Shown here one piece after another: positions 1 to 64,000 of a stretch of DNA of 64,000 bases. The position numbers and the translations under genes are program-made. Position 1 is the stretch's first letter. Each line of letters opens with the position of its first letter. The DNA is taken from assembly GCA_944363565.1 (NCBI GenBank), contig CALVUI010000001.1:408075-472074 (forward strand), read 5' to 3'. This DNA is from an uncultured Bacilli bacterium. GTDB taxonomy: Bacteria; Bacillota_I; Bacilli_A; RFN20; CAG-826. The notes below the pieces were generated by a model. That model saw only the letters and a list, made by a program, of their open reading frames with translations. It ran no database searches and was not told where the DNA came from.

Positions 1-631
1 TCTCTCCCGAGCCGGAATAGCCGACGATCAAGCCGTCGACGTTGTTCTTGTAGCTTTTCAAGACCGAAAGGACGTAACGCCCATCCCGGTATAGGGGCTC
101 CTTGGCCGACAGATAGCCTTGGTATTTGAGGGCGGCATCCCGGGCCGAGGACAAAAGGGCGCTTCCGAGATTGCCCAAAGCCTTGCGGATCCCACTCAAC
201 GTACTTGAAGCGGCGTCCCTGACCTTGCCCCCTTCGTCGAAGGTCCTCTCGCAGGCCTTTTCGAGGATCCGGAGGTCGCTGACGTAAGAGAGGCGCGTCG
301 CCAAGAGGGAAGAAGGTTCGGCTTCCTTTAGTTTTTCCCGGAAGGGATAGAAATAACGGCAGTCCCCAAGGAAATTAGAGGCGAATTCCCCATCCAAGAC
401 CAAGCCCTTGTGGAAGCCCTTGAAATAGGGTCTGAGATCCAAACTTTCGGTCGGCCCGGTGAAACCTCCTTGGAGGAAGAGGCTTAAGGCCACATTGGAA
501 TTCGAAAGCTCTTCCCTAAGATCCCCGACCTCCTTGAAGGGGGCGAGATCCAGGCAATGGGCCTGCCCGCGCTCGGAAGAGCAGAGGGAGGCGAGGGAAG
601 ATAGTTGTTCTCCGTAACCCAATTCGTCCAT
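1..631 (-). CDS. mutS2: Endonuclease MutS2, N-terminal part (gene continues past the window edge)
   Basis: Minus-strand reading frame starts with ATG at 631 and stays open to position 1. It is absent from the ORF track only because it is truncated. The translation (MDELGYGEQLSSLASL...YRDGRYVLSVLKSYKNNVDGLIVGYSGSG) matches the conserved MutS2 N-terminal region, including the R-x-GRYV-PVK...G-VH-SSSG-type block. Confidence 0.6.
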   Translation of the reverse strand, partial: MDELGYGEQLSSLASLCSSERGQAHCLDLAPFKEVGDLREELSNSNVALSLFLQGGFTGPTESLDLRPYFKGFHKGLVLDGEFASNFLGDCRYFYPFREKLKEAEPSSLLATRLSYVSDLRILEKACERTFDEGGKVRDAASSTLSGIRKALGNLGSALLSSARDAALKYQGYLSAKEPLYRDGRYVLSVLKSYKNNVDGLIVGYSGSGE

Positions 632-657
632 AGGGGCCCTTAATTATAGGGTGTATT

Positions 658-666
658 TGCTATAAT
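658..666 (+). promoter_or_regulatory. Extended -10 element TGcTATAAT 6 nt upstream of the rnhC GTG start. The rnhC transcript may be leaderless.
   Basis: TATAAT at 661-666 is preceded by TGc at 658-660. The rnhC GTG start is at 673 with no Shine-Dalgarno (SD) sequence in between. Confidence 0.3.
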
Positions 667-672
667 GTCGCG

Positions 673-1566
673 GTGCCAACCATCGATCTTCCCCTTTCGC
701 GCCTCCAAGAAGTCGAGGGTTTTTACGAGGGAGAAAAAATCGACCTCGTCCCGCCCTACGCCCTGGCTTTTTATAAGGGCGAGGGCTTTACCCTCACCAT
801 CTATCTGAAGAAAGAGGCGGTCCGCCTCTACTTCCAGGGCCCGAAGGCCGATCAGGAAGCCGCCATCTGGGGTGAAGTAAAAGAAACCCCCGGCAAGAAG
901 TCGGCCAAGGCCTTCCGCCTCCTTTACCCGATGGAGGGTAGCGACGAAGTCGGGACCGGCTCCTTCTTCGGGGGCATCGCCGTCGCAGCGGCCCTCGTTA
1001 AGAAAGAAGACCTCCCCTATTTGAAGGAACTCGGGATCACCGATAGCAAGGAAATGGGGGACGAGGCCATCCTCCAGAGGGTCCCGCTTCTGGTCAAAAG
1101 GCTTCCCTATGCCTACTCTTATCTAACTCCCGAAAAGTACAACGAGGTCCACGACAAGTACAACATGAACGCCATCAAGGCCAAGATGCACAATGCCGTC
1201 TTGCTTTCTTTGCTCAAGGACCATCCGGGTGCCCACCTCTACATCGACCAGTTCATCCCCGAGGATTCTTATTACCGTTATCTAAATAACGAAAAGGAAG
1301 TGGCGAGGGACATCGTTTTCTCGATCAAGGGCGAAAAGGCCTTCCCGGCCGTGGCGGCCGCTTCCTGCATCGCCCGTTATTGCTTCTTGAAGAAAATGGA
1401 AAAAATGGACGCCCTCTATGGCGTCCACTTCCCCCAGGGGGCCGGTTCCGAGGTCCTTGATTTCGCCAGGACCTTCTTGGCCTCTCGTCCCGAGGCGGCC
1501 AAACTGACCTGCAAGCTGAACTTCAAGACCTACGAACAGGCCTTAATGAATCCAATACTTCCTTGA
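673..1566 (+). CDS. rnhC: Ribonuclease HIII
   Basis: 297 aa with GSDEVGTGSFFGGIAVAAA...ITDSKEM, the RNase HII/HIII catalytic block, and an N-terminal extension typical of RNase HIII. GTG start. Confidence 0.75.
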   Translation: MPTIDLPLSRLQEVEGFYEGEKIDLVPPYALAFYKGEGFTLTIYLKKEAVRLYFQGPKADQEAAIWGEVKETPGKKSAKAFRLLYPMEGSDEVGTGSFFGGIAVAAALVKKEDLPYLKELGITDSKEMGDEAILQRVPLLVKRLPYAYSYLTPEKYNEVHDKYNMNAIKAKMHNAVLLSLLKDHPGAHLYIDQFIPEDSYYRYLNNEKEVARDIVFSIKGEKAFPAVAAASCIARYCFLKKMEKMDALYGVHFPQGAGSEVLDFARTFLASRPEAAKLTCKLNFKTYEQALMNPILP

Positions 1567-2434
1567 AATAGTCCGGCAAAGGGGCCTCGAATTCCATCTC
1601 CCGCCCGTCGCGGGGATGTTTGAAGACCAGCTTTCCGGCGTGGAGCAACTGGCCATTTTGATAGAGTTTCCGATTGCCTTTCCCGTACAAGGGATCCCCT
1701 TCGACCGGATGGCCGATGTATTCGAGGTGGGCCCGGATCTGGTGGGTCCGGCCCGTGAGGAGCCTTAGTTCCAGGAAGGAATAGTCCTCGAACCGTTCCA
1801 AGACCTTGAAATAAGTGATGGCCTCCTTGCCGTCCTTGCCGACCACCTTGTATTTCAAGGGGTGGCTCGGGTCCCTGGCCAAGGGGGCGTCGATCTTGGC
1901 CTCGTCTTCGGCGATGCTCCCCAAAACGATCGCATAGTAGATCCGGTGCATCGAATGGTCTTCGAGTTGCTTCTTGAGTCCGTCGTAGGCCACCTTGGTC
2001 TTGGCGACGGCGAGTAGCCCTGAGGTGTCCTTGTCGATCCGATGGACGATCCCGGGTCTCGTGGCTTCGCCATAGAGGCTTTGCTCGCGGTAAAGGAGGG
2101 CGTTGGCCAAGGTCCCGGAGGGATGGCCGTTCCCCGGATGGACCAAAAGCCCCTGGGGCTTGTCGATGACCATGAGGTCCTCGTCTTCGTAGACGATCCT
2201 CAGCGGGATTTCCTCCGGAATGAGGGCGGAGACCTTTGCCTCCGGCTCCTCGTAGTCGATGAGGTCGCCTTCCTTGTAACTGGTGGAAGGCTTGGCCAAG
2301 ACCTTGCCGTTGAGGCTCACGAGGCCCTTCTTGATGGCCTCCTTGGCCTTTTCCCGAGGCCAAGTAAGGGACTTGGCCAGGACCTCGTCGAGGCGACGTC
2401 CCACCAAGGAAGAATCAGGCTTTAGGCGCGGCAT
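1523..2434 (-). CDS. rluD: RluA/RluD-family 23S rRNA pseudouridine synthase
   Basis: N-terminal S4 domain, HRIDKDTSGLLAVAKT catalytic-Asp motif and GRTHQIRAHL motif. Confidence 0.85.
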   Translation of the reverse strand: MPRLKPDSSLVGRRLDEVLAKSLTWPREKAKEAIKKGLVSLNGKVLAKPSTSYKEGDLIDYEEPEAKVSALIPEEIPLRIVYEDEDLMVIDKPQGLLVHPGNGHPSGTLANALLYREQSLYGEATRPGIVHRIDKDTSGLLAVAKTKVAYDGLKKQLEDHSMHRIYYAIVLGSIAEDEAKIDAPLARDPSHPLKYKVVGKDGKEAITYFKVLERFEDYSFLELRLLTGRTHQIRAHLEYIGHPVEGDPLYGKGNRKLYQNGQLLHAGKLVFKHPRDGREMEFEAPLPDYFKEVLDSLRPVRRS

Positions 2435-3023
2435 CTTCTTTCTTGCCTTCCTTCCTCTCCTTGATGTAGGCGATGACCAGATAGACGAGGAAGAGGATGA
2501 CCCCGATGGTCAGGCACATGTCGGCGACGTTGAAGACCGGGAAGGGGGAAAGCCAGTTGATGGTCGGACCGTTCGGCCCCCCTTGGAAATAGAACATCAG
2601 AAAGTCGATGACCCCGGAAAAGCCGACCGTCTCAGGCCAATAGAAGGTCCGGTCGATGAGGTTCCCGATGGCCCCGCCCAAACAGAGGGAAATGATGAGG
2701 TTAAGGAAAACGTCATGCTTTTTCCGGTAATGCCAGATGGCAAAGCCAAAGGCGATCGACATGGCCCAGGAAATCAGGATGTAGATGATCCGCATGGCCG
2801 GGACCTCGCCCCCGGCCCCGCCGGCGGCGCCGGTATTGTAGACCAGGGTGATGTAGAAGAAATTCTCGATGACCGGGACCGCTTCCCCGGGCCTTAGGCT
2901 ATTTTGGACCGCCCACTTGGTGGCCTGGTCAAGGACGACAAGCAAAGGGACGAGCCAAACGAAGGTCAGGAAGAAGGGACTGATCTTCTCCCAAAAGGCC
3001 TTCAGCCTTGGCAGCGTTTGCAT
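2415..3023 (-). CDS. lspA: Lipoprotein signal peptidase (signal peptidase II)
   Basis: Four-TM protein with NTGAAGG and FNVADMCLTIG motifs. It overlaps the rluD start by 20 nt. Confidence 0.85.
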   Translation of the reverse strand: MQTLPRLKAFWEKISPFFLTFVWLVPLLVVLDQATKWAVQNSLRPGEAVPVIENFFYITLVYNTGAAGGAGGEVPAMRIIYILISWAMSIAFGFAIWHYRKKHDVFLNLIISLCLGGAIGNLIDRTFYWPETVGFSGVIDFLMFYFQGGPNGPTINWLSPFPVFNVADMCLTIGVILFLVYLVIAYIKERKEGKKEDAAPKA

Positions 3024-5686
3024 AGTTTCCCTTCCTTCAGACCCTCGTAGTGGCGGCGGCAGCGCGGGCAGACCGTGCCCTGGGAGGGCATGACCTTGGC
3101 TTCCTCTTCGACCAATTCGAGCTTGGCGACCCCATATAGGCGCGCCCCTTCCTCGCTTCCGGCCTCCTTGAGGGCGGCCTTGAGCTTTTCGTCAGCGACC
3201 TTCAGATAGAGGTCGGCGTCGGCGAAGGAACCATAAAGCCCCTTGGCCCGTCCTTCTTCCAAAAGCCGGTTGGCTTCCTCGCGGCTCTTCTTGAAGGCCT
3301 CGTAGAGGGACAATACTTCTTCACTTGGCTTCTCGGGTTTTGGCATCCTCTCGAGTTGGAGGGAGCCCTTGTGTTCCTTGAGAGGCAAATTGGCGTAGAC
3401 CTCTTCCATCGTGAAGGGCAGGATCGGATTGAGTAACCGGGCCAGGTCGTAGGCCGCCTGGAAAAGGACGTCCTGGATGGCCTTGCGCCTTGGACTGCTC
3501 GGAGCATCGCAATAGAGGATGTCCTTGCTGATGTCGAGGTAGAAGCCCGAGAGGTCGCTGACCAGGAAGGACATGGCCTTCGAGAGGACCCCGGAGAAGT
3601 CGAAGCGTTCATAGCGTTCGAGGATCTCGCTTTCGCATTCCTTTAGTTTTTCGTAGATGAAGGAATCGGCCAGGGAATATTCGTATTTCCCCTCCTCGTG
3701 GACATAGGCCTGCCCCCCGTCTTGGAGGTTACCCAACAAAAAGCGGAAGGTGTTGCGGAGCTTGCGGTAGGTCTCGCTCACGGCCTTCATGGCCGTCTCC
3801 CCCATTTTGACGTCGCTTCTGAAGTCGACGCTCGAGGAGTAGAGGCGCAGGAGGTCGGCCCCCATTTCGTTGGCGACTTTGCTGGGATCGACGCCGTTGC
3901 CCTTGCTCTTGCTCATCTTCTGCCAGTTCTCGTCCATGACCCAGCCATGGGTCAGGCAGACCTTGAAGGGAGCCTTCCCGGTCAGGGCGACCGAAAGGGT
4001 CAGCGAGGCGTTGAACCAACCGCGGTACTGGTCGTTGCCCTCCAAATAGAGGTCGCTGGGGAAAGGCAAGCCGCGTTTCCTGAGGACCGCGTTCCAGGAG
4101 GAACCGGAGTCGAACCAAACGTCCATGATGTCGGTTTCCTTCCGGAAGTTCCCGTTCGGCGATAAGGCGTTCTTGTAGCCCGGCGGCAAAAGCTCGGCGG
4201 CTGAGAGTTCGTACCAGGCATCGCTTCCCTTTTCTTTGATAAGGTCGGCGATATGGGCGAAGACTTCCTTCTCCAGAATGGGCGAACCGTCTTCGTTGTA
4301 GATGATGGGGATGGGAACGCCCCAGGCCCGTTGGCGGCTGATGCACCAGTCGGTCCGATCCTTGACCATGTTGGCCATCTTCATCTCGCCCCAGGAAGGA
4401 TCCCATTTGACCTTCTTGATCTCGCCAAGGATCTCGTCCTTGATCGGAGCGATCGAGCAGAACCACTGGGGGGTGGCCCTGAAGATCAGGGGGCAGCCGG
4501 TCCGCCAATCGTGGGGGTAGCTATGGACCAGGTCCTCTTCCTTGAGAAGAGCCCCGGCTTCCCTTAGCTCCTCGATGACCTCATCGTTGGCCTTTTCGTA
4601 GAAGAGTCCGTCGATCCGCTTGTCCTCGGGCATGTGGACGATGCCGCGCGAATCGACCGGGCAGAAGGGCTTGATCCCATAACGGAAGCTGACGTTGAAG
4701 TCGTCGACCCCGTGGTCGGGGGCGGTGTGGACGAGGCCGGTGCCGCTATCGTCGGTCACGAAGTCGGCGAGCAAAAACGGCGATTCCCGTTCGTACAAAG
4801 GATGGTGGGCCTTGACCCCTTCGAGCTCGGCCCCCTTGTAGGTGGCGATGAGGCGGCAGTTCGTTAGCCCTAAAGTTTCCTTTAATTTCTCCTCGAGGTT
4901 CTTGAGGAAGACCAAGGTCCCCTTGTCGGTTTCATAGACCCCGTATTCGAAACGGGGATTGAGGGTAATGGCGAGGTTGCTAGGAATGGTCCAGGGGGTC
5001 GTGGTCCAGATCAAAGCCTTGGAGCCTTCCGGCAGCAATCCCTTCCCGTCCTTGATCGGGAAGGCGACGTAGAGGGTCTTGACCGGGACGTCCTTGTAGT
5101 CGATCTCGGCTTCGGCCAAGGCCGATTCGCTGACCGGGGACCAATAGACGGGCTTGACGCCCTTGTAGATGAGGCCCTTGAGGGCCATCTCCCCGAAGAC
5201 CTCGATCTCGGCCGCTTCGAATTCCTTGTCCAAAGTCAGATAGGGATGTTCGTAGTTCCCGAGGACCCCGAGGCGGTGGATCTGATTGAGTTGTCTCTGA
5301 ACCTGGGTAAGGGCGTATTCCCGGCATTTCTTTCGGAATTCGACGATCCCCATCTTCTTGCGGTCGATGCCGCTTTTGGAAAGCTGGACCTCGATCGGGA
5401 GACCGTGGGTGTCGAAACCGAAGATGAAGGGCGTCTCGTAGCCCATCATGTTCTTGTAGCGGACCACGAAGTCCTTCAAGAGGCGGTTCAGCATATGGCC
5501 GCAGTGGATGTCGCCGTTGGCGTAGGGCGGCCCGTCGTGGAGGGTGTAGCGTTCCGGCCCCCGGCCTTCGTTCATCGATTCATACAAATCGAGTTTGTCC
5601 CATTTTTCCAGCAAGGCCGGCTCTTTCTTCGGGAGATTGCCCCGCATCTCGAAAGCGGTCTTGGGTAGTAAAAGTTCCTTTTCCAT
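3002..5686 (-). CDS. ileS: Isoleucine--tRNA ligase
   Basis: 894 aa with HIGH-type (HCGHMLN) and KMSKS (KMSKSKGN) class I signatures, the CP1 editing region and a C-terminal Zn finger (CPRCRRHY...CKRCQG). Confidence 0.95.
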   Translation of the reverse strand: MEKELLLPKTAFEMRGNLPKKEPALLEKWDKLDLYESMNEGRGPERYTLHDGPPYANGDIHCGHMLNRLLKDFVVRYKNMMGYETPFIFGFDTHGLPIEVQLSKSGIDRKKMGIVEFRKKCREYALTQVQRQLNQIHRLGVLGNYEHPYLTLDKEFEAAEIEVFGEMALKGLIYKGVKPVYWSPVSESALAEAEIDYKDVPVKTLYVAFPIKDGKGLLPEGSKALIWTTTPWTIPSNLAITLNPRFEYGVYETDKGTLVFLKNLEEKLKETLGLTNCRLIATYKGAELEGVKAHHPLYERESPFLLADFVTDDSGTGLVHTAPDHGVDDFNVSFRYGIKPFCPVDSRGIVHMPEDKRIDGLFYEKANDEVIEELREAGALLKEEDLVHSYPHDWRTGCPLIFRATPQWFCSIAPIKDEILGEIKKVKWDPSWGEMKMANMVKDRTDWCISRQRAWGVPIPIIYNEDGSPILEKEVFAHIADLIKEKGSDAWYELSAAELLPPGYKNALSPNGNFRKETDIMDVWFDSGSSWNAVLRKRGLPFPSDLYLEGNDQYRGWFNASLTLSVALTGKAPFKVCLTHGWVMDENWQKMSKSKGNGVDPSKVANEMGADLLRLYSSSVDFRSDVKMGETAMKAVSETYRKLRNTFRFLLGNLQDGGQAYVHEEGKYEYSLADSFIYEKLKECESEILERYERFDFSGVLSKAMSFLVSDLSGFYLDISKDILYCDAPSSPRRKAIQDVLFQAAYDLARLLNPILPFTMEEVYANLPLKEHKGSLQLERMPKPEKPSEEVLSLYEAFKKSREEANRLLEEGRAKGLYGSFADADLYLKVADEKLKAALKEAGSEEGARLYGVAKLELVEEEAKVMPSQGTVCPRCRRHYEGLKEGKLCKRCQG

Positions 5687-5695
5687 GACTTCCTC

Positions 5696-6787
5696 CTAGT
5701 CTTCGCTCAGGAAATCGGGCAAGACGTCCTCGACGATTTCCTCGGCCCCACTATGGGAGGCCTCCGGGAGGGGCGTCTCCTCCTCGACCCGGGGCCTGAG
5801 GCCCGGTTCGATCGGCTGCAAGATCCCCTTGCCCCCGTTTTCGAAGTGGGAGGCGATGACGGAAACGATGATGGTGTCTTCGAGTTGGGAATTGATGGAG
5901 ACCCCGAACTTCATGTCCAGTTCCCCGCCGGCCATGTCCTTGATCCGCCCGACGCAGTCCTGGGCCTCATAGAGGGTGACCCCGGTCCCGCAGGTGACGG
6001 CGCAGATGGCCTTCTTGGCCCCCGTGATCTTGGCTTCGAGCAAAGGATTGTTGATGGCATTGTCGGCGGCCTGGTCGGCCTTCTTGGGCCCGCGGCCCAT
6101 CCCAAAGCCGATGAGGGAGATGCCGCTCCCCTTGAGGGTATTGCGGACGTCGGCGAAATCGAGGTTGATGAGGGCCGGGACCAGAATCAAATCGGTGACG
6201 GTCCTCACGCTTTGGGCCAAGACGGCGTCGCTTTGGCTGAAGGCCTCGCTGATGGGGGCGTTGCCGCTGGAAATAAGCAAATTGTCGTTGCTCACCACGA
6301 TGATGGAGTCGGCGGCGTCCATGAGGTTGGAGAGCCCCTCGACGCTATGGGCGATCCGCTTTTCCCCTTCGAAACCGAAGGGCCGGGTCACGATGGCAAC
6401 GGTCAGGGCCCCGCATTCGCGGGCGATCGAGGCAATGACCGGGGCGGCCCCGGTTCCGGTCCCCCCGCCCATCCCGGCGGCGATGAAGACCATGTCGGCC
6501 CCCGAGACGATTTCCTTGAGGTCGTCGGCCGAGGCTTCGGCCGCTTGCTTGCCGACGGCCGGATCGCCCCCGGCGCCCAAACCCCGGGTGATCTTTTCGC
6601 CGAGGACCAGGCGGTTGGGGGCCTTGGAGGTCGAAAGGGCTTGCTTGTCGGTATTGGCGACCCAGAAGTCGACGTTTTGGATTTCCTCGTCGATCATGCG
6701 GTTGACGGCGTTGTTGCCGGCCCCGCCGACCCCGATGACCACGATGCGGGCCACCGCTTCGAAATTGTCTAAATCCTGATCAATCAT
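5696..6787 (-). CDS. ftsZ: Cell division protein FtsZ
   Basis: Tubulin signature GGGTGTGAAPVIA and an acidic C-terminal tail. Confidence 0.95.
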   Translation of the reverse strand: MIDQDLDNFEAVARIVVIGVGGAGNNAVNRMIDEEIQNVDFWVANTDKQALSTSKAPNRLVLGEKITRGLGAGGDPAVGKQAAEASADDLKEIVSGADMVFIAAGMGGGTGTGAAPVIASIARECGALTVAIVTRPFGFEGEKRIAHSVEGLSNLMDAADSIIVVSNDNLLISSGNAPISEAFSQSDAVLAQSVRTVTDLILVPALINLDFADVRNTLKGSGISLIGFGMGRGPKKADQAADNAINNPLLEAKITGAKKAICAVTCGTGVTLYEAQDCVGRIKDMAGGELDMKFGVSINSQLEDTIIVSVIASHFENGGKGILQPIEPGLRPRVEEETPLPEASHSGAEEIVEDVLPDFLSED

Positions 6788-6810
6788 GTTGGTTCCTTCT
6801 TTCTAAGACC

Positions 6811-8010
6811 CTATTCGCCCCGGGTCAAGGTCGAGAGGCGGTGCCCGTCGTCCCAGAGGGATCCCCGGTAGGTCGATGAGATGGAGAGCATGCCGAGCAA
6901 GGAAGCCATCGAAGGATCGACGGCCCCGACGGCGCGCGGTATGTAACGGATGAGGGGGTGGCTGCCCCGCGAGGTATCGAGGAGCTTTTCGATGCCGTAG
7001 AGGAGGCTTCCTCCTCCCCCGAGGACGATCGGGACTCCCAGCAGTTCCCTCGAGGCCTCGGTCCCTTGGGCCTGGCTGAGGGTCAGGATGGCATTGCTCA
7101 GATAGGTCGAGAAATCACGGAAGTATTCCTCGATGACGGCATTGAGGTCCTTTTGCCTGACCTTGAGGTTCCCTTCTTCACCCCGGCAAAGGATCGGCTG
7201 GTAAAGGGTGTTCCTGGTGTCGTAGCCGAAGTCTTCCTTGAGGTTCTTGGCTTCTAAGGGCGAAAGGCCGAGCAAGGAAACCAGACGGTCGTTCAGGTCG
7301 TCGCCCCCGTAATGGAAGACGCAGCTCGAATAAGGGCTGCCTTCGCTAAGGAGGCTGACCGAGGTCAGACGGGCCCCGATGTCGACGTAGAAGGAGGTCT
7401 TCGGCATCCTAGGATCGGCCTCGAGCAAGGTGGCGAAGAGAAAGGAATCGATGGCGGTCCTATTGACCCGGAAGCCGGCCTTGGCCACCGTCCGCTTGTA
7501 GGAGGAGACCAGTTTCTCCGGCAGGGTATGGACCTTGGCCTGGACCGAAAGGGAGACGGCCTTTTCCCCGATCGGGGGGTTCTTGTAATGGTCCTTGCCG
7601 TCAAGAGTGAAGAAATCGGGGACGATGTCGACGGTGGCGTTCCCGCCCGGGACGGCCTCGCGGTTGACGAGGGCCAGGACATTGCTGACGTCGAGGGTCG
7701 AGACGCTATCGGAGACGGTCTGGCTGGTCTTGACGTTTTGGTAAATCTCCATCCCGATGCAGGGCAAGACCAGGGACAGGGAATCGGCGTTGACCTTGAG
7801 GGAAAGGCCTTCGTCCTTGATCGAGGAAAAAGAGGCGATGACGCGGGCCACTTCCCCTTCGTCCTTGATTTCCCCGGCTTCGACCAGGCCAGGGGGAAGG
7901 GGACGTTCGTCGTAATACAAAACGGCCGGATCCTTGGAAGAGAGGCCGATCATGAACTTCACTTTGTCGTCGGCTATTTCCAGCACGGCGGAAGGGCGTT
8001 TGGCATCCAT
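6811..8010 (-). CDS. ftsA: Cell division protein FtsA (actin-like ATPase), divergent
   Basis: 399 aa, immediately upstream of ftsZ, with an actin-fold C-terminal GGGGSLL.GI motif. The N-terminal phosphate loop is diverged. Confidence 0.65.
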   Translation of the reverse strand: MDAKRPSAVLEIADDKVKFMIGLSSKDPAVLYYDERPLPPGLVEAGEIKDEGEVARVIASFSSIKDEGLSLKVNADSLSLVLPCIGMEIYQNVKTSQTVSDSVSTLDVSNVLALVNREAVPGGNATVDIVPDFFTLDGKDHYKNPPIGEKAVSLSVQAKVHTLPEKLVSSYKRTVAKAGFRVNRTAIDSFLFATLLEADPRMPKTSFYVDIGARLTSVSLLSEGSPYSSCVFHYGGDDLNDRLVSLLGLSPLEAKNLKEDFGYDTRNTLYQPILCRGEEGNLKVRQKDLNAVIEEYFRDFSTYLSNAILTLSQAQGTEASRELLGVPIVLGGGGSLLYGIEKLLDTSRGSHPLIRYIPRAVGAVDPSMASLLGMLSISSTYRGSLWDDGHRLSTLTRGE

Positions 8011-8081
8011 GGCGAAATTTTAATCTAGGCTATGCCTAAAGGGAAAGGAAATCGGTGGTTTTTGGTAATTTTCCGGTAAAG

Positions 8082-8109
8082 AAAACCCGCCGGGAGGCAT
8101 ACCGGCGGG
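8082..8109 (-). terminator. Rho-independent terminator or attenuator between the small membrane ORF and ftsA
   Basis: Minus-strand hairpin CCCGCCGG-tatgcctc-CCGGCGGG followed by TTTT. Confidence 0.45.
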
Positions 8110-8129
8110 GAAAGGAGGATGGAAACGGT

Positions 8130-8366
8130 CTAAAGTGGCAATTCGAGACGGTAGTCCTGACTGGTCGACGAACTGGTTTCCTCGTCCTTTGGGGCGGAAG
8201 TGAGCTGGGCGGCCGCCGCTTCCTCGGCCATCCGGTAGGAAATGCCGACCGGGATGGCGCTGACGCCTAGCAATGCCACGCCCAATAGACCGAAGAGGGC
8301 GAGGCGGCGGAACATGAAGTAACCGCGGCGGTGTCCGGTTTTTTCGAGTTTGTCTTTCATGGTCAT
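8130..8366 (-). CDS. Small single-TM membrane protein, possibly an FtsL-like division protein
   Basis: 78 aa with one predicted TM helix. Its start overlaps the rsmH stop (ATGA). It sits where ftsL occurs in mraZ-rsmH-ftsL clusters. Confidence 0.4.
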   Translation of the reverse strand: MTMKDKLEKTGHRRGYFMFRRLALFGLLGVALLGVSAIPVGISYRMAEEAAAAQLTSAPKDEETSSSTSQDYRLELPL

Positions 8367-9274
8367 TTCCTTTCTATCGCCCTGAGTTTCGCGCTTTTGG
8401 CGCGGGGATTGGCGATCATCTCTTCTTCGCTGGGAAGGATCGGTTTCTTGGTGAGGAGACGATAGGGGGCTTCTTCGGGCAATGGTCCGTCGATGCGGCT
8501 CCCCTCGATGACGGAGAGACTCTTGAAGGCATCCTTGACGAGGCGGTCCTCGAGGGAATGGAAGGAAATGACGGCCATGACGCCGCCTTCCCTGAGGAAG
8601 GAGGGCATTTCCTTCAGCATGGTTTCGAGGCTATCGAGTTCCCCGTTCACTTCGATGCGGATGGCCTGGAAGGTCTGTTTGGCCGGGTGGCCCTTTTTGA
8701 GGAGGCTTTTCTTGCTCTTCCCCTCCTTGATGGCCTCGACGAGGTCGAAGGTCGTCTTGAGGGGGCGGTGCTTGACGATGGAATGGGCGATGGAACGGGC
8801 TTCCCGTTCTTCGCCATAGAGGTAGATGAGGCGCGAGAGGGCGGCTTCCTCGTACTCGTTGACGACCTTTTCGGCCGTGAGGGGACTGGAAGTATCCATC
8901 CGCATGTCGAGGGGACCGTCGTAGCGGTAGCTGAAGCCCCGCTCCCCCTCGTCGAACTGGGGCGAGGAAACGCCGAGGTCGGCGATGATGCCATCGACGC
9001 CGTCGATTCCCATTTCCATGAGGATACTGGGGGCTTCGGCGAAGTTGGCGTGGATGAGGTCGAAGTTCTGGTAGCCGTTTTCGAGAAGGCGTTCCCGGCT
9101 TTCCCTGAGGGCTTCTTCGTCGAGGTCGAAGGCGATCAGGCGGCTGCCCTTGGCTTTTTCGAGGATGGCTAGCGAGTGCCCGGCCCGTCCGAGGGTCAGA
9201 TCGACGTAGGTTCCCTCTCTAGAAGGAAGGAGGCCGATGGTTTCCTCTAAGAGGACCGACTTATGCCCGGACAT
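8363..9274 (-). CDS. rsmH: 16S rRNA (cytosine1402-N4)-methyltransferase RsmH (MraW)
   Basis: 303 aa SAM-dependent methyltransferase with the conserved MraW fold. Directly follows mraZ. Confidence 0.9.
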   Translation of the reverse strand: MSGHKSVLLEETIGLLPSREGTYVDLTLGRAGHSLAILEKAKGSRLIAFDLDEEALRESRERLLENGYQNFDLIHANFAEAPSILMEMGIDGVDGIIADLGVSSPQFDEGERGFSYRYDGPLDMRMDTSSPLTAEKVVNEYEEAALSRLIYLYGEEREARSIAHSIVKHRPLKTTFDLVEAIKEGKSKKSLLKKGHPAKQTFQAIRIEVNGELDSLETMLKEMPSFLREGGVMAVISFHSLEDRLVKDAFKSLSVIEGSRIDGPLPEEAPYRLLTKKPILPSEEEMIANPRAKSAKLRAIERK

Positions 9275-9276
9275 CC

Positions 9277-9741
9277 CTATTCCCCTTTCGCGAGAGAGGA
9301 GGCCAGTTCCTCGAAGTCTTCGCCTTCACTAACGTAGGCTTCGTAGGTTTCCTTCTTCCAGATCTCGAAGTGGTCGAGGGCCCCGAGCAAGAGGGCTTCC
9401 TTTTCGAGTCCGAGCTTTTCGAGCAGTTCCTTCCGGATGGCCAGGCGTCCGTGTCCGTCGACCTCGAGCTTTTCGGCGCTCCCGAAGGATAAACGCAAGA
9501 GCTTCCGGGCTTTGGGATCGAGGAAGTCGTAGGCTTCGAACTTTTCGACGAGGGCGTCGAAGGCGGCAGCGGGATAGACGGAGAGGCAACCTTCGTAACC
9601 ACGCATGAGATAGTAGGGCCCCTTCTCCTCGCCGACTAGGCGCGGCGGGAGCTGGAGGCGTCCCTTCTCATCGAGGGTCCGGTTGTAGGTTCCGATGAAT
9701 TTTCCCACTTTTTCCCACCTGACGCATAGAGGATAAACCAT
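9277..9741 (-). CDS. mraZ: Transcriptional regulator MraZ. The ORF-track start at 9741 is probably too long; the likely true start is GTG at about 9708.
   Basis: Duplicated MraZ-type motif (LDEKGRLQLP ... VDGHGRLAIR). The first 11 codons overlap two perfect GTGGGAAAA direct repeats, the MraZ box. Confidence 0.8.
   Translation of the reverse strand: MVYPLCVRWEKVGKFIGTYNRTLDEKGRLQLPPRLVGEEKGPYYLMRGYEGCLSVYPAAAFDALVEKFEAYDFLDPKARKLLRLSFGSAEKLEVDGHGRLAIRKELLEKLGLEKEALLLGALDHFEIWKKETYEAYVSEGEDFEELASSLAKGE
9700..9718 (-). promoter_or_regulatory. Two direct repeats GTGGGAAAA with 10-bp phasing, a candidate MraZ operator
   Basis: Minus strand GGTGGGAAAAAGTGGGAAAATTC. This matches the GTGGG-type MraZ-binding repeats found upstream of mraZ in other bacteria. 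Confidence 0.45.
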
Positions 9742-9898
9742 CGTAGGGGCTTTGGGTAGGGGCTAGTTGGGGAAAAATCAACTCTTTTCGACAAAATTAA
9801 CGAGCAACGTGAAAAATTACATATTAGTAGTTATTTGGTAGTTTTCCGTTATATATAAATACTTTGTATTTAAAATCATCAATCGAACTGGGTCACCA

Positions 9899-9926
9899 AA
9901 AGAAAAGCGACCGCTTCGACGGTCGC
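9899..9926 (-). terminator. Rho-independent terminator downstream of the DUF177-like gene, upstream of the mraZ promoter region
   Basis: Minus strand GCGACCG-tcgaag-CGGTCGC followed by TTTTCTTTT. Confidence 0.55.
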
Positions 9927-9948
9927 CTGTCCTCTTTTTGGTACGCTT

Positions 9949-10416
9949 TCAGATCTTGTCCTCGAGAATGTCGAAGGGCGAAGGACCAGCTTCCCCTTCT
10001 TCCCCGGCATCGACCTGTTCGACCCCTTCGGGCAACTGGCTCCCGGGTCTAAGGATCTTCATCGGTAGGAGGCTATGGAGCATCCGTAAAGCCAGGTCAT
10101 CGAGGTCGATGGTCGGCCCGGGCAAGATATAGCCCTCCCCGATCTCGTCTTCTTCCTCGAGGATGTCGGCCTCATCGAAGAAGGCAATGGTGCTGAGGAA
10201 ACGGACCCCGTCGTAGCTATCCTCCAAGACGACGTCGGCTTCGACGTCCATCTCGACGTGGGGATATTCGTCCCGGCGGTAGGCCTCGCCCTTGTAGGTC
10301 AGACGCTTGACTTCGATGATGGGATAAGGGGTTTTGTATTCCCCGATGTCCCCGCCTTCCCGGCTGAAGGAAAGGCGCCGGCCCTTGGCGAGGGCGCTTT
10401 TGGCGAGTTTGTTCAT
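9949..10416 (-). CDS. Acidic DUF177 (YceD)-like protein lacking the usual Cys cluster
   Basis: 155 aa with a C-terminal pattern (IDLDDLALRMLHSLLPMKIL...SPFDILEDKI) that resembles DUF177 proteins. Its start overlaps the pheT stop by 4 nt. Confidence 0.4.
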   Translation of the reverse strand: MNKLAKSALAKGRRLSFSREGGDIGEYKTPYPIIEVKRLTYKGEAYRRDEYPHVEMDVEADVVLEDSYDGVRFLSTIAFFDEADILEEEDEIGEGYILPGPTIDLDDLALRMLHSLLPMKILRPGSQLPEGVEQVDAGEEGEAGPSPFDILEDKI

Positions 10417-12815
10417 GAACGGACCTCGGCCCCGAGGCGGAGCAAAGCCGCTTCGGCCTTCTGCATGGCTTCGGCCGCTTCCTCTTCCCTTAGGGTCTTG
10501 GTTTCGTCATAGAGGAAGAAGCAAAGGGCGACGCTCTTCTTGCCTTCGGGCAAGCCTTTCCCTTCGTAGACGTCGAAGACCTCGGCCTCCTTGATGAGGG
10601 CGGAAGCCTTCTTGGCGGCCGTTAGGAGCGAGGCCGCACTCACCTTCTCGTCGATGAGGAGGGAGAGGTCGCGCCTGATCTTCGGGAAGCGCGGGGGCAC
10701 GGCGGCCTTCTTGTTCCCGGTCGGGACCTCGAGGAGGGCCTTGAGGTCGAGTTCGAGCAAAGCGGCCGGGGTCTTGCCGAGGCCATAACGGTCCCGGGCC
10801 TTGGGATGGGGTTCCCCGAAGACGCCGACCGTTTTCTTTCCGAGACTCACCTTGACCGAACGGTAGGGATGGAAGTCCTCTCCGGCTTCGTCCTTGCTCA
10901 AAGGAGCGATGGCTAGACGCGAAGGGGTGATTCCGAGTATTCCGAGGATGGCCTCGAAGAGCCCTTTGACGTAGTAGAAGTCATAGGGCCTCCTCTTGAG
11001 GCGTCCCATCAGGTGTTCTTCACCGAGGGCCACGATGGCAAGGTGCTCCCCTTGGTAATTCACCCCATCGATGTCACTGACTTCGAAAAGGGCGAAGTCC
11101 TCGTTTTGGTGGCTGAGGTTGTAGGAAGCGCTGAGCAAGAGGCTCGGCAAAAGGCTTTTCCTTAGGAATTTGCGTTCCGGCGAAAGGGGATTGAGGAGGC
11201 TATAGGACTCCTTGGCCCCGAAATAGGCATAGTCGTCCTTTTCCTTTTCCCCGACGAGACTATAGGTCAAGGCTTCGATCAAACCCCTGGAAGTGAGGAA
11301 GTTCCGGATCGAGCGGCGCTTCTGCTGGTAGGGGGTCAGACCTCCGAGGCTCAGTTCCATCTTCGGGAAGGTCGACTTGATGGCGTCATAACCTAGGAGC
11401 CTGATCACTTCCTCGGAAAGGTCGCAGGCCTCCTTGAGGTCGAGACGGTAGGACGGGACGATGGCCTTGAGGCCCGATCCATCCTTTTCGATCTCCAAAC
11501 CGTCCCTCTTGAGGAGGGCGACGATCTCTTCTTCCAATATATCGGTCCCCAGCCTCTTGTTGATATAGTCGGAAGTGAATGGGATGACGGTCTTTTCTCT
11601 GCCAATTTCGTCGTAAGTGTTGGGCTTCGAGATTTCCTTGGCTTCGCAGAGTTCCTTGAAGAGGGTGGCGACGTAACCCAAGGTCCTTTCGGCCCTCGTC
11701 GGATCGATGCCGCGGACGAAGCGGGTCGAAGAGTCGCTCGAAAGGCCGAGGGTCACGGTTGCCCGCCTGATGGCGACCCCGTCGAAATAGGCGCATTCGA
11801 CGAGGACGTTCTTGGTCTTTTCGTCGACCCTGGCCTCGTCGCTGGTGAGAATGCCGGCCAAACAGGCGAGGTTGTTCTCCTCGTCGTAGATCCCGATTTC
11901 CTTCCCGGAAAGTTCGTAGGTCTTCTCGTCCATTCCCTTCCATGGTCCCGGGGTAGCGAGCTTGGCAGTCAGACTCTTACCCTTGACCTTGTCGGCGTCG
12001 TACATGTTGAGGGGCCGGCCGGTTAGGAGCATCACGTAGTTACCGATATCGACGATTTTGTCGATGGAGCGGATGCCGCTGCCCTCGAGGCGCCTTCTTA
12101 GCCATAAGGGCGAAGGCCCGTTTTCGAGGCCCCGGACCTCGATGAGGGAGAACTGCGGACAAAGCGGGGTCTCGCTCTTGGGGGCGTAGGCGGTCTCGAA
12201 GGTCCCTTCGAGGGTCTTGGTTTCTTCCTTGAAGGGGCGCTCGAAGAGGACGCTTAATTCCCGGGCAACGTTTTCGACCGAGAGGATGTCGGGGCGGCTC
12301 GGAAGAACCGAGAGTTCGAGGACGGTGTCATCGAGGCCGAGGAAGGAAAGGACCTCTTCGTCCCCGGGTTTCGCCTCTTTAGGCAATTCCTCGATCCCGG
12401 CGATCTGCTTTTCGCTCAGGTATTTGCGGTCGACCCCCAGCTCCAGCAAAGAGCAGCACATGCCGTCGCTTTCGATGCCCTTGATGGTCCCCTTTTCGAT
12501 TTTCTTGTCCTCGGCCAAGACGGCGCCCGGACGGGCGACGATGACCTTGAGGCCGGCTCTGGCATTGGGAGCCCCGCAGACGATCTGGACGATCCCGTAC
12601 TTGTTTCCTTCGTCGACCTGAAGGAGGTGGAGGTGGTCGCTGCCCTCGACCGGGGAGCACTGCAAAATCTCCCCGACCACGAGGTTGGTGCCGGTGGCTA
12701 GATGGGTCAGGCCCTCGCATTCGACCCCGGCGGAAGTGAGTTTTTCGGCCGCTTCCTCGGGGCTGATGCCCGTGAGGTCGACCATGGTCTTGAGCCAATT
12801 GAAAGATACCTTCAT
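10413..12815 (-). CDS. pheT: Phenylalanine--tRNA ligase beta subunit
   Basis: Canonical N-terminus MKVSFNWLK at Met25 of the listed ORF, with AAGGAG 7 nt upstream. Contains tRNA-binding, B3/B4, B5 and anticodon-binding regions. Confidence 0.9.
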   Translation of the reverse strand: MKVSFNWLKTMVDLTGISPEEAAEKLTSAGVECEGLTHLATGTNLVVGEILQCSPVEGSDHLHLLQVDEGNKYGIVQIVCGAPNARAGLKVIVARPGAVLAEDKKIEKGTIKGIESDGMCCSLLELGVDRKYLSEKQIAGIEELPKEAKPGDEEVLSFLGLDDTVLELSVLPSRPDILSVENVARELSVLFERPFKEETKTLEGTFETAYAPKSETPLCPQFSLIEVRGLENGPSPLWLRRRLEGSGIRSIDKIVDIGNYVMLLTGRPLNMYDADKVKGKSLTAKLATPGPWKGMDEKTYELSGKEIGIYDEENNLACLAGILTSDEARVDEKTKNVLVECAYFDGVAIRRATVTLGLSSDSSTRFVRGIDPTRAERTLGYVATLFKELCEAKEISKPNTYDEIGREKTVIPFTSDYINKRLGTDILEEEIVALLKRDGLEIEKDGSGLKAIVPSYRLDLKEACDLSEEVIRLLGYDAIKSTFPKMELSLGGLTPYQQKRRSIRNFLTSRGLIEALTYSLVGEKEKDDYAYFGAKESYSLLNPLSPERKFLRKSLLPSLLLSASYNLSHQNEDFALFEVSDIDGVNYQGEHLAIVALGEEHLMGRLKRRPYDFYYVKGLFEAILGILGITPSRLAIAPLSKDEAGEDFHPYRSVKVSLGKKTVGVFGEPHPKARDRYGLGKTPAALLELDLKALLEVPTGNKKAAVPPRFPKIRRDLSLLIDEKVSAASLLTAAKKASALIKEAEVFDVYEGKGLPEGKKSVALCFFLYDETKTLREEEAAEAMQKAEAALLRLGAEVRS

Positions 12816-12825
12816 CGTAGTTCTC

Positions 12826-13848
12826 CTAGAACGATTTGAGGAAGCGGACGTCGTTTTGGTAGAAACGCCTGATGTCGTCGATGCCATAACGGAGCATCGC
12901 GACCCTCTCGATCCCGACCCCGAAGGCGAAGCCGCTATAGACGTCGGGGTCGTAGCCCCCGTGCCTTAGGACCGCGGGATGGACCTCCCCGGCCCCGAGG
13001 ATCTCGATGTAGCCGGTCCCCTTGCACATCTGGCAGCCCTTGCCACCGCACTTGGCGCAGCTGACGTCGACTTCGACGCTCGGCTCCGTGAAGGGGAAGT
13101 AGGAACTGCGGAAGCGGATGCTCCGCTTCTCCCCGAACATCCGTTTCACGAAGAGCTCGAGGGTCCCCTTGAGGTCGGCCATCGAGATGTCCTTCCCGAT
13201 CAAAAGGCCTTCGATCTGGCCGAACTGGTGGCTATGGGTCGGATCGTCGTCGTCTCGACGATAGGTCTTGCCCGGGCAGATCATCTTGATCGGGCCCTTG
13301 TCAAACTTTTCCTGCATCGCGTGGGCCTGCTCGGCGCTGGTTTGGGTCCGTAGCAAGAGACCCCCCTGTTCCAGATAGAAGGTGTCCTGCATTTCCCGGG
13401 CCGGATGGTCCTTGGGGACGTTAAGATAAGTGAAATTGTAGTCCTCGGTCTCGACGTCCCGCCCTTCCTTGACCTCGAAGCCGAGGTCGGCGAAGATGGC
13501 GGTCACCTCGTCGATGATGAGGTGGTAGGGATGGCGGTACCCTTGACGGAACTCATAACCCGGCAAACTGAGGTCGATGGCCTCTTCCTTTAATTTTTGC
13601 TCCAGGGCTTCCTTTTCAAGTTCGGTCTTCTTCTGGTTATAGGCCCCCTCGACTTCGTTGCGTAGCCCATTTATTTTGGCCCCGTAGGCCCCTCTTTCGG
13701 CGGGATCGAGGTCCTTGATGCGGGCCATGAGGGCGGCCACGCTGCCCTTTTTCCCCAGATACGAGATCCTCACCTCCTCGAGGCTTTTGAGATCCTTGCT
13801 ATCTCCGATGGCCTTCAAGGCCGCTTCTCTGATTTCCTTTTCTTCCAT
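12826..13848 (-). CDS. pheS: Phenylalanine--tRNA ligase alpha subunit
   Basis: 340 aa class II aaRS core (FRPSYFPFTEPS, GFAFGVGIERVAMLRYGI). Confidence 0.9.
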   Translation of the reverse strand: MEEKEIREAALKAIGDSKDLKSLEEVRISYLGKKGSVAALMARIKDLDPAERGAYGAKINGLRNEVEGAYNQKKTELEKEALEQKLKEEAIDLSLPGYEFRQGYRHPYHLIIDEVTAIFADLGFEVKEGRDVETEDYNFTYLNVPKDHPAREMQDTFYLEQGGLLLRTQTSAEQAHAMQEKFDKGPIKMICPGKTYRRDDDDPTHSHQFGQIEGLLIGKDISMADLKGTLELFVKRMFGEKRSIRFRSSYFPFTEPSVEVDVSCAKCGGKGCQMCKGTGYIEILGAGEVHPAVLRHGGYDPDVYSGFAFGVGIERVAMLRYGIDDIRRFYQNDVRFLKSF

Positions 13849-14100
13849 AGCGCTCCCAATAAAAAAGACGGCCCAGGAACGGATTGATCCGCGGTGCCAT
13901 CCTGCTTCCCCGCCTTATTGGCGGGACTCTCTAGGGCCTTAACGGGGCCGGCGCCCGTCTCTCGGCGGGACCCTCCGGGGCGAACTTTCGCCGGCTTCTT
14001 CGGGGGCGGTTCCACTCTCTGCCCCTCCCTAGGACCGAAGACACGGTTACTCTTCCCTTTCAACGGGTAAACCAATGTTAGGACAATTGAGAAGAAAAGG
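13849..14100 (-). promoter_or_regulatory. T-box riboswitch leader of pheST (cis-regulatory RNA)
   Basis: On the minus strand: AGAGAG (stem I AG-box), UUC specifier candidate (AAAGUUCG), T-box core GGAUGGCACCGCGG (plus 13889-13902), then a U-tract GUCUUUUUU, the SD GGGAG and the ATG. Confidence 0.6.
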
Positions 14101-14106
14101 CTAGAA

Positions 14107-14133
14107 AAAGGGGCCCATAGGCCCCTCTATCAA
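14107..14133 (-). terminator. Rho-independent terminator downstream of the TrmH-family gene
   Basis: Minus strand GGGGCC-tat-GGCCCC followed by TTTTTCT. Confidence 0.5.
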
Positions 14134-14167
14134 GAATATCCGGAACAAGAAACTCCTAAGAACGAAC

Positions 14168-14893
14168 TTACTTCCCCTCCGCGTAGTGGTGCATGGCGAT
14201 GCCCCCGGCCACCGCGACGTTGAGGGAGTCGATGTCCTTCATGGCGATGAAGCTACGGTAATCGGCCCGCTTGAGGAAGGCTTCGTCGACCCCCCGGCCT
14301 TCGTTCCCGAGGACCAAGGCCAGTTTCCGTTCCCCTTGGTAGACGTGTCCTTCCATCGGCTGGCCCCTGAGGTCGGTCGCCACCACGTAATAGGGTTTCA
14401 GGATCTCGAGGGCTTCTTCCCTGCTCGCCTTTTCCTTGAGGTTGAGTTGGAACAAGGCCCCTTGGCTGGCCAAGAGGACCTTGGAGCCATAGGCGGAGGC
14501 GCTTCCCTGAACCGAAAGGACGTCGCGGAAGCCAAAGGCCAGGGCGGTCCTCAGAAGCGTCCCGACGTTCCCGGGGTCCTGGACCCCGTCGATGATTAGA
14601 AGCCGATTGGAAGTGAGGGGCCCGAAGGGCTTCTTCCGGCAAAGGGCGACGATCCCTTCCGGGGTCACCGAGGAGGAAAGGCGCTTGAGGACCGCTTCGG
14701 AAATGAGGGTGACGGGAACCTCCTTCACCGGATAGGGCTTGGTGGCGTAAATCGCCTCGGCGTACCCGTGTTTATAGGCTTCCTCGACCAGATGGAAACC
14801 TTCGACTAGATAAAGCTCGCCCTTCCCGTCCTTGAGGCGGACGAGGTCCTTGATCTTCTGATTGCTGGGGCTATTGATCGTTTCCATAGGCAT
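14168..14893 (-). CDS. TrmH/SpoU-family RNA 2'-O-methyltransferase (YsgA-like)
   Basis: SpoU methylase motifs (LVLGNEGRGV). It occupies the ysgA position of the Bacillus ysgA-pheS-pheT cluster. Confidence 0.8.
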   Translation of the reverse strand: MPMETINSPSNQKIKDLVRLKDGKGELYLVEGFHLVEEAYKHGYAEAIYATKPYPVKEVPVTLISEAVLKRLSSSVTPEGIVALCRKKPFGPLTSNRLLIIDGVQDPGNVGTLLRTALAFGFRDVLSVQGSASAYGSKVLLASQGALFQLNLKEKASREEALEILKPYYVVATDLRGQPMEGHVYQGERKLALVLGNEGRGVDEAFLKRADYRSFIAMKDIDSLNVAVAGGIAMHHYAEGK

Positions 14894-15452
14894 ATTCGTG
14901 TTTGATGAGGGCCTTCCGGCACCTTTGGTAATCTGGGCAGAGGGCGTAGAGGCGCTTGTAGAAGTCCTCCCCGTGGTTTTGGACGTAGAAGTGGGTCAAT
15001 TCGTGAAGGATGACCGAATCGATGACGTGGGGGCTATAGGAAGAGAGGGAGAGGGCGAAGGTCAGTTTTCTCTTCCGGAAGTCGTTGACCCCGTAACGGG
15101 TCTTCATGTCGCGGATCTTGACTTCGATCGGCCCGTAGAGGCGGGCGTACCTCGCTAATTCCTTGACCCGGCCCTGGAGGTAGCCACTTAGGACTTCGCG
15201 CCTGACCCCTTCCTCGTCCTCGGGTCTTTCCTTCATCTTCCCCAAGAGGTAAAAGGGTTCTTCACTTACCCTCTTCCCCTTTTCGATGAGGTTGTGGATG
15301 GCCCTATCGTGGGCTCTTATGACCCCACGGACCTCGGCCTCGCTGCTAGTATAGGGAACCCGGGCCACCAAGACGCCGCGCTTATGGTCGTAGGCAAAGG
15401 AGTAGTTCTTCTTGCCGCGCAGGCGATGGATTTCTAATACGGGGGCGTCCAC
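14871..15452 (-). CDS. SprT-like zinc metalloprotease-family protein
   Basis: HELTHF (HExxH) motif followed by a Cys-rich C-terminus (CPDYQRCRK). Confidence 0.7.
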   Translation of the reverse strand: MDAPVLEIHRLRGKKNYSFAYDHKRGVLVARVPYTSSEAEVRGVIRAHDRAIHNLIEKGKRVSEEPFYLLGKMKERPEDEEGVRREVLSGYLQGRVKELARYARLYGPIEVKIRDMKTRYGVNDFRKRKLTFALSLSSYSPHVIDSVILHELTHFYVQNHGEDFYKRLYALCPDYQRCRKALIKHEYAYGNDQ

Positions 15453-15503
15453 CCCGCCATTATGATAGAAAAAGCCCCTCTACGATAGTAATATTGGGCC
15501 GTT

Positions 15504-16076
15504 ATGGAAAAAATCCTCGTCTCGGCTTGCCTTTACGGAACCAAATGCCGCTACGACGGGAAGGACAACACCTCTCCCTTCCTCGTCGACGTCCTTTCGA
15601 AGCACTATGACCTCGTGGCCTATTGCCCGGAGGTCGAAGGGGGCCTCCCCATTCCCCGCCACCCGGCCGAAATCCAAAAAGACGGCCATGTCGTGAACGA
15701 CATCGGCGAGGACGTGACGAAAAACTACGAGGAAGGGGCCAAGAAGGCCCTGACCCTCTGCCGCTACTACGGCATCAAGATCGCCATCCTCAAGGACGGC
15801 TCCCCGGCCTGCGGACCCCGGAAGATCCACGACGGGAGCTTCAAGGGCAACAAGATCGACGGGCTGGGCGTGACTGCACGGTTACTGATCGCCAACGGGA
15901 TCAAGGTCTATGCCGAAACCGATGCCCTCAACTTCCTGATTCCCGAGGACAAGGAAGGGAAGAAACATGAAGAAGGGGTCTACGTCAGTGCCGCCGAACC
16001 CAAGAAGAAACCGCGTTATGGCTTCAAGAAAAGAAGGTCCTTCGACAAGAAACGTTCCTTCAAGGGGAAGAGATAG
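15504..16076 (+). CDS. DUF523 (TudS-like, putative Fe-S thiouracil desulfidase family) protein with a Lys/Arg-rich C-terminal tail
   Basis: N-terminal ACLYGTKCRYDG and a later GSPACG Cys triad typical of DUF523. The 30-residue basic tail (KKKPRYGFKKRRSFDKKRSFKGKR) is unusual. Confidence 0.65.
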   Translation: MEKILVSACLYGTKCRYDGKDNTSPFLVDVLSKHYDLVAYCPEVEGGLPIPRHPAEIQKDGHVVNDIGEDVTKNYEEGAKKALTLCRYYGIKIAILKDGSPACGPRKIHDGSFKGNKIDGLGVTARLLIANGIKVYAETDALNFLIPEDKEGKKHEEGVYVSAAEPKKKPRYGFKKRRSFDKKRSFKGKR

Positions 16077-16632
16077 GATCCTAAAGCTGACCCTGGCGGC
16101 CGTCCTGGCCGCTTTTTCCTATGTCGTCAGCGCCTTCCTCCCCATCCCCTATCCCGGCGGGGCCGGCTACTTCTCCTTCGGGGACGCGGTCAACATCCTT
16201 TCCGCCATGCTCCTTGGCCCCTACCTCGGGGCGGCGGTCGGGGCCCTGGCCGGTCTTTTCTCAGATTTGACGGCCGGCTACCTGGTTTTCATCCCCTTCA
16301 CCTTGGGCGCCAAGGCGGCCATGGGCCTTCTCGTCGGCTTTCTCTGGAAGCAAAGGAAGACCTGGCTCAGGTTCTTGGGTCTGGGCTTAGGACCCCTAGC
16401 CATGGTCTTGGTCTACGCGCACTCCTATTACGTCTACTATGGACTCCCCGGCCTCTGGTCTTGTCTATTTGATTTGGCCCAGGGCTATGGCGGCGCGGTC
16501 ATCGCCTATTTCGCCTATTTGATCCTAAAGAAAACCGGCCTCGCGGGCCGGCTTATCGACCTAGAAGACCCCGTTGGCCTCCAGGAAGTAGATGACGACG
16601 ATGGCCAGGACGAACATCAGGACGTAACCTAG
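16018..16632 (+). CDS. ECF-transporter substrate-specific (S) component-like membrane protein
   Basis: About six TM helices, Gly-rich, consistent with a small vitamin/precursor S-component. The start is uncertain: the ATG at 16018 overlaps the DUF523 tail in another frame. Confidence 0.5.
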   Translation: MASRKEGPSTRNVPSRGRDRILKLTLAAVLAAFSYVVSAFLPIPYPGGAGYFSFGDAVNILSAMLLGPYLGAAVGALAGLFSDLTAGYLVFIPFTLGAKAAMGLLVGFLWKQRKTWLRFLGLGLGPLAMVLVYAHSYYVYYGLPGLWSCLFDLAQGYGGAVIAYFAYLILKKTGLAGRLIDLEDPVGLQEVDDDDGQDEHQDVT

Positions 16633-16791
16633 GATCATCAGGACCTTTTCGTAGGGCTTGAGGCGGAAGCGCTTCTCGCTTTCCTCCTTCCTCAACTGCC
16701 CTTCCTTGCTATAGGCCGAGACGATGGGGCTTTCGTCCCTTTTGGCTTCCTCTTCCTTCTTCCCGACCTTCTTACCGCCGAGGCGCGCCAT
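16561..16791 (-). CDS. Small membrane protein with a basic N-terminus and one TM helix
   Basis: 76 aa. Its start is tightly coupled to the stop of the upstream 82-aa ORF. The 3' end overlaps the ECF gene end convergently. Confidence 0.3.
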   Translation of the reverse strand: MARLGGKKVGKKEEEAKRDESPIVSAYSKEGQLRKEESEKRFRLKPYEKVLMILGYVLMFVLAIVVIYFLEANGVF

Positions 16792-17040
16792 CTAGTGGGG
16801 ATGGTGGGTCGGGCCTTGGTCGTAGCTTTTCTTCTCGCTCCAAAGGAGGAAGAAGACGAGCCAGAGGACCAGGCAGAGGGCCCAGACCGGGATCAGGCAG
16901 GCCCCGGGGACGCTGAGGTCCGGCCGCCCGTAAAGGGGACCGCAGAGGAGGGCGGTCGAAATGGTGAGACTCACCAAGAAGAGGTAGAAGAAGATGTTGC
17001 CGAGCAACGATTTCTTGAAATTCTTCGGATTATTTTCCAT
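16792..17040 (-). CDS. Small two-TM membrane protein
   Basis: 82 aa, directly downstream of the amylase gene on the same strand. Confidence 0.35.
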   Translation of the reverse strand: MENNPKNFKKSLLGNIFFYLFLVSLTISTALLCGPLYGRPDLSVPGACLIPVWALCLVLWLVFFLLWSEKKSYDQGPTHHPH

Positions 17041-17078
17041 AAACCTATGGTAGAGGATTGTTGTCTCCTTGCCTAGAC

Positions 17079-19706
17079 CTAGTCACGGACCAAGAGGGCC
17101 GAGTGGGAAGGAAGGTCATAGAGGCCGTCGCTTCTCTTCACGCCCGCCCCGTTATAGGAGGCCAGGATCTCGGTCCCGATCCCCTCCCCGTACTTGGCAT
17201 CTTGGTTCGAGAAGTTGACCAAGACATGGAAGACGTCGTCGCCGAGGATCCGTTGGAAGTTGAGGATGTAGGGGTTGCCGTCCCAGCCGAAGGGAACGAA
17301 GTTCCCGCGGATGAGGGCCGGTTCGCTCCCCTTGGCCTTGGCGAAGGCGGCGAGGGCGTTGTAATGGCTATTGGGGTCTTCCATCTGGGCATAGGCCGGG
17401 GTCACGAGGTCGGAGGCGTTGATTTCGTCGAGCTCCACCCCGACTTCGGCCCCGTTGATCCCATAGTGGGGCCTGGTGGCCTCTTCGTCCCACTTCATCG
17501 GCTGACGGTAATAGAGGTCGGCGTAGTCGCTGTCCTCGTTCTTCCCCTCCGGGAAGTTGCCGCTCATGCCGAGTTCGTCGCCGTAGTAGATCCAGGTCAG
17601 GCCCGGGAGCATCAGCTGGGAAATCTGGACGCAGGTCGCTAATTCGTCGAGACTTTGGTAATTGCTGGCCGTGACCGTCCCCTGGGCCGCGATTCCGTCC
17701 CCGTTGAAGGCATTGGCCGCCACCCGGTTGATGGAACGGGCGATGTCGTGGTTGGAGGTGAAGCTCCCGACGATGGCCGAGTATTCGGCCGAACCGGTCT
17801 TCGGCATCGCCTCCCCGCCCCGGTAGCGGTTGTAGGCGCTCATGGCCTCGCGGAGGTTCCAGTGGCCCCCGTAGGGAACCGAGTGGGTCTTGTTGCCGCC
17901 CAAAGCGGCATCGCTAGAGGCACTATAGGGGGTCCCGCTCACGGTGCTCCCCAGATAGGTGGCAGCCGAGCCCTGGTAGGGGCCGGAAACCCCGTTCCGG
18001 TAGGCTTTGGCGGCCAGACTGGTGAGGTTGAAATAACTATAGAAGTCAAAGAGGGAGTCGAAGCCCTCGTAATAGGGGGCCACGTGGTAGGCATGGCCGT
18101 CGAAGTTCTCCCCGACGATGAAGGCGTTGGGGTACTTGTCCTTGATGGCGGCGTTTAATTCCCGCCAGAAATGGAGGTTCTTGGTCAGGTCGCTGCTGTA
18201 GTTCTCACCAGTGGCCGGGGTATCGATGACGTAGGTGTCGTTTTCGTCATAAGCCACCTCGTCTTCCATGTAGATGTGCTTGACGGCGTCCATCCTGAAG
18301 CCGTCGACCCCGATCTCGCACCAATTGAGGGCGATGGCCTCGACCGCCGCCCTGGTCCCGGTGTAGCTGAAATTGAGTTCGGGCATCGAGGAACCGAACT
18401 TGGCGTAGTAGCTATAGACCCGGTCCCCATAGGGATACCAGCAGTTTTCGATCGTGATGTCTTCCCCGGTCTCGTGGTTGGCCCAGCGGTAATAGCCCCG
18501 CATCGTCTCGTCCAACTGGGCCGAATCGACGAACCACTTGTTCCCGGTCGAGGTGTGGTTGATGACGAGGTCCATGATGACGGCCATGCCCCGGCTATGG
18601 GATTCGTCGAGCAAGAGCTTGTAGTCGGCCATCGCCGTCTTCTCGCTGACCTTGCCGCCGTTCTCGGTCCCGGCCGGCGAGACCTTGCTACCGAACTTCG
18701 GGTCGACGGTCAGGTAGTCGGTGATGTCGTAGCCGTGGTAGGAGTCGCTCAATTGAATCGGGGTAAGCCAGATGACGTCGACCCCGAGGTTCTTGATGTA
18801 GTCGAGATGCTGCACGATCCCGTAGATGTCGCCGAAACCGTCGGCGTCGCTATCGGCGAAGGAGGAAACCATGATCTGGTAACCGGTCCCGGCCCCGTTT
18901 TCGAAGAGCTGGTCGCCCTTTAGGAATTCCGGTGAGGTTTCCTTGATCGGAGCGGTCGTCGAGAAATCGACGTCGTTGTACTTGGCGTTGTTGTAGGTTT
19001 CGTTCTTGCCATCGTCCCCTTCGAAGGGATCCTCGGGTTCGGCGACCGGGGTCTTGGTGACGCTTTGGACCAGGTCCTGGGTCACGAAGGCGTGGTAGGA
19101 GGTGACGCCCCTTTCCTCGTCGACGAGGGCAAAGTCGTCGACGGTGACGTAGAGGTTGCTCCCGTCGTTGGTCCAAAAGCCCGAGCCGGTCCTAGTTTCG
19201 CTTTTGACGATCTGGAGGCCGATCTTTTCTTCCTTGGAGCCGAGTTCGTGGTTGGCCGCGAAGTCGATGCGGTCCCCGCCGATCTTCTTGTCGGCCTCGT
19301 TCCAGCCGCCGTCGTAGTCGCTCTTGGTGAGGTCGATGTCGACATAGACGTAACCGAACTCGTCGATGACGGGATTGCCGGAAGCGGTCTTGAGGTCGTC
19401 GGTCCCCTGGCTCCTCCCCTTCCAGTCGAACTTGACGCCCTGGCCTTCGTTGGGCCGATAAGGCCAGCACCAGACGTCCCAGTCGTTGTAGGACTCGGCG
19501 CTGGCGTCAAAACGCAGGTAATGGTAATAGAAATGGCCTTCCTCGCTGGTCTTGGCGAGGTTTTCCATATAGGCGTCGACCTCGTCCTGGGTATGGGGGC
19601 CGGTATCGACGGAAGTGCTCGATCCCGTCGGCCCGCAGGCCGTGAGGCCCATAGTCAGGACGAAACCCCCGAGCAAGAGGGGCAAACTGGCTTTCGATAT
19701 TTTCAT
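17079..19706 (-). CDS. GH13 alpha-amylase-family glycoside hydrolase, extracellular lipoprotein
   Basis: Signal peptide with lipobox LTAC (MKISKASLPLLLGGFVLTMGLTAC). GH13 regions (LTPIQLSDSYHGYDITDY, GVDGFRMDAVKHI, FIVGENF, FTSNHD). Start chosen at ATG 19706 with AAGGAGG 6 nt upstream. Confidence 0.85.
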   Translation of the reverse strand: MKISKASLPLLLGGFVLTMGLTACGPTGSSTSVDTGPHTQDEVDAYMENLAKTSEEGHFYYHYLRFDASAESYNDWDVWCWPYRPNEGQGVKFDWKGRSQGTDDLKTASGNPVIDEFGYVYVDIDLTKSDYDGGWNEADKKIGGDRIDFAANHELGSKEEKIGLQIVKSETRTGSGFWTNDGSNLYVTVDDFALVDEERGVTSYHAFVTQDLVQSVTKTPVAEPEDPFEGDDGKNETYNNAKYNDVDFSTTAPIKETSPEFLKGDQLFENGAGTGYQIMVSSFADSDADGFGDIYGIVQHLDYIKNLGVDVIWLTPIQLSDSYHGYDITDYLTVDPKFGSKVSPAGTENGGKVSEKTAMADYKLLLDESHSRGMAVIMDLVINHTSTGNKWFVDSAQLDETMRGYYRWANHETGEDITIENCWYPYGDRVYSYYAKFGSSMPELNFSYTGTRAAVEAIALNWCEIGVDGFRMDAVKHIYMEDEVAYDENDTYVIDTPATGENYSSDLTKNLHFWRELNAAIKDKYPNAFIVGENFDGHAYHVAPYYEGFDSLFDFYSYFNLTSLAAKAYRNGVSGPYQGSAATYLGSTVSGTPYSASSDAALGGNKTHSVPYGGHWNLREAMSAYNRYRGGEAMPKTGSAEYSAIVGSFTSNHDIARSINRVAANAFNGDGIAAQGTVTASNYQSLDELATCVQISQLMLPGLTWIYYGDELGMSGNFPEGKNEDSDYADLYYRQPMKWDEEATRPHYGINGAEVGVELDEINASDLVTPAYAQMEDPNSHYNALAAFAKAKGSEPALIRGNFVPFGWDGNPYILNFQRILGDDVFHVLVNFSNQDAKYGEGIGTEILASYNGAGVKRSDGLYDLPSHSALLVRD

Positions 19707-19732
19707 TTTCATCCTCCTTGAAGGCAAAAGAA

Positions 19733-19765
19733 AGGGGGCCGCTAGAAAATCAGCGGACCCCCCTA
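19733..19765 (-). terminator. Hairpin plus U-tract downstream of the surface-protein gene
   Basis: Minus strand GGGGGTCCGCT-gattttct-AGCGGCCCCC followed by TTTCTTTTG. Confidence 0.4.
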
Positions 19766-19775
19766 GAGAACATGG

Positions 19776-21047
19776 TTAGTCCCGGGCTCCGGCCCGACGG
19801 CGTTTGTAGACGGCGGCCACCCCGGCTCCGATGCCGGCGAGGCCGATGAAGAGGCTCCCGGCCAAAACAGCCTTGTCCTGGTCCTCGGTTAGTCCGAGGA
19901 AAGCAGCCGAAGAAGAGGCGAAGTTGCTCTCTTCGACCTTCATGGCGTTGATCTTGTCAAAAGCCGAAACGGTCGCGACCTTGCCTCCGTCATGGTCGGT
20001 ATCCATCGAGGCATAGTCCTTGATCATGGTGTTCCGCAAGACGGATTCGTCGACGTTCTTGAACCAATAATCGTAGAGTTCCTGGGCATTGCCGCTCCCG
20101 TTATCGAGGGACGGCGAGCAGGTGTCGCGGACTTCTAGAACGGCTTCGATCACTCCCCCGTCGGTCTTCAACGAGTTGTCGATGGCACCGGTGGCCACGG
20201 TCTTGCCATTGTCATAGACGTAGTGGATGCCGAGGTTGTCGCCGCTTTGGTAGACGGCACTATCGGTAGCGTTTTCGAAAGCCCCGCTATACTCATCGTA
20301 GGTTTTGATTTGCCAATCTTTCCCAACGGCTTCAACCGGCACGTCGAAAGCGGCCAACCAGTTATTACCGGCCATATCGGAATCGGTGTATTGAGGCCAT
20401 AGACTTGCCCCGATTTCGACATCGGTTCCGGAATCATCCCAATAATGGAAGGTGTGGAACTTTCCCGAGGTCTCGGAATTGCGGCGTTTGACGAAGAAGC
20501 GGAACGTTTCCTCGTCGGCGTTGCGGTCCACGATCGTATATTTCCAAGTGATGTTCGTACCCCAGCCTTGGCAATCGTAACTAGCGACGACCGAGAGGTT
20601 TTCAATTGGAGAAACCACGTAATTAGGCAGGGAAATATCCGCTGATTGGCCATTCCAGCCGTCAACCTTATTGGTAATGATTATATGGTCTGGGAATACG
20701 CCGTCCTTTTTTTCGATTTTGACATCGACGTACGATCCTTCGTCATCGGTTTGGATCGGGAAAGCCGCTAAATTTTCGCCCGTGCTTCCCCAATTGGTCA
20801 GGGAACCTGCGCCATTCTGCCACATATGGATACCGACTCGGCCGTTGAACCAACTAGGTTCCGAAACATAGAGCTTGAATTCAACGTATTGGGAATCCGA
20901 GGCCTCAGCCCCGACGTAGTCGGTGTCCATGTATTCCTGGGCCGCGATCCCGGCCCCGGTGACGGCGGCGCAGGCCATGACCCCCCCGAACAAAGTCAAC
21001 ATCAGTGATTTGTTCATAGTGGCGATCCTCCTTTCCGAAGTGTCCAT
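19776..21047 (-). CDS. Cell-surface protein with a signal peptide, two internal aromatic-rich repeats (putative starch/carbohydrate-binding) and a C-terminal TM anchor
   Basis: N-terminal signal (MNKSLMLTLFGGVMACAAVTG). Repeated W/Y-rich beta-type modules (HMWQNGAGSLTNWGS... / HYWDDSGTDVEIGASLWPQ...). C-terminal hydrophobic helix followed by KRRRAGARD. Confidence 0.5.
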   Translation of the reverse strand: MDTSERRIATMNKSLMLTLFGGVMACAAVTGAGIAAQEYMDTDYVGAEASDSQYVEFKLYVSEPSWFNGRVGIHMWQNGAGSLTNWGSTGENLAAFPIQTDDEGSYVDVKIEKKDGVFPDHIIITNKVDGWNGQSADISLPNYVVSPIENLSVVASYDCQGWGTNITWKYTIVDRNADEETFRFFVKRRNSETSGKFHTFHYWDDSGTDVEIGASLWPQYTDSDMAGNNWLAAFDVPVEAVGKDWQIKTYDEYSGAFENATDSAVYQSGDNLGIHYVYDNGKTVATGAIDNSLKTDGGVIEAVLEVRDTCSPSLDNGSGNAQELYDYWFKNVDESVLRNTMIKDYASMDTDHDGGKVATVSAFDKINAMKVEESNFASSSAAFLGLTEDQDKAVLAGSLFIGLAGIGAGVAAVYKRRRAGARD

Positions 21048-21066
21048 ATGCGGATATACAAAAACG

Positions 21067-21080
21067 TGTAACCGCTTACA
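21067..21080. promoter_or_regulatory. Catabolite-responsive element (cre)-like palindrome TGTAACCGCTTACA
   Basis: Perfect fit to the cre consensus TGWAANCGNTNWCA. It lies 20-50 nt upstream of the surface-protein gene start. Confidence 0.5.
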
Positions 21081-21138
21081 GATGGCAGTATTTTAACCCT
21101 CCGGAAACTTTAATCAAGAGAAGCGCTGGGAAAAGACG

Positions 21139-21164
21139 AAAAAAGAGGGGGCTATAGCCCCCTC
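21139..21164 (-). terminator. Rho-independent terminator after the pullulanase gene
   Basis: Palindrome GAGGGGGC-tata-GCCCCCTC with a minus-strand TTTTTT. Confidence 0.6.
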
Positions 21165-21180
21165 CTTCTTTTTGGAGCAA

Positions 21181-24100
21181 TCAGGAAACGCGCTTGAGGA
21201 GCAGAAGTTCGCTTCTGGCGATCCCGATGATGCCGTTATCGATGTTGAAGGTGGTGTCGGCGGTATGTTTGTCGTTCGAGCTATAGATGACCTCGAGGGT
21301 CCCGTTTCCGATCCCGAGATTCGTCCATGGATTGAGGGTCCGGCCGCCGAGCATCACGTAGTACTCCTCCCCTTCGGGGGCGAAGACGGCCCCGGTCGAG
21401 GTCCGCATGTTGACCCCTTCGCAGAGGTTGCCCCAGACCCAGGCGTGCTGGTCGTCCTTGATGTCGGTCTCGTAGTCCATCCCGAAGACGTGGCCCATCA
21501 TCTCGTTCCTGAGGTGGAAGGCCTCGATGGTCTTGAGGTAGGCCTCGTGATAGGTGACCTTGCGGTCCCACTTGAAGGAGTTGCACTCGTCACCGTAGTT
21601 GTAGGAGTTGCGGACTAACATCGTCCCATCCTCGAGCTTGAAGGCATCGGTATTGCTGGGATCGGTGGACTGGAGGTTTTCGATGACGGCGTAATAGGGA
21701 TCATCGGGCGAAAGGAGCTTCTGGCGGAAGATCTCGTCGCCCCCGTTGAGGAAGGCGATCCCTTGGCTGAGGGCCATGGCGGCGTTGAGGGCCACGGTTC
21801 CCCAGATGGCGTCCTCATTGTCTTCGGCCGAGGCCATCCCCGAGCCCATGCAGAAGTTCATCTGGTCGTAGAGGGTGTAGTTGTCGTGGCAGGCCACGTA
21901 GTTGACGGTCTGGGCCGGGTTGGCGCCCGGGGCCCGTTCGTTGATGCCGAGGAACTGGGCGGCCGCTTCCTTGGCCTTGTCGCCGACGTGCTCGGCCCCC
22001 TGGGTCAGGAAGCCGTAGTCGGGCTTGCCCCCTTCCCACTGGGTATTGCCCTTGAGGGCGTCGCGGCCCCCGTCGTTGAAGCAGCCGACGCTCCCCTTGC
22101 CGTTATCGTAGAGCTTGCTGTAGACGTGGGAGTTGCTGGCCTCTTCTTCGGCCGGTAAACCGGTCCCGTCGGGATTCCCGAAGGCCCCGTTCCAGCCCTC
22201 GCCATAGACGACGATCTGGGGATCGATGTCATAGAGGGCGTCCTTGACCGCCCGCATGGTGGTGACGTCGAGGCAGCCCATGAGGTCGAAGCGGAAGCCC
22301 TTGATGCCGTATTGCTCGGCCCAGAAGCACACCGAATCGACGATGTACTTGCGGACCATGGGACGCTCGGAGGCCGTGACGTTGCCGGTCCCGGAACCGT
22401 CGATGTAGGCCCCTTCGGCGTTCTTGCGGAAGAAGTAGTCGGGAATGACCTTGTTGAAGCAGTTGTTGCCGACGCTGGCCAGGTGGTTGTAGACCACGTC
22501 CATGATGATGCGGATGCCCTTGTCGGCGAAGGCCTTGATGAGGGTCTTGTATTCGAGGATGCGGGCCAAGGGATCGAAGGGATCGCTGCTGTAGCTGCCT
22601 TCCACCACGTTGTAGTTGAGGGGGTTGTAGCCCCAGTTGAAGGTCGGCTCCAAAATGACGTTGCCCTCTTCGTCCTCCACCGTCCTTTCGTCGTTGTCCT
22701 GGTCGAAGACCGGGAGCAACTGGACGGCGTTGACCCCGGTTTCCACGATGTGGTCGAAGCCGGTCTTGACGGTCAATGTCTTCCCTTCTTCCGTGGTCCC
22801 GGTATAGGTGGTGCCACTTTCGGCGAAGGCCAGGTAGGTCCCGGGCTTATTTTCCCCGACCCAGGTTTCGTCCATCGTCAGGTCGCGGATGTGGGCTTCG
22901 TAGACGCTTAGTTCGTTGGGGGCGGAAATCGCGTATTCAGTTTCCAGCGTTTCGATGGCCTCGTCGAAGCCGGCGGGTTCGGCATCCTCGGCCGCCCAGG
23001 CCGCCTCGTCCATGACGTAGCCCCTAAGGCCGTTGATGCCGGCGGCGTGGGCGTAGGGATCGATGGTTTCCTGGCTCCCGGAGGCCGTCGTCACGTAGTA
23101 GGTGTAGTAACGCCTGGTCGGCATGGCCCCGTCGGAGACGTAGGTCCAAACCCCGTTGTCCCCCGGGGTCATTTCCCGGGTCACATGGTTGTTGTAGCCG
23201 TTGACCACCTTCCCGTCCCGGTTGATTTCGGCCGTGGCGCCCACGACGTAGAGGAAGAGCTGGACCCGGCTGGCGGTCGGGGCCCAAAGCTTGTACTGGG
23301 CCTTGCCTTCCTCGTTGATGGTAAAGCCGAGGTCATCGCCCTCGTAGACGTATTCGGTTTGGAACTTCTCGGTGTCGTAGAGGTAGTTGAAGGAAGCCGA
23401 GGCCGACTTGACCTTCGAGGTGTCCTGGGCGAAGGTACATTCGAGGACGTAGTTGACCATCGGGTCGGCGTCTTCCTCAAGGGTAATCGTCAGTTCCTTG
23501 GCGTTCGGGGTACCGCTGGTGATGAGGTAGTCCTCCTTTTCCAAAGGGAAGGCCCCGTCAAGGGAGACGTAGTAGGCATTGTCATAGCCGTAGAGGCGAT
23601 AGGAGGCGATCTTCCCGATGTCTTCTTCCTCGCGCCCTTCTTCCGCCGTCCCGGTCCCGCGGACCGTCAAGGTGTTCCAGGAGGAGAAGTAGGCATCCCC
23701 CACCCGGTCGCCGAGGGCATCATTGCGGGCACTATAGGTATCGATGTTCCCGCCGGTTCCCTGGACGGCGTAGACGGTGATCATTTCCCGTCCCTGCCCG
23801 TCGGTCGTCTTGTTGGAGACGAACTTGTTGAAGGGGACGGCGATGTCCTTGCTTTGCCCGGCCCAGCTCCCGGCTTCCTTGACGATGAAGCTGATGGAAG
23901 CCAGTTCCATCCCCCCGAAGGGGACGGCGGACAGCTCGAGGTCGTAGTAGACCCCGTAGTCGTCGGGCGTCAGCTGGTTGGTGAAGCCGACTTCCCCGAG
24001 GGCGTTGCCGTCGACCCCGGCCGCCCAAATCCAAAGGCGCTTGGTGGCATAGTCGTTTTGGTCGTTGTGGTAGTAGATGCGGACGATCCCACCGAAGGCC

Positions 24101-24264
24101 ACGGGATCGCCGTAGTCGGTGGTCTCGCCGCTCCCTCCGGTCCCGCCTCCCTCGCTAGCCGAGGTGGTTTCCGAGCCGTTTGGATCGTTGGACTGGCTCG
24201 GCCCGCAGCCCGCCATTAGGGGCAAAACGAACAACAAGGGCAACAGCAGTTTCGAAAATTTCAT
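21181..24264 (-). CDS. pulA: Type I pullulanase (GH13), lipoprotein
   Basis: 1027 aa. Lipobox LMAGC. YNWGYNP pullulanase signature, VVYNH, GFRFDLMG, and N-terminal CBM41/48-like regions. AGGAG 6 nt upstream of the start. Confidence 0.85.
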   Translation of the reverse strand: MKFSKLLLPLLFVLPLMAGCGPSQSNDPNGSETTSASEGGGTGGSGETTDYGDPVAFGGIVRIYYHNDQNDYATKRLWIWAAGVDGNALGEVGFTNQLTPDDYGVYYDLELSAVPFGGMELASISFIVKEAGSWAGQSKDIAVPFNKFVSNKTTDGQGREMITVYAVQGTGGNIDTYSARNDALGDRVGDAYFSSWNTLTVRGTGTAEEGREEEDIGKIASYRLYGYDNAYYVSLDGAFPLEKEDYLITSGTPNAKELTITLEEDADPMVNYVLECTFAQDTSKVKSASASFNYLYDTEKFQTEYVYEGDDLGFTINEEGKAQYKLWAPTASRVQLFLYVVGATAEINRDGKVVNGYNNHVTREMTPGDNGVWTYVSDGAMPTRRYYTYYVTTASGSQETIDPYAHAAGINGLRGYVMDEAAWAAEDAEPAGFDEAIETLETEYAISAPNELSVYEAHIRDLTMDETWVGENKPGTYLAFAESGTTYTGTTEEGKTLTVKTGFDHIVETGVNAVQLLPVFDQDNDERTVEDEEGNVILEPTFNWGYNPLNYNVVEGSYSSDPFDPLARILEYKTLIKAFADKGIRIIMDVVYNHLASVGNNCFNKVIPDYFFRKNAEGAYIDGSGTGNVTASERPMVRKYIVDSVCFWAEQYGIKGFRFDLMGCLDVTTMRAVKDALYDIDPQIVVYGEGWNGAFGNPDGTGLPAEEEASNSHVYSKLYDNGKGSVGCFNDGGRDALKGNTQWEGGKPDYGFLTQGAEHVGDKAKEAAAQFLGINERAPGANPAQTVNYVACHDNYTLYDQMNFCMGSGMASAEDNEDAIWGTVALNAAMALSQGIAFLNGGDEIFRQKLLSPDDPYYAVIENLQSTDPSNTDAFKLEDGTMLVRNSYNYGDECNSFKWDRKVTYHEAYLKTIEAFHLRNEMMGHVFGMDYETDIKDDQHAWVWGNLCEGVNMRTSTGAVFAPEGEEYYVMLGGRTLNPWTNLGIGNGTLEVIYSSNDKHTADTTFNIDNGIIGIARSELLLLKRVS

Positions 24265-24286
24265 GTTTTTCTCCTCTAAAAAAGGC

Positions 24287-25909
24287 CTAGGCTTCCAGCA
24301 AAACGGTTGAATAGGCCGGTATTGAAAGGGAAGGCCCGCTTAGCGAGGCCCCTTGGCGCGAGGTTTGGATCTCGGCGGCGATGGAAGAAGGGCCCGGGAG
24401 GGTCACGTCCGAGGTTTCTTCCTTCACGTTGTGGATGAGGTAATAGTCCTTCCCCTCGGCCTCGATCTCAAAGGCCGGGCAATAAAGTCCAAGGGGGAGG
24501 ACCGACCACTCGGAAGACATGGCAAAGGCCTCGGGATGGCTGTTTCGGAGGCTAATGACCATCCGGTAATGGTTGAGAAGGCTATAGGGCTCGGCCAACT
24601 GGTCGTAGGCCCCTTTTGTAACCTGGGTCGAGGAATCGTCGTAGCCCTCGGGATTCTCCGCCCTTTGATGGCCTCTTCCCCAAACCATGGCCAAGCGTCT
24701 AGGAACGTCGTTTCCGTGGCCTCCCTTGCTCCCCCACATGTCGATTTCCTCCCCGTAATACATCCACGGGGTCCCGGGGGTAAGGAGGTACAAAGAAGCC
24801 AGCATCTTCTTGAGGCAGCCTTGGGTTTCGGCCCCTTTGGCGGCGAAGTAACCGTTGCTACGGTCGGTATCGTGGTTGGCGACGAAGAAGGAAAGGCAGG
24901 TTTCGGGACTGGCTTTCTGGCTCCTTTCGACGGCATCGACGACGACGTCGGGTAGATACGAAAGCTGCCCGGTGCTGTTGAGGGCCCCGGCCGGGCCGTT
25001 GCCCTTCATCTCGCTGGTCGGGAAATTGAAGAAATTGAGGCCGCTTGCTTGGTAGGCGGAAATGGTGCTTTGGCCGGTGACCCAAGCTTCCCCGATGACG
25101 TAGCACTCCGGCTTGATGCCCTCGCAAACCCCCTTGAACCAAGTGAGGAACTCGACGTTTCTCGGGGCGCTGCCGTAATAATAATAGATGGCAGCGTCGA
25201 GGCGGAAGCCGTCAACGTCGTGGTCTTCCAGCCAGAATCGGGCGATGTTCGAAAACTCTTCCCGTACCTCGGGGTTGTCGCAGTTGAATTCGGGCATCGA
25301 AACGTCGAAGTTGGCCTCGTAATAAGCACCGGCCGTGGCATTGTAGGCAAAGCCGTTTCCGGAATTTTCGCTCCAGACGTACCAGTCCTTCTTGCTATCT
25401 TCCCCCTCGTTACCGTCCCGGTAGTCCTCGGCGCTTTGGAGGAACCAGGGATTGGTGGACGAAGAATGGTTGAGGACGAGGTCGATGATGATTTCGATGC
25501 CGGCTTCGTGGAGGGTGTCTACGAGGGCATCGAAGTCCTCGAGGGTCCCGTATTCTTGACGGACGCCGTAATAATCGCTGACGTCATAGCCGTGGTAGGA
25601 ATTGGTTGGATAAAAGGGGGTAAGCCATACCCGGCGGATACCGAGGGCCTCCAGGTAGGGGACCTTGTCCTTGATGCCTATGAGGTCGCCTTGTCCGTCG
25701 CTGTTGCCGTCGGCGAAGCTACCGGTGAAGATCTCGTAGCCGACCCCTTCGTAGGGGGCATCGGCTTCTAAAAGGTCGTAGCCGGGGCTGTCGACGATGG
25801 GCTGGGGGCCGCAGGAAGAAAGGGAAGCCGCCAAAAAAACCAAAAGAGCGAGGCAGGTTGCCCTGCCCGCCCCTCTTTTGACGGTCTTCGCGATGTGACC
25901 GAAAACCAT
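24287..25909 (-). CDS. GH13 alpha-amylase-family hydrolase, lipoprotein
   Basis: Lipobox LSSC. GH13 regions (RVWLTPFYPTNSYHGYDVSDYY, GIEIIIDLVLNHSS, GFRLDAAIYY, YVIGEAW). Confidence 0.8.
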   Translation of the reverse strand: MVFGHIAKTVKRGAGRATCLALLVFLAASLSSCGPQPIVDSPGYDLLEADAPYEGVGYEIFTGSFADGNSDGQGDLIGIKDKVPYLEALGIRRVWLTPFYPTNSYHGYDVSDYYGVRQEYGTLEDFDALVDTLHEAGIEIIIDLVLNHSSSTNPWFLQSAEDYRDGNEGEDSKKDWYVWSENSGNGFAYNATAGAYYEANFDVSMPEFNCDNPEVREEFSNIARFWLEDHDVDGFRLDAAIYYYYGSAPRNVEFLTWFKGVCEGIKPECYVIGEAWVTGQSTISAYQASGLNFFNFPTSEMKGNGPAGALNSTGQLSYLPDVVVDAVERSQKASPETCLSFFVANHDTDRSNGYFAAKGAETQGCLKKMLASLYLLTPGTPWMYYGEEIDMWGSKGGHGNDVPRRLAMVWGRGHQRAENPEGYDDSSTQVTKGAYDQLAEPYSLLNHYRMVISLRNSHPEAFAMSSEWSVLPLGLYCPAFEIEAEGKDYYLIHNVKEETSDVTLPGPSSIAAEIQTSRQGASLSGPSLSIPAYSTVLLEA

Positions 25910-25912
25910 TGA

Positions 25913-26830
25913 CTAACCCTTGACGGCGCCGCCGGTAACCCCGGAGACGTAGTAACGCTGCATGCAAAGGAAGACGATGGCGACCGGAATGGCGACGATG
26001 ACGGCTCCGGCGCAGAACTGGCCCCAGTATTTGCCACGCCGTCCGTCCTCGACCGCCAGCATGTTGTTGAGCAAGATGGCGACGGTCCAGTTGGTCTTCT
26101 CGACGTTGGCGCTGCCTAGGACGTAGGAGGCCGTGATGTATTCTCCCCAAGGCGACATGAAGGCCGTGAGGGCGGTATAGACGACGATTGGTTTGCTCAG
26201 CGGCATGATGATCTTATAGAAGATCTGGAACCTCGTTGCCCCGTCGATCATGGCCGCTTCGTCGATCTGCTTGCTGATGGTATCGAAGAAGCCCTTCGAA
26301 ATGTAATAGCCCATGCCGGCCCCGCCGCTATAGATGATGATGAGGGACCAGATGGTCTGGCGGATTCCGATGGTATCCATGAACCAGTACATGATGATGA
26401 GGGAGAGGAAGCCCGGGAACATCCCGAGAATCAGGATGACCCGCATGAACCCGGTCCTCGCCTTGAAGCGGAGACGGCTGAAGGCATAGGCGGTGGCAAG
26501 GGTCATGATGGTCGCGATGACCATGCAGAACAAGGCGATGAGGAGGGTGTTGACGAAAGCTCCGAGGTAGAGCGTCCCGTTTTCCACGTAACCGAAGAAG
26601 TTGTACATGGACGAAGCCGTGCTCCCGTTGATGGAAACGACCGCGTTGGTGGCCAGCCCCGCGTAATTGCCGAACCAAAATTCGGTGGGAATGAAGGAAG
26701 AGGCACCGCCATAGCCCCTGGCCGAGAAGCTTTGGAGGACGAGCCAAACGATGGGCAGCACCCAGATGACGGCCAGGATGGTCAGGATTATGTAGACGAC
26801 GATGTCGCCGATTATTCTTCTTGCTTTCAT
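25913..26830 (-). CDS. Carbohydrate ABC transporter permease (MalG-like)
   Basis: Six TM helices and the EAA loop (AAMIDGATRFQIFYKIIMP). Confidence 0.85.
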   Translation of the reverse strand: MKARRIIGDIVVYIILTILAVIWVLPIVWLVLQSFSARGYGGASSFIPTEFWFGNYAGLATNAVVSINGSTASSMYNFFGYVENGTLYLGAFVNTLLIALFCMVIATIMTLATAYAFSRLRFKARTGFMRVILILGMFPGFLSLIIMYWFMDTIGIRQTIWSLIIIYSGGAGMGYYISKGFFDTISKQIDEAAMIDGATRFQIFYKIIMPLSKPIVVYTALTAFMSPWGEYITASYVLGSANVEKTNWTVAILLNNMLAVEDGRRGKYWGQFCAGAVIVAIPVAIVFLCMQRYYVSGVTGGAVKG

Positions 26831-29511
26831 TATTGGAAGGCCTCCTCATTCTTGACGCTTCCCATCCGGTTGTAGACCACGAGGGAGAGGAAGGCACAGA
26901 CGGCGAAGATGGCAAGACCGATGACCGAGGCGATGTTGTAGTTCTTCTCGACCCCGGTGCAAAGGTTGTAAAGCCAGTTGACCAAGAGGTCAGTATCGGC
27001 CGCCGTCGAAACCAACGGGGCCATTCCTTTGTTCGGACCCCTCGTCCCGACGAGGAAGTAGATGACGTTGAAGTTGTTGATGTTCCCCACGAAGGTCGTG
27101 ATGAGGCTAGGCCCGGTCACGAAGACGACGTAGGGCATGGTGATGGAAACCAATTGGCGGAAGGCCCCGGCCCCGTCGATCTTCGCCGATTCGTAGAGAT
27201 CTTCGGGGATGTTCATGAGGATGCCGGAGACCGATAGCATGGTGTAGGGGACGCCGATCCACATGTTGACGATGATACACATGACCTTCGGTATGAGGGC
27301 CATGTTGGCGGTATCGGTGAAAAACTTGACGTTAAAGCCGAAAGTCGTCATCAGGAACGAATTGACGGGGCCTTCGCTGGAGAGAAGGAGGTTCATCGCC
27401 AACAAGGTGATGAACTGCGGGATGGCAATGGAGAGGACGAACATCGTCCGGTAGATGGCCTTTCCCTTGATGGTCTTGCGGTTGATGAGCAGGGCCAGCA
27501 GAATGCCGGCGATGTAGTTGGTGAAGGTCGCGAAGATGGCCCAGACGATGGTCCAGCCCAAGAGCCTCACGAAGGTGCCACCGTAACTCGAGGCTCCGGA
27601 AGTCGACCCGAAGACGTTGAAGACCTGGGAGAAGCCCGAGAGGTCCCATGTAAAGAGGTTGGCCGTATGATCGGCATCCCAGTTGGTGAATCCGACGATG
27701 ATGGAGCAAATGAGCGGAAGGATGGTAACGATGATGGCCCCGAGGGTCGGAATGGTCATTACGGAAATCGCGAACTTCTCGTCGGCGAATTCTTTGACCC
27801 GCTTCAATGAGCCGGTCGGCTTGCCGTGATGTGGGGTCTTTTTGATCGATTCGGTGTAGGAATCATAGAAACCGGCCCGGGTCTCGAGGAACTTGATGGA
27901 TTCCATTTCGTCGTCCTTGGTCCCGGCGATCGTGAATTTATAGTCACGGTAAACCCGTTTGGCGTTTTCGGGGCTAAGCCCGTAGGCATTGACGAGGGCC
28001 GAGGTGAAGACCCTATCCCCTTCATCGTAGAAACGCCTAAGCTCCAAATACGAACGATAGGCTTTGGCCATGGCCTCGGATTGCCGTATCGGGGTTTCGC
28101 CGTACTTTTCGACGAAGTCCTCGACGCGGGCTTCGTGGACCCCGCGGATTTTCTCGAAATCGGCGAGGACGGCCTCTCTAGCTTCCTCTTCCGCACTCCC
28201 CGTCTTGAGGGCGGCTGAAAGGCTCCGCAAGGCCACTTTCGTCACCTTCTTGGCCATGTCGAGGGGGATTTCGAAGGCGCCGACGACGCGGGTCACCGTC
28301 ATCCCGTAACGTAGCTTGCTTCCGAAGGGCAAGGGTTTTATTCCGTTGCTTTGGGAGACGGGATCGCGGGCGAAGAGGGCATCGTAGAGCTTTTCGCCCT
28401 GGTCGAAAACCCGGATGATGGTCTTTTCGTCGCGCAAGAAGCTATGGTAGTCGTTGTACTTGTCGAATTTATGGTGGAAAACGGTATTTTCCTGTTTCTG
28501 TTTTTCGGCTAGATAGGCGATTCCGCCCTTGATGACCAACTTAGGCTCCTTCGGGAAAAGGAACCTCTCAAGGGGCGAGCACCAAGTCCGGGCCCGCATC
28601 CAGACGGCCTTGTCCTTGTAGAATTCGTAGAAACGCTTCCTGAGGTTGAAACTCAAATTCTCTAGGGCGTTTGGTTCGGTTTTCTTGACCTTCTTCCAAT
28701 AGACGTAGCTGATGTAGGCGGCACTGCGGCGGCTGTAGCCGTACTTCAGCTGCATCAGGTCGAAAACTTCCTTCCGCCCCATGTCGGCCAAGTACTTCCT
28801 ATGGCCATCTACTTCCTTGCTGAATTCGTTGTAGTGGTCGATGACGTAGGCAGCATCGGCCCGGGCCTTACTATATTCGGACTGATGGACGATCTGGTGG
28901 GTGTCGTACATCGCCCTGATGCCGGTAATGAAGAGCAGCGCATAGGCGACGCAGATGATGATCGTCAAAACGCCAAGGAGCAAGACCAATTGGTTGTTGC
29001 CGGGCATCGCCATGGTGCCGCCGCCGGGACGGACGATGATTTCCGGTTCCTCGGAAAGGTTTATGAGGTCGGCAATGAAACCTCCTCCGAAGAGGGCCAT
29101 GTAAAGGACGAAGATGATTTCAACCCCCAGGAAGACGAAGCCGTCGAGCCATTGCTTGGCCCGGAGGTTTCCGGCCCCTTGGACGATGAAGCCGAGGCGG
29201 TACGACCAATCCACGTCGCGCCAGATGCGCACGAACTTGCGGACCAGATAATAGGCCCCGACGAAGATTCCGGCGATGGCTTTGAAAACGAAAGCCACTA
29301 TTTTGCATAGACCGAGAACGACGTCGATGAGGAAGCTCAGGACCCAGATGAGACATTTCAGAACGACGTTCAAGATGCCGCGTCCCAGAGACAGATACCA
29401 CGGTTCGGGTTTGAATTCCTCATTTCCGATTCCCGCGAGGGCTTCGTAGGAAGAAGAAGGCGCTGACTGCTCTTCCGCTTCCTCGAGGCCTTGGTTTTCG
29501 TTTTCAACCAT
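26830..29511 (-). CDS. Carbohydrate ABC transporter permease (MalF-like) with a very long N-terminal extension
   Basis: C-terminal ~300 aa is a MalF-type core with the EAA loop (AKIDGAGAFRQLVSITMP). The N-terminal ~550 aa holds extra TMs and a ~380-aa hydrophilic K/E/Y-rich insert. Start at Met33 (ATG 29511, AAGGAGA 7 nt upstream). Confidence 0.75.
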   Translation of the reverse strand: MVENENQGLEEAEEQSAPSSSYEALAGIGNEEFKPEPWYLSLGRGILNVVLKCLIWVLSFLIDVVLGLCKIVAFVFKAIAGIFVGAYYLVRKFVRIWRDVDWSYRLGFIVQGAGNLRAKQWLDGFVFLGVEIIFVLYMALFGGGFIADLINLSEEPEIIVRPGGGTMAMPGNNQLVLLLGVLTIIICVAYALLFITGIRAMYDTHQIVHQSEYSKARADAAYVIDHYNEFSKEVDGHRKYLADMGRKEVFDLMQLKYGYSRRSAAYISYVYWKKVKKTEPNALENLSFNLRKRFYEFYKDKAVWMRARTWCSPLERFLFPKEPKLVIKGGIAYLAEKQKQENTVFHHKFDKYNDYHSFLRDEKTIIRVFDQGEKLYDALFARDPVSQSNGIKPLPFGSKLRYGMTVTRVVGAFEIPLDMAKKVTKVALRSLSAALKTGSAEEEAREAVLADFEKIRGVHEARVEDFVEKYGETPIRQSEAMAKAYRSYLELRRFYDEGDRVFTSALVNAYGLSPENAKRVYRDYKFTIAGTKDDEMESIKFLETRAGFYDSYTESIKKTPHHGKPTGSLKRVKEFADEKFAISVMTIPTLGAIIVTILPLICSIIVGFTNWDADHTANLFTWDLSGFSQVFNVFGSTSGASSYGGTFVRLLGWTIVWAIFATFTNYIAGILLALLINRKTIKGKAIYRTMFVLSIAIPQFITLLAMNLLLSSEGPVNSFLMTTFGFNVKFFTDTANMALIPKVMCIIVNMWIGVPYTMLSVSGILMNIPEDLYESAKIDGAGAFRQLVSITMPYVVFVTGPSLITTFVGNINNFNVIYFLVGTRGPNKGMAPLVSTAADTDLLVNWLYNLCTGVEKNYNIASVIGLAIFAVCAFLSLVVYNRMGSVKNEEAFQ

Positions 29512-29588
29512 AGCGTTTCTCCTTTTCTTTCTTCCCGATAAAAGGAAACCCGGGGCGGGCGGGCCGCCCCGGGGTTTTGGCGTTTGGC

Positions 29589-30956
29589 TTAGTCGCCGGT
29601 CGCCCAACCGGTGGTGCTGGTAATCATCCCAGCGATGGCCTCGGCGGCGGTGGTGTATTCACTGCCCCAAGGATGATCGGTCCCGGCGTTGTCGCGGATG
29701 AGGGCACCGAAGTTTTCCATCGGGGTCCAGAAGTTCGGGGTGACGTTGGCACCCTGCGGGACGGTGTTCCCGGCGAGTTCCATGGTTTGGAGGGCCATGA
29801 GGAATTCGTTGCTCGTGACCTTTTCGTCATCGCGAAGGCTGATGTCGGCCGGACCGTAGCCACGGACATCGAGGAGGGTCTTCTGCGATTCGGTGGAAGT
29901 CAGGTATTCGGCGAAGTCCCAGGCCAGGTCTTCACGGCTGATGTCCGGGGCTTCCTCGCCTTCTTCGAGCTTCCAATTGATCGTTTCGTTGATGACGTTG
30001 GCGTTCACGGAAACGGCCTTGTAGCCAAGGAAGGTCTTCATCTGCTTGTCCACGCCGTTGATTTTGAGGCTCGGAAGGACGGTGACCTTGATGTCATCGG
30101 CTCTGTCTTCGCCAACGGCGGTACGGATGTTTTCGAGGGCGTTCCAGAGGACACAGGCCCCGACGGTACCATCGGCAAAGCCTTCTTGGATGGAGGCACT
30201 ATCATCGCTGGCCACGATCCCGTCGCCGCCATCGCTGGTCTCGATGCCGTATTCGCCGAAGAGTTCGCTCATGGCTTCGGCACCGGCAGCGACTTCGGGG
30301 GTATCGAAGTTCGAGCTGAGGATGACCTTGCCGTCGATGACCTCGGCGGAGAATTCACCGCCGGCTGCCCAAAGGAATGTCGGGGTATACCAGCCATTGG
30401 CTAGGGGATAAAAGAAGTCGACATGGTTGGTAACGCAGGCTTCGGCGATGCCTTCCATGGTCTTGACCTGCTCGTCCGTGATCTTCTTGGAGTCGTAGAT
30501 GAGGGCGTACCCGTTGTCGTTCCTGAAGGGAATGCCGTAAGCCTGCATCTCGGCGGTGGCGGTTTCAAGGCTAACGGCGTCTAGCCCGGCTTGGCCGGCC
30601 TGCTCCAAAACGGCGGCTTCGCGATCGTCCCCGATCGGAAGGATGGCGCTGGCTTCCGCGGCGGTCCTGAGGTTGTCGTCGGCAATCATGACGACGTCGG
30701 GCTGGCTCTTGTAGTCGGTCTGGAGGGCGTTGCCGATATCGCCTTCGCCGCCGTTGGCGGTCACGGCGATATTGAGGTCAGCATACTCAGGATGGGCTTC
30801 CTTGAACTTCTCGATGATGGTGGCCATGACCTCGTTGTCCTGCTCCGGGCAATAGATGGTCAGGTCGTAGACGGGGCCGGTCGGACCGCAGCCGGCAAGG
30901 GCCATGAGCCCGGTACCGGCGACGAGGGCCAGCATCCCCACTTTCTTGTTGAACAT
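29589..30956 (-). CDS. Carbohydrate ABC transporter substrate-binding lipoprotein (MalE-like)
   Basis: Lipobox LAGC (MFNKKVGMLALVAGTGLMALAGC) and family 1 solute-binding fold. AAGGAG 9 nt upstream of ATG 30956. Confidence 0.85.
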   Translation of the reverse strand: MFNKKVGMLALVAGTGLMALAGCGPTGPVYDLTIYCPEQDNEVMATIIEKFKEAHPEYADLNIAVTANGGEGDIGNALQTDYKSQPDVVMIADDNLRTAAEASAILPIGDDREAAVLEQAGQAGLDAVSLETATAEMQAYGIPFRNDNGYALIYDSKKITDEQVKTMEGIAEACVTNHVDFFYPLANGWYTPTFLWAAGGEFSAEVIDGKVILSSNFDTPEVAAGAEAMSELFGEYGIETSDGGDGIVASDDSASIQEGFADGTVGACVLWNALENIRTAVGEDRADDIKVTVLPSLKINGVDKQMKTFLGYKAVSVNANVINETINWKLEEGEEAPDISREDLAWDFAEYLTSTESQKTLLDVRGYGPADISLRDDEKVTSNEFLMALQTMELAGNTVPQGANVTPNFWTPMENFGALIRDNAGTDHPWGSEYTTAAEAIAGMITSTTGWATGD

Positions 30957-31087
30957 TAAATTAGCTCCTTTCCAAATTGTTTGGCGACACGCTCGGCAAA
31001 GAGCCGCGTCGCTTTGCAATTTAATCTCAACATGGCTATATATTAAGCGAGGACGGACGAGTTGCAAGAGGAAAAGTAAGCGGTTTC

Positions 31088-31101
31088 AGAAAGCGCTATC
31101 A
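31088..31101. promoter_or_regulatory. cre-like element AGAAAGCGCTATCA (13/14 match) in the MalE-like gene upstream region
   Basis: Near-consensus TGWAANCGNTNWCA about 135 nt upstream of the transporter operon start. Confidence 0.35.
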
Positions 31102-31239
31102 TGATTCGGGATAAAACATTCCCGATGCCAAAAAAACTAGGTTAGGCCTCAACTAATGTTTTGGGTCGCTTCCAAAAGGAAGAAGGCTCCTAAAGAGAGC
31201 GGGGAAAAGTTAAGAAAGAGGGCTGCTGAAAAGGAAAAC

Positions 31240-31260
31240 CGCCCGGGATCGGGCGGTATG
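31240..31260 (-). terminator. Rho-independent terminator of rpsU
   Basis: Minus strand CCGCCCG-atc-CGGGCGG followed by TTTTCC. Confidence 0.6.
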
Positions 31261-31282
31261 TTCCACTAAGTACGAGGAAGGC

Positions 31283-31459
31283 TTAGAACTTCTTCCGGCG
31301 GGCCAGTTCGCTCTTCATCTTCCGCCGAAGGGCGGTCTTGAGGTAGAACTCGCGCTTACGGGTTTCGAGAAGCACCCCGGACTTGTTGACGGAGCGTTTC
31401 CAGCGGCGGAGGGCTTCGTCGAGGCTCTCCCCTTCCCTGACGGTCGTTTTGACGGTCAT
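31283..31459 (-). CDS. rpsU: 30S ribosomal protein S21
   Basis: 58-aa ORF below the track's length cut-off. [58 protein letters not shown] is a classic S21 sequence. Confidence 0.85.
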
Positions 31460-31611
31460 TTCCTATTCTTCACCTAACCTTTGCTAACGGCGGCCCCACG
31501 AGGTGGGCGCCGGACCTGCGTGATTATACACCAAGAACGGCCTTGGAGGAGAAAATTTTTGTCAAGTCCCTCCTTCCCCTCCTTCTTGCTAGAATTAGGG
31601 CGGAGGAAATT

Positions 31612-32262
31612 ATGGACAAGATCGCCCGTTACATCGACCACACCCTTTTGAAGGCCACCGCCAAAAAGGAAGACATCACCAAACTCTGCGAGGAAGCCAA
31701 AACCTACGGCTTCGCCTCGGTCTGCGTCAATCCCGTAAACGTCCCCCTGGCCAAAAGCTGCCTCGAGGGCTCTAGTGTCAAGGTCTGCACCGTCATCGGC
31801 TTCCCCTTGGGGGCCAATACGACCGCGACCAAGGTCTACGAGACCAAGGAAGCCATCAAGGACGGGGCCACCGAAATCGACATGGTCATCAATGTCGGTA
31901 AGGCCAAGGAAGGGGGCTTTGCCTACGTCGAAAAGGAAATCAGGGCCATCAAGGAAGCCTGCGGTAGCATCCTCCTCAAGGTCATCATCGAGACCTGCTA
32001 TCTGGATCAAGAAGAAATCGTCGAAGCCTGCAAGGCCGCGAAAAACGCCGGGGCCGACTTCGTCAAGACCTCGACCGGCTTTGGGACCGCAGGGGCCAAG
32101 GTCGAAGACGTGGCCCTGATGCGGAAGACCGTCGGACCCAACATGGGGGTCAAGGCCAGCGGCGGCATCCATAGCGAGGAAGAAGCCATGGCCATGCTCA
32201 AGGCCGGTGCCAACCGCCTCGGGACTTCCGCTTCCCTAAGGATCATCGGGGCGGAAAAGTAA
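31612..32262 (+). CDS. deoC: Deoxyribose-phosphate aldolase
   Basis: Start at [14 protein letters not shown] with GGAGG 5 nt upstream. DeoC motifs (VCVNP, VKTSTGF, catalytic Lys in [10 protein letters not shown]). Confidence 0.85.
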
Positions 32263-33190
32263 GCAAGACGTCCTTTAGATCCTTCCCCTCATAGAGGCCC
32301 CCTTCGGAGAAGGGGCCTCTTTCTTCGTAGGCCGCTAATTCCTTCTTGAGACGCCGGCGGTAGCTCTTGTAGGTCCTGAGTCCAGCCAGGCGGTCCCGTT
32401 GGACGTCCTGGTAAAGGGTCAACTTGTAACGTTCGATGGTGTCCATCAAGTACTGATATACGGAAGGCTCTTCCTTTTGGAGGTAGGCCCCGATGTATTC
32501 ATAGCAAAGCAAACGCCCCTCGGCCCGATCGGTCAAACCGGGGGCCTTGCTCAACCCATCGTGGTTATGGCGGTGGTGGTAGTAATGGTCGGTGACGCAA
32601 AGGACCTTCTTGGCCCGTAGCATCGGGGCAAGGAGGAAGAGGAGGTTTTCTCCGCTTGGGGGAAAGCGGCCCGGGGGAAGGACCAAAATGTCCCCCTCGA
32701 ACAAGGAACGTTTGAAGAGCTTGTCCCAGAGGACCGGCCGCATCTCATAATCGGCCAGTAGCTTCCGGGTGGCGGAGATGCCGTCCAATTCCCCGGCCAG
32801 GGGGTTCTTCGAAGGGAGGCTCCTTCCGCCCCGGTACTTGTAGTGGCCATAGACCAAGACGTCGGCCTCCCCGATCTGGCTTTCCATCTCCGAGAAGGCG
32901 TTGAGGTCGAGGTGGTCGTCGGCGTCGACGAACAAGACATGTTCTTTATTGGCCCTAGCTAGGCCGATGTAGCGGCTCATCGATAGGCCTTGCCTGGTTT
33001 TGTTTTCGATAAGAGAAAAACGCCGGTCGTTGCTCACGAACTCGGCGGCGATTTGGGCCGTCTGATCCTCGGAGGGATCGACGACGACGATGACTTCGAA
33101 ATCCTTGTGCAGTTGCTTTTGGAGGGAAAGCAGGGCGATCCGCATGAATTTGGCGGCATTCCTGGCCGCGACGATGGCGGAAATCCCCAT
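32243..33190 (-). CDS. Family 2 glycosyltransferase
   Basis: GT-A fold with [11 protein letters not shown] and a DxD (VDADD) motif. 315 aa. Confidence 0.75.
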
Positions 33191-33835
33191 TTAGCCTTCG
33201 AGCAAGACGGCGGCCCTGGCGGTCGCCACCCGGCTGGCCCCGGCGGACAACAAAACCCTGACTTGGCTGAGGTCGCGGATGCCCCCGCTGGCCTTGATGA
33301 AGAAGTTGGGTCCTAGGATCTTTCTAAGCAAACGGACGTCGCTTTCCTTGACCCCGCTCTTCCCATAGGCGGTCCCGGTCACGATGCCGTTGGCCCCGCC
33401 TTCCTTCAAAGCCAAGGCGGCGTGGGCGATTTCGGTCGGGGTCAGCAAGGAGGTCTCGAGGACGAAACGGAGGTCGGTCATGTTGGGAAGGCGCGACCTG
33501 ATGAGAAGGGCTTCGCGCTTCAGATATTCGAAGTCCTTTTCCTTGATCATCACGAGATTGGCCATCACTTCGACCCCATCGGCCCCGTTGCGGATGGCAT
33601 CGGCGGCGGCAAAAGCCTTGGCCGGGGGCGTGAGGAGCCCGAGCGGAACGTCGATGGCCGCGTAGTTCAGGGTGTGGCCCTTTTTCAAAAGAAGCCGGGC
33701 CATCCGGCTATAGAAGGCCGGGACGGTGACGGCGGCGGCATGGTACTTGGCGGCTTCCAAAAGGAAGTTCCGCATCTCGGCGATCCCGGCGTCGTTATAG
33801 AGGTAGGTGGCCTCGACGTAGCGTTCAAGCTTCAT
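33191..33835 (-). CDS. DeoC/LacD-family class I aldolase paralog
   Basis: 214 aa TIM-barrel-like protein with the Schiff-base lysine context FIKASGGIRDL. Clearly distinct from the canonical deoC 1.5 kb away. Confidence 0.55.
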   Translation of the reverse strand: MKLERYVEATYLYNDAGIAEMRNFLLEAAKYHAAAVTVPAFYSRMARLLLKKGHTLNYAAIDVPLGLLTPPAKAFAAADAIRNGADGVEVMANLVMIKEKDFEYLKREALLIRSRLPNMTDLRFVLETSLLTPTEIAHAALALKEGGANGIVTGTAYGKSGVKESDVRLLRKILGPNFFIKASGGIRDLSQVRVLLSAGASRVATARAAVLLEG

Positions 33836-33865
33836 GCCCTATATCCTAAACCATTTCGTATAAAT

Positions 33866-33886
33866 GAAAAAGGGGCCACGCCCCTT
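33866..33886 (-). terminator. Rho-independent terminator of rpmF
   Basis: GGGGC-cac-GCCCC hairpin 9 nt after the rpmF stop, with a minus-strand TTTTTCATTT. Confidence 0.55.
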
Positions 33887-33892
33887 CTTCTT

Positions 33893-34078
33893 TTAGCCTT
33901 CCTTCTTGAGCCCGAGGACGTCCTTGCCGTCGTAGTAGCCGCATTCCGGGCACACCCGGTGGCTTTGGACATAGGCCCCGCAGTGCGGGCACTTGACGAT
34001 TCCTTCGACTTCGAGTTTGAAGTGGCTCCGGCGCATCCGCTTCGCGGTTTTGCCGGTCCTTCTGAACGGTACTGCCAT
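33893..34078 (-). CDS. rpmF: 50S ribosomal protein L32
   Basis: [22 protein letters not shown]...[22 protein letters not shown], canonical L32 with a zinc ribbon. Start at Met12 of the listed ORF. Confidence 0.85.
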
Positions 34079-34112
34079 GGTTCTTCCTTTCTTGCCGCCA
34101 TATTCCACCAAA

Positions 34113-34152
34113 GAAAAAGGACATCGTCAACGCCAAGCGTTAGACAATGTCC
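34113..34152 (-). terminator. Compound hairpin plus U-tract downstream of the membrane-protein gene
   Basis: Minus strand GGACAT...ATGTCC with an inner AACGC/GCGTT stem, then TTTTTCTTT. Confidence 0.4.
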
Positions 34153-34177
34153 TAATTTAGACGGATTTAAGCGATGC

Positions 34178-34993
34178 TCACTCGCGGCGGCGTCCGACCC
34201 AGATGACCTTCTTCCGCGGAGCCGGAGTGGGGGCGTAGCCTTCGGGGGCCACGACCTGCTGGACCACTTCGACCTTCTTGAGGCTATCGACGTTGGTATT
34301 GCGGTCGAGGAGCCGGAGGGCGAGGGCGATGATGAAGAGCACCCCGAAGAGGAGTCCCAAGATGACGGTAGCGCCCTGGAAGATCGGCTGGAGCTCGAAG
34401 GTCCCGCCGAGGATGTCATGAACGATGCGCGGGAAGACGGCGATATGTTCGGCCGAGAAGTAGGCATAGGCCGGTAAGAAGGCGATGAGGCCGAGGAAGA
34501 GACGGCCGGTCGCGACGTTCAGGCTCTTCGACTTGCTAAAGGACATGAAGAAGGCGATGAGGCCGAAGACGGCGGCGAGGGCCAAGCCGAGGCCCTCGAT
34601 GATGATCGGGGTGAACTTCGTGAACTCCTCGAGATTGGGGATGATGCACTGGAGGGCAGCGCCGACGACCATAAGGAGGATGAGAAGGTAATAAAGGACA
34701 TGGACGCCACGCCGACGGCCGGCCGCCCCGACGATCAAGACGATGAGGGAGAGGAGGGCGAAGATGGCATAGGCCCCAAAGGACCCCCAGTTGTAGAGGT
34801 TGAAGCGCGAGAAATCGAACTCAACGATGAAGAGGAACTGCATCAATCCGGCGACCGCGAACAGGAAGCCGAAGAGACCGGTGACGACGTCAAGGGCCTT
34901 GACCTTCTTGCGGGCCTGCGCCTTGTCGGCGACCAAAAACTCGATGGGGGCTTCCGGGGTTTCCGGGGTTACAACGGTGTTTTCCATTTCCAT
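34178..34993 (-). CDS. Integral membrane protein of unknown function (7-8 TM helices)
   Basis: Hydrophobic throughout. Start chosen at MEMENTVV (ATG 34993) with an AAGAGG SD-like sequence upstream. C-terminal Pro-rich tail. Confidence 0.5.
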   Translation of the reverse strand: MEMENTVVTPETPEAPIEFLVADKAQARKKVKALDVVTGLFGFLFAVAGLMQFLFIVEFDFSRFNLYNWGSFGAYAIFALLSLIVLIVGAAGRRRGVHVLYYLLILLMVVGAALQCIIPNLEEFTKFTPIIIEGLGLALAAVFGLIAFFMSFSKSKSLNVATGRLFLGLIAFLPAYAYFSAEHIAVFPRIVHDILGGTFELQPIFQGATVILGLLFGVLFIIALALRLLDRNTNVDSLKKVEVVQQVVAPEGYAPTPAPRKKVIWVGRRRE

Positions 34994-35061
34994 ATTGTTT
35001 GCCTCTTTTCCTAGATTATCGGGAAAGCGCTTCCAAAAATAAAGGGGAAACGCGCATTTTT

Positions 35062-36330
35062 TCACGAAATTTGAAGAGATTGGCCGTAAACCCCCTTCAC
35101 GAGGCCCTTCCTTTGGGCCTTGGGAGCGTAGATCGTGCAATCGATGTAGCGGCCGCTCTTGCCCCTCACATAGCCATCTTCGAGGACTTCCTCGACCACG
35201 ATTTCGTCTTCGAGGCCAAGTAGGGAAGCCTCGTACTCCCCTTGCAGTTTCTTGCCGAGGGCAATGGCTTCCTTGGTCCTTTCCTTCTTGATCGAGGGAG
35301 CGACCTGGGGATAGAGGGCCCCCCTCGTCCCCGGGCGCGAGGAATAAGGGAAGGCGTGGAGGAAGTCGATGTGGGCCTTTTCGACGAAGGCCAGGGATTC
35401 TTGAAAGTCCTCTTCGGTCTCGCCCGGGAAGCCGCAGATGAAGTCGGCGGCGATGGCGACACCCGGATAAGCTTGTCTAATTGCCCCGACCGTCCTCAGG
35501 TAATCGGACGTATCGTAGGGACGGCCCATCTTCGATAGGGTCTTCTGGCATCCCGATTGGAGGGGCAGGTGGAAATGGGGGCAAAGCCGCCCCTGGCTGT
35601 CCTTCAAAAGCGATAGCAATTCCCCATCGACCTCACTGCTTTCCAAAGAACCGAGGCGGATCCGGACGTCACTAGGAAGGATGTGGAGCAAATGGGCGCA
35701 GAGGCGTGAGAGGTTAACTCCTTCCACCCCGTACTTCCCCAGATGGATCCCGGTCAGGACGATCTCGTGGTAGCCCATGTTCGAAAGGGTCAAAGCTTCC
35801 TGGTAGACGGCTTCGGGAGCCCGGCTTCTGACCGGACCCCGGAGATAGGGAATCAGACAATAGGCGCAGAAGGAGTCGCAGCCGTCCTCGATCTTGAGGA
35901 AGGCCCGGGCCCTTTCTTCGTAGAGGGCTTTCCCTCCTTCCTCGTAATCCCAGCGGGTTTTGCGGGGGATTTCGACGAAACTCTTAGCCACCTCCGGCCT
36001 TTTCCCGGTCAGGAGAGGAACGAAGGAAAACTTCGGATGGGTCCCGTAGACCAAATCGGCCCCGGCCTTCAGGAAGGACTCCCCGTCTTTTTGGGAGGCG
36101 CAGCCCAAGACCACGAGGGTGGCCTCGGGGGACGAGCGCCTGAGCTGGCGCGCCCTTTGGTGGGACTTCCGCTCCCCTTCGGCCGTGACCGCGCAGGAAT
36201 TGAGGACGAGGACGTCGGCTTCTTCCTTCTTGTCGGTCGGGGTATGGCCCCTCTCTTCCAACAAGGAGGCGATGGCGGCACTTTCGTAGGCATTAACCTT
36301 GCAGCCTAGGGTTTCGATAAAGAACTTCAT
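35062..36330 (-). CDS. mtaB: tRNA methylthiotransferase, MiaB-like family (MtaB/YqeV type)
   Basis: N-terminal MTTase Cys triad (LGC...NSCAV...VLGCA) and radical-SAM CAYCLIPYLRG motif. No C-terminal TRAM extension, as in MtaB. Confidence 0.8.
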   Translation of the reverse strand: MKFFIETLGCKVNAYESAAIASLLEERGHTPTDKKEEADVLVLNSCAVTAEGERKSHQRARQLRRSSPEATLVVLGCASQKDGESFLKAGADLVYGTHPKFSFVPLLTGKRPEVAKSFVEIPRKTRWDYEEGGKALYEERARAFLKIEDGCDSFCAYCLIPYLRGPVRSRAPEAVYQEALTLSNMGYHEIVLTGIHLGKYGVEGVNLSRLCAHLLHILPSDVRIRLGSLESSEVDGELLSLLKDSQGRLCPHFHLPLQSGCQKTLSKMGRPYDTSDYLRTVGAIRQAYPGVAIAADFICGFPGETEEDFQESLAFVEKAHIDFLHAFPYSSRPGTRGALYPQVAPSIKKERTKEAIALGKKLQGEYEASLLGLEDEIVVEEVLEDGYVRGKSGRYIDCTIYAPKAQRKGLVKGVYGQSLQIS

Positions 36331-37085
36331 TTCCGGCGGTCCTCCTCGGCCATGTGGAGCAAACGGGCGCTAAGCAAACGTCCTTCGAGGAGGGCGGAAA
36401 GGAAGCACTGCCGATCCCCTTCGTAGAAGGCGGCCGAAACCGGGATGCTCCGGGCGATGACCTTGACCTTCGATACGCTTGGCAAGAAGCGGTCGTAGTA
36501 ATAAAGGGCGGCGTCGAGCCTTCCCTGGTCGTTGAGCAAATAGAGGGCCTCGGCGTCGAAATCGTAGAAACTCATCCCGTTTTTGCCGCGATAAACGGGG
36601 ACGAGGCGGGTAAAGAGGGAGGCATACAGCTCGGGCCCGTAGGTCTCGAAGGGGTCGAGCAGGAGGCCTTCGTAGTTTTTGAGCAGTCCGTCATAGGGCG
36701 GCTCGTCGAGCCGTCCCATCTCCTCGCGGTAGAGGCGGTTGACCGAACGGCTGAAGAAGGGGATGAAGATCTTCTCCTCCCCCTTTTGGAAGTAAGGCAA
36801 GGTCTTCTTGGTCTTTTCCAAATGGGCATAGAGGTCGAAGGAAGGATCCTTCTTCAGTTCGGAAAGGCCTTCCCGGTAGGAAGCCTCGAGCCTTCTTTTG
36901 GAAAAATAGGAACGGATGACGAGGTTGGCCCTCACCACCTCGAAGGTATTTTCCGGGGAAAGAAGGGCCTCGAAAGGTGGAAGGGATGCCAAAACCGCCG
37001 AATTGCTCCGGTAATAGCTCCACTCCTCCGAATCGTAGTAGTTGGTGGGCAGCTGGTAGCGGCGGCTGTACTCGTAGATGTTCAT
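36327..37085 (-). CDS. Hypothetical Tyr/Phe-rich cytoplasmic protein
   Basis: 252 aa, translationally coupled on both sides (4-nt overlaps), inserted between rsmE and mtaB. No recognisable motif. Confidence 0.45.
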   Translation of the reverse strand: MNIYEYSRRYQLPTNYYDSEEWSYYRSNSAVLASLPPFEALLSPENTFEVVRANLVIRSYFSKRRLEASYREGLSELKKDPSFDLYAHLEKTKKTLPYFQKGEEKIFIPFFSRSVNRLYREEMGRLDEPPYDGLLKNYEGLLLDPFETYGPELYASLFTRLVPVYRGKNGMSFYDFDAEALYLLNDQGRLDAALYYYDRFLPSVSKVKVIARSIPVSAAFYEGDRQCFLSALLEGRLLSARLLHMAEEDRRK

Positions 37086-37825
37086 CTTCCTTCGTAGAGG
37101 GCACTGAAGAGGGCCGCCCCGTATAAAGCGGCCGTCTCGGCCCTTAGTATCGAGGGTCCAAGCGACACCGGTCGGAAGTCTTTTTCAAGGGCTTGCTTGG
37201 CCTCGCTTCTTTCGAAGCCCCCTTCGGGGCCGATAACCAAAATCACCTTCGGATCCGTCTTCTCGACGCTTTCCAAGGCCTTGAGGAGGGTGTCGGGGGA
37301 ACCCAGAAGCCCTTCGTCGGCCAAAAGGCAGAGGTCATATCCTTCCGCCTCATCGAGGAGTTTGGAAAATGGAACCGCTTCCCTCACTTCCGGAACCCGG
37401 GTCCGGTGGCACTGCTCGATCGCCATCTCGACGATCTTTTCCATCCTCTCCTTCTTCTTTTTCTCTTCGCCTTTTTCGATAGAAGCGACGCTTCTTTTCG
37501 AAAAGAAAGGACGGAAGCAAGAAACCCCGAGTTCGGTCCCCTTTTGGAGGATGAGGTCATGATGGGAACCGCGGAGCAGGGAAAACGCCAGGGTCAGTTC
37601 GGCCCTCGGGCCTTCCTGCCCTTTGATTTCCTCCTCGATCAGGGCCACGAAGGGATCGGCCGAAACGATCTTGGATAGATACGCCTTTCCTTCGTAACTC
37701 CCTTCGATCAGGTCCCCGACCTTCCTGCGCCTGACGTCGAAATGGTGATGGGCCTTTTCCTCGTCGAAATAAAGGCGGTCCCCTTCCCTATTTTTGGCCA
37801 GGTACCTTTCCATCAGCGGAGCCAC
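37082..37825 (-). CDS. rsmE: 16S rRNA (uracil1498-N3)-methyltransferase RsmE
   Basis: PUA-like N-terminus and SPOUT knot motif VILVIGPEGGFERSE. Confidence 0.85.
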   Translation of the reverse strand: MAPLMERYLAKNREGDRLYFDEEKAHHHFDVRRRKVGDLIEGSYEGKAYLSKIVSADPFVALIEEEIKGQEGPRAELTLAFSLLRGSHHDLILQKGTELGVSCFRPFFSKRSVASIEKGEEKKKKERMEKIVEMAIEQCHRTRVPEVREAVPFSKLLDEAEGYDLCLLADEGLLGSPDTLLKALESVEKTDPKVILVIGPEGGFERSEAKQALEKDFRPVSLGPSILRAETAALYGAALFSALYEGR

Positions 37826-38247
37826 TCCCCGGAAGCGTCCTTATGGGAATGGGACAAGAGGTAACGGAGGGAACCAAGAGCCCCGATCACGAAGAAGACC
37901 CCCAAGACAATGACATAGCCCCAAAATGAAAGACTGGTCAGAAAATACAAAAGGGTCCCGAGGCCCGCGGTAAAAACAAGGACCGGAATCAGGACCATCA
38001 GGCCCTTCTTCCAAAAGCCGCGGTAGAAGAAATCAATGCCCAAAAATCCGAGGAAGAGGGCAAGGAAAAAGCAAAGGAGGCGCGACTTGCTATGGTAGAG
38101 GTCATAGCCTCCCTCAAGCGGATTGATGGAAGCGGTCATATCCATCGTCACGTAGTTTTCCTCGATCGGGGAGGTACCGCCGCAATAGGGGCAACGGTCC
38201 TTGTCGAAATTCGTGATACGGCGGCCGCAGTGACGGCAATTCGGCAT
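37813..38247 (-). CDS. Zinc-ribbon plus TM2-domain membrane protein
   Basis: N-terminal CxxC...CxxC (CRHCGRR...CPYCGG) and a TM2-type helix pair (LGFLGIDFFYRGFWKKG). Confidence 0.55.
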   Translation of the reverse strand: MPNCRHCGRRITNFDKDRCPYCGGTSPIEENYVTMDMTASINPLEGGYDLYHSKSRLLCFFLALFLGFLGIDFFYRGFWKKGLMVLIPVLVFTAGLGTLLYFLTSLSFWGYVIVLGVFFVIGALGSLRYLLSHSHKDASGEWLR

Positions 38248-38250
38248 GGT

Positions 38251-38712
38251 TTAGTAGGAAGTCCGGCCCTTTTTGCGGAGATAATCGCGATAGAGGACCA
38301 GGCATTCGCTCCGGTCGAGACAGTCCATGAGGGCGGCCTTCTTCTCGGGATCGGAGGACACCTCGTAGAAGCGCTCGTCCCTAAAGCCGATCTCGGCCGT
38401 ATCGACGATGTTGGCCCCGTAATAGACCTTCTCGATGTTGGCCCAGAGGATGGCCCCGAGGCACATCGGGCAGGGCTCCCCGGTCGTGTAGAGGGTGGAA
38501 CCGCTGAGATCGAAGCTCCCGACGTTCTTGCAGGCATCGCGGATGGCCTGCATTTCCCCGTGGCAGGTGGGGTCGGCGTTCTTGACGACCTGGTTATGGC
38601 CGCGGCCGATGATCTCCCCGTTCCTGACGATGACGGAACCGAAGGGTCCCCCTTCCCCGGCGTCGATGCCCTTGTAGGCTTCCTTCAAAGCCTCATACAT
38701 GAATTTGTCCAT
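38251..38712 (-). CDS. Nucleoside/guanine deaminase (CDA-fold, GuaD/TadA-like)
   Basis: GGPFGSVIV, HGEMQAIRDAC and PCPMCLGAI zinc-binding motifs. The C-terminal half resembles Bacillus GuaD rather than TadA. Confidence 0.6.
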   Translation of the reverse strand: MDKFMYEALKEAYKGIDAGEGGPFGSVIVRNGEIIGRGHNQVVKNADPTCHGEMQAIRDACKNVGSFDLSGSTLYTTGEPCPMCLGAILWANIEKVYYGANIVDTAEIGFRDERFYEVSSDPEKKAALMDCLDRSECLVLYRDYLRKKGRTSY

Positions 38713-39223
38713 GGTCGGATTCCTCCTTTTTCTTCAAAGCCAACAAGTGGTTGGCCAACAAGTCGAGATAATAGACGGCGCCCGGGATGAAGGCGGTGGC
38801 GGCCGGGATGATGAAGCCATCCCCCGGGATCAGATAGTAGCCTTCGGAGTTCGGCACTTCGAAGTGCGAGAAGAGAAAGAGCAAGGCCGAGAGGATCCCG
38901 AGCCCCGCGGTCACTTTCATGATGAGGCCGTAACGCTTCTTGGCGTTTTCGTCGACGGCGGCGCTCAAGGCCAGGAAGTAGCCGACGAAGGCCACAAGAT
39001 ACAAGATGACCGCGATCTTCGGGGTCACGAAGCCCGAGGCGGTATAGGGGGCTTCCGACCCGAAGGCCAGGAAAAGGGCCCGGTAGCCGTAGACCGCGCT
39101 TTGCCACTTATAGGCATCGAGGAGCAAGGCCCCGTTCCCGAAGAAAAAGGCAAAGGCCCCTAGGAACAGGCAAAGGGCCCCGAAGGCACTTAAGACGATC
39201 GGGCGGGCTACCTTTTTCTCCAT
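38693..39223 (-). CDS. Integral membrane protein of unknown function
   Basis: 176 aa with 5-6 TM helices. Overlaps the deaminase start by 20 nt. Confidence 0.45.
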   Translation of the reverse strand: MEKKVARPIVLSAFGALCLFLGAFAFFFGNGALLLDAYKWQSAVYGYRALFLAFGSEAPYTASGFVTPKIAVILYLVAFVGYFLALSAAVDENAKKRYGLIMKVTAGLGILSALLFLFSHFEVPNSEGYYLIPGDGFIIPAATAFIPGAVYYLDLLANHLLALKKKEESDHGQIHV

Positions 39224-39308
39224 ACATGGAATTATCCCCCAAAGGGGGAAAAGAAGGTAGATGGGAACTTCAAGGGAAAATTAACCTCGAATTCGCCCTT
39301 ACGGATAT

Positions 39309-39333
39309 GAAAAATGCCGGCATAACGCCGGCA
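39309..39333 (-). terminator. Rho-independent terminator of the dnaK operon
   Basis: TGCCGGC-ataac-GCCGGCA with a minus-strand TTTTTCAT, 22 nt after the dnaJ stop. Confidence 0.6.
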
Positions 39334-39354
39334 TCAAGCCTACCAAACGGTCGG

Positions 39355-40485
39355 TTATCGCTTGAAGAAACTCCCAAAGCCCTTCTTCTTGCTCCCTTCC
39401 TGGACCTGGAATTCCCTTAGAAGGGACTTCTGGGTCTCCGAGAGCTTGGTCGGGGTCCTGACCTTGACGTGGACGTAATGGTCCCCGGGTTTGTGGGTCC
39501 TGAGGTCGCTGACCCCCTGGCCCTTGAGCTTCAAGATGGCATCGGGCTGGGTCCCGGCCGGGACTTCGACGCTCATGACCCCGTTGACGGTCTCGCAGTC
39601 GGCCTTGCAGCCGAGGGCGCAGTCGACGAAGCTCAGTTCGATGGTGCTATGGATGTCGTTGCCTTCGCGGGTGAACTTGTCGCTAGAGGCGACGACGATC
39701 TCGACGTAGAGGTCGCCGTTGGGTCCGCCATTGCGGCCCCGTTCGCCCTTGCCGGAGATCCTCACCTGCTGACCGCTATTGATGCCTTGGGGAATCTTGA
39801 CCTCCAGGGTCTTGCGGATCCTTGTATAGCCCTTGCCCCCGCAGGCCGAGCAGGCCTTGCGGACGATCTTGCCGCTCCCCCCGCAGCGCGGGCAGGCGGC
39901 CTGGCTTTCCATGGTCCCGAAGATGGTCTGGGTCCTGGTCCTGACGGTCCCGGTCCCCCCGCATTCGGGACAGGTGACGTAGTCGTCCGGGGTCTCGGCC
40001 CCGGTCCCGTGGCAGCGGCTGCAGGGTTCCTCGTAGTCGACCGGGACATTGACGGTCGTCCCCTTGACGGCGTCCATGAAGGAGATGCGGACCCGGTAGA
40101 GGGTATCGTTGCCCTTTCTAGGCCCGGTGCTGGTTTGTCTCCGACGGCCCCCGGTTCCGAAGAAGGAATCGAAGATGTCGCCGAGGTCGACGTCCCCGAA
40201 GCCCTGGCCTCCGAAGTTGAAGCCCCCGGCGAAGGGATTGCCGGCCCCGCCCATCGAGGCTCCCTGTTCGAAGGCGGCCTGGCCGTACTGGTCGTAGATC
40301 TTCCGCTTGTTGTCGTCGTATAAGACGTCATAGGCTTCCTGGATCTCCTCGAATTTCTTCGCGGCGTCCGGGGCCTTGTTGAGGTCGGGATGGTATTGTT
40401 TGGCGAGCTTCCGATAAGCCGCCTTGATGTCGTCCTTCGTCGCCCCTTTGGAGAGGCCGAGGACTTCGTAGTAATCGCGTTTCAT
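39355..40485 (-). CDS. dnaJ: Chaperone DnaJ
   Basis: J-domain with HPD (YHPDLN), G/F-rich linker and four CxxCxGxG zinc-finger repeats. Confidence 0.95.
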
Positions 40486-40531
40486 ATTCGCCTCCCCTTA
40501 ACCAAGGAGAGGGGGCTAGAGCCCCCTGTCC

Positions 40532-42367
40532 TTACTTTTTGTCGGTGAAGTCGGCGTCGACGACGTTGTCGTCTTGGCTATTCGAACCGGCATTGCTGGT
40601 CGGTCCTTCGGAAGCGGCTCCCGGATTGGCCTGGGCCTGCCGGGCCTTGGCTGCCATCGCGGCCGCGTCTTCGAGACGCCCGACGATCTCCCGGAGCTTT
40701 TCGATGTCTTCGCTAGCCAAAGCCGCATTGGCTTCGTCGCGGATCTTGGTGGCTTCCTCCTTGGCGGCAGGATCCATCTTGTCCCCGTTTTCGTTCAGGG
40801 TCCGGGTGATCTCGTCGACGTAGGTCTGGGCCTTGTTCTTGACTTCGATGTCGCCCTTGCGCTTCTCGTCGGCCACCTTGTTTTCCTCGGCTTCCCTGAT
40901 CATCCGGTCGATGTCGGTCTTGCTGAGGCCGTTGCTACCCGAGATGGTGATGTTTTGTTCCTTCTGGGTGTCGAGGTCCTTGGCCGAGACCTTGACGATG
41001 CCGTTGACGTCGATCGAGAAGGTGACCTCGATCCGGGGCTGGCCCTTGGGGGCCGGACGGATCCCGTCGAGGTTGAAGTGGCCAAGAAGCTTATTGTCGT
41101 GGGCCATCGGACGTTCGCCTTGGTAGACCGAGATGTCGACGGCCGGCTGGTTGTCGGCCGCGGTCGAGAAGACCTGGCTCTTGGTGGTCGGGATGGTGGT
41201 GTTGCGCGGGATGAGGACGGTCATGACGCCACCGAGGGTTTCGATCCCTAAGCTTAACGGGGTGACGTCGAGGAGCAAGACGTCCTTGACGTCGCCGGCG
41301 ATGACGGCGCCCTGGATGGCGGCCCCGATCGAGACGGCCTCGTCGGGGTTGACCGAGAGGTTGATCTCGTGGCCGCTGATCTTCTTGACGAATTCCTGGA
41401 CGGCCGGCATCCGGATGGAGCCGCCGATCATGAGGATGTCGCTGAGGTCATTGTAGCTGAGCTTGGCATCGCGCATGGCCGCTTCCATCGGGGCGCGGCA
41501 GCGTTCCAAGAGGTGTTTGGTCATGTCCTGGAACTTGGCGCGGGTCAACTTCCCTTCCCAGTTGATGGGGCCGTTGCTCCCCATCCCGATGAAGGGCAAA
41601 GAGATGGTGGTTTCAAGCGAGCTCGAGAGCTCGATCTTGGCCTTTTCGGCCGCGTCGAGGAAGCGTTGCTGGGCCATCTTGTCGGTGAGGCTGACCCCGG
41701 TCTCGGCCTTGATTTGGGCCGCGATCCAGTCGGCCAACACCTTGTCCCAGTCGTCGCCGCCGAGCTTGGTATCGCCGGAGGTCGAGAGGACTTCGAAGGT
41801 CCCGTCCCCGATATCGAGGATCGAGACGTCGAAGGTCCCGCCGCCGAGGTCGAAGACCAAGACCTTGCCGGCCTTCTTGCTTTCAAGCCCATAGGCCAAG
41901 CAGGAAGCGGTCGGTTCGTTGATGATCCGGACCACGTCGAGGCCGGCGATGGTGCCGGCGTCCTTGGTGGCCTGACGCTGGGCATCGTTGAAGTAGGCCG
42001 GGACGGTGATGACGGCCTTGTTGATCTTCTGCCCGAGGTTCTTCTCGGCGTAGTCCTTCATGTAGGCCAGGACCTTGGAACTGATTTCCTGGGGGGTGAA
42101 GTCCTTGTTCAGGCAATTGATGTGGAACTTGTCCCCGGTCCCGATGTGGCGCTTGGCGCTACGGACGGTGTCGGGGTTGGTGAGGGCCTGACGCTTGGCG
42201 GCATTGCCGACGATGGTTTCCCCGTCGGCCTTGAAGGCCACCACCGAGGGGGTGGTGTTGGTGCCTTCGGGGTTGGGGATGACCTTGACCTTGCCGTCGG
42301 CCTGCATGTATGAGATGACGGAGTTGGTGGTACCGAGGTCGATACCGACGATGATTTCCTTTGCCAT
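40532..42367 (-). CDS. dnaK: Chaperone DnaK (Hsp70)
   Basis: [16 protein letters not shown] and IVLVGGSTR-type Hsp70 signatures. 611 aa. Confidence 0.97.
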
Positions 42368-42382
42368 AGTGATTTATTCTCC

Positions 42383-42982
42383 TTAAGCCTTGTGGGCTTG
42401 TTCGTCTTTGTTTTCTTGTTGGTGATCTTCTTTGGTTTCCGCCTTGAGGACGGTGGCGGTGACCATGACGGGTTTGACCAGGCGGTCCTTGAGTTGGTAC
42501 CCCTTGGCGTGGACCTTGGCGACCTTCCCCGGCGTCTCGCTCTCTTCTGTATCGAGGGCGTGCATGAAGCGGGGATCGAAGGGATCGCCGACCTTGGGCT
42601 CGATTTCCTTGAAGCCCTCGCTCTCTAGGGCCGAGACGATCTGGCGGTAGATGTAGGAGAAGCCGATCTTGTAGTTCTCGACTTCCGGCGAGGTGCTATT
42701 GGCCTGGAGGGCGCTATAGAAGGCATCGAGGGCCGGAATCAGTTCCTCAAGGAAGCCCTCGGCCCGGTATTTGATGGCGTTTTTCCCATCTTCCTCCAAG
42801 GATTTGCGGAGGTTTTGGGTATCGGCGTAAACCCGGTAGTACTCGTTCTTCCAATGGGCAACCGCGGCTTCGAGCTCTTCGATCTTGCGGAGGAGCTTTT
42901 CTTCCTTCCGCGATTTCTTTTCCTTTTTGTCTTCTACTTCGGCTCCGTTTTCTTGGAGCCCTTCTTTCTTTTCTTCTTCCAT
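42383..42982 (-). CDS. grpE: Nucleotide exchange factor GrpE
   Basis: Coiled-coil N-terminus and GrpE C-terminal beta domain (FDPRFMHAL...KGYQLKDRLVKPVMV). Confidence 0.9.
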   Translation of the reverse strand: MEEEKKEGLQENGAEVEDKKEKKSRKEEKLLRKIEELEAAVAHWKNEYYRVYADTQNLRKSLEEDGKNAIKYRAEGFLEELIPALDAFYSALQANSTSPEVENYKIGFSYIYRQIVSALESEGFKEIEPKVGDPFDPRFMHALDTEESETPGKVAKVHAKGYQLKDRLVKPVMVTATVLKAETKEDHQQENKDEQAHKA

Positions 42983-43998
42983 CAGTTACCTCCTTTGCCG
43001 AAGTATTCGTCGATGGCCTGGGCCATGTATTTGAGGATGGCGCTGATCCTCGCGTAATCCATCCGTTTGGGTCCGAGGACCGAGATCGAGGCCCCGGAGT
43101 TCCCGGGGATGTTGACCTCCTTGGAGACGATGGCGAGGTCTTCGAGGCCCTCCTTTTCGTCCCCGAGGCTCACCTGGACCCCATCGACGTCGGTCCCCTT
43201 CTCGAGGACGCCCCTGAGGGCTTCCGGATCATCGAGGAAGGAGATCAGACGCTTCATCTTGTCGGCGTCATGGCTGAATTCGGGCTGGTCGATGAGGGCC
43301 TTCTTGCCGTAGAGGGACATCCTCTCGCCCGCGAACTTCACGAAGGCCTCGAGGACGGCGCTGTAGATGGCGTCGTTTCCGATGAGGTAGTTCTGAAGGA
43401 CGGGGCGGAGGGCCTCCATCTTCTCGGGGATCTCCCCGACGGGAGTCCCGGAGAGGCGGGAGCTAAGGAGCGAGACCCCTTTGACGAGGTCCTCGGCCTT
43501 GACTCCTTCCGGCAAAACGAAGGTCTTGTTTTCGACATAGCCCGTATCGGTGACGAAGAGGCAGGTCGCGGTCTTGGAGGCGATGGGGACGGCTTGGACC
43601 GAGACCAGGCGCTCTTCCTCGGCTTTGCTGCCGAGGACGGCGGAGGCTAGGTTGGTGAGGTCGCTGAGGATCTCGCAGCTTCTTTCCATCACTTCCTCGA
43701 CCGACTTCGTCTTCTCGTCGAGGATCTTGGCCACGGCGAAGCGCACTTCCTCTTCGACCGAGGAGGTCTTGAGGTTTTCCATGTAATAGCGGTAGCCCTT
43801 GGCCGTCGGTACCCTACCGGCCGCCGTATGCGGCTTTTCGATGTAACCGGCCTTTTCCAGATCGGCCATGCAGTTTCTCACCGTGGCCGAAGAACAGTCG
43901 AGGCCGTTCTCCTCGACCAGGACCTTGCTACCGACCGGAACCCCGGTCGCGACGTAGCGTTCCACTATCATTTTCAATATCGTGTCTTCGCGGGTCAT
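42982..43998 (-). CDS. hrcA: Heat-inducible transcription repressor HrcA
   Basis: MTREDTILKMIVERYVATGVPVGSKVL winged-helix N-terminus. The ORF track starts 5 codons earlier at GTG 44013. Confidence 0.9.
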   Translation of the reverse strand: MTREDTILKMIVERYVATGVPVGSKVLVEENGLDCSSATVRNCMADLEKAGYIEKPHTAAGRVPTAKGYRYYMENLKTSSVEEEVRFAVAKILDEKTKSVEEVMERSCEILSDLTNLASAVLGSKAEEERLVSVQAVPIASKTATCLFVTDTGYVENKTFVLPEGVKAEDLVKGVSLLSSRLSGTPVGEIPEKMEALRPVLQNYLIGNDAIYSAVLEAFVKFAGERMSLYGKKALIDQPEFSHDADKMKRLISFLDDPEALRGVLEKGTDVDGVQVSLGDEKEGLEDLAIVSKEVNIPGNSGASISVLGPKRMDYARISAILKYMAQAIDEYFGKGGN

Positions 43999-44043
43999 AG
44001 GCTTAATTGGCACTCGGTCTTCCCAAATGCCAAGCGTATTATG

Positions 44044-44070
44044 GGCATCCTCTTTAGCACTGTCAATATC
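44044..44070. promoter_or_regulatory. CIRCE operator (HrcA binding site)
   Basis: TTAGCACTG-tcaatatca-GAGTGCTAA, versus the consensus TTAGCACTC-N9-GAGTGCTAA. Confidence 0.85.
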
Positions 44071-44084
44071 AGAGTGCTAATAAT

Positions 44085-44113
44085 TCGAAAGAAAACTATA
44101 TCCGCGCTATTTT
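44085..44113 (-). promoter_or_regulatory. Sigma-A-type promoter of the hrcA-grpE-dnaK-dnaJ operon
   Basis: Minus strand TTAACG (-35), 17 nt spacer, TATAGT (-10). CIRCE begins about 14 nt downstream. Confidence 0.45.
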
Positions 44114-44173
44114 CTTCCGTTAATGGGGGCGAAAACGGATCCCCTATCCCTCTTTCACGAAGGTCCGGGCATC

Positions 44174-44198
44174 AAAAAGCCCGGCCAATTTGCCGGGC
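44174..44198 (-). terminator. Rho-independent terminator downstream of the RDD-family gene
   Basis: GCCCGGC-caattt-GCCGGGC with a minus-strand TTTTTGAT. Confidence 0.55.
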
Positions 44199-44228
44199 TA
44201 TTAATCGCTGTAGACTGGGTCTTCTGCC

Positions 44229-44645
44229 CTATCTCCGGCGCTTGTCGATGACCAGGGTGTCGCTCAGGCGGTCGAAGATCGAGCGTTGGCTATGGACGGC
44301 CAGCATGTAGACGGCATTGGCGAGGACCGCCGGGAGGAGGCCCTTGGTCACGGCCCTGATGAAGGCGTCGCGGAGGGTGAAGGGCGAACCGTCGCTATGG
44401 ATGGCCTTGATGCCGGCCACCATGAAACCGAAGGTCATGCCGCCGCTGAGGGCGCTCACGAGCGTACATAGGAAGACATAAACCAAATAGGCGAAGACGC
44501 AGGAAAGGACGGCGATGAGGAAGATCGATTCGCCGAGGACTTCGAAGTGGTACATCAAAATGGCGATCCCGACCCCGAAGAGGCAAGCCAAAACCTCATC
44601 GAAGAGGTAGGCCAGTAGACGTTTTTCGTAGCGTGCGATTCCCAT
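44229..44645 (-). CDS. RDD-family membrane protein
   Basis: 138 aa with three TM helices. N-terminal R...LAYLFD and C-terminal SIFDRLSDTLVI match the RDD pattern. Confidence 0.55.
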   Translation of the reverse strand: MGIARYEKRLLAYLFDEVLACLFGVGIAILMYHFEVLGESIFLIAVLSCVFAYLVYVFLCTLVSALSGGMTFGFMVAGIKAIHSDGSPFTLRDAFIRAVTKGLLPAVLANAVYMLAVHSQRSIFDRLSDTLVIDKRRR

Positions 44646-44650
44646 CTTTT

Positions 44651-45745
44651 TCAGTATAGCGCAACTAGGACCCTATCAAGGAGCATTATTCCGCGGTCGG
44701 TGCAAGAAACCCGGCCATTCTCCCCCACCTCCAAAAGCCCCTCCTCCACGAGCTTGGGATACTTTTCCTTATATCGGTCAAGGAAGGAAAAGCCAAAACG
44801 GGTGGCGAAGTCCCCGAGGGCAAAGCCTTTGGCCAAACGGAGGTTGGTGAGGAAGTAGTATTCGAGTTTGTCTTGTAGGCTCGGTTCTTCCTCATAGACC
44901 GGCTCGGGGCCATGGGAAAGATAGGAGGTCAGGCTCTTGGTGTTCTGATAATGCCTTCCCCCGAGGTAGCCGGCCGCCCCGATCCCGACCCCGACGTAGG
45001 GTAGGTCCTGCCAATAGACGAGGTTGTGCCGGCTCTCAAAACCGGGCCAGGCGAAATTGCTGACCTCGTACCTTTGATAACCGGCTTGTCGAAGGGTTGA
45101 AAGGAGTTCTTCGTAAAAGGCCGCCGAGGCATCGCCGGAGGGCTCCTCATATCCTTTGTTATAAAAAGAGGTATGGGGAGAGACGGTGAGGGAATAACTC
45201 GATAGATGGGGGACCTTGAAGGAAAGAAGGGTCTTGATGTCGGATTGTAGTTCCTCCATCGTCTCCCCCGGGAGGCCGTAAATTATGTCCAAATTCAAAT
45301 TATCGATCCCGGCTTTCCTCAGGGCCGAGACGGCTTTGAAGACGTCGTCTCCGGTGTGGTGTCTGCCCATCAACTTCAATAGACGCGGGCTGAAGGACTC
45401 GACCCCGAGGGAGACGCGGTTGACCCCATAAGCGGCATAAAAGTGGGCCTTTTCCTCATCGATCGACTCGGGATTGCCTTCGAAGGTGAACTCCCCACCC
45501 TTCTCGAGCATTGGGGCGAGGACGTCCAAAAGGGTCTTCGTTTGTCGAAGATTCAAAACGCTCGGGGTTCCACCCCCGACGTAGATGGTCTTGTAGGGAC
45601 CCTTTCCATAGGAGGCGATTTCGTTAAAAAGAACCGCGAGGTAGCGGTCCGCATAATCCTCGCGGTAATAGCCCTTCACGAAGTCGCAGTAGCCGCAGAG
45701 GGTCTGGCAGAAGGGGATATGGACGTAGAGGGACGAGGAGCCGAT
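44651..45745 (-). CDS. hemW: Radical-SAM heme chaperone HemW (HemN-like). 5' end extended beyond the listed GTG to include the Cys motif.
   Basis: The listed ORF (from GTG 45679) lacks the radical-SAM motif. The same frame continues upstream as SLYVHIPFCQTLCGYCDF, with no canonical start. The candidate start is ATC at 45745 with GAGGAG 7 nt upstream. Confidence 0.7.
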   Translation of the reverse strand: MGSSSLYVHIPFCQTLCGYCDFVKGYYREDYADRYLAVLFNEIASYGKGPYKTIYVGGGTPSVLNLRQTKTLLDVLAPMLEKGGEFTFEGNPESIDEEKAHFYAAYGVNRVSLGVESFSPRLLKLMGRHHTGDDVFKAVSALRKAGIDNLNLDIIYGLPGETMEELQSDIKTLLSFKVPHLSSYSLTVSPHTSFYNKGYEEPSGDASAAFYEELLSTLRQAGYQRYEVSNFAWPGFESRHNLVYWQDLPYVGVGIGAAGYLGGRHYQNTKSLTSYLSHGPEPVYEEEPSLQDKLEYYFLTNLRLAKGFALGDFATRFGFSFLDRYKEKYPKLVEEGLLEVGENGRVSCTDRGIMLLDRVLVALY

Positions 45746-45746
45746 C

Positions 45747-46139
45747 TCACTTCTCCTCTTCTTTATGGCTTTCGTCGTATTCTTCCATGGCCTGGATCGT
45801 CTTTTCGTCCTCGACGGGTTCGAGGATCCGCGCCATGTTTTCGGCCGCCGCCTCTTCCGGGGTCGGCGGGACTTCCTTCTTGCTTTGCTTGTTCATCTCC
45901 TTGGCGTAGGTTTCCATTTCCTTCTTGGTCCCCTCGTCATCGACGTCGACCAGGAGGCGGTTGAGTTCTTCCTCGGCGATTTCCTTGTCGCTTTTGGGCT
46001 TTTCGGTGTTCTGGAAGGGCTTGACGTACTTCTTGACCAGGATGACGGCGGCGACGATGACGCCGAAGATGAGCAAGAGTCCGACGATGATGACGGCCGG
46101 GTTGCTCCAGAAGGCGGCGGAAAGGGTGAAGATGTTCAT
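45747..46139 (-). CDS. Small N-terminally membrane-anchored acidic protein
   Basis: 130 aa with one N-terminal TM helix, then a K/E-rich coiled region. Coupled to both neighbours by 4-nt overlaps. Confidence 0.45.
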   Translation of the reverse strand: MNIFTLSAAFWSNPAVIIVGLLLIFGVIVAAVILVKKYVKPFQNTEKPKSDKEIAEEELNRLLVDVDDEGTKKEMETYAKEMNKQSKKEVPPTPEEAAAENMARILEPVEDEKTIQAMEEYDESHKEEEK

Positions 46140-47689
46140 TTGTTTTCTCCTCTTTGACTCGGGGTATAGACGAATTTGTTCTTGACCTGCATCTTGGAAT
46201 AATAGCCCTCGCTGGCCAGTTTATCCATGGAGGTGCGGGCCGTTTCATAGGCGCAGCGGTTGAATTTCTTGTATTGCTGGATGACGTAGTAACGCCCCAT
46301 CGTGCAATGGAAGGCGTAGAAGCGGGCCTGCCCCTTGCTGAGAGCCGGGTTGGTCTCAAGGAGGTAACGGGCGTAGTCCCTCGCCTCCTTTTCGCTTAGG
46401 GCCTCGGGCTCATTTTGGTAGCCTCTAGGCAAAGCCGCCTTCCCGACGTCCTTGGGCGAAAGGCGCGGCAGGACCGTCTTTGGTTCTTCCTTCTTCGGGG
46501 TTTCGGCCGGGACGGGTTCTTCTTCCTCTTCCAACATGACCTCTTCCCTAGGAAGGGGTTCTTCGACTTTGGTTTCGGAGACCGTTTCTTCTTTGGCGAT
46601 CGCGGGTTCTTCCCTGACTTCCGGGACCGGCTGTTCTTCCGGCTTGGTCTCGATCTCCTTCAGGATCCCGCGGAGGGCCGCTTCGTTTTGTTCTTGCGGG
46701 TCCAACCGCCGATATTCCGGACGATAGACCTCGACCTTTTCCTTCTGCCCTTCCTGGAAGAGGGACTCGGCTAGAGGGGTCAAAATCTGGCAGGCCAGTA
46801 AAACCATGTAGGTCAGGTCGCCGGTCTTCTGGGTCTCGGCCCCGGCTTCCTGGTAACGGGAGTCCTTCTTGAGGAATTGCGATAAGGGCAAATAGTAGGC
46901 CGCCTTTCCGAAACCCTCGGACTCGAGGTAGCGGAGTCCCAAGAGGACGGCACACTCGAAGGAGTGACGCGCGAATGGCATGACGTTGTCGGCGAAGAAG
47001 GAGGCGGCCACGGCCTTGACCAGAGGCGAGGCCCCCGAGGCTTCGAGGCCCTTGTACATGTCCTCCATCAAAACCTCGATCGAGCCGAAGGGGGCGAAGC
47101 CGTAGACGGAGTCGAGACCCCCGATGTTGTAGAGGCGCTTCGGATCTTCGTGACGGTAGAAGGAGGTCAATTCGGGAGTCAGTTCCATCCTAGCCAAGGC
47201 ATCGGGCAAAAAGTCCTCGCCGCTAGGGCCCCCGAGGGCGAAGTAGGCATCGACTGCCTTGAGGTAGGCGTAGATCCCGCGGCCCGTCGGATCCTCGTCT
47301 TCGTAGCGGCCGCTTAACATGGCCTTGAGGGCGGAGTCGCTGACGCTGACCCCTTCCCCGGCTCTAATTCCTTGGAGGGCCGGGAACATGTAGGTCCGCC
47401 TCAGGGCGTTTCTACTAGCCCCTTCGGTCGAGCCGAGCGAAGCGGTCAGGGCCTCTAGGGCCTTTTCGGCCTCGTCGATCTTCTTCTTGATGGCGGGCGT
47501 GAGGGTCAGGTGGAAGGGATGGCCCCCGATGGTCTTGAAGGGGCTGAAACCGATCGAATTGGCATTGCGGTAACTCACCACCTCCTGCCAGATGTAGTCG
47601 ACGCCGCCCATCCCCATGACGCGCCTAAGCGCCTTGCGGCTCAAATAGGACTCGTCGGTGAACTTCACGGCCTGGGTGGAAACTTCCAT
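46136..47689 (-). CDS. Fic/Doc-fold-like protein with a degenerate active-site motif, an E/P-rich linker and a C-terminal winged-helix-like domain
   Basis: The segment VMPFARHSFECAVLLG is colinear with the Fic motif HPFxDGNGRxxRLL, but the catalytic His and the DGNGR residues are replaced. A central acidic Pro/Glu-rich low-complexity segment of ~90 aa is present. The C-terminal region is basic and wHTH-like. Confidence 0.4.
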   Translation of the reverse strand: MEVSTQAVKFTDESYLSRKALRRVMGMGGVDYIWQEVVSYRNANSIGFSPFKTIGGHPFHLTLTPAIKKKIDEAEKALEALTASLGSTEGASRNALRRTYMFPALQGIRAGEGVSVSDSALKAMLSGRYEDEDPTGRGIYAYLKAVDAYFALGGPSGEDFLPDALARMELTPELTSFYRHEDPKRLYNIGGLDSVYGFAPFGSIEVLMEDMYKGLEASGASPLVKAVAASFFADNVMPFARHSFECAVLLGLRYLESEGFGKAAYYLPLSQFLKKDSRYQEAGAETQKTGDLTYMVLLACQILTPLAESLFQEGQKEKVEVYRPEYRRLDPQEQNEAALRGILKEIETKPEEQPVPEVREEPAIAKEETVSETKVEEPLPREEVMLEEEEEPVPAETPKKEEPKTVLPRLSPKDVGKAALPRGYQNEPEALSEKEARDYARYLLETNPALSKGQARFYAFHCTMGRYYVIQQYKKFNRCAYETARTSMDKLASEGYYSKMQVKNKFVYTPSQRGENK

Positions 47690-47735
47690 GGCACAAGTAT
47701 ATAGCCGAACTACCGAAAAACTACCAAATTCGCAT

Positions 47736-47764
47736 CGAAAAAGGCCGAATCACCTAGGATCGGC
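47736..47764 (-). terminator. Rho-independent terminator of lepA
   Basis: GGCCGA-atcacctagga-TCGGCC with a minus-strand TTTTTCGAT just after the lepA stop. Confidence 0.5.
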
Positions 47765-47766
47765 CT

Positions 47767-49584
47767 TCATTCTTCTTCCGAGGAGAGGACGCTCATGAAG
47801 GCTTCCTGCGGGACCTCGACGCTCCCGACCGCCTTCATCCGCTTCTTCCCTTCCTTTTGCTTCTCGAGGAGTTTCTTCTTCCTGGAGATGTCGCCACCAT
47901 AGCACTTGGCCAGGACGTCTTTCCGGACGGCCTTGATGTCGGCCCTGGCGATGACCTTGCCGTTGATGGCGGCCTGGACCGGGACCTCGAAGAGCTGGCG
48001 CGGGATGATTTCCTTTAACTTGCTGACGGTCTTGAGGCCCCTTCTATAGGCATCGGGACGGTAGACGATGCTCGAGAGGGCGTCGATGGTGTCCCCATTG
48101 AGGAGGATATCCATTTTGGCCAGATCGCTTTCGCGGTAACCGTCGAACTCGTAGTCCAAGGAGGCATAGCCCTTGGTCGAGGACTTGAGGCGGTCGAAGA
48201 AGGAATAGATGATCTCGCTTAGGGGCAAGAGGTATTTGACTTCCTGGCGGTAGTCGTCGAAATAGACGAGGTCCTGGTAGATGCCGCGCCGCTTTTCGCA
48301 GAGCTCCATCACCGCCCCGACGTATTCCTTCGGGGTCATGAGGGAGGCCCTAACGTAAGGTTCTTCGATCTTCGAAACCTTACTCGGATCCGGGAGGTCG
48401 CTCGGGTTGGAGATGTACTTGGAGGTCCCGTCGGTCAGGTGGACCAAATAGACGACGCTCGGGGCGGTCAGGATGAGGTCGAGGCCGTATTCCCTTTCGA
48501 GCCGCTCCTGGATGACATCCATGTGGAGGAGGCCGAGGAAGCCACAACGGAAGCCAAAGCCGAGGGCCTTGCTATTTTCCGGGGTAAAGGAAAGGGAGGC
48601 GTCGTTCAAGGAAAGCTTTTCGAGGGCTTCCTTGAGGTTTTCGTAATCCTTGGAGTCACTCGGATATAGGCCCGAATAGACCATCGGGGAAACCTTCCTG
48701 AAACCGGGCAGGGGTTCCTTGGCCCGGTTGGCATCCAAGGTGATGGTCTCGCCCGGGAAAAGGTCATGGATGTCCTTGATCGAGGCGGCCAGATAGCCCA
48801 CTTCCCCGACGCCGAGTTCCCCGGTCCGCACTTCGTCCGGGGTCCTGACCCCGACCTCGGTCACGAGGTAGGACTTCTTGCTTTCCATCAGATAGATGGT
48901 GTCCCCTTCCTTGACCTTGCCGTCCTTGACCCGGATGTTGGCCACGACCCCGCGGTAGGAATCGTAATGGCTATCGAAGACGAGGGCCCTAAGGGGATCC
49001 TCGTCCTTCCCCGATGGCGGGGGTACCAGTTCGACGATCTTTTCCAAAACCCCGTCGACCCCCTGGCCGGTTTTGGCACTGACCAGACACGCGTCGGCAC
49101 AGCCGATCCCGATCCGTTCCTCGATTTCCTTCTTGCAGGCGTTGATGTCGGCGCTTGGCAAATCGATCTTGTTGATGACCGGGATGACCATGAGGTCGGC
49201 CTCGACCGCCAAATAGACGTTGGCCAGGGTCTGGGCCTCGACACCTTGGGTGGCATCGACGACCAGCAAGGCCCCCTCGCAGGCCGAAAGGCTCCGCGAG
49301 ACCTCGTAGGAGAAGTCGACGTGCCCGGGGGTGTCGATGAGGTTGAAGAGATAGGTTTCGCCGTTTTTGGCCTTGTAGGTAAGCGAGACGGCGTTGAGCT
49401 TGATGGTAATGCCCCTCTCCCGTTCGAGGTCCATCGAATCGAGCATCTGGGGCTTCAGAAGCCTAGCCTCGACCGTGCCGGTCCGTTCCAAAATCCGATC
49501 GGCCAAGGTCGACTTCCCGTGGTCGATGTGGGCGATGATGCAGAAGTTCCGGATCTTGTCTTTGCTGAAGGCCATGCGAGGCAT
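47767..49584 (-). CDS. lepA: Elongation factor 4 (LepA)
   Basis: GTPase G1 motif [17 protein letters not shown] and the LepA-specific C-terminal domain. 605 aa. Confidence 0.95.
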
Positions 49585-49647
49585 TATACGCGTAGAGGCG
49601 CGTGGGCGCTAGGAAGGGAGTGGGTCTAGGCCTGAAAATCGGACCCT

Positions 49648-52023
49648 TCATTGGCCCTTTTGGTAAAAATCACCTAAGAGGGCCCTCAGTTCTTCCGTCG
49701 AGTGAACATAGATGGCCTTCCCGTAATGCTCTTGGAGGAGGACGAGGTTGCGACCCCGGTAACGGTCGTCGATGAGGAGGACCGCCCCGCGGTCGTCCTC
49801 GCTTCTGATGAGGCGTCCGACGGCCTGGAAGACCTTGTTGAGGCCGGGGGCCAGATAGGCCGAGTAATAACCGCTGCCGTCCTTTTCCTCGTAATGCTCG
49901 CGGATCGCTTCCCTTTCCTTCGAAACGCCAGGGAGGCCGAGGCCGACGACCGCGACCCCGATCAGGCGGTCGCTGACCAGATCGACCCCTTCCGAGAAGG
50001 AGCCGCCGAGGACCGAAAGGCCGACCGTCGTTTCCTTGGGGGAGGGTTTGAAGGCCCTAAGGAAGGCGGCCTTTTCCCTTTCTTCCATTCCCCGGTGGTG
50101 GACCAGGACTTTCCCATTGATTTCCAAGGCCTCCTCGGCCTTTTCCAGGTATTCGAAACTCGGGAAGAAGATCAGGTAATTCCCGGTCTTTTGACTGACG
50201 AAGGTCTCGAGCATTTCGATGACCTGGTCAAAACTTTCTTCCCTTTGGCGGTACCTTAGGCCCAAGGGGGCGATGTAAAGGGCCATGTGGGATTTGTCGA
50301 AGGGCGAAGGCAAGGAGATGGCCTTGGCCTTTTCCCCGACGATGGCCGCACTATAGAAGTCCATCGGGGTCAAGGTGGCGGAAAAGAGGGCCGCCCCCTT
50401 GAGGAGGCCGAGGCTTTCCTCGAGGAAGACCGAGGGATCGGGGCAAAGGCGGGTCAGATGGAGATGACCCTTATCGCCTTCAAGGAGGAGCTTCGAGCCT
50501 TCGGAATATTCCTCGGCGATGACGGCGTAGCGGTGGAGGTCGCGTCCCACTTCCTTGGCGGTTCTCGGGAAGGGGGCGAGATGGGTCTCCTTTTCTTCTT
50601 CGCCTTCCATCGAAAGGAGGGAGGCCTCGCGCCCCTTCTTCTTTTCCTCGGCCCGTCGCTTTTCCTCGTAGGCCAAGATGGCATTGACCAGTTCCTTGTC
50701 GTTGACCTCTTCCTCCCCTCCGAGGGCCTCGAAGGCCTTCTCGACCTTGCCGAGGGCCCTCGCCGAGGAACGGTAACCGGCTTTGTTCAGGTCTTTCTTG
50801 GCCCCCTTGATCGGAAAGAGGGAAAGGGTGGCCCCATAGCATTCCCGTCCCCTTTCCACCAGGTTATGGGCTTCATCGAACAAGCCAAAACAGGTGGCGG
50901 AAGAATCACTTTCGACGAAATAACGGGCCAAGCGGGCCAAGGGATCGATGAGGTAGTTGTAGTCGGCCACCACGACGTCGCTATAAAGGCTGAGGTCGAG
51001 GGAAAGCTCGAAGGGGCACATCCCCTTTTCCTCTCCGTATTCCTTCACAAATTTGGCCGAGAAATCCTCGCGTTTCCCATAGAGTTCCTTGACCGCCGCC
51101 CTCATCTTCGGATAGTAGTCCTTGGCGTAGGGGCATTCGTCGGGATTGCAGGAGGCCCCGGGGGTGAGGCACATCCTTTCCTTCCCGATCAAACTCGAAT
51201 GGGAAAGGCGGGCCCCTTCTTCCCTTAATAAGTCGAGGGTGTCCTCGGCCGCCTTGGCCCCGGTCGTCTTGGCCGTGAAGTAAAAGAGGCGTTCGTACTC
51301 CCCGAGTGATAGGGATTTCAGGGCGGCATAGAGGGCGCTGACCGTCTTCCCGACCCCGGTCGGGGCCTCGATCAGGGTGTAGGCCCCATCCCTCGCCGTC
51401 CGATAGACGGCCTTCATCATCTCCCGCTGGCCCAGGCGATAGGAAGGAAAGGGGAAGGTCAGTCTTTGAAGGCTTTTGTTCCTTTCTTCCTTGAGGGCGG
51501 CGGCCCCGGCGAAGAAGTCGAGGTAGTCGTCGAGGTAGCCCCCGACTTTCTCCTCGAGTTCTTTTAGGCTGAGGTGCTCGCTTCGATTGGCCTTTTTCTT
51601 GGAATCGGTCTGGCTTAGGTAAATGAGGCGGATGTGGGCTTTTTGGACCTCGGGATGGGCATGGAGGTACATGAGGGCGTAGCACTCGGCCTGGGCGAAG
51701 TGCCACTTGGCCTGGACCGAGGCGAAGTGGTCGAGGTCATCGACCGTCGACTTGATTTCCTCGATGACCGGGGTCCCCGAAAGGTCGAAGTCCAAACCGT
51801 CGGCCTTGCCGGAGAGCTCGATCGTCCCCCTTTCCCGGACGAAGGTTTCCTTGAGGGGCAATTCGGCGGTGTAACTACCGGGCCTTGTCCTTTGGTATTC
51901 CTCGTGGAGGCGGGTCCCCTCCTCCATTGATGAGAGGTTGTAGATCCTATTGTCGATGTCCCCTTCCCGTAACAAAAAGTCGACCAACTGGTGGACGCTT
52001 AGACGGAAAAAAGGGAGATCCAT
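49648..52023 (-). CDS. DinG/Rad3-family ATP-dependent DNA helicase with an N-terminal PD-(D/E)xK (RecB/Cas4-like) nuclease domain
   Basis: N-terminal ~170 aa carry nuclease motifs II (IELSGKADGL), III (VIEEIKS) and QhxxY (AQAECYALMY). They are followed by a Walker A motif (APTGVGKT), a four-Cys Fe-S insertion (CLTPGASCNPDECPY...MCPF), a DEAH-like motif (FDEAHNL) and helicase-C motifs. Confidence 0.8.
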   Translation of the reverse strand: MDLPFFRLSVHQLVDFLLREGDIDNRIYNLSSMEEGTRLHEEYQRTRPGSYTAELPLKETFVRERGTIELSGKADGLDFDLSGTPVIEEIKSTVDDLDHFASVQAKWHFAQAECYALMYLHAHPEVQKAHIRLIYLSQTDSKKKANRSEHLSLKELEEKVGGYLDDYLDFFAGAAALKEERNKSLQRLTFPFPSYRLGQREMMKAVYRTARDGAYTLIEAPTGVGKTVSALYAALKSLSLGEYERLFYFTAKTTGAKAAEDTLDLLREEGARLSHSSLIGKERMCLTPGASCNPDECPYAKDYYPKMRAAVKELYGKREDFSAKFVKEYGEEKGMCPFELSLDLSLYSDVVVADYNYLIDPLARLARYFVESDSSATCFGLFDEAHNLVERGRECYGATLSLFPIKGAKKDLNKAGYRSSARALGKVEKAFEALGGEEEVNDKELVNAILAYEEKRRAEEKKKGREASLLSMEGEEEKETHLAPFPRTAKEVGRDLHRYAVIAEEYSEGSKLLLEGDKGHLHLTRLCPDPSVFLEESLGLLKGAALFSATLTPMDFYSAAIVGEKAKAISLPSPFDKSHMALYIAPLGLRYRQREESFDQVIEMLETFVSQKTGNYLIFFPSFEYLEKAEEALEINGKVLVHHRGMEEREKAAFLRAFKPSPKETTVGLSVLGGSFSEGVDLVSDRLIGVAVVGLGLPGVSKEREAIREHYEEKDGSGYYSAYLAPGLNKVFQAVGRLIRSEDDRGAVLLIDDRYRGRNLVLLQEHYGKAIYVHSTEELRALLGDFYQKGQ

Positions 52024-52029
52024 CTTGTC

Positions 52030-52965
52030 TTAAAGGAAGAGGGCCCGGTGGCCGTTGACGAAGGCTGAGGCCGCCATCTTCTTGCTACCGGAAAGCTGGA
52101 CTTCCAAGAGTTCCAAACTTCCTTCCCGTAAACCCAAAAGAAGGCGCCCATTCTGATATTTCAGACTACCAAACGGTAGGCTAGCCGTACTAGGCTTGGA
52201 CTTGAAAATCTTGAGGTTTCCGCCCTCGAAGGGGACGTAGGCCCCGGGGGTCGGGGACAGGGCCCGGACGTAATTGAAGGCTTCAAGGCCGTTGAGTCTA
52301 TCGATGGGCAAAGCCTCGTCTTCCTTCTTGATCTTCTTGGCGATGGTGACGAGGCTCTCGTCCTGGGGTTTGCCCCCAAGGGTTCCGGAAGCGACCTCGA
52401 GCAAGGGGCCGGCCGCCAGCTTGATGCTGGCAAGGGCCATCTTCTCGCAGATGGTCCCGTAGTCGTCGTCTTCTAGGATCTTTATTTCCTCGATGGCGTA
52501 GACCTCGCCGGCATCCATCTTCTCGACCATCTTCATGAGGGAGACCCCGGTCTTCCCTTCCCCGGCCATCAGGGCCCTTTGGATCGGCGCGGCACCCCGA
52601 TAACGGGGCAGGATCGAGCCGTGGAAGTTGTAGGCCCCGATTTTGGCGTAATCCAAGAAGGGTCCGGGGACGATCTGGCCGTAGGCAAAGGTCAGGATGA
52701 GGTCGATGTCGAGGTCCTTGAAAAGGGGATATTCCTCCTTCATCCTCGCCGGGGTATAGACCGGGAGGTTATGGCGAAGGGCCACTTCCTTGACCGGCGA
52801 GGGGGTCAATATTTTCTTCCGCCCCACCGGGGCGTCTTCCTGGGTCACGACCCCAATGACGTCGTAACCGAGTTCCAAAAGACCCTCGAGGAGGGTCGCG
52901 CTCATCTTCGGGGTTCCGAGATATAAGACCTTCAGGCGGTCAGCCGTACATTCATTCAAAGCCAT
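52030..52965 (-). CDS. fmt: Methionyl-tRNA formyltransferase
   Basis: N-terminal formyltransferase domain (LYLGTPKMSATLLEGLLE...NFHGSILPRYRGAAPIQ) and a C-terminal domain. Confidence 0.9.
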   Translation of the reverse strand: MALNECTADRLKVLYLGTPKMSATLLEGLLELGYDVIGVVTQEDAPVGRKKILTPSPVKEVALRHNLPVYTPARMKEEYPLFKDLDIDLILTFAYGQIVPGPFLDYAKIGAYNFHGSILPRYRGAAPIQRALMAGEGKTGVSLMKMVEKMDAGEVYAIEEIKILEDDDYGTICEKMALASIKLAAGPLLEVASGTLGGKPQDESLVTIAKKIKKEDEALPIDRLNGLEAFNYVRALSPTPGAYVPFEGGNLKIFKSKPSTASLPFGSLKYQNGRLLLGLREGSLELLEVQLSGSKKMAASAFVNGHRALFL

Positions 52966-53013
52966 CGTGTTTCTTTTGCCGTTAGATTATATAATGCCGC
53001 CGGAAGAAACCCC

Positions 53014-55005
53014 ATGAGTGAAGTTAACGGCAAACACGATGCCCTCGTGTCATTCGTCGAAAGAAGCGGCGATCTTTTCAAGGGCGAGGGTCCGACCCTC
53101 AAGCATATCTATGAGATGTGCGTCGACGAGCCCAACAAGCGGGCGGTCACCTATTTCGACGAAGACGGTCGAATCAGGCATTACGACTACAAGAAATACA
53201 ACGAGTACGCCCTCCTTTACGGGTCCTATCTATCGGCCCTCTTCAAGGACATCCCCTACGATGAGCCGATCGGCCTCAAGATCAAGAACCTCCCGGCCTG
53301 GCCCTATCTGTTCTTCGGGATTTTGATGTCGGGCCACCGTCCCCTCTTGCTTGATTACCGGCAGGAAAGGGAAAAGACCGCGGTCCTCCTTGGGGAAGCC
53401 GGGGCCAAGGCCATCATCGTCAACGAAGAAGAAGACTACGAGGTGGCGACCTACCGCCTCCGCGACCTCAAGAAAGCCGGGAAGGGGGAAATCGGCAAAT
53501 GGGCCGACCACGTCTACCTCTGCACCTCCGGGACCACCGGAGCCTCCCGCATCATGGTCTATAACGGCGAAGATTTCTGCCACCAGATCAGGGCCGCCCT
53601 CGTCGTCCCGGGCCGTAACCGCGAGTTGATGAAGCTAGGGAAGATCAACATCTTGGCCATGATCCCCTTCCACCACATCTTCGGCCTCGTCGCCGTCTTG
53701 CTGTGGTTCACCTTCTACCACAAGAACCTCGTCTATCCGACCTCGATCTCGAGCAAGGACCTCCTCGACGCCGTCAAAAAGGGCAAGTGCACCCACGTCT
53801 TCTCGGTCCCGATGCTCTTCGACCAGATCTCGACCTTGGTCGAACGGAGCATGAAGAAGCAAAGCGAGAAGCTCCAAGCCTATTACGCCGCCATGGCCGC
53901 CTACAACCGCCGGGAGATCAGCAAGAAGGAGGCAGGCTTTATTCCGACCACCAAGTTCTTCAACCGCCTCCTCAAGAAACGGGTCCTCGGCCCCTCTCCC
54001 TACTTCCTGATTTCCGGGGGCGGCTATTTGAGCGAAGAAACGCACAAGACCTTGGAAGGCCTCGGCTATCCCCTCCATAACGGGATCGGGATGACGGAAG
54101 TCGGGATCACCTCGGTCGAACTGAGTACCGATCCGGTCGTCCGTCTCAAGGACTCGGTCGGTCTCCCCTTCTACGGGGTGACCTACAAGAGGGACGAAAA
54201 CGGGGAACTTTTGATCAAGAGCCCCTACGTCCATAAAGAAGAGATCATCGGCGGGAAGCTTTCCAAGACCCCCCTCGACGAGGAGGGCTTCTTCCATAGC
54301 GGCGACCTCGTCGACATCGACGAAGACGGACGGGTCTACATCCGGGGCCGTCTCAAGGAGACGATCATCAACGGGAACGGGGAAAACGTCTATCCCGACG
54401 AACTCGAGGAACACTTCCGGGGCCTCAAGGGGACCTTGCGCCTCAGCGTCCTCGGGGTCAAGAACGGGAACGGCAAGGACGAGGACATCTGCCTCGTCTA
54501 CGAAAAGGATCCCTCTTCCTACGACGTCGAAGCCCTCAAGGCCGACTTCAAGGAAAGAAACGCCAAGCTCAACCCCTTCTCCAGGGTCAATCGGCTTTAT
54601 ATGTCTTTGACACCCTTGCCTCTAGCCAACGGCATCAAGGTCAAGCGCCTGGCGGTGGCCAAGGCCATCGAAGAAGGGAGCAAGGACTACGTCGACATCT
54701 TCAGTACGGTGGTCGAGAACAAGAAGGACGACACTTCCGAAAAACTCAAGGCCTATCCGAAGGAAAAAGTCGAAAGCCTGCTCAAGGAAATCGAAGGCTT
54801 CTTCGCCTCAACCCTGGCTCTTTCCCCCGAGGAGGTCAAGGCCCAAAGCGACTTCGGAGCCGACCTCGGTGGGGATTCGATGAGCTACGTCGCCATGGTG
54901 GCGGAAATCAACTCCCGTTATGGCATTGAACTGGAAGAGGAAAACTACGGCAAGCTCCTCACCCCCGAGGATTTCGTCCTCTACCTCTTGAAGAAAAGAA
55001 AATAG
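53014..55005 (+). CDS. AMP-dependent synthetase/ligase (adenylation domain) fused to a C-terminal acyl/peptidyl carrier protein domain
   Basis: P-loop-like LCTSGTTGASRI, adenylation core motifs (YGMTE-like GIGMTEVG, FHSGDLV, LKETII) and a terminal ~80-aa PP-binding domain with DLGGDSMSYVAMVAEIN. Confidence 0.75.
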   Translation: MSEVNGKHDALVSFVERSGDLFKGEGPTLKHIYEMCVDEPNKRAVTYFDEDGRIRHYDYKKYNEYALLYGSYLSALFKDIPYDEPIGLKIKNLPAWPYLFFGILMSGHRPLLLDYRQEREKTAVLLGEAGAKAIIVNEEEDYEVATYRLRDLKKAGKGEIGKWADHVYLCTSGTTGASRIMVYNGEDFCHQIRAALVVPGRNRELMKLGKINILAMIPFHHIFGLVAVLLWFTFYHKNLVYPTSISSKDLLDAVKKGKCTHVFSVPMLFDQISTLVERSMKKQSEKLQAYYAAMAAYNRREISKKEAGFIPTTKFFNRLLKKRVLGPSPYFLISGGGYLSEETHKTLEGLGYPLHNGIGMTEVGITSVELSTDPVVRLKDSVGLPFYGVTYKRDENGELLIKSPYVHKEEIIGGKLSKTPLDEEGFFHSGDLVDIDEDGRVYIRGRLKETIINGNGENVYPDELEEHFRGLKGTLRLSVLGVKNGNGKDEDICLVYEKDPSSYDVEALKADFKERNAKLNPFSRVNRLYMSLTPLPLANGIKVKRLAVAKAIEEGSKDYVDIFSTVVENKKDDTSEKLKAYPKEKVESLLKEIEGFFASTLALSPEEVKAQSDFGADLGGDSMSYVAMVAEINSRYGIELEEENYGKLLTPEDFVLYLLKKRK

Positions 55006-55022
55006 TTGGGGTCCCCTTTTAG

Positions 55023-55051
55023 TTGCTTTATGGCGCGATATTCTTTAGAAT
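55023..55051 (+). promoter_or_regulatory. Sigma-A-type promoter of rpsT
   Basis: TTGCTT (-35), 17 nt spacer, TAGAAT (-10), about 50 nt upstream of the rpsT ATG. Confidence 0.45.
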
Positions 55052-55100
55052 ACGTCCGCGAAAGAAAAGCATTATTTTTTAAGTAAGGAAAGAGCATAAC

Positions 55101-55364
55101 ATGGCAAACATCAAATCGCAGATCAAGCGCAACAAGACCAACGAGAAGAAAAACCTCGCCAACTCCAGCAAGAAGGCCGCCTGCCACACCTACGTCCGCA
55201 AGGTCGAGGAAGCCGTCAAGGCCGGGAACAAGGAGGAAGCCCTCAAGGCCCTCCCCGCTGCCTTCAAGCATCTCGACAAGCTCGCCGGCGACAAGATCAT
55301 CTCCAAGAACAACGCCGCCCGCCACAAGAGCAGCCTCCAGGTCCTCGTCAACGGCCTGAAGTAA
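55101..55364 (+). CDS. rpsT: 30S ribosomal protein S20
   Basis: MANIKSQIKRNKTNEKKN..., a typical S20 sequence. Confidence 0.9.
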   Translation: MANIKSQIKRNKTNEKKNLANSSKKAACHTYVRKVEEAVKAGNKEEALKALPAAFKHLDKLAGDKIISKNNAARHKSSLQVLVNGLK

Positions 55365-55384
55365 GTTTCGGCATCTAAAAAAGT

Positions 55385-55406
55385 AAGGCGCTTCGGCGCC
55401 TTTTTT
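55385..55406. terminator. Bidirectional rho-independent terminator between convergent rpsT and yfcE-holA
   Basis: AAGGCGC-TTCG-GCGCCTT followed by TTTTTT on the plus strand. An A-run on the other side gives the minus strand a U-tract too. Confidence 0.7.
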
Positions 55407-55408
55407 GC

Positions 55409-55843
55409 TTATATGTCCTTGAAGACGGCTTCGACTTTGCCGTCCTCGATGACGAGGACGCAATAGGAAGGTGCTAGGCCGTCGCGCGGCAATAAGGCCG
55501 ACCCCGGATTGATGAGCCAAAGGTTCCCGACCTTCTTGAACATCCTCACATGGGTATGGCCAAAGGCATAAATGGCGATGTCTTTTTCCTTTGAAAGCAA
55601 GGAGGGTTCGGGGGGCCGATGGGTGGCTTTTAGAAAACCCAAGGGGGTCTTGATCTTCCTTTCTAAGGGGTAACCGCCAAAATGGTCGCAGTTGCCCTTG
55701 ACCCCGACGAAGGGGGCGATTTCACTCGGGGGAAGTTCCGAATCCCCCAAGTGGAGATAGCAATCGGCCCCTTGTTCCCTTAGATAGACGGCTTCTGCTA
55801 GATGCTCGTCCCCATGGGTATCGGAAAGGAGGACGATCTTCAA
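55409..55843 (-). CDS. YfcE-like metallophosphoesterase (MPP superfamily)
   Basis: MKIVLLSDTHGDEH, GDSELP and GHTHV motifs of calcineurin-like phosphoesterases. Confidence 0.75.
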   Translation of the reverse strand: MKIVLLSDTHGDEHLAEAVYLREQGADCYLHLGDSELPPSEIAPFVGVKGNCDHFGGYPLERKIKTPLGFLKATHRPPEPSLLSKEKDIAIYAFGHTHVRMFKKVGNLWLINPGSALLPRDGLAPSYCVLVIEDGKVEAVFKDI

Positions 55844-56796
55844 GCGAGGGCCTCCTCGATGAAGAGGAAGAGGGCGTCGCTGCCCTTTTTGCTCCCTTCG
55901 AAGATGGCCTTTTCGGCCTTATAGAGGTCATGGAGGATCTTCGAGACCGCCTTTTCGTCATAACCCCTCCCCTTCCTGAGGCTCATCTTGACCCGGTATG
56001 GATGGGAACGCAGCTGGCTGGCGATCAGGGACTCGGATAGCCCTTCACGCGACAAGGACAGGCAACGGAGAAGGAACTCGAACTGGGCCGAAAGGGTATG
56101 GATGAGGGTCACTTCCTGGCCCGGCTTCCTGGTCAAGTTGGCCAGGAGGCCATAGGCCCCGGCCTTGTCCTTGGCCAAGATGGCGTCGAAGAGGTGGAAG
56201 GCATCCTCGTCGAGGGGCTCGTGGACCAGTTCCTCGACGTTATTGAGGGTGATGGTTTCGCCATTGGCGTACGCCAAGAGTTTCTCCGCTTCGTTTAGGA
56301 AGAGGGCGTAGTCCCCGCCCGTCCTTTCGTAAAGGAGTTCGGCCGCGGCCGCTTCGATGTCGGAACCACGCTTGCTGAGGTAAGAGGGGATGTAGCTTAG
56401 CCACGCAGAACGGTCGAAGTCCTTGACCTGGTGGAACTTGGCCCCGCCTTTCTTGAGGGCGACCCCGAACTTGCTTTTGGGATTGGGCTCTTCTTCGAAT
56501 AAAAGGATATAGAGGTCACAATCCTCTATCGGGTTGCTTAGATAATCATAGAAAGCCTCGGCGTCATCGCCTTTTACCGCCAAAGTCACCCGGGCCTTGT
56601 CGAGGAAGGAAAGGTCGCCGGTGACGACGACTTTCTTGCTTCCGTCAAGGGGGACGGCCTCGAGCTCGGCCACTAAGTCCAAAAGACGTTCTTCCCGGGG
56701 ATCGAAGGAAATGGCGTTCTCCTTCGAAGGGCCAAGGAGCTTCTCGAGCCCCTTTTCCGCCATCTTGGGCTGGGGCGAATAGACGACGTGGATCAT
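55840..56796 (-). CDS. holA: DNA polymerase III delta subunit
   Basis: ~320 aa clamp-loader delta fold, in the conserved comEC-holA-rpsT neighbourhood. The start is uncertain (TTG 56817, ATG 56805 or ATG 56796). Confidence 0.7.
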   Translation of the reverse strand: MIHVVYSPQPKMAEKGLEKLLGPSKENAISFDPREERLLDLVAELEAVPLDGSKKVVVTGDLSFLDKARVTLAVKGDDAEAFYDYLSNPIEDCDLYILLFEEEPNPKSKFGVALKKGGAKFHQVKDFDRSAWLSYIPSYLSKRGSDIEAAAAELLYERTGGDYALFLNEAEKLLAYANGETITLNNVEELVHEPLDEDAFHLFDAILAKDKAGAYGLLANLTRKPGQEVTLIHTLSAQFEFLLRCLSLSREGLSESLIASQLRSHPYRVKMSLRKGRGYDEKAVSKILHDLYKAEKAIFEGSKKGSDALFLFIEEALA

Positions 56797-58849
56797 CGGG
56801 GGCATTATAGGCCCCAAAGCCGCCTCTAACTAGGACGAAAGGCAGGGGAAGACGACCGAAGAGATAACGGAAGACGATGGTCCCTTCCTCGTCGGTCCGG
56901 CGGATTTCCGCCCCGATCTTCCGCAACCGCCTCAGGACCTTGTCGGTCGGATGGCCGTAACGGTTCCCCTTACCGACCGAGATGACCGCGGTCCTTGGGG
57001 CCACGGCTTCGAGGAAGGCCGGGCTCGAAGAGGTGTCGCTTCCGTGATGGCCGACCTTGAGGACGTCGTGTTTCAATTCAACCCCGGACTTCAGCATCGC
57101 CGCCTCGGCCCTCTCCCCGGCATCCCCGGTCAAAAGATAGGAATCGCCCCCAAGGGTCAAACTCAGAACCAGGCTATCCTCGTTGGAATCACCGTACCCT
57201 CCGGGATTGAGGGAAGTAAGGGTGACGCCCGCGAAGGAAAAGGGGAAATCCCGATGCTCATCGAGGACCCGTTCCACTTTGAAGGATGAAAGAAGCGAGT
57301 CCTTGGCCCCCGCGTGGTCATAGTCGTCATGTGTAATGACCAAGGCCTTGAGCCGGCTGATCCTTTCCTTCCGGAAATAGGGGATCAGGACCTCCTCCGC
57401 CATATCGAAGGAGAGGTTCCCGCCCGTATCGACGAGGACGGCCTCGTAGCCTTTGACGATCAAGGTCGAATCCCCCTGGCCGACGTCGATGAAGGAGATG
57501 GAAGAAGAAAGCCCGTTCCCGATCGGAACTAAGGCCACCACCATCCCAAGCAAGAAAATTAAAGTTACTTGTTTGGCGATATTTTGAAATCCGGCTTCTA
57601 CCAAATAGAAGAGGATGTAGACCACCGAAAAATAAAGTCCTTGTAAACCCTGTAGCGAAATAAAGGGTACGACCGCGTCGATCTTCGACAAAAAGGCCAT
57701 CAGGGAAAGCAACAAGCTGGTGTAGCCATTGAGGACGCTGACAAAGGGGACGGTGAGGAACGAGAGGAGACCGAGAAAAAGAAAAGGGAAATAGGCCGGG
57801 ACCAGGATGAAGGAAAATAGGAATGAGAGGAGATGGAGTTCCCCACCGTCCGAGAAAGAAGGAAGGAGGAGCAAGAAGAGGAGGAGGCGTCCGAAGATCC
57901 GTCGTCTGGACTTCGTATTCCTGAGGAGGGGACCCGCCAAAGCCATGAAATAGGAGATGGCGAAACCCATCAGAAACGACGAAGACAGAGCATTGAAGCG
58001 ATCGACTGCCAATAAGACGGAAGCCGCGTATTCCCTCGCCCTTCCCGTCTTCCTTTTGTCGAGGAGCCAGAAGAGGCGGATGAGGTAGACCCGGTAGATC
58101 GAGACCTTGCCGAAGGCAAAGGGGAGGTAGAGGGTGGCGACCAAGAGGGTCAGGGCCTTGGACTGCTTCTCGAGACGGAAGGAAAATAGCTTCTCGAAGA
58201 GACGTATGAAGGCCGCGTAGTAGAACCCAGACGAAGAGAGAAAATAAAGTGCGCCCAACCTCTCTCCAATCTGGATGATCTGGCTGTCATAGTCCTTGAT
58301 TCCGAAAAGGAGGGAATCAAGGAGGGCAGCCGTCTCACCCTCAAAGGAAGCGAGGAAGCCTTCCCGGGCCTTAGAAAGGCGGAGGGGAAAGGAGAAGAGG
58401 ACCTCCTCCCCATAGGCCACGTACTCGCCCCTCACTCCCCTTAGGCCGAGATACTCCCCGAAATCGAAACGTCCCTCGTAATGGGTGAAGCTAAGGGGTT
58501 CGAAATGGCCCTCTAGAGACAGAAGGTCACCGATCTCGTAGGCGTTCTTGGGGAGATAGACGTAATAACGGGCCAAGCCGTTATCGAGGAGGACGTAGTT
58601 TTCACGGCTGAGGATCACGAGCCCCGTCACCCGGTCACCCGCAACCGGGAAGAGAAGGGGCAAAAGGGAGATGAGGAATCCGCCGACGAAGGAGAGGAAA
58701 AAGGGAAGGAAGCCCTTCTTCCGGTAGGAGATGAAAAGGATCAGAAGGAGGGGCCCGAGATAAGAAAGGAGCCAATCGGCCTTGAGATAGGGCACCCAAA
58801 AGCCGAGGACGAGGCCCGAAAGGATGAGGAAAAGGACGTTCTTCTTCAA
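56645..58849 (-). CDS. comEC: DNA internalisation competence protein ComEC/Rec2
   Basis: Polytopic membrane domain and a C-terminal metallo-beta-lactamase domain (VITHDDYDHAGA, VGHHGS). The last ~55 codons read through the holA 5' end and look out-of-frame. Confidence 0.8.
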   Translation of the reverse strand: MKKNVLFLILSGLVLGFWVPYLKADWLLSYLGPLLLILFISYRKKGFLPFFLSFVGGFLISLLPLLFPVAGDRVTGLVILSRENYVLLDNGLARYYVYLPKNAYEIGDLLSLEGHFEPLSFTHYEGRFDFGEYLGLRGVRGEYVAYGEEVLFSFPLRLSKAREGFLASFEGETAALLDSLLFGIKDYDSQIIQIGERLGALYFLSSSGFYYAAFIRLFEKLFSFRLEKQSKALTLLVATLYLPFAFGKVSIYRVYLIRLFWLLDKRKTGRAREYAASVLLAVDRFNALSSSFLMGFAISYFMALAGPLLRNTKSRRRIFGRLLLFLLLLPSFSDGGELHLLSFLFSFILVPAYFPFLFLGLLSFLTVPFVSVLNGYTSLLLSLMAFLSKIDAVVPFISLQGLQGLYFSVVYILFYLVEAGFQNIAKQVTLIFLLGMVVALVPIGNGLSSSISFIDVGQGDSTLIVKGYEAVLVDTGGNLSFDMAEEVLIPYFRKERISRLKALVITHDDYDHAGAKDSLLSSFKVERVLDEHRDFPFSFAGVTLTSLNPGGYGDSNEDSLVLSLTLGGDSYLLTGDAGERAEAAMLKSGVELKHDVLKVGHHGSDTSSSPAFLEAVAPRTAVISVGKGNRYGHPTDKVLRRLRKIGAEIRRTDEEGTIVFRYLFGRLPLPFVLVRGGFGAYNAPDDPRRLFAPAQDGGKGAREAPWPFEGERHFLRSPGRTSFGLSGRARGRPP

Positions 58850-59382
58850 TCCTTGAGGGTGATGTAGTCCTTGACCTTCTCATAGGTGGCGGGACCGATG
58901 CCGTCGACGTTTTTGATTTCCTCGAGGCTTCGGAAACTCGCCGTTTCCCGGTACTCCAAGATGGCCGAGGCCAGGGTCGTGCCGATCGAGGAGATGTCCA
59001 TGAGGCCGTTTTTGTCGGCCGAGTTGACGTTGACCTTCTTGATGGGGGTGACCGCGCAGATGTCGCTATTGTCGTAGATGGGGGCGATGTAGAAACTCAT
59101 CCCGTCCTCGAGGACGTAGTCGGTGTAGTAACACCTGGCGTCGGCATTGCCCGTGATGCCGCTGGCGGCCTCCAAGAGATCTTCCAAGAGGCTATCCTCG
59201 GTCAGGACGTAGGTGCCGGGGCGCACCACTTCCCCGGAGACGGTGACGGTCAAGGTCCCTTCTTGTTCGCTATTGAGCCCGCTGGTGACCTCGGTCCCGC
59301 CGACCGAGGCGTTTTCGATAAGAGAGAACCCGCCGATGACCACGACCGTGACGATGATGGCAATGATGATGATCTTGAACAT
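58846..59382 (-). CDS. comEA: Competence protein ComEA (membrane-anchored DNA receptor)
   Basis: N-terminal TM helix, SLBB domain and C-terminal helix-hairpin-helix (VNVNSADKNGLMDISSIGTTLASAILEYRE...VDGIGPATYEKVKDY). Start at Met33 with AAGGAGG 8 nt upstream. Confidence 0.8.
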   Translation of the reverse strand: MFKIIIIAIIVTVVVIGGFSLIENASVGGTEVTSGLNSEQEGTLTVTVSGEVVRPGTYVLTEDSLLEDLLEAASGITGNADARCYYTDYVLEDGMSFYIAPIYDNSDICAVTPIKKVNVNSADKNGLMDISSIGTTLASAILEYRETASFRSLEEIKNVDGIGPATYEKVKDYITLKD

Positions 59383-59517
59383 GGCTTTGACCTCCTTTAC
59401 CCGCAGGAAGCAAAAGCTCCCCCCATTAATAGGCATAGGAAAAAGGTTTGGACCCAAAATATGGCGAAATTCCGACAAAAAAAGACCGGGGTCTCCGGTC
59501 CTTTGGTTGGTTTTGGC

Positions 59518-60021
59518 TTAGGCCGGGTTCTCGGCCTTGACGATCATGATCTCGTAAGGCTCGTCGCTTTCGACGGTGATCCTTTCGCCGTTCCCGGGTT
59601 CGCGGTCCATGAGGGCCCGCCCGAGGGCGCATTCATTACTGATGCTGGGAATCGGTTCGGCCAGGGGGTTGGCTTCGACCGAGCCGACCAGCTTGACGGT
59701 CATGAGGTCGCCGGTCCGCAGTTCCTGGTAGGTGACGACGTTCCCGAGCATGATACGGCGGACTTCGGTCCCCGGGACCGGGGACTCGACGATGTAGTAG
59801 TTGTTGAGGATGTGTTCGAGTTCGGCGACCTTGGCGTTGACTTCGGCCTGGCGGTTCCGCGCGGCGTCGTAGTCGGCGTTTTCGCTTAGGTCACCCTGGG
59901 CCCTGGCGGCCGCGAGCTGTTCGACGATTTCCGGTTGGACGACGTCGATGAGGTGGCGGTACTCTTCTTTGGTTTTCTTAAGCCCTTCTTCGGTGAGGGC
60001 GATCTTGTTCTCTATTGGCAT
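59518..60021 (-). CDS. greA: Transcription elongation factor GreA
   Basis: Coiled-coil N-terminus with the acidic-tip DxxE context and an FKBP-like C-terminal domain (GDLMTVKL...GNGERITV). Confidence 0.9.
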   Translation of the reverse strand: MPIENKIALTEEGLKKTKEEYRHLIDVVQPEIVEQLAAARAQGDLSENADYDAARNRQAEVNAKVAELEHILNNYYIVESPVPGTEVRRIMLGNVVTYQELRTGDLMTVKLVGSVEANPLAEPIPSISNECALGRALMDREPGNGERITVESDEPYEIMIVKAENPA

Positions 60022-60069
60022 TTCCTTACCTTTCTTTCAAGCATGAGAATTTTAGGCGTTTTGGCGCCC

Positions 60070-60336
60070 TTACTCAATCTTCCTTTTCTCGTCGAGCCCT
60101 TCCTCGTAGGCGGCGAGGACCTCTTCGCATTCGGCGAATTCCTCCTCGTCGACGTTTAATAGGCTCTCCCCGTCTTCCGAGGCCATGACGATGAGGGAAT
60201 CGGGATCCTCTTCCTGATAGAGGAAGTAATAGTCGCGGCCCCTCTCCTCGTTATGGTAGTAAAAGAGGATCTTGTAGGTGTCTTCGGTCCCGTCGTCGCG
60301 GGTGATGACCATGGTATTGTCGGATATTTCCATCAT
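60070..60336 (-). CDS. DUF1292-family protein
   Basis: 88-aa acidic protein (ITRDDGTEDTYKILFYYHNEERGRDYYFLYQE). It sits in the usual position next to ruvX and alaS. Confidence 0.65.
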   Translation of the reverse strand: MMEISDNTMVITRDDGTEDTYKILFYYHNEERGRDYYFLYQEEDPDSLIVMASEDGESLLNVDEEEFAECEEVLAAYEEGLDEKRKIE

Positions 60337-60761
60337 AGTCCTTGTTCCTTTCTCCTGAGGTAGGTCTCGAGGATGACCTCGGCTGCCTGCTGGTCGATGA
60401 CCTTGTGCCTCTTCTTACGGCTAAGATCGGCCTCGAGGAGGCGCTTGGTGGCCATGACCGTGGTCAGGCGTTCGTCGACCAGTTCGACCTTGGCCTCCGG
60501 CATCAGCTCGAGGATCTGCTCCTTGAAGCGCTCGGCACTGAGGGCCCTTTCCCCGGCACTCCCGTCCATGTTGAGGGGGTAGCCCAGGGCAATCTCCTTG
60601 ATGTTTTCGGCCTCGCAGACTTCCTTCACCCGTCTCAAGGCCTGGCGGTAGGCCCCTTCCTGGAAGCGGAAGTTCTCGCGTCCGTGGGCGATCCCGAGGA
60701 CGTCGCTGACGGCGATACCCAGGGTCTTGGTCCCGAGATCTAGGCCCAGGACCTTGTTCAC
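60333..60761 (-). CDS. ruvX: Putative pre-16S rRNA nuclease / Holliday-junction resolvase-like YqgF (RuvX)
   Basis: True start is GTG 60761 (VNKVLGLDLGTKTLGIAVSD), overlapping the alaS TGA stop (GTGA). The listed 76-aa N-terminal extension is out-of-frame alaS sequence. Confidence 0.85.
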   Translation of the reverse strand: MNKVLGLDLGTKTLGIAVSDVLGIAHGRENFRFQEGAYRQALRRVKEVCEAENIKEIALGYPLNMDGSAGERALSAERFKEQILELMPEAKVELVDERLTTVMATKRLLEADLSRKKRHKVIDQQAAEVILETYLRRKEQGL

Positions 60762-63358
60762 CCTAGCTTCCCCCGGATAAGGGCGAGGGCTTCCTCGAGA
60801 CGGCTGAGGTCGGAGGCGCTGCCGCCGGCGAATTCCGGCTTGCCGCCCCCACGGCCACTTAATAAGGGCATCACGGCCTTGAGGGCTTCCCCGGCCCCGA
60901 GTTTTTTGAGGGCCTTCCCCGAAGAAGAGACGAGGACGTCGTACTTCGGGGCCTTCCCCCCGATCAGGAAGGCGAAGGAGTCGGGGCACTTGGCCTTGAT
61001 GGCGTCGCTATAGCGGCCTAATTCCTCCCTTCCCTTCCCTTCTTCGTAGAGGTGGACGAAGCGGATCCCATCAATATCTTCGGCTTGTTCGATTAGTTCG
61101 TTGGCCTTGGCCCCGGCCCCCTTCTCCTTGAGGGAGGAGAGTTCCTTTTCGAGGGTCTTGAGTTGCTCGTCCCTCAGGGTCAGGCGATAGAGCAAATCGG
61201 CGTCGGTGGCGTCCAAGTGTTTCTCGACTTTCGCCAAAAGGAGGCTCTTTTTGCGAAGATATAGGTAGGCGGCGCTGCCGGTTAAGGCACCGATCCGCCT
61301 GACGCCGCTGGAGATGGCCTCGTCGGAAGCAATGACGAATAAGCCGATGTCGCGGCTGTTGGAAACGTGGGTCCCGCCGCAGAGTTCCTTGCTGTAGTCC
61401 CCGAAGCTCACGACCCGGACGCGGCTACCGTACTTCTCCCCGAACTCGGCTTCGGCCCCGCTCTTCTTGGCTTCCTCGAGGCCCATGATTTCGGTCACGC
61501 AGTCGAGGCCTTCGCCGATCTTCTCGTTGACCTCGCCTTCGACGGCCGAAAGGTCTTCTTCGCTCGGTTTCCTATCGATCGAATAGTCGAAACGGAGGTA
61601 GTCGGGCCCAACGAAGCTCCCTTCCTGCCTGACGTGGCCGAAGCGGTTGCTGAGGGCGGCGTGGAGCAAGTGGGTGGCCGAGTGGTTCCCCTCGACCTTC
61701 CTTCTTCTCACGGTATCGATTTCCAAGAGGTATTTCTTGCCCGCTTCCATCTTCCCTTCGAGGACTTCGATGGTATGGAGGTGCTGGCCGCGCGGAGCCT
61801 TGGTCACGGACTTGACCTTAGCCATGAAGCCTTCTCCGGAAATGGTGCCTTCGTCATAGGTCTGGCCCCCCATCTCGGCGTAGAACGGGGTCTTGTCGAA
61901 GCAGGCCTCGCCTTCATGGTCGATGTACTCGACGGCCTTCCCGTCCTTGAAGAGACCGATGCACTTGGCCTCGGCCTTGTCTCCATGGTAGAGGAAGTCG
62001 CTGGGCTCGGTGAAGGAGAGCAAATCGGCGGATTGGGAAGCAAAGGAAGTGACCGCACTTTGCTTTTCGCGGCTCTTTTCCCTCGCTTCCTCGAGGCACT
62101 TCGTAAAGCCTTCCATGTCGCAGTCCTTCCCGGCTTCCCTGGCGATTTCCAAGGTCAGGTCGCTGGGGAACCCATAGGTATCATAGAGGCGGAAGACCTC
62201 TTCCCCGCTCAGATTCCCTTCCTGCTTGAGGCGCTTGGAAAGCATTTCCTCCCCGGCGTTCAAAGTATGGATGAACTTCTCTTCCTCGGCCTTGATGAGG
62301 GCGATGTCCTCGGCCTCATGGTCCTTGAGGTCGGGATAGAAGTCGCTGAAGGCCTTGGTCACGACCGGGACCAAGGTATGGATGAAGGGATCGGTGATCC
62401 CGATCTTCCTAGCGTAACGCATGGCCCGCCGGATGATCCGGCGCAAGACGTAGCCGCGGCCTTCGTTGGAGAAGCGGGCCCCGTCACTCAAGGCAAAAGT
62501 CAAGCAACGGGCGTGGTCGGCGATGACCCGGAAGGAAAGTTCGTTCCCCTCGTACTTGAGGCCGCTTTCCTTTTCGGCTTCTTCGATGATCGGCATGAAG
62601 AGGTCGGTCTCGAAGTTGGTCGGGGTCCCCTGGAGGATGCAGGCGATCCTTTCTAGGCCCGCCCCGGTATCGATGTTCTTGCTCGGGAGTTCGGCGTATT
62701 CGCTCCGCTTCTGCCCGGCTTTGGCGTTGAACTGGCTGAAGACGATGCCCCAAAGCTCGATGTAACGGTCGTTCTCCATGTCGTCCTCTAGAAGCTTGAT
62801 CCCGAGGTGCTCGGGGTCATAGGCCTCGCCGCGGTCATAGAAGACCTCGGTGTTCGGCCCGCAGGGCCCTTCCCCGATTTCCCAGTAGTTGCTCTCCAAG
62901 GGAATGAGGTGGTCCTTGGCCAGCCCATGTTCCTGCCAGAGGCGGTAACTATCGAGGTCGGAGGGATTGTAGGTGACGTAGAGCTTATCGATCGGCAGGC
63001 CGAAGCCCTTATCGGGATCGGTCAAAATCTCGACGGCCCAGGGTATGACTTCCTTCCGGAAGTAGTCGCCGATCGAAAAGTTCCCCAGCATCTCGAAGAA
63101 GGTGTGGTGGCGGGCCGTATGGCCGACGTTTTCGATGTCGTTGGTCCTGATCGACTTCTGGACGTTGACGAGCCGCCGGCAGGGCGGGACTTCCCGGCCG
63201 TCGAAGTATTTCTTGAGCCCGGTGACCCCGGCATTGACGAAAAGCAAAGACTTGTCGTCCTTGGGTAGCAAAGGGACCCCGGGGACGTAAAGATGGCCCT
63301 TCGATTCGAAGAAGGCGATCCAACGGCGTCTGATCTCATGGCCGCTAAGTGGTTTCAT
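60758..63358 (-). CDS. alaS: Alanine--tRNA ligase
   Basis: 866 aa with class II core, editing domain (HSATHLLHAAL, CGGTHV) and C-terminal DHHA1-like domain. Confidence 0.95.
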   Translation of the reverse strand: MKPLSGHEIRRRWIAFFESKGHLYVPGVPLLPKDDKSLLFVNAGVTGLKKYFDGREVPPCRRLVNVQKSIRTNDIENVGHTARHHTFFEMLGNFSIGDYFRKEVIPWAVEILTDPDKGFGLPIDKLYVTYNPSDLDSYRLWQEHGLAKDHLIPLESNYWEIGEGPCGPNTEVFYDRGEAYDPEHLGIKLLEDDMENDRYIELWGIVFSQFNAKAGQKRSEYAELPSKNIDTGAGLERIACILQGTPTNFETDLFMPIIEEAEKESGLKYEGNELSFRVIADHARCLTFALSDGARFSNEGRGYVLRRIIRRAMRYARKIGITDPFIHTLVPVVTKAFSDFYPDLKDHEAEDIALIKAEEEKFIHTLNAGEEMLSKRLKQEGNLSGEEVFRLYDTYGFPSDLTLEIAREAGKDCDMEGFTKCLEEAREKSREKQSAVTSFASQSADLLSFTEPSDFLYHGDKAEAKCIGLFKDGKAVEYIDHEGEACFDKTPFYAEMGGQTYDEGTISGEGFMAKVKSVTKAPRGQHLHTIEVLEGKMEAGKKYLLEIDTVRRRKVEGNHSATHLLHAALSNRFGHVRQEGSFVGPDYLRFDYSIDRKPSEEDLSAVEGEVNEKIGEGLDCVTEIMGLEEAKKSGAEAEFGEKYGSRVRVVSFGDYSKELCGGTHVSNSRDIGLFVIASDEAISSGVRRIGALTGSAAYLYLRKKSLLLAKVEKHLDATDADLLYRLTLRDEQLKTLEKELSSLKEKGAGAKANELIEQAEDIDGIRFVHLYEEGKGREELGRYSDAIKAKCPDSFAFLIGGKAPKYDVLVSSSGKALKKLGAGEALKAVMPLLSGRGGGKPEFAGGSASDLSRLEEALALIRGKLG

Positions 63359-63600
63359 AACTATACACTCCTCTTGCTTGAAGGAACGGCCTAGGGCCGC
63401 GGTACCATCCTTCTTCGTCTTGAATGCAAGACGCCCTTATTTCTGACCGCTTAACGGGCGGGGCGGCGGCTCTTGACCGCAAGCAAGGGAAGCGGCGCGC
63501 CCCTGGGCCTTTCCACTCCGCGGCCTTCTCTATGAGGGGCTTTTCTTCCAAGGCGGATTATACTCGGAGAAAGCGTTCTTGAAAGGGGGTTTCTCTATTA
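63359..63600 (-). promoter_or_regulatory. Putative T-box riboswitch leader of alaS
   Basis: Minus-strand T-box core GGAUGGUACCGCGGC (plus 63397-63410), a following GCGGCC/GGCCGU hairpin, and SD AAGAGGAG before the ATG. The upstream stem I region has an AGAGAAGG box. Confidence 0.5.
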
Positions 63601-64000
63601 GAGAAAGGCCACCATCTTTTCGTAGAAGGCCGTTTGGTAGAAGGGAAGGTCCTTTTCGACCTCGGGGTCGACGAGGTTCCCGTGGATGTCGTAATAGTCG
63701 CAGGCCTTGCGTCCGGCTCCCGAAATCTGGACTTCGGGATTGACCCCATCGAAGAGGAAGGTCAGGTCCCCGGCCGTCCCGTTGAAATAGAGGCGGTTCT
63801 CGGCTTCTTCCCGGGTTTCGAAATCCCCCGAGCTGAAGATCCCGGAGACGATGCGGTCGGTGGCCTGGAGGTAGGGATGCTGGTTCGAATAGGGATCCGT
63901 CCCCTGGTTCTTCGGTTCGATGGCCGCGCTCACGTAGGAATAGTCGGGGGCGATGAAGCGGATGAAGTCGAGGGAGTTGCCCCCGTGGGTCCTAGAGCCA
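63598..64000 (-). CDS. Hypothetical protein, C-terminal part (frame open to the window edge)
   Basis: Frame stays open from 64000 to the stop at 63598. No confident family assignment. Confidence 0.3.
   Translation of the reverse strand, partial: GSRTHGGNSLDFIRFIAPDYSYVSAAIEPKNQGTDPYSNQHPYLQATDRIVSGIFSSGDFETREEAENRLYFNGTAGDLTFLFDGVNPEVQISGAGRKACDYYDIHGNLVDPEVEKDLPFYQTAFYEKMVAFL

Follow-up and report, generated by a model that had tools for sequence, protein, structure and literature searches.

In E. coli, lysophospholipids are re-acylated with free fatty acids by Aas, a 2-acyl-GPE acyltransferase/acyl-ACP synthetase, together with the membrane transporter LplT (PMC11416262). Aas fuses a PlsC-type acyltransferase to an ANL acyl-ACP synthetase and borrows free acyl carrier protein (ACP). 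AasS of Vibrio harveyi (PDB 8hsy/8jyl), which converts fatty acid, ATP and holo-ACP into acyl-ACP, has no carrier domain of its own and acts in trans, on free AcpP. In Caulobacter and other Proteobacteria, a dedicated synthetase (AasR) charges a dedicated ACP (AcpR), channelling free fatty acids to one lipid pathway, and the acyl-AcpR made by AasR is the preferred substrate of SPT (PMC9386255); AasR and AcpR are separate proteins encoded beside spt. The order ANL enzyme, then ACP, within one chain has been described for TamA (tambjamine), which loads C9-C14 fatty acids, and for the FAAL-ACP didomains, both of which are secondary-metabolite starters inside biosynthetic clusters (PMC6677021, PMC8460268). 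In PMC8460268, FAALs are described as always found in a PKS/NRPS context, and as rejecting CoA by means of their FSI/FSH elements and a blocked CoA pocket.

A gene with this same domain order, here called A-ACP, is present in the 64,000-nucleotide stretch of DNA analysed as a whole (the window). It lies between fmt and rpsT, with the following features:

52030..52965, minus strand: fmt, divergent, 48 bp from the A-ACP start codon
53014..55005, plus strand: complete A-ACP open reading frame, 663 aa plus stop (ANL adenylating enzyme, linker, acyl carrier domain)
53125..54231, plus strand: AMP-binding domain (Pfam), residues 38-406, forming the N-terminal ANL subdomain
53524..53550, plus strand: variant P-loop (motif A3) TSGTTGASR; family consensus [ST]SGT[TS]G-x-[AVIS]-[K/R]
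53665..53685, plus strand: motif A4 PFHHIFG, of acyl-CoA-synthetase type, without the Asp for an alpha-amino group
53848..53988, plus strand: family-specific helical insertion of ~45 aa (residues ~279-325) in the A4-to-A5 interval, lacking in MenE
54082..54099, plus strand: motif A5 GIGMTE
54295..54360, plus strand: motif A7 (HSGD) to the A8 hinge (GRLKE), with Asp431, G445, R446 and K448 invariant
54619..54648, plus strand: motif A10 PLANGIKVKR, with K542, K544 and R545 invariant; holds the catalytic lysine of the adenylation half-reaction
54679..54765, plus strand: linker joining the adenylating and carrier domains, low-confidence in the AF2 model (pLDDT 56-71)
54766..55002, plus strand: AcpP-like carrier domain, including Pfam PP-binding (594-657)
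54865..54882, plus strand: carrier motif LGGDSM, with the attachment residue Ser622 at 54877..54879
55101..55364, plus strand: rpsT, co-oriented, after a 95-bp gap 3' of A-ACP
55385..55402, no strand assigned: bidirectional terminator-like hairpin 3' of rpsT, the likely end of the A-ACP/rpsT transcript

The product of the open reading frame joins an adenylate-forming enzyme of the ANL superfamily to an AcpP-like carrier domain. Both domains were found by Pfam in the 663-aa protein, with scores above the gathering thresholds: 106.6 bits against 29.9 for AMP-binding (E 1.6e-30) and 32.3 bits against 20.8 for PP-binding at residues 594-657 (E 1.2e-7). This agrees with the initial annotation, which had proposed an AMP-dependent ligase with a C-terminal carrier; its figure of ~580 aa for the ligase is revised here to ~555 aa for the adenylating part, followed by a linker of ~29 aa and a carrier of ~79 aa. 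The AF2 model has a mean pLDDT of 87.4 and, together with Foldseek, supports the two-subdomain ANL fold; in the carrier domain helices are predicted at residues 583-600, 622-636 and 651-662, with the conserved Ser opening the second. All core motifs (A3, A5, A7, A8 and the A10 Lys) are present and conserved, A3 in a variant form that has lost the Pro and Gly of PKG and kept the basic residue. This residue is K in 114 and R in six of 120 homologues, none of which carries PKG; the missing PKG, already pointed out in the initial annotation, is thus a family-wide trait and no local oddity. Motif A4 reads P[FLY]HH[IV]FG in all but two of the 120 homologues, and in none of them is there an Asp at this place, the residue that binds the amino group in amino-acid-type A domains. 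A carrier Ser varying among homologues had been named beforehand as grounds for doubting the assignment; Ser622 is kept in 120/120. A FACS "signature motif" was considered as evidence for a fatty-acid substrate and dropped, since the region concerned (A7-A8) is conserved across all ANL enzymes and is therefore uninformative on substrate.

In profile searches the A domain fell among ANL enzymes of the acyl/aryl-CoA-synthetase type, one of them Vibrio AasS (E 1.8e-22); NRPS A domains ranked far lower than acyl-CoA ligases in the search against the PDB. The best family models were long-chain-fatty-acid-CoA ligase, MenE and malonyl-CoA synthase, each matched at a score far under its family cutoff. 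DltA was absent from the best 25 NCBIfam and the best 60 PDB profile matches, and FAAL from the best 60 PDB profile matches, so that in the comparison with DltA, FAAL and AasS proposed at the outset the A domain ranks with the CoA-synthetase types, AasS among them. It is no more similar to the synthetase domain of Aas than to other ANL enzymes, and AasS is no closer to it in sequence than MenE or FadD13; AasS also has neither the variant P-loop nor the ~45-aa insertion. Searched by itself, the carrier domain gave its best matches to the FAS-type AcpP models NF002148 (2.5e-11) and TIGR00517 (5.7e-9), with DltC unmatched. In Foldseek the matches were MenE, MatB, CBL and FadD13, with E-values down to 1e-31 and a TM-score (normalised by target) of up to 0.82 against MenE. 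An FSI would be expected after A5, where the A-ACP segment aligns to MenE without an insertion; the family's own insertion falls in the A4-A5 interval, profile positions 278-346 aligning to MenE 251-274, and is predicted to be helical (pLDDT ~90), with E306-A307-G308 conserved. The best whole-chain Foldseek matches were the McyG A-PCP (4r0m), the carboxylic acid reductase A-PCP (5msw) and the EntE-EntB fusion (3rg2), solved didomains which show that an A-to-carrier geometry in cis is feasible. Their identity to A-ACP is 15-19%, and they differ from it in substrate (phenylpropanoid, aryl acids) and in the domains that lie downstream (KS, reductase, condensation).

Divergent fmt and downstream rpsT, both named as neighbours in the initial annotation, belong to a locus order (fmt | A-ACP rpsT | holA comEC) that is shared by relatives. 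At least 548 species genomes, gut and rumen MAGs (for example "Ca. Enteromonas", order RFN20), carry A-ACP at this one housekeeping position; the gene belongs to the conserved core and not to secondary metabolism. The initial annotation had handled it as an orphan, a view that this distribution replaces; since the gene is fixed beside rpsT in so many species, it fits primary metabolism. Among 80 syntenic loci rpsT follows A-ACP in at least 52; the figure rises to 66 when f19 and f22, ORFs called on the opposite strand, count as artefacts over rpsT, a reading that rests on f19 as inspected at one locus. Because of this recurrence A-ACP and rpsT are probably co-transcribed, and no terminator-like site was found between them. 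The fmt gene is linked to A-ACP by conserved synteny and is no functional partner of it.

As stated in the initial annotation, no NRPS/PKS, thioesterase or Dlt partner is nearby: the scanned long ORFs of the window (nearly all those of at least 100 aa outside other genes) include no condensation, thioesterase, Dlt, acyltransferase or phosphopantetheinyl transferase (PPTase) gene. Probes for PlsX, stand-alone ACP and acyltransferases gave no match in the window or the 80 related loci, and the 10 kb around A-ACP encode none of these, nor a PPTase, in the window or in any of the 80 syntenic loci. A tblastn search with approximate AcpS and AcpP sequences matched only the fused carrier domain itself. 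Clustering of the 80 neighbourhoods brought out housekeeping synteny only, with no recurring partner gene. The ORFs at 32-39 kb were considered as a FAS/lipid operon and rejected, as these genes are GT2, deoC, mtaB, rsmE and tadA. An lspA gene is located at 2415..3023 of the window, from which it follows that lipoproteins are made.

With regard to the host, the division cluster in the window (GC ~58%) consists of mraZ-rsmH-ftsA-ftsZ without mur/pbp genes, and relatives are labelled Ca. Enteromonas, within RFN20/CAG-826. Peptidoglycan is predicted to be absent from this family, as is the synthesis of wall and lipoteichoic acids (WTA/LTA). These data make the wall-less cell suggested in the initial annotation plausible. 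Literature searches on RFN20/RF39 lipid metabolism and on acyl-ACP synthetases in Mollicutes yielded nothing relevant.

Full-length relatives of the window protein provided the lipid contexts. In a larger clade A-ACP lies within fakB-fakA-plsX-[A-ACP]-acyltransferase-acpP operons; at locus L089, where the protein is 30% identical to that of the window over its full length, the order is fakB-fakA-plsX-Zn ribbon-[A-ACP]-tandem PlsC-type acyltransferase-acpP. In a sister group (L094) the order is A-ACP-MFS_2-acyltransferase-AMP ligase-ACP-acyltransferase. The acyltransferases beside these relatives match TIGR00530 (over its cutoff in L089) and Aas models. Within the window clade, the basal locus L098 has an MFS_2 homologue 14 nt downstream of A-ACP, read from a 71-aa fragment on a 2.3-kb contig (P0247), and L093, also basal, has YhhN upstream. 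In three window-clade species (four contigs) fakA and fakB (DegV) directly adjoin fmt/A-ACP, which argues that this lineage handles exogenous fatty acids. A metagenome scan for the lineage FakA gave a single hit, an irrelevant locus of 30% identity; the peptide patterns used were poor ones, among them a low-complexity run of Lys/Glu. FakAB-PlsX-AcpP-acyltransferase gene sets were found at L090 and L096. Stand-alone ACPs, which imply a PPTase, are encoded on related MAG contigs that may come from genomes other than those with the window-type gene. With 81% bootstrap support the window clade joins the MFS_2/acyltransferase group, in a tree whose deep branches are weakly resolved, and ~296 sequence clusters of the family retain the A-carrier fusion. 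Fourteen sampled representatives are longer (~1060-1135 aa), and all six of those tested are A-ACP proteins fused to Aminotran_1_2; in one (P0259, 36% identical to the window protein) the fused domain matches KBL/AONS and bacterial SPT (E 1e-69 to 1e-61). In another family member (P0375) A-ACP is fused to a class III aminotransferase and an NAD(P)-binding domain.

These contexts resemble Aas + LplT in bringing together an ANL acyl-ACP synthetase, a PlsC-type acyltransferase and a membrane transporter, and differ from it in several respects. A-ACP fuses the synthetase to the ACP and leaves the acyltransferase separate, a different fusion pattern from that of Aas, and in place of LplT the relatives have a transporter of MFS_2/GPH type. 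Neither acyltransferase nor transporter adjoins A-ACP in the window lineage, and the host is Gram-positive-derived and plausibly wall-less; a PlsC-type acyltransferase is neither fused nor adjacent in the window and is present beside the L089 and L094 homologues. The likeness to Aas is therefore one of functional analogy and would not make A-ACP a member of that type. The chemistry predicted for A-ACP is that of AasS, carried out on its own carrier instead of free AcpP.

From the sequence comparisons as a whole we predict, with a probability of about 0.55, that A-ACP is a self-loading acyl-ACP synthetase feeding an acyltransferase encoded elsewhere. A free carboxylic acid, most probably a fatty acid of medium or long chain scavenged in the gut, would be adenylated by the ANL domain with ATP; the C-terminal subdomain would then rotate, and the acyl group would be handed to the AcpP-like domain of the same protein, where Ser622 would bear the phosphopantetheine thiol. 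The tethered acyl-S-ACP may dock on a membrane acyltransferase of the PlsC/Aas type, whose gene would lie elsewhere in the genome and which would acylate lysophospholipid or some other glycerolipid. For an RFN20-like cell that has no peptidoglycan and a genome of ~1.2 Mb, this could be a means of building or repairing membrane lipids with exogenous fatty acids, next to the kinase route of FakA/FakB. We infer that the substrate is a fatty acid, that loading occurs in cis and which enzyme is the acceptor; as no partner lies within 10 kb in the window or the 80 loci, the acceptor is deduced from distant relatives only (30-38% identity). Of the roles put forward in the initial annotation (acylation of lipids or lipoproteins, or a D-alanylation-like surface modification), the comparative context of the relatives favours membrane-lipid acylation and suggests it as the function of A-ACP. 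Several further points count against a self-loading synthetase: should the lineage already possess FakAB-PlsX-AcpP-acyltransferase, another activation route would call for an explanation; the P-loop is degenerate; the deep branches are weakly resolved; and in some close relatives (36% identity) the acyl group goes to an alpha-oxoamine synthase (AOS) instead.

This last point leads to a different destination for the acyl group, an amino-lipid or sphingoid-base pathway in which the acyl-S-ACP would be the substrate of a PLP-dependent AOS encoded elsewhere, as with AasR/AcpR and SPT. The long family members fused to Aminotran_1_2, the KBL/AONS- and SPT-like domain of P0259 and the Proteobacterial precedent (PMC9386255) speak for it, and the SPT-like fusions do resemble AasR/AcpR/SPT within a single polypeptide. 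However, these fusions fall outside the 81%-supported clade that unites the window clade with the acyltransferase-context group, an AOS is neither fused to A-ACP nor encoded in the window or any of the 80 syntenic loci, and the fusion examined at L092 comes from a walled Firmicute carrying a Mur ligase; we therefore consider such a pathway unlikely for the window gene. A doubtful reading, ranked just behind it, takes A-ACP for an ordinary fatty acyl-CoA synthetase whose main product is acyl-CoA, with the carrier as an accessory (regulatory, docking or a minor acceptor). The top family models, the fact that no CoA-excluding features of the FAAL type were seen, and the JGI name of the protein ("long-chain acyl-CoA synthetase") are in its favour, but those family-model matches are all far under their cutoffs. 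Moreover, the carrier motif and its Ser are invariant in 120 of 120 homologues and the fusion is retained across ~296 clusters, which argues for a catalytic carrier, and the glycerolipid acyltransferases of Firmicutes use acyl-ACP or acyl-phosphate, not acyl-CoA.

It is very improbable that A-ACP belongs to a DltA/DltC-like or other surface-polymer or lipoprotein system, in which the acyl or aminoacyl group would go to an MBOAT or other membrane transferase that decorates glycolipids or N-acylates lipoproteins. The architecture is compatible with this in principle, lspA is present in the window, and we know of no identified N-acylating enzyme of Mollicutes-like bacteria. The D-alanylation-like role of the initial annotation is not supported: the A4 motif has no Asp, DltA lies outside the best 60 PDB profile matches, and the carrier is AcpP-like and not DltC; in addition, DltB/DltD occur in 0/80 loci, and teichoic acids are predicted to be absent in CAG-826. 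The comparisons yielded nothing that points towards or away from lipoprotein acylation. The lowest probability, a very small one, is given to an NRPS/PKS-like starter module (fatty-acid amide, lipopeptide or TamA-like) with partners scattered in the genome. Didomains such as TamA and FAAL-ACP are typical starters, and the P0375 fusion resembles a fatty-amine pathway, but in at least 548 reduced genomes the A-ACP gene has its fixed place next to rpsT, within a housekeeping locus. Neither the protein nor its neighbourhood has a condensation, thioesterase or reductase domain (C, KS, TE and R domains: 0/80 loci), the A domain does not resemble the amino-acid type, and the PKS/NRPS context given as constant for FAALs in PMC8460268 is absent from the window and the 80 loci.

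If A-ACP is indeed a self-loading acyl-ACP synthetase, this core gene would provide a key membrane-building step in wall-less Bacilli, the activation of fatty acids on a built-in carrier. A bolder and less probable version of this is that A-ACP could be the essential, dedicated entry point into the membrane for host- or diet-derived fatty acids or lysolipids in RFN20: an NRPS-like loading didomain recruited to primary lipid metabolism, bypassing PlsX/AcpP for sn-2 acylation or serving another acceptor, for instance a Mollicutes-like lipoprotein N-acyltransferase. Uncultured and probably reliant on scavenged lipids, RFN20 and the wall-less Bacilli related to it abound in the guts of humans, chickens and ruminants, and A-ACP may be of use as a lineage marker or a cultivation handle, e.g. 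for defining fatty-acid or lysolipid supplements. The A-ACP family (~296 clusters), which has no characterised member or curated model, represents an uncharacterised form of a known enzyme type and ties a single loading didomain to three lipid outputs. Under the bolder version above, this wider family would amount to a modular "fatty-acid loading cassette", not recognised before, for acyltransferases, SPT-like synthases or aminotransferases in different Firmicutes, and the SPT-like fusions hint at amino-lipid or sphingoid synthesis beyond the phyla where it is known.

The open reading frame at 53014..55005 (+), read in the initial annotation as an adenylation domain joined to a carrier domain, was confirmed as a 663-aa protein with both Pfam domains above their gathering scores. 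The two peptides quoted for it were also located, TSGTTGASR at 53524..53550 and LGGDSM at 54865..54882. The didomain gene (A-ACP) and its surroundings comprise:

Residues 38-406: AMP-binding domain (Pfam, E 1.6e-30)
Residues 594-657: PP-binding domain (Pfam, E 1.2e-7)
54877..54879 (+): carrier Ser622, within LGGDSM
48 bp upstream of A-ACP, (-): fmt, divergent
95 bp downstream of A-ACP, (+): rpsT, co-oriented
55385..55402: hairpin after rpsT

No terminator-like site was found between A-ACP and rpsT. An AlphaFold2 model built from a 25-sequence alignment was confident (mean pLDDT 87.4) and predicted an ANL fold that a low-confidence linker (~residues 556-584) joins to a helical carrier domain. 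Foldseek searches with this model returned ANL enzymes, including MenE, MatB, chlorobenzoyl-CoA ligase and FadD13, while the best whole-chain matches were solved adenylation-carrier didomains (McyG 4r0m, CAR 5msw and EntE-EntB 3rg2), at an identity of only 15-19%.

A search of a large protein collection identified over 120 homologues covering the full length (655-695 aa), described in the source databases only as “AMP-binding protein [Bacilli bacterium]”. Both domains are on record in most of them, and the few lacking a PP-binding match still hold the carrier motif. Motifs were surveyed in 120 homologues not chosen by motif. The carrier motif, L[G/S/R]GDSM, retains its serine in 120/120, so that loss of this residue, which would have spoken against a carrier function, was not seen. 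The unusual P-loop proved to be real and a trait of the whole family: its consensus is [ST]SGT[TS]G-x-[AVIS]-[K/R]-[MLI], PKG occurs in none of the 120, and the basic residue is lysine in 114 and arginine in six, the latter being the closest relatives including the window protein itself. Motif A4 reads P[FLY]HH[IV]FG in all but two homologues, and the K-V-K-R of the A10 block is essentially invariant. Relative to MenE, there is a ~45-residue extra helical segment between A4 and A5 (~residues 279-325) and none after A5.

Regarding the substrate, NCBIfam matches of the window protein were all far under their cutoffs, the top ones being long-chain-fatty-acid-CoA ligase, MenE and malonyl-CoA synthase. 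The family profile, compared with PDB sequences, matched MenE, FadD13, coronafacate ligase, 4CL, MatB and the Vibrio acyl-ACP synthetase AasS (1.8e-22); NRPS adenylation domains ranked much lower, and DltA and FAALs were absent from the top 60. In amino-acid-activating enzymes an aspartate in motif A4 binds the amino group. Since motif A4 of the window protein lacks this residue, a carboxylic acid is a likelier substrate than an amino acid. The isolated carrier domain matched best the AcpP models of fatty acid synthesis (NF002148, 2.5e-11; TIGR00517, 5.7e-9), with no DltC or PCP models among its matches. The suggestion that the protein might serve a D-alanylation-like surface modification thus finds no support in motif A4, in the PDB ranking or in the AcpP-type carrier, nor in the predicted absence of standard wall- and lipoteichoic acid synthesis in CAG-826.

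Relatives of the gene were found in at least 548 genomes (one per species scanned), the best 80 of which are gut or rumen MAGs labelled Bacilli, Mollicutes, Ca. Enteromonas or Ca. Alloenteromonas. Ca. Enteromonas, with genomes of ~1.2 Mb and 57% GC (58% in the window), is placed by GTDB in family CAG-826 of order RFN20, and this family is predicted to lack peptidoglycan. The division cluster of the window agrees with this prediction:

9277..9741 (-): mraZ
8363..9274 (-): rsmH
6811..8010 (-): ftsA
5696..6787 (-): ftsZ

No mur, pbp or ftsW genes lie between the members of this cluster (5696..9741), a reduced arrangement that is typical of wall-less Mollicutes-like bacteria; lspA is present in the window. 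Elsewhere, a large alpha-glucan utilisation cluster (17079..31067 (-)) encodes three GH13 enzymes, one of 882 aa, one of 1027 aa that carries CBM48 and a pullulanase-associated domain, and one of 540 aa whose C-terminus is SusG-like. It also contains a 423-aa ORF without matches and encodes a solute-binding protein and two ABC permeases, one unusually long (925 aa). Mid-sized ORFs without Pfam or NCBIfam matches interrupt conserved housekeeping runs (e.g. 36327..37085, 31474..32172 and 33832..34467, all (-)), one of them of 252 aa between rsmE and mtaB; given the 58% GC sequence, some may be spurious.

Across 80 syntenic loci the arrangement is nearly constant, lepA-helicase-fmt (-), A-ACP and rpsT (+), holA-comEC-comEA-greA (-), and it is kept even at 38-45% identity. 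This fixed locus marks A-ACP as a core gene inherited vertically, as opposed to a component of a biosynthetic island. A Metallophos_2 gene always adjoins the A-ACP/rpsT pair (window 55409..55843 (-); L025, L035, L036, L061 and others), but its side varies: in the window and in many relatives it follows the pair on the opposite strand, and in 19/80 loci it immediately precedes A-ACP in the same orientation. The 791-aa DEAD_2/Helicase_C_2 (DinG/XPD-like) helicase between lepA and fmt (49648..52023 (-)) occurs in 65/80 loci and replaces gpr-spoIIP-yqxA, the genes at the corresponding position in Bacillus subtilis. Between hemW and lepA (45747..47689 (-)) lie ORFs of 130 and 517 aa without Pfam match; a lineage-specific protein of ~500 aa is kept there in 46/80 loci. 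In one relative (L001/L002/L003, 8581..9997) cysK (PALP) and a cysE-like hexapeptide acetyltransferase gene stand between fmt and A-ACP, co-oriented with the latter, and 4/80 loci have a comparable hexapeptide-repeat gene (176 aa) ahead of A-ACP. Seven MAGs (L011, L012, L013, L020, L026, L030 and L062) carry titles at odds with the gene: Hallerella, Sodaliphilus, Lachnospiraceae, Prevotella sp. CAG:755, Bacteroides uniformis, Paludibacteraceae and Bacteroidales. As the first five show the Bacilli-type locus, and L030 and L062 hold the gene at ~40% identity on contigs with fewer or no flanks, these bin names look wrong.

No PPTase, plsX, acpP or acyltransferase gene was found in the 64-kb window or within 10 kb on either side of window-type genes in relatives. 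Because this neighbourhood is uninformative, context was sought in further relatives. On four contigs from three window-clade species (L017, L018, L043 and L091) fakA (Dak2, FakA_M and FakA_C) and fakB (DegV) immediately adjoin fmt/A-ACP, and the lineage therefore has a fatty-acid kinase system for exogenous fatty acids. With window-clade FakA as a probe, related MAG contigs with lipid operons were identified: L090 and L096 are organised as (cls)-fakA-plsX-acpP-fakB-acyltransferase, and L089 as fakB-fakA-plsX-Zn ribbon-didomain gene (AMP-binding and PP-binding, 642 aa)-acyltransferase (420 aa)-acpP. Homology between the L089 didomain protein and the window protein extends along the full length (652 residues at 30% identity, hhalign probability 100), and the insertion, a degenerate P-loop and the carrier serine are common to both. 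The 420-aa acyltransferase (14924..16186) is a tandem duplication of a ~210-aa PlsC-type unit.

An exhaustive search of 1.84 billion representatives yielded 296 clusters at E<=1e-30, most of 630-690 aa. In L094, which belongs to the sister group of the window clade, A-ACP is followed in order by genes for an MFS_2 transporter, an acyltransferase (211 aa), an AMP ligase (488 aa), an ACP (81 aa) and a further acyltransferase (208 aa). Two contigs are basal in the window clade: in L098 the gene 14 nt downstream is homologous to this MFS_2 (E 1.4e-11, 71 residues available), and in L093 a YhhN gene, of the lysoplasmalogenase family, lies directly upstream. Near the gene in L095 lie MFS transporters together with genes for a lysophospholipase-like hydrolase and an acyl-ACP thioesterase. 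The acyltransferases match TIGR00530 (1-acylglycerol-3-phosphate acyltransferase), over the cutoff for L089, followed by Aas models (acyl-[ACP]-phospholipid O-acyltransferase). Together with the layout of L094, these matches recall the LplT/Aas lysophospholipid re-acylation system of E. coli (PMC11416262), although the functions are split otherwise among the L094 genes. In L094 (1816..8069) the full set of activating enzyme, carrier and acyltransferase is present twice, once with A-ACP fused and once split (488-aa ligase and 81-aa ACP).

Fourteen sampled representatives are ~1060-1135 aa long, and in 6/6 tested A-ACP is fused to an Aminotran_1_2 domain (P0259, P0271, P0279, P0288, P0291 and P0299, ~1090 aa each; locus L092 8001..11264). 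In P0259, from a walled Firmicute, this alpha-oxoamine synthase (AOS) domain matches KBL/AONS and bacterial serine palmitoyltransferases (SPT; E 1e-69 to 1e-61), as well as cysteate-C-fatty acyltransferase. Such fusions may turn free fatty acids into long-chain amino-ketone or sphingoid-type lipids, in phyla where such lipids are not known to occur. P0375 (1599 aa) combines A-ACP with a class III aminotransferase and an NAD(P)-binding domain, a layout that suggests a fatty acid is converted into a fatty amine within one protein. The fusions show directly that a lipid-building enzyme receives the acyl group from the carrier in this family. A parallel exists in Proteobacteria in the AasR/AcpR/SPT system, where the proteins are separate (PMC9386255).

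In a neighbour-joining tree (100 bootstraps) the window clade (28 representatives) had 69% support, its grouping with the MFS_2/acyltransferase group 81%, and the lipid-operon clade (71 representatives, including L089) 88%. The set holding the AOS fusions (37%, unresolved) fell outside the 81% grouping. Phylogenetic proximity thus makes the acyltransferase route the more likely one for the window protein, with a weak deep branching order.

The architecture is already known from TamA and FAAL-ACP (PMC6677021, PMC8460268), and the chemistry from AasS, Aas and AasR. The novelty lies in the family, which is large and uncharacterised, has an insertion and a P-loop variant of its own and is covered by neither a curated model nor a close structure, and in its status in RFN20-like bacteria, where it is a core gene at a housekeeping locus instead of a cluster-bound starter module. 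Taking the observed architecture, motifs, conservation, core-gene status and the lipid contexts and fusions of homologues together, the best-supported reading of the window protein is a self-loading acyl-ACP synthetase, for which we infer what class of substrate it uses, that it loads in cis and which acceptor it serves. A free acid, probably a fatty acid, would be adenylated and moved onto the Ppant arm at Ser622, from which a PlsC/Aas-type acyltransferase with its gene elsewhere in the genome would receive it. In a wall-less scavenger this would serve the synthesis of membrane lipids or the repair of lysolipids.
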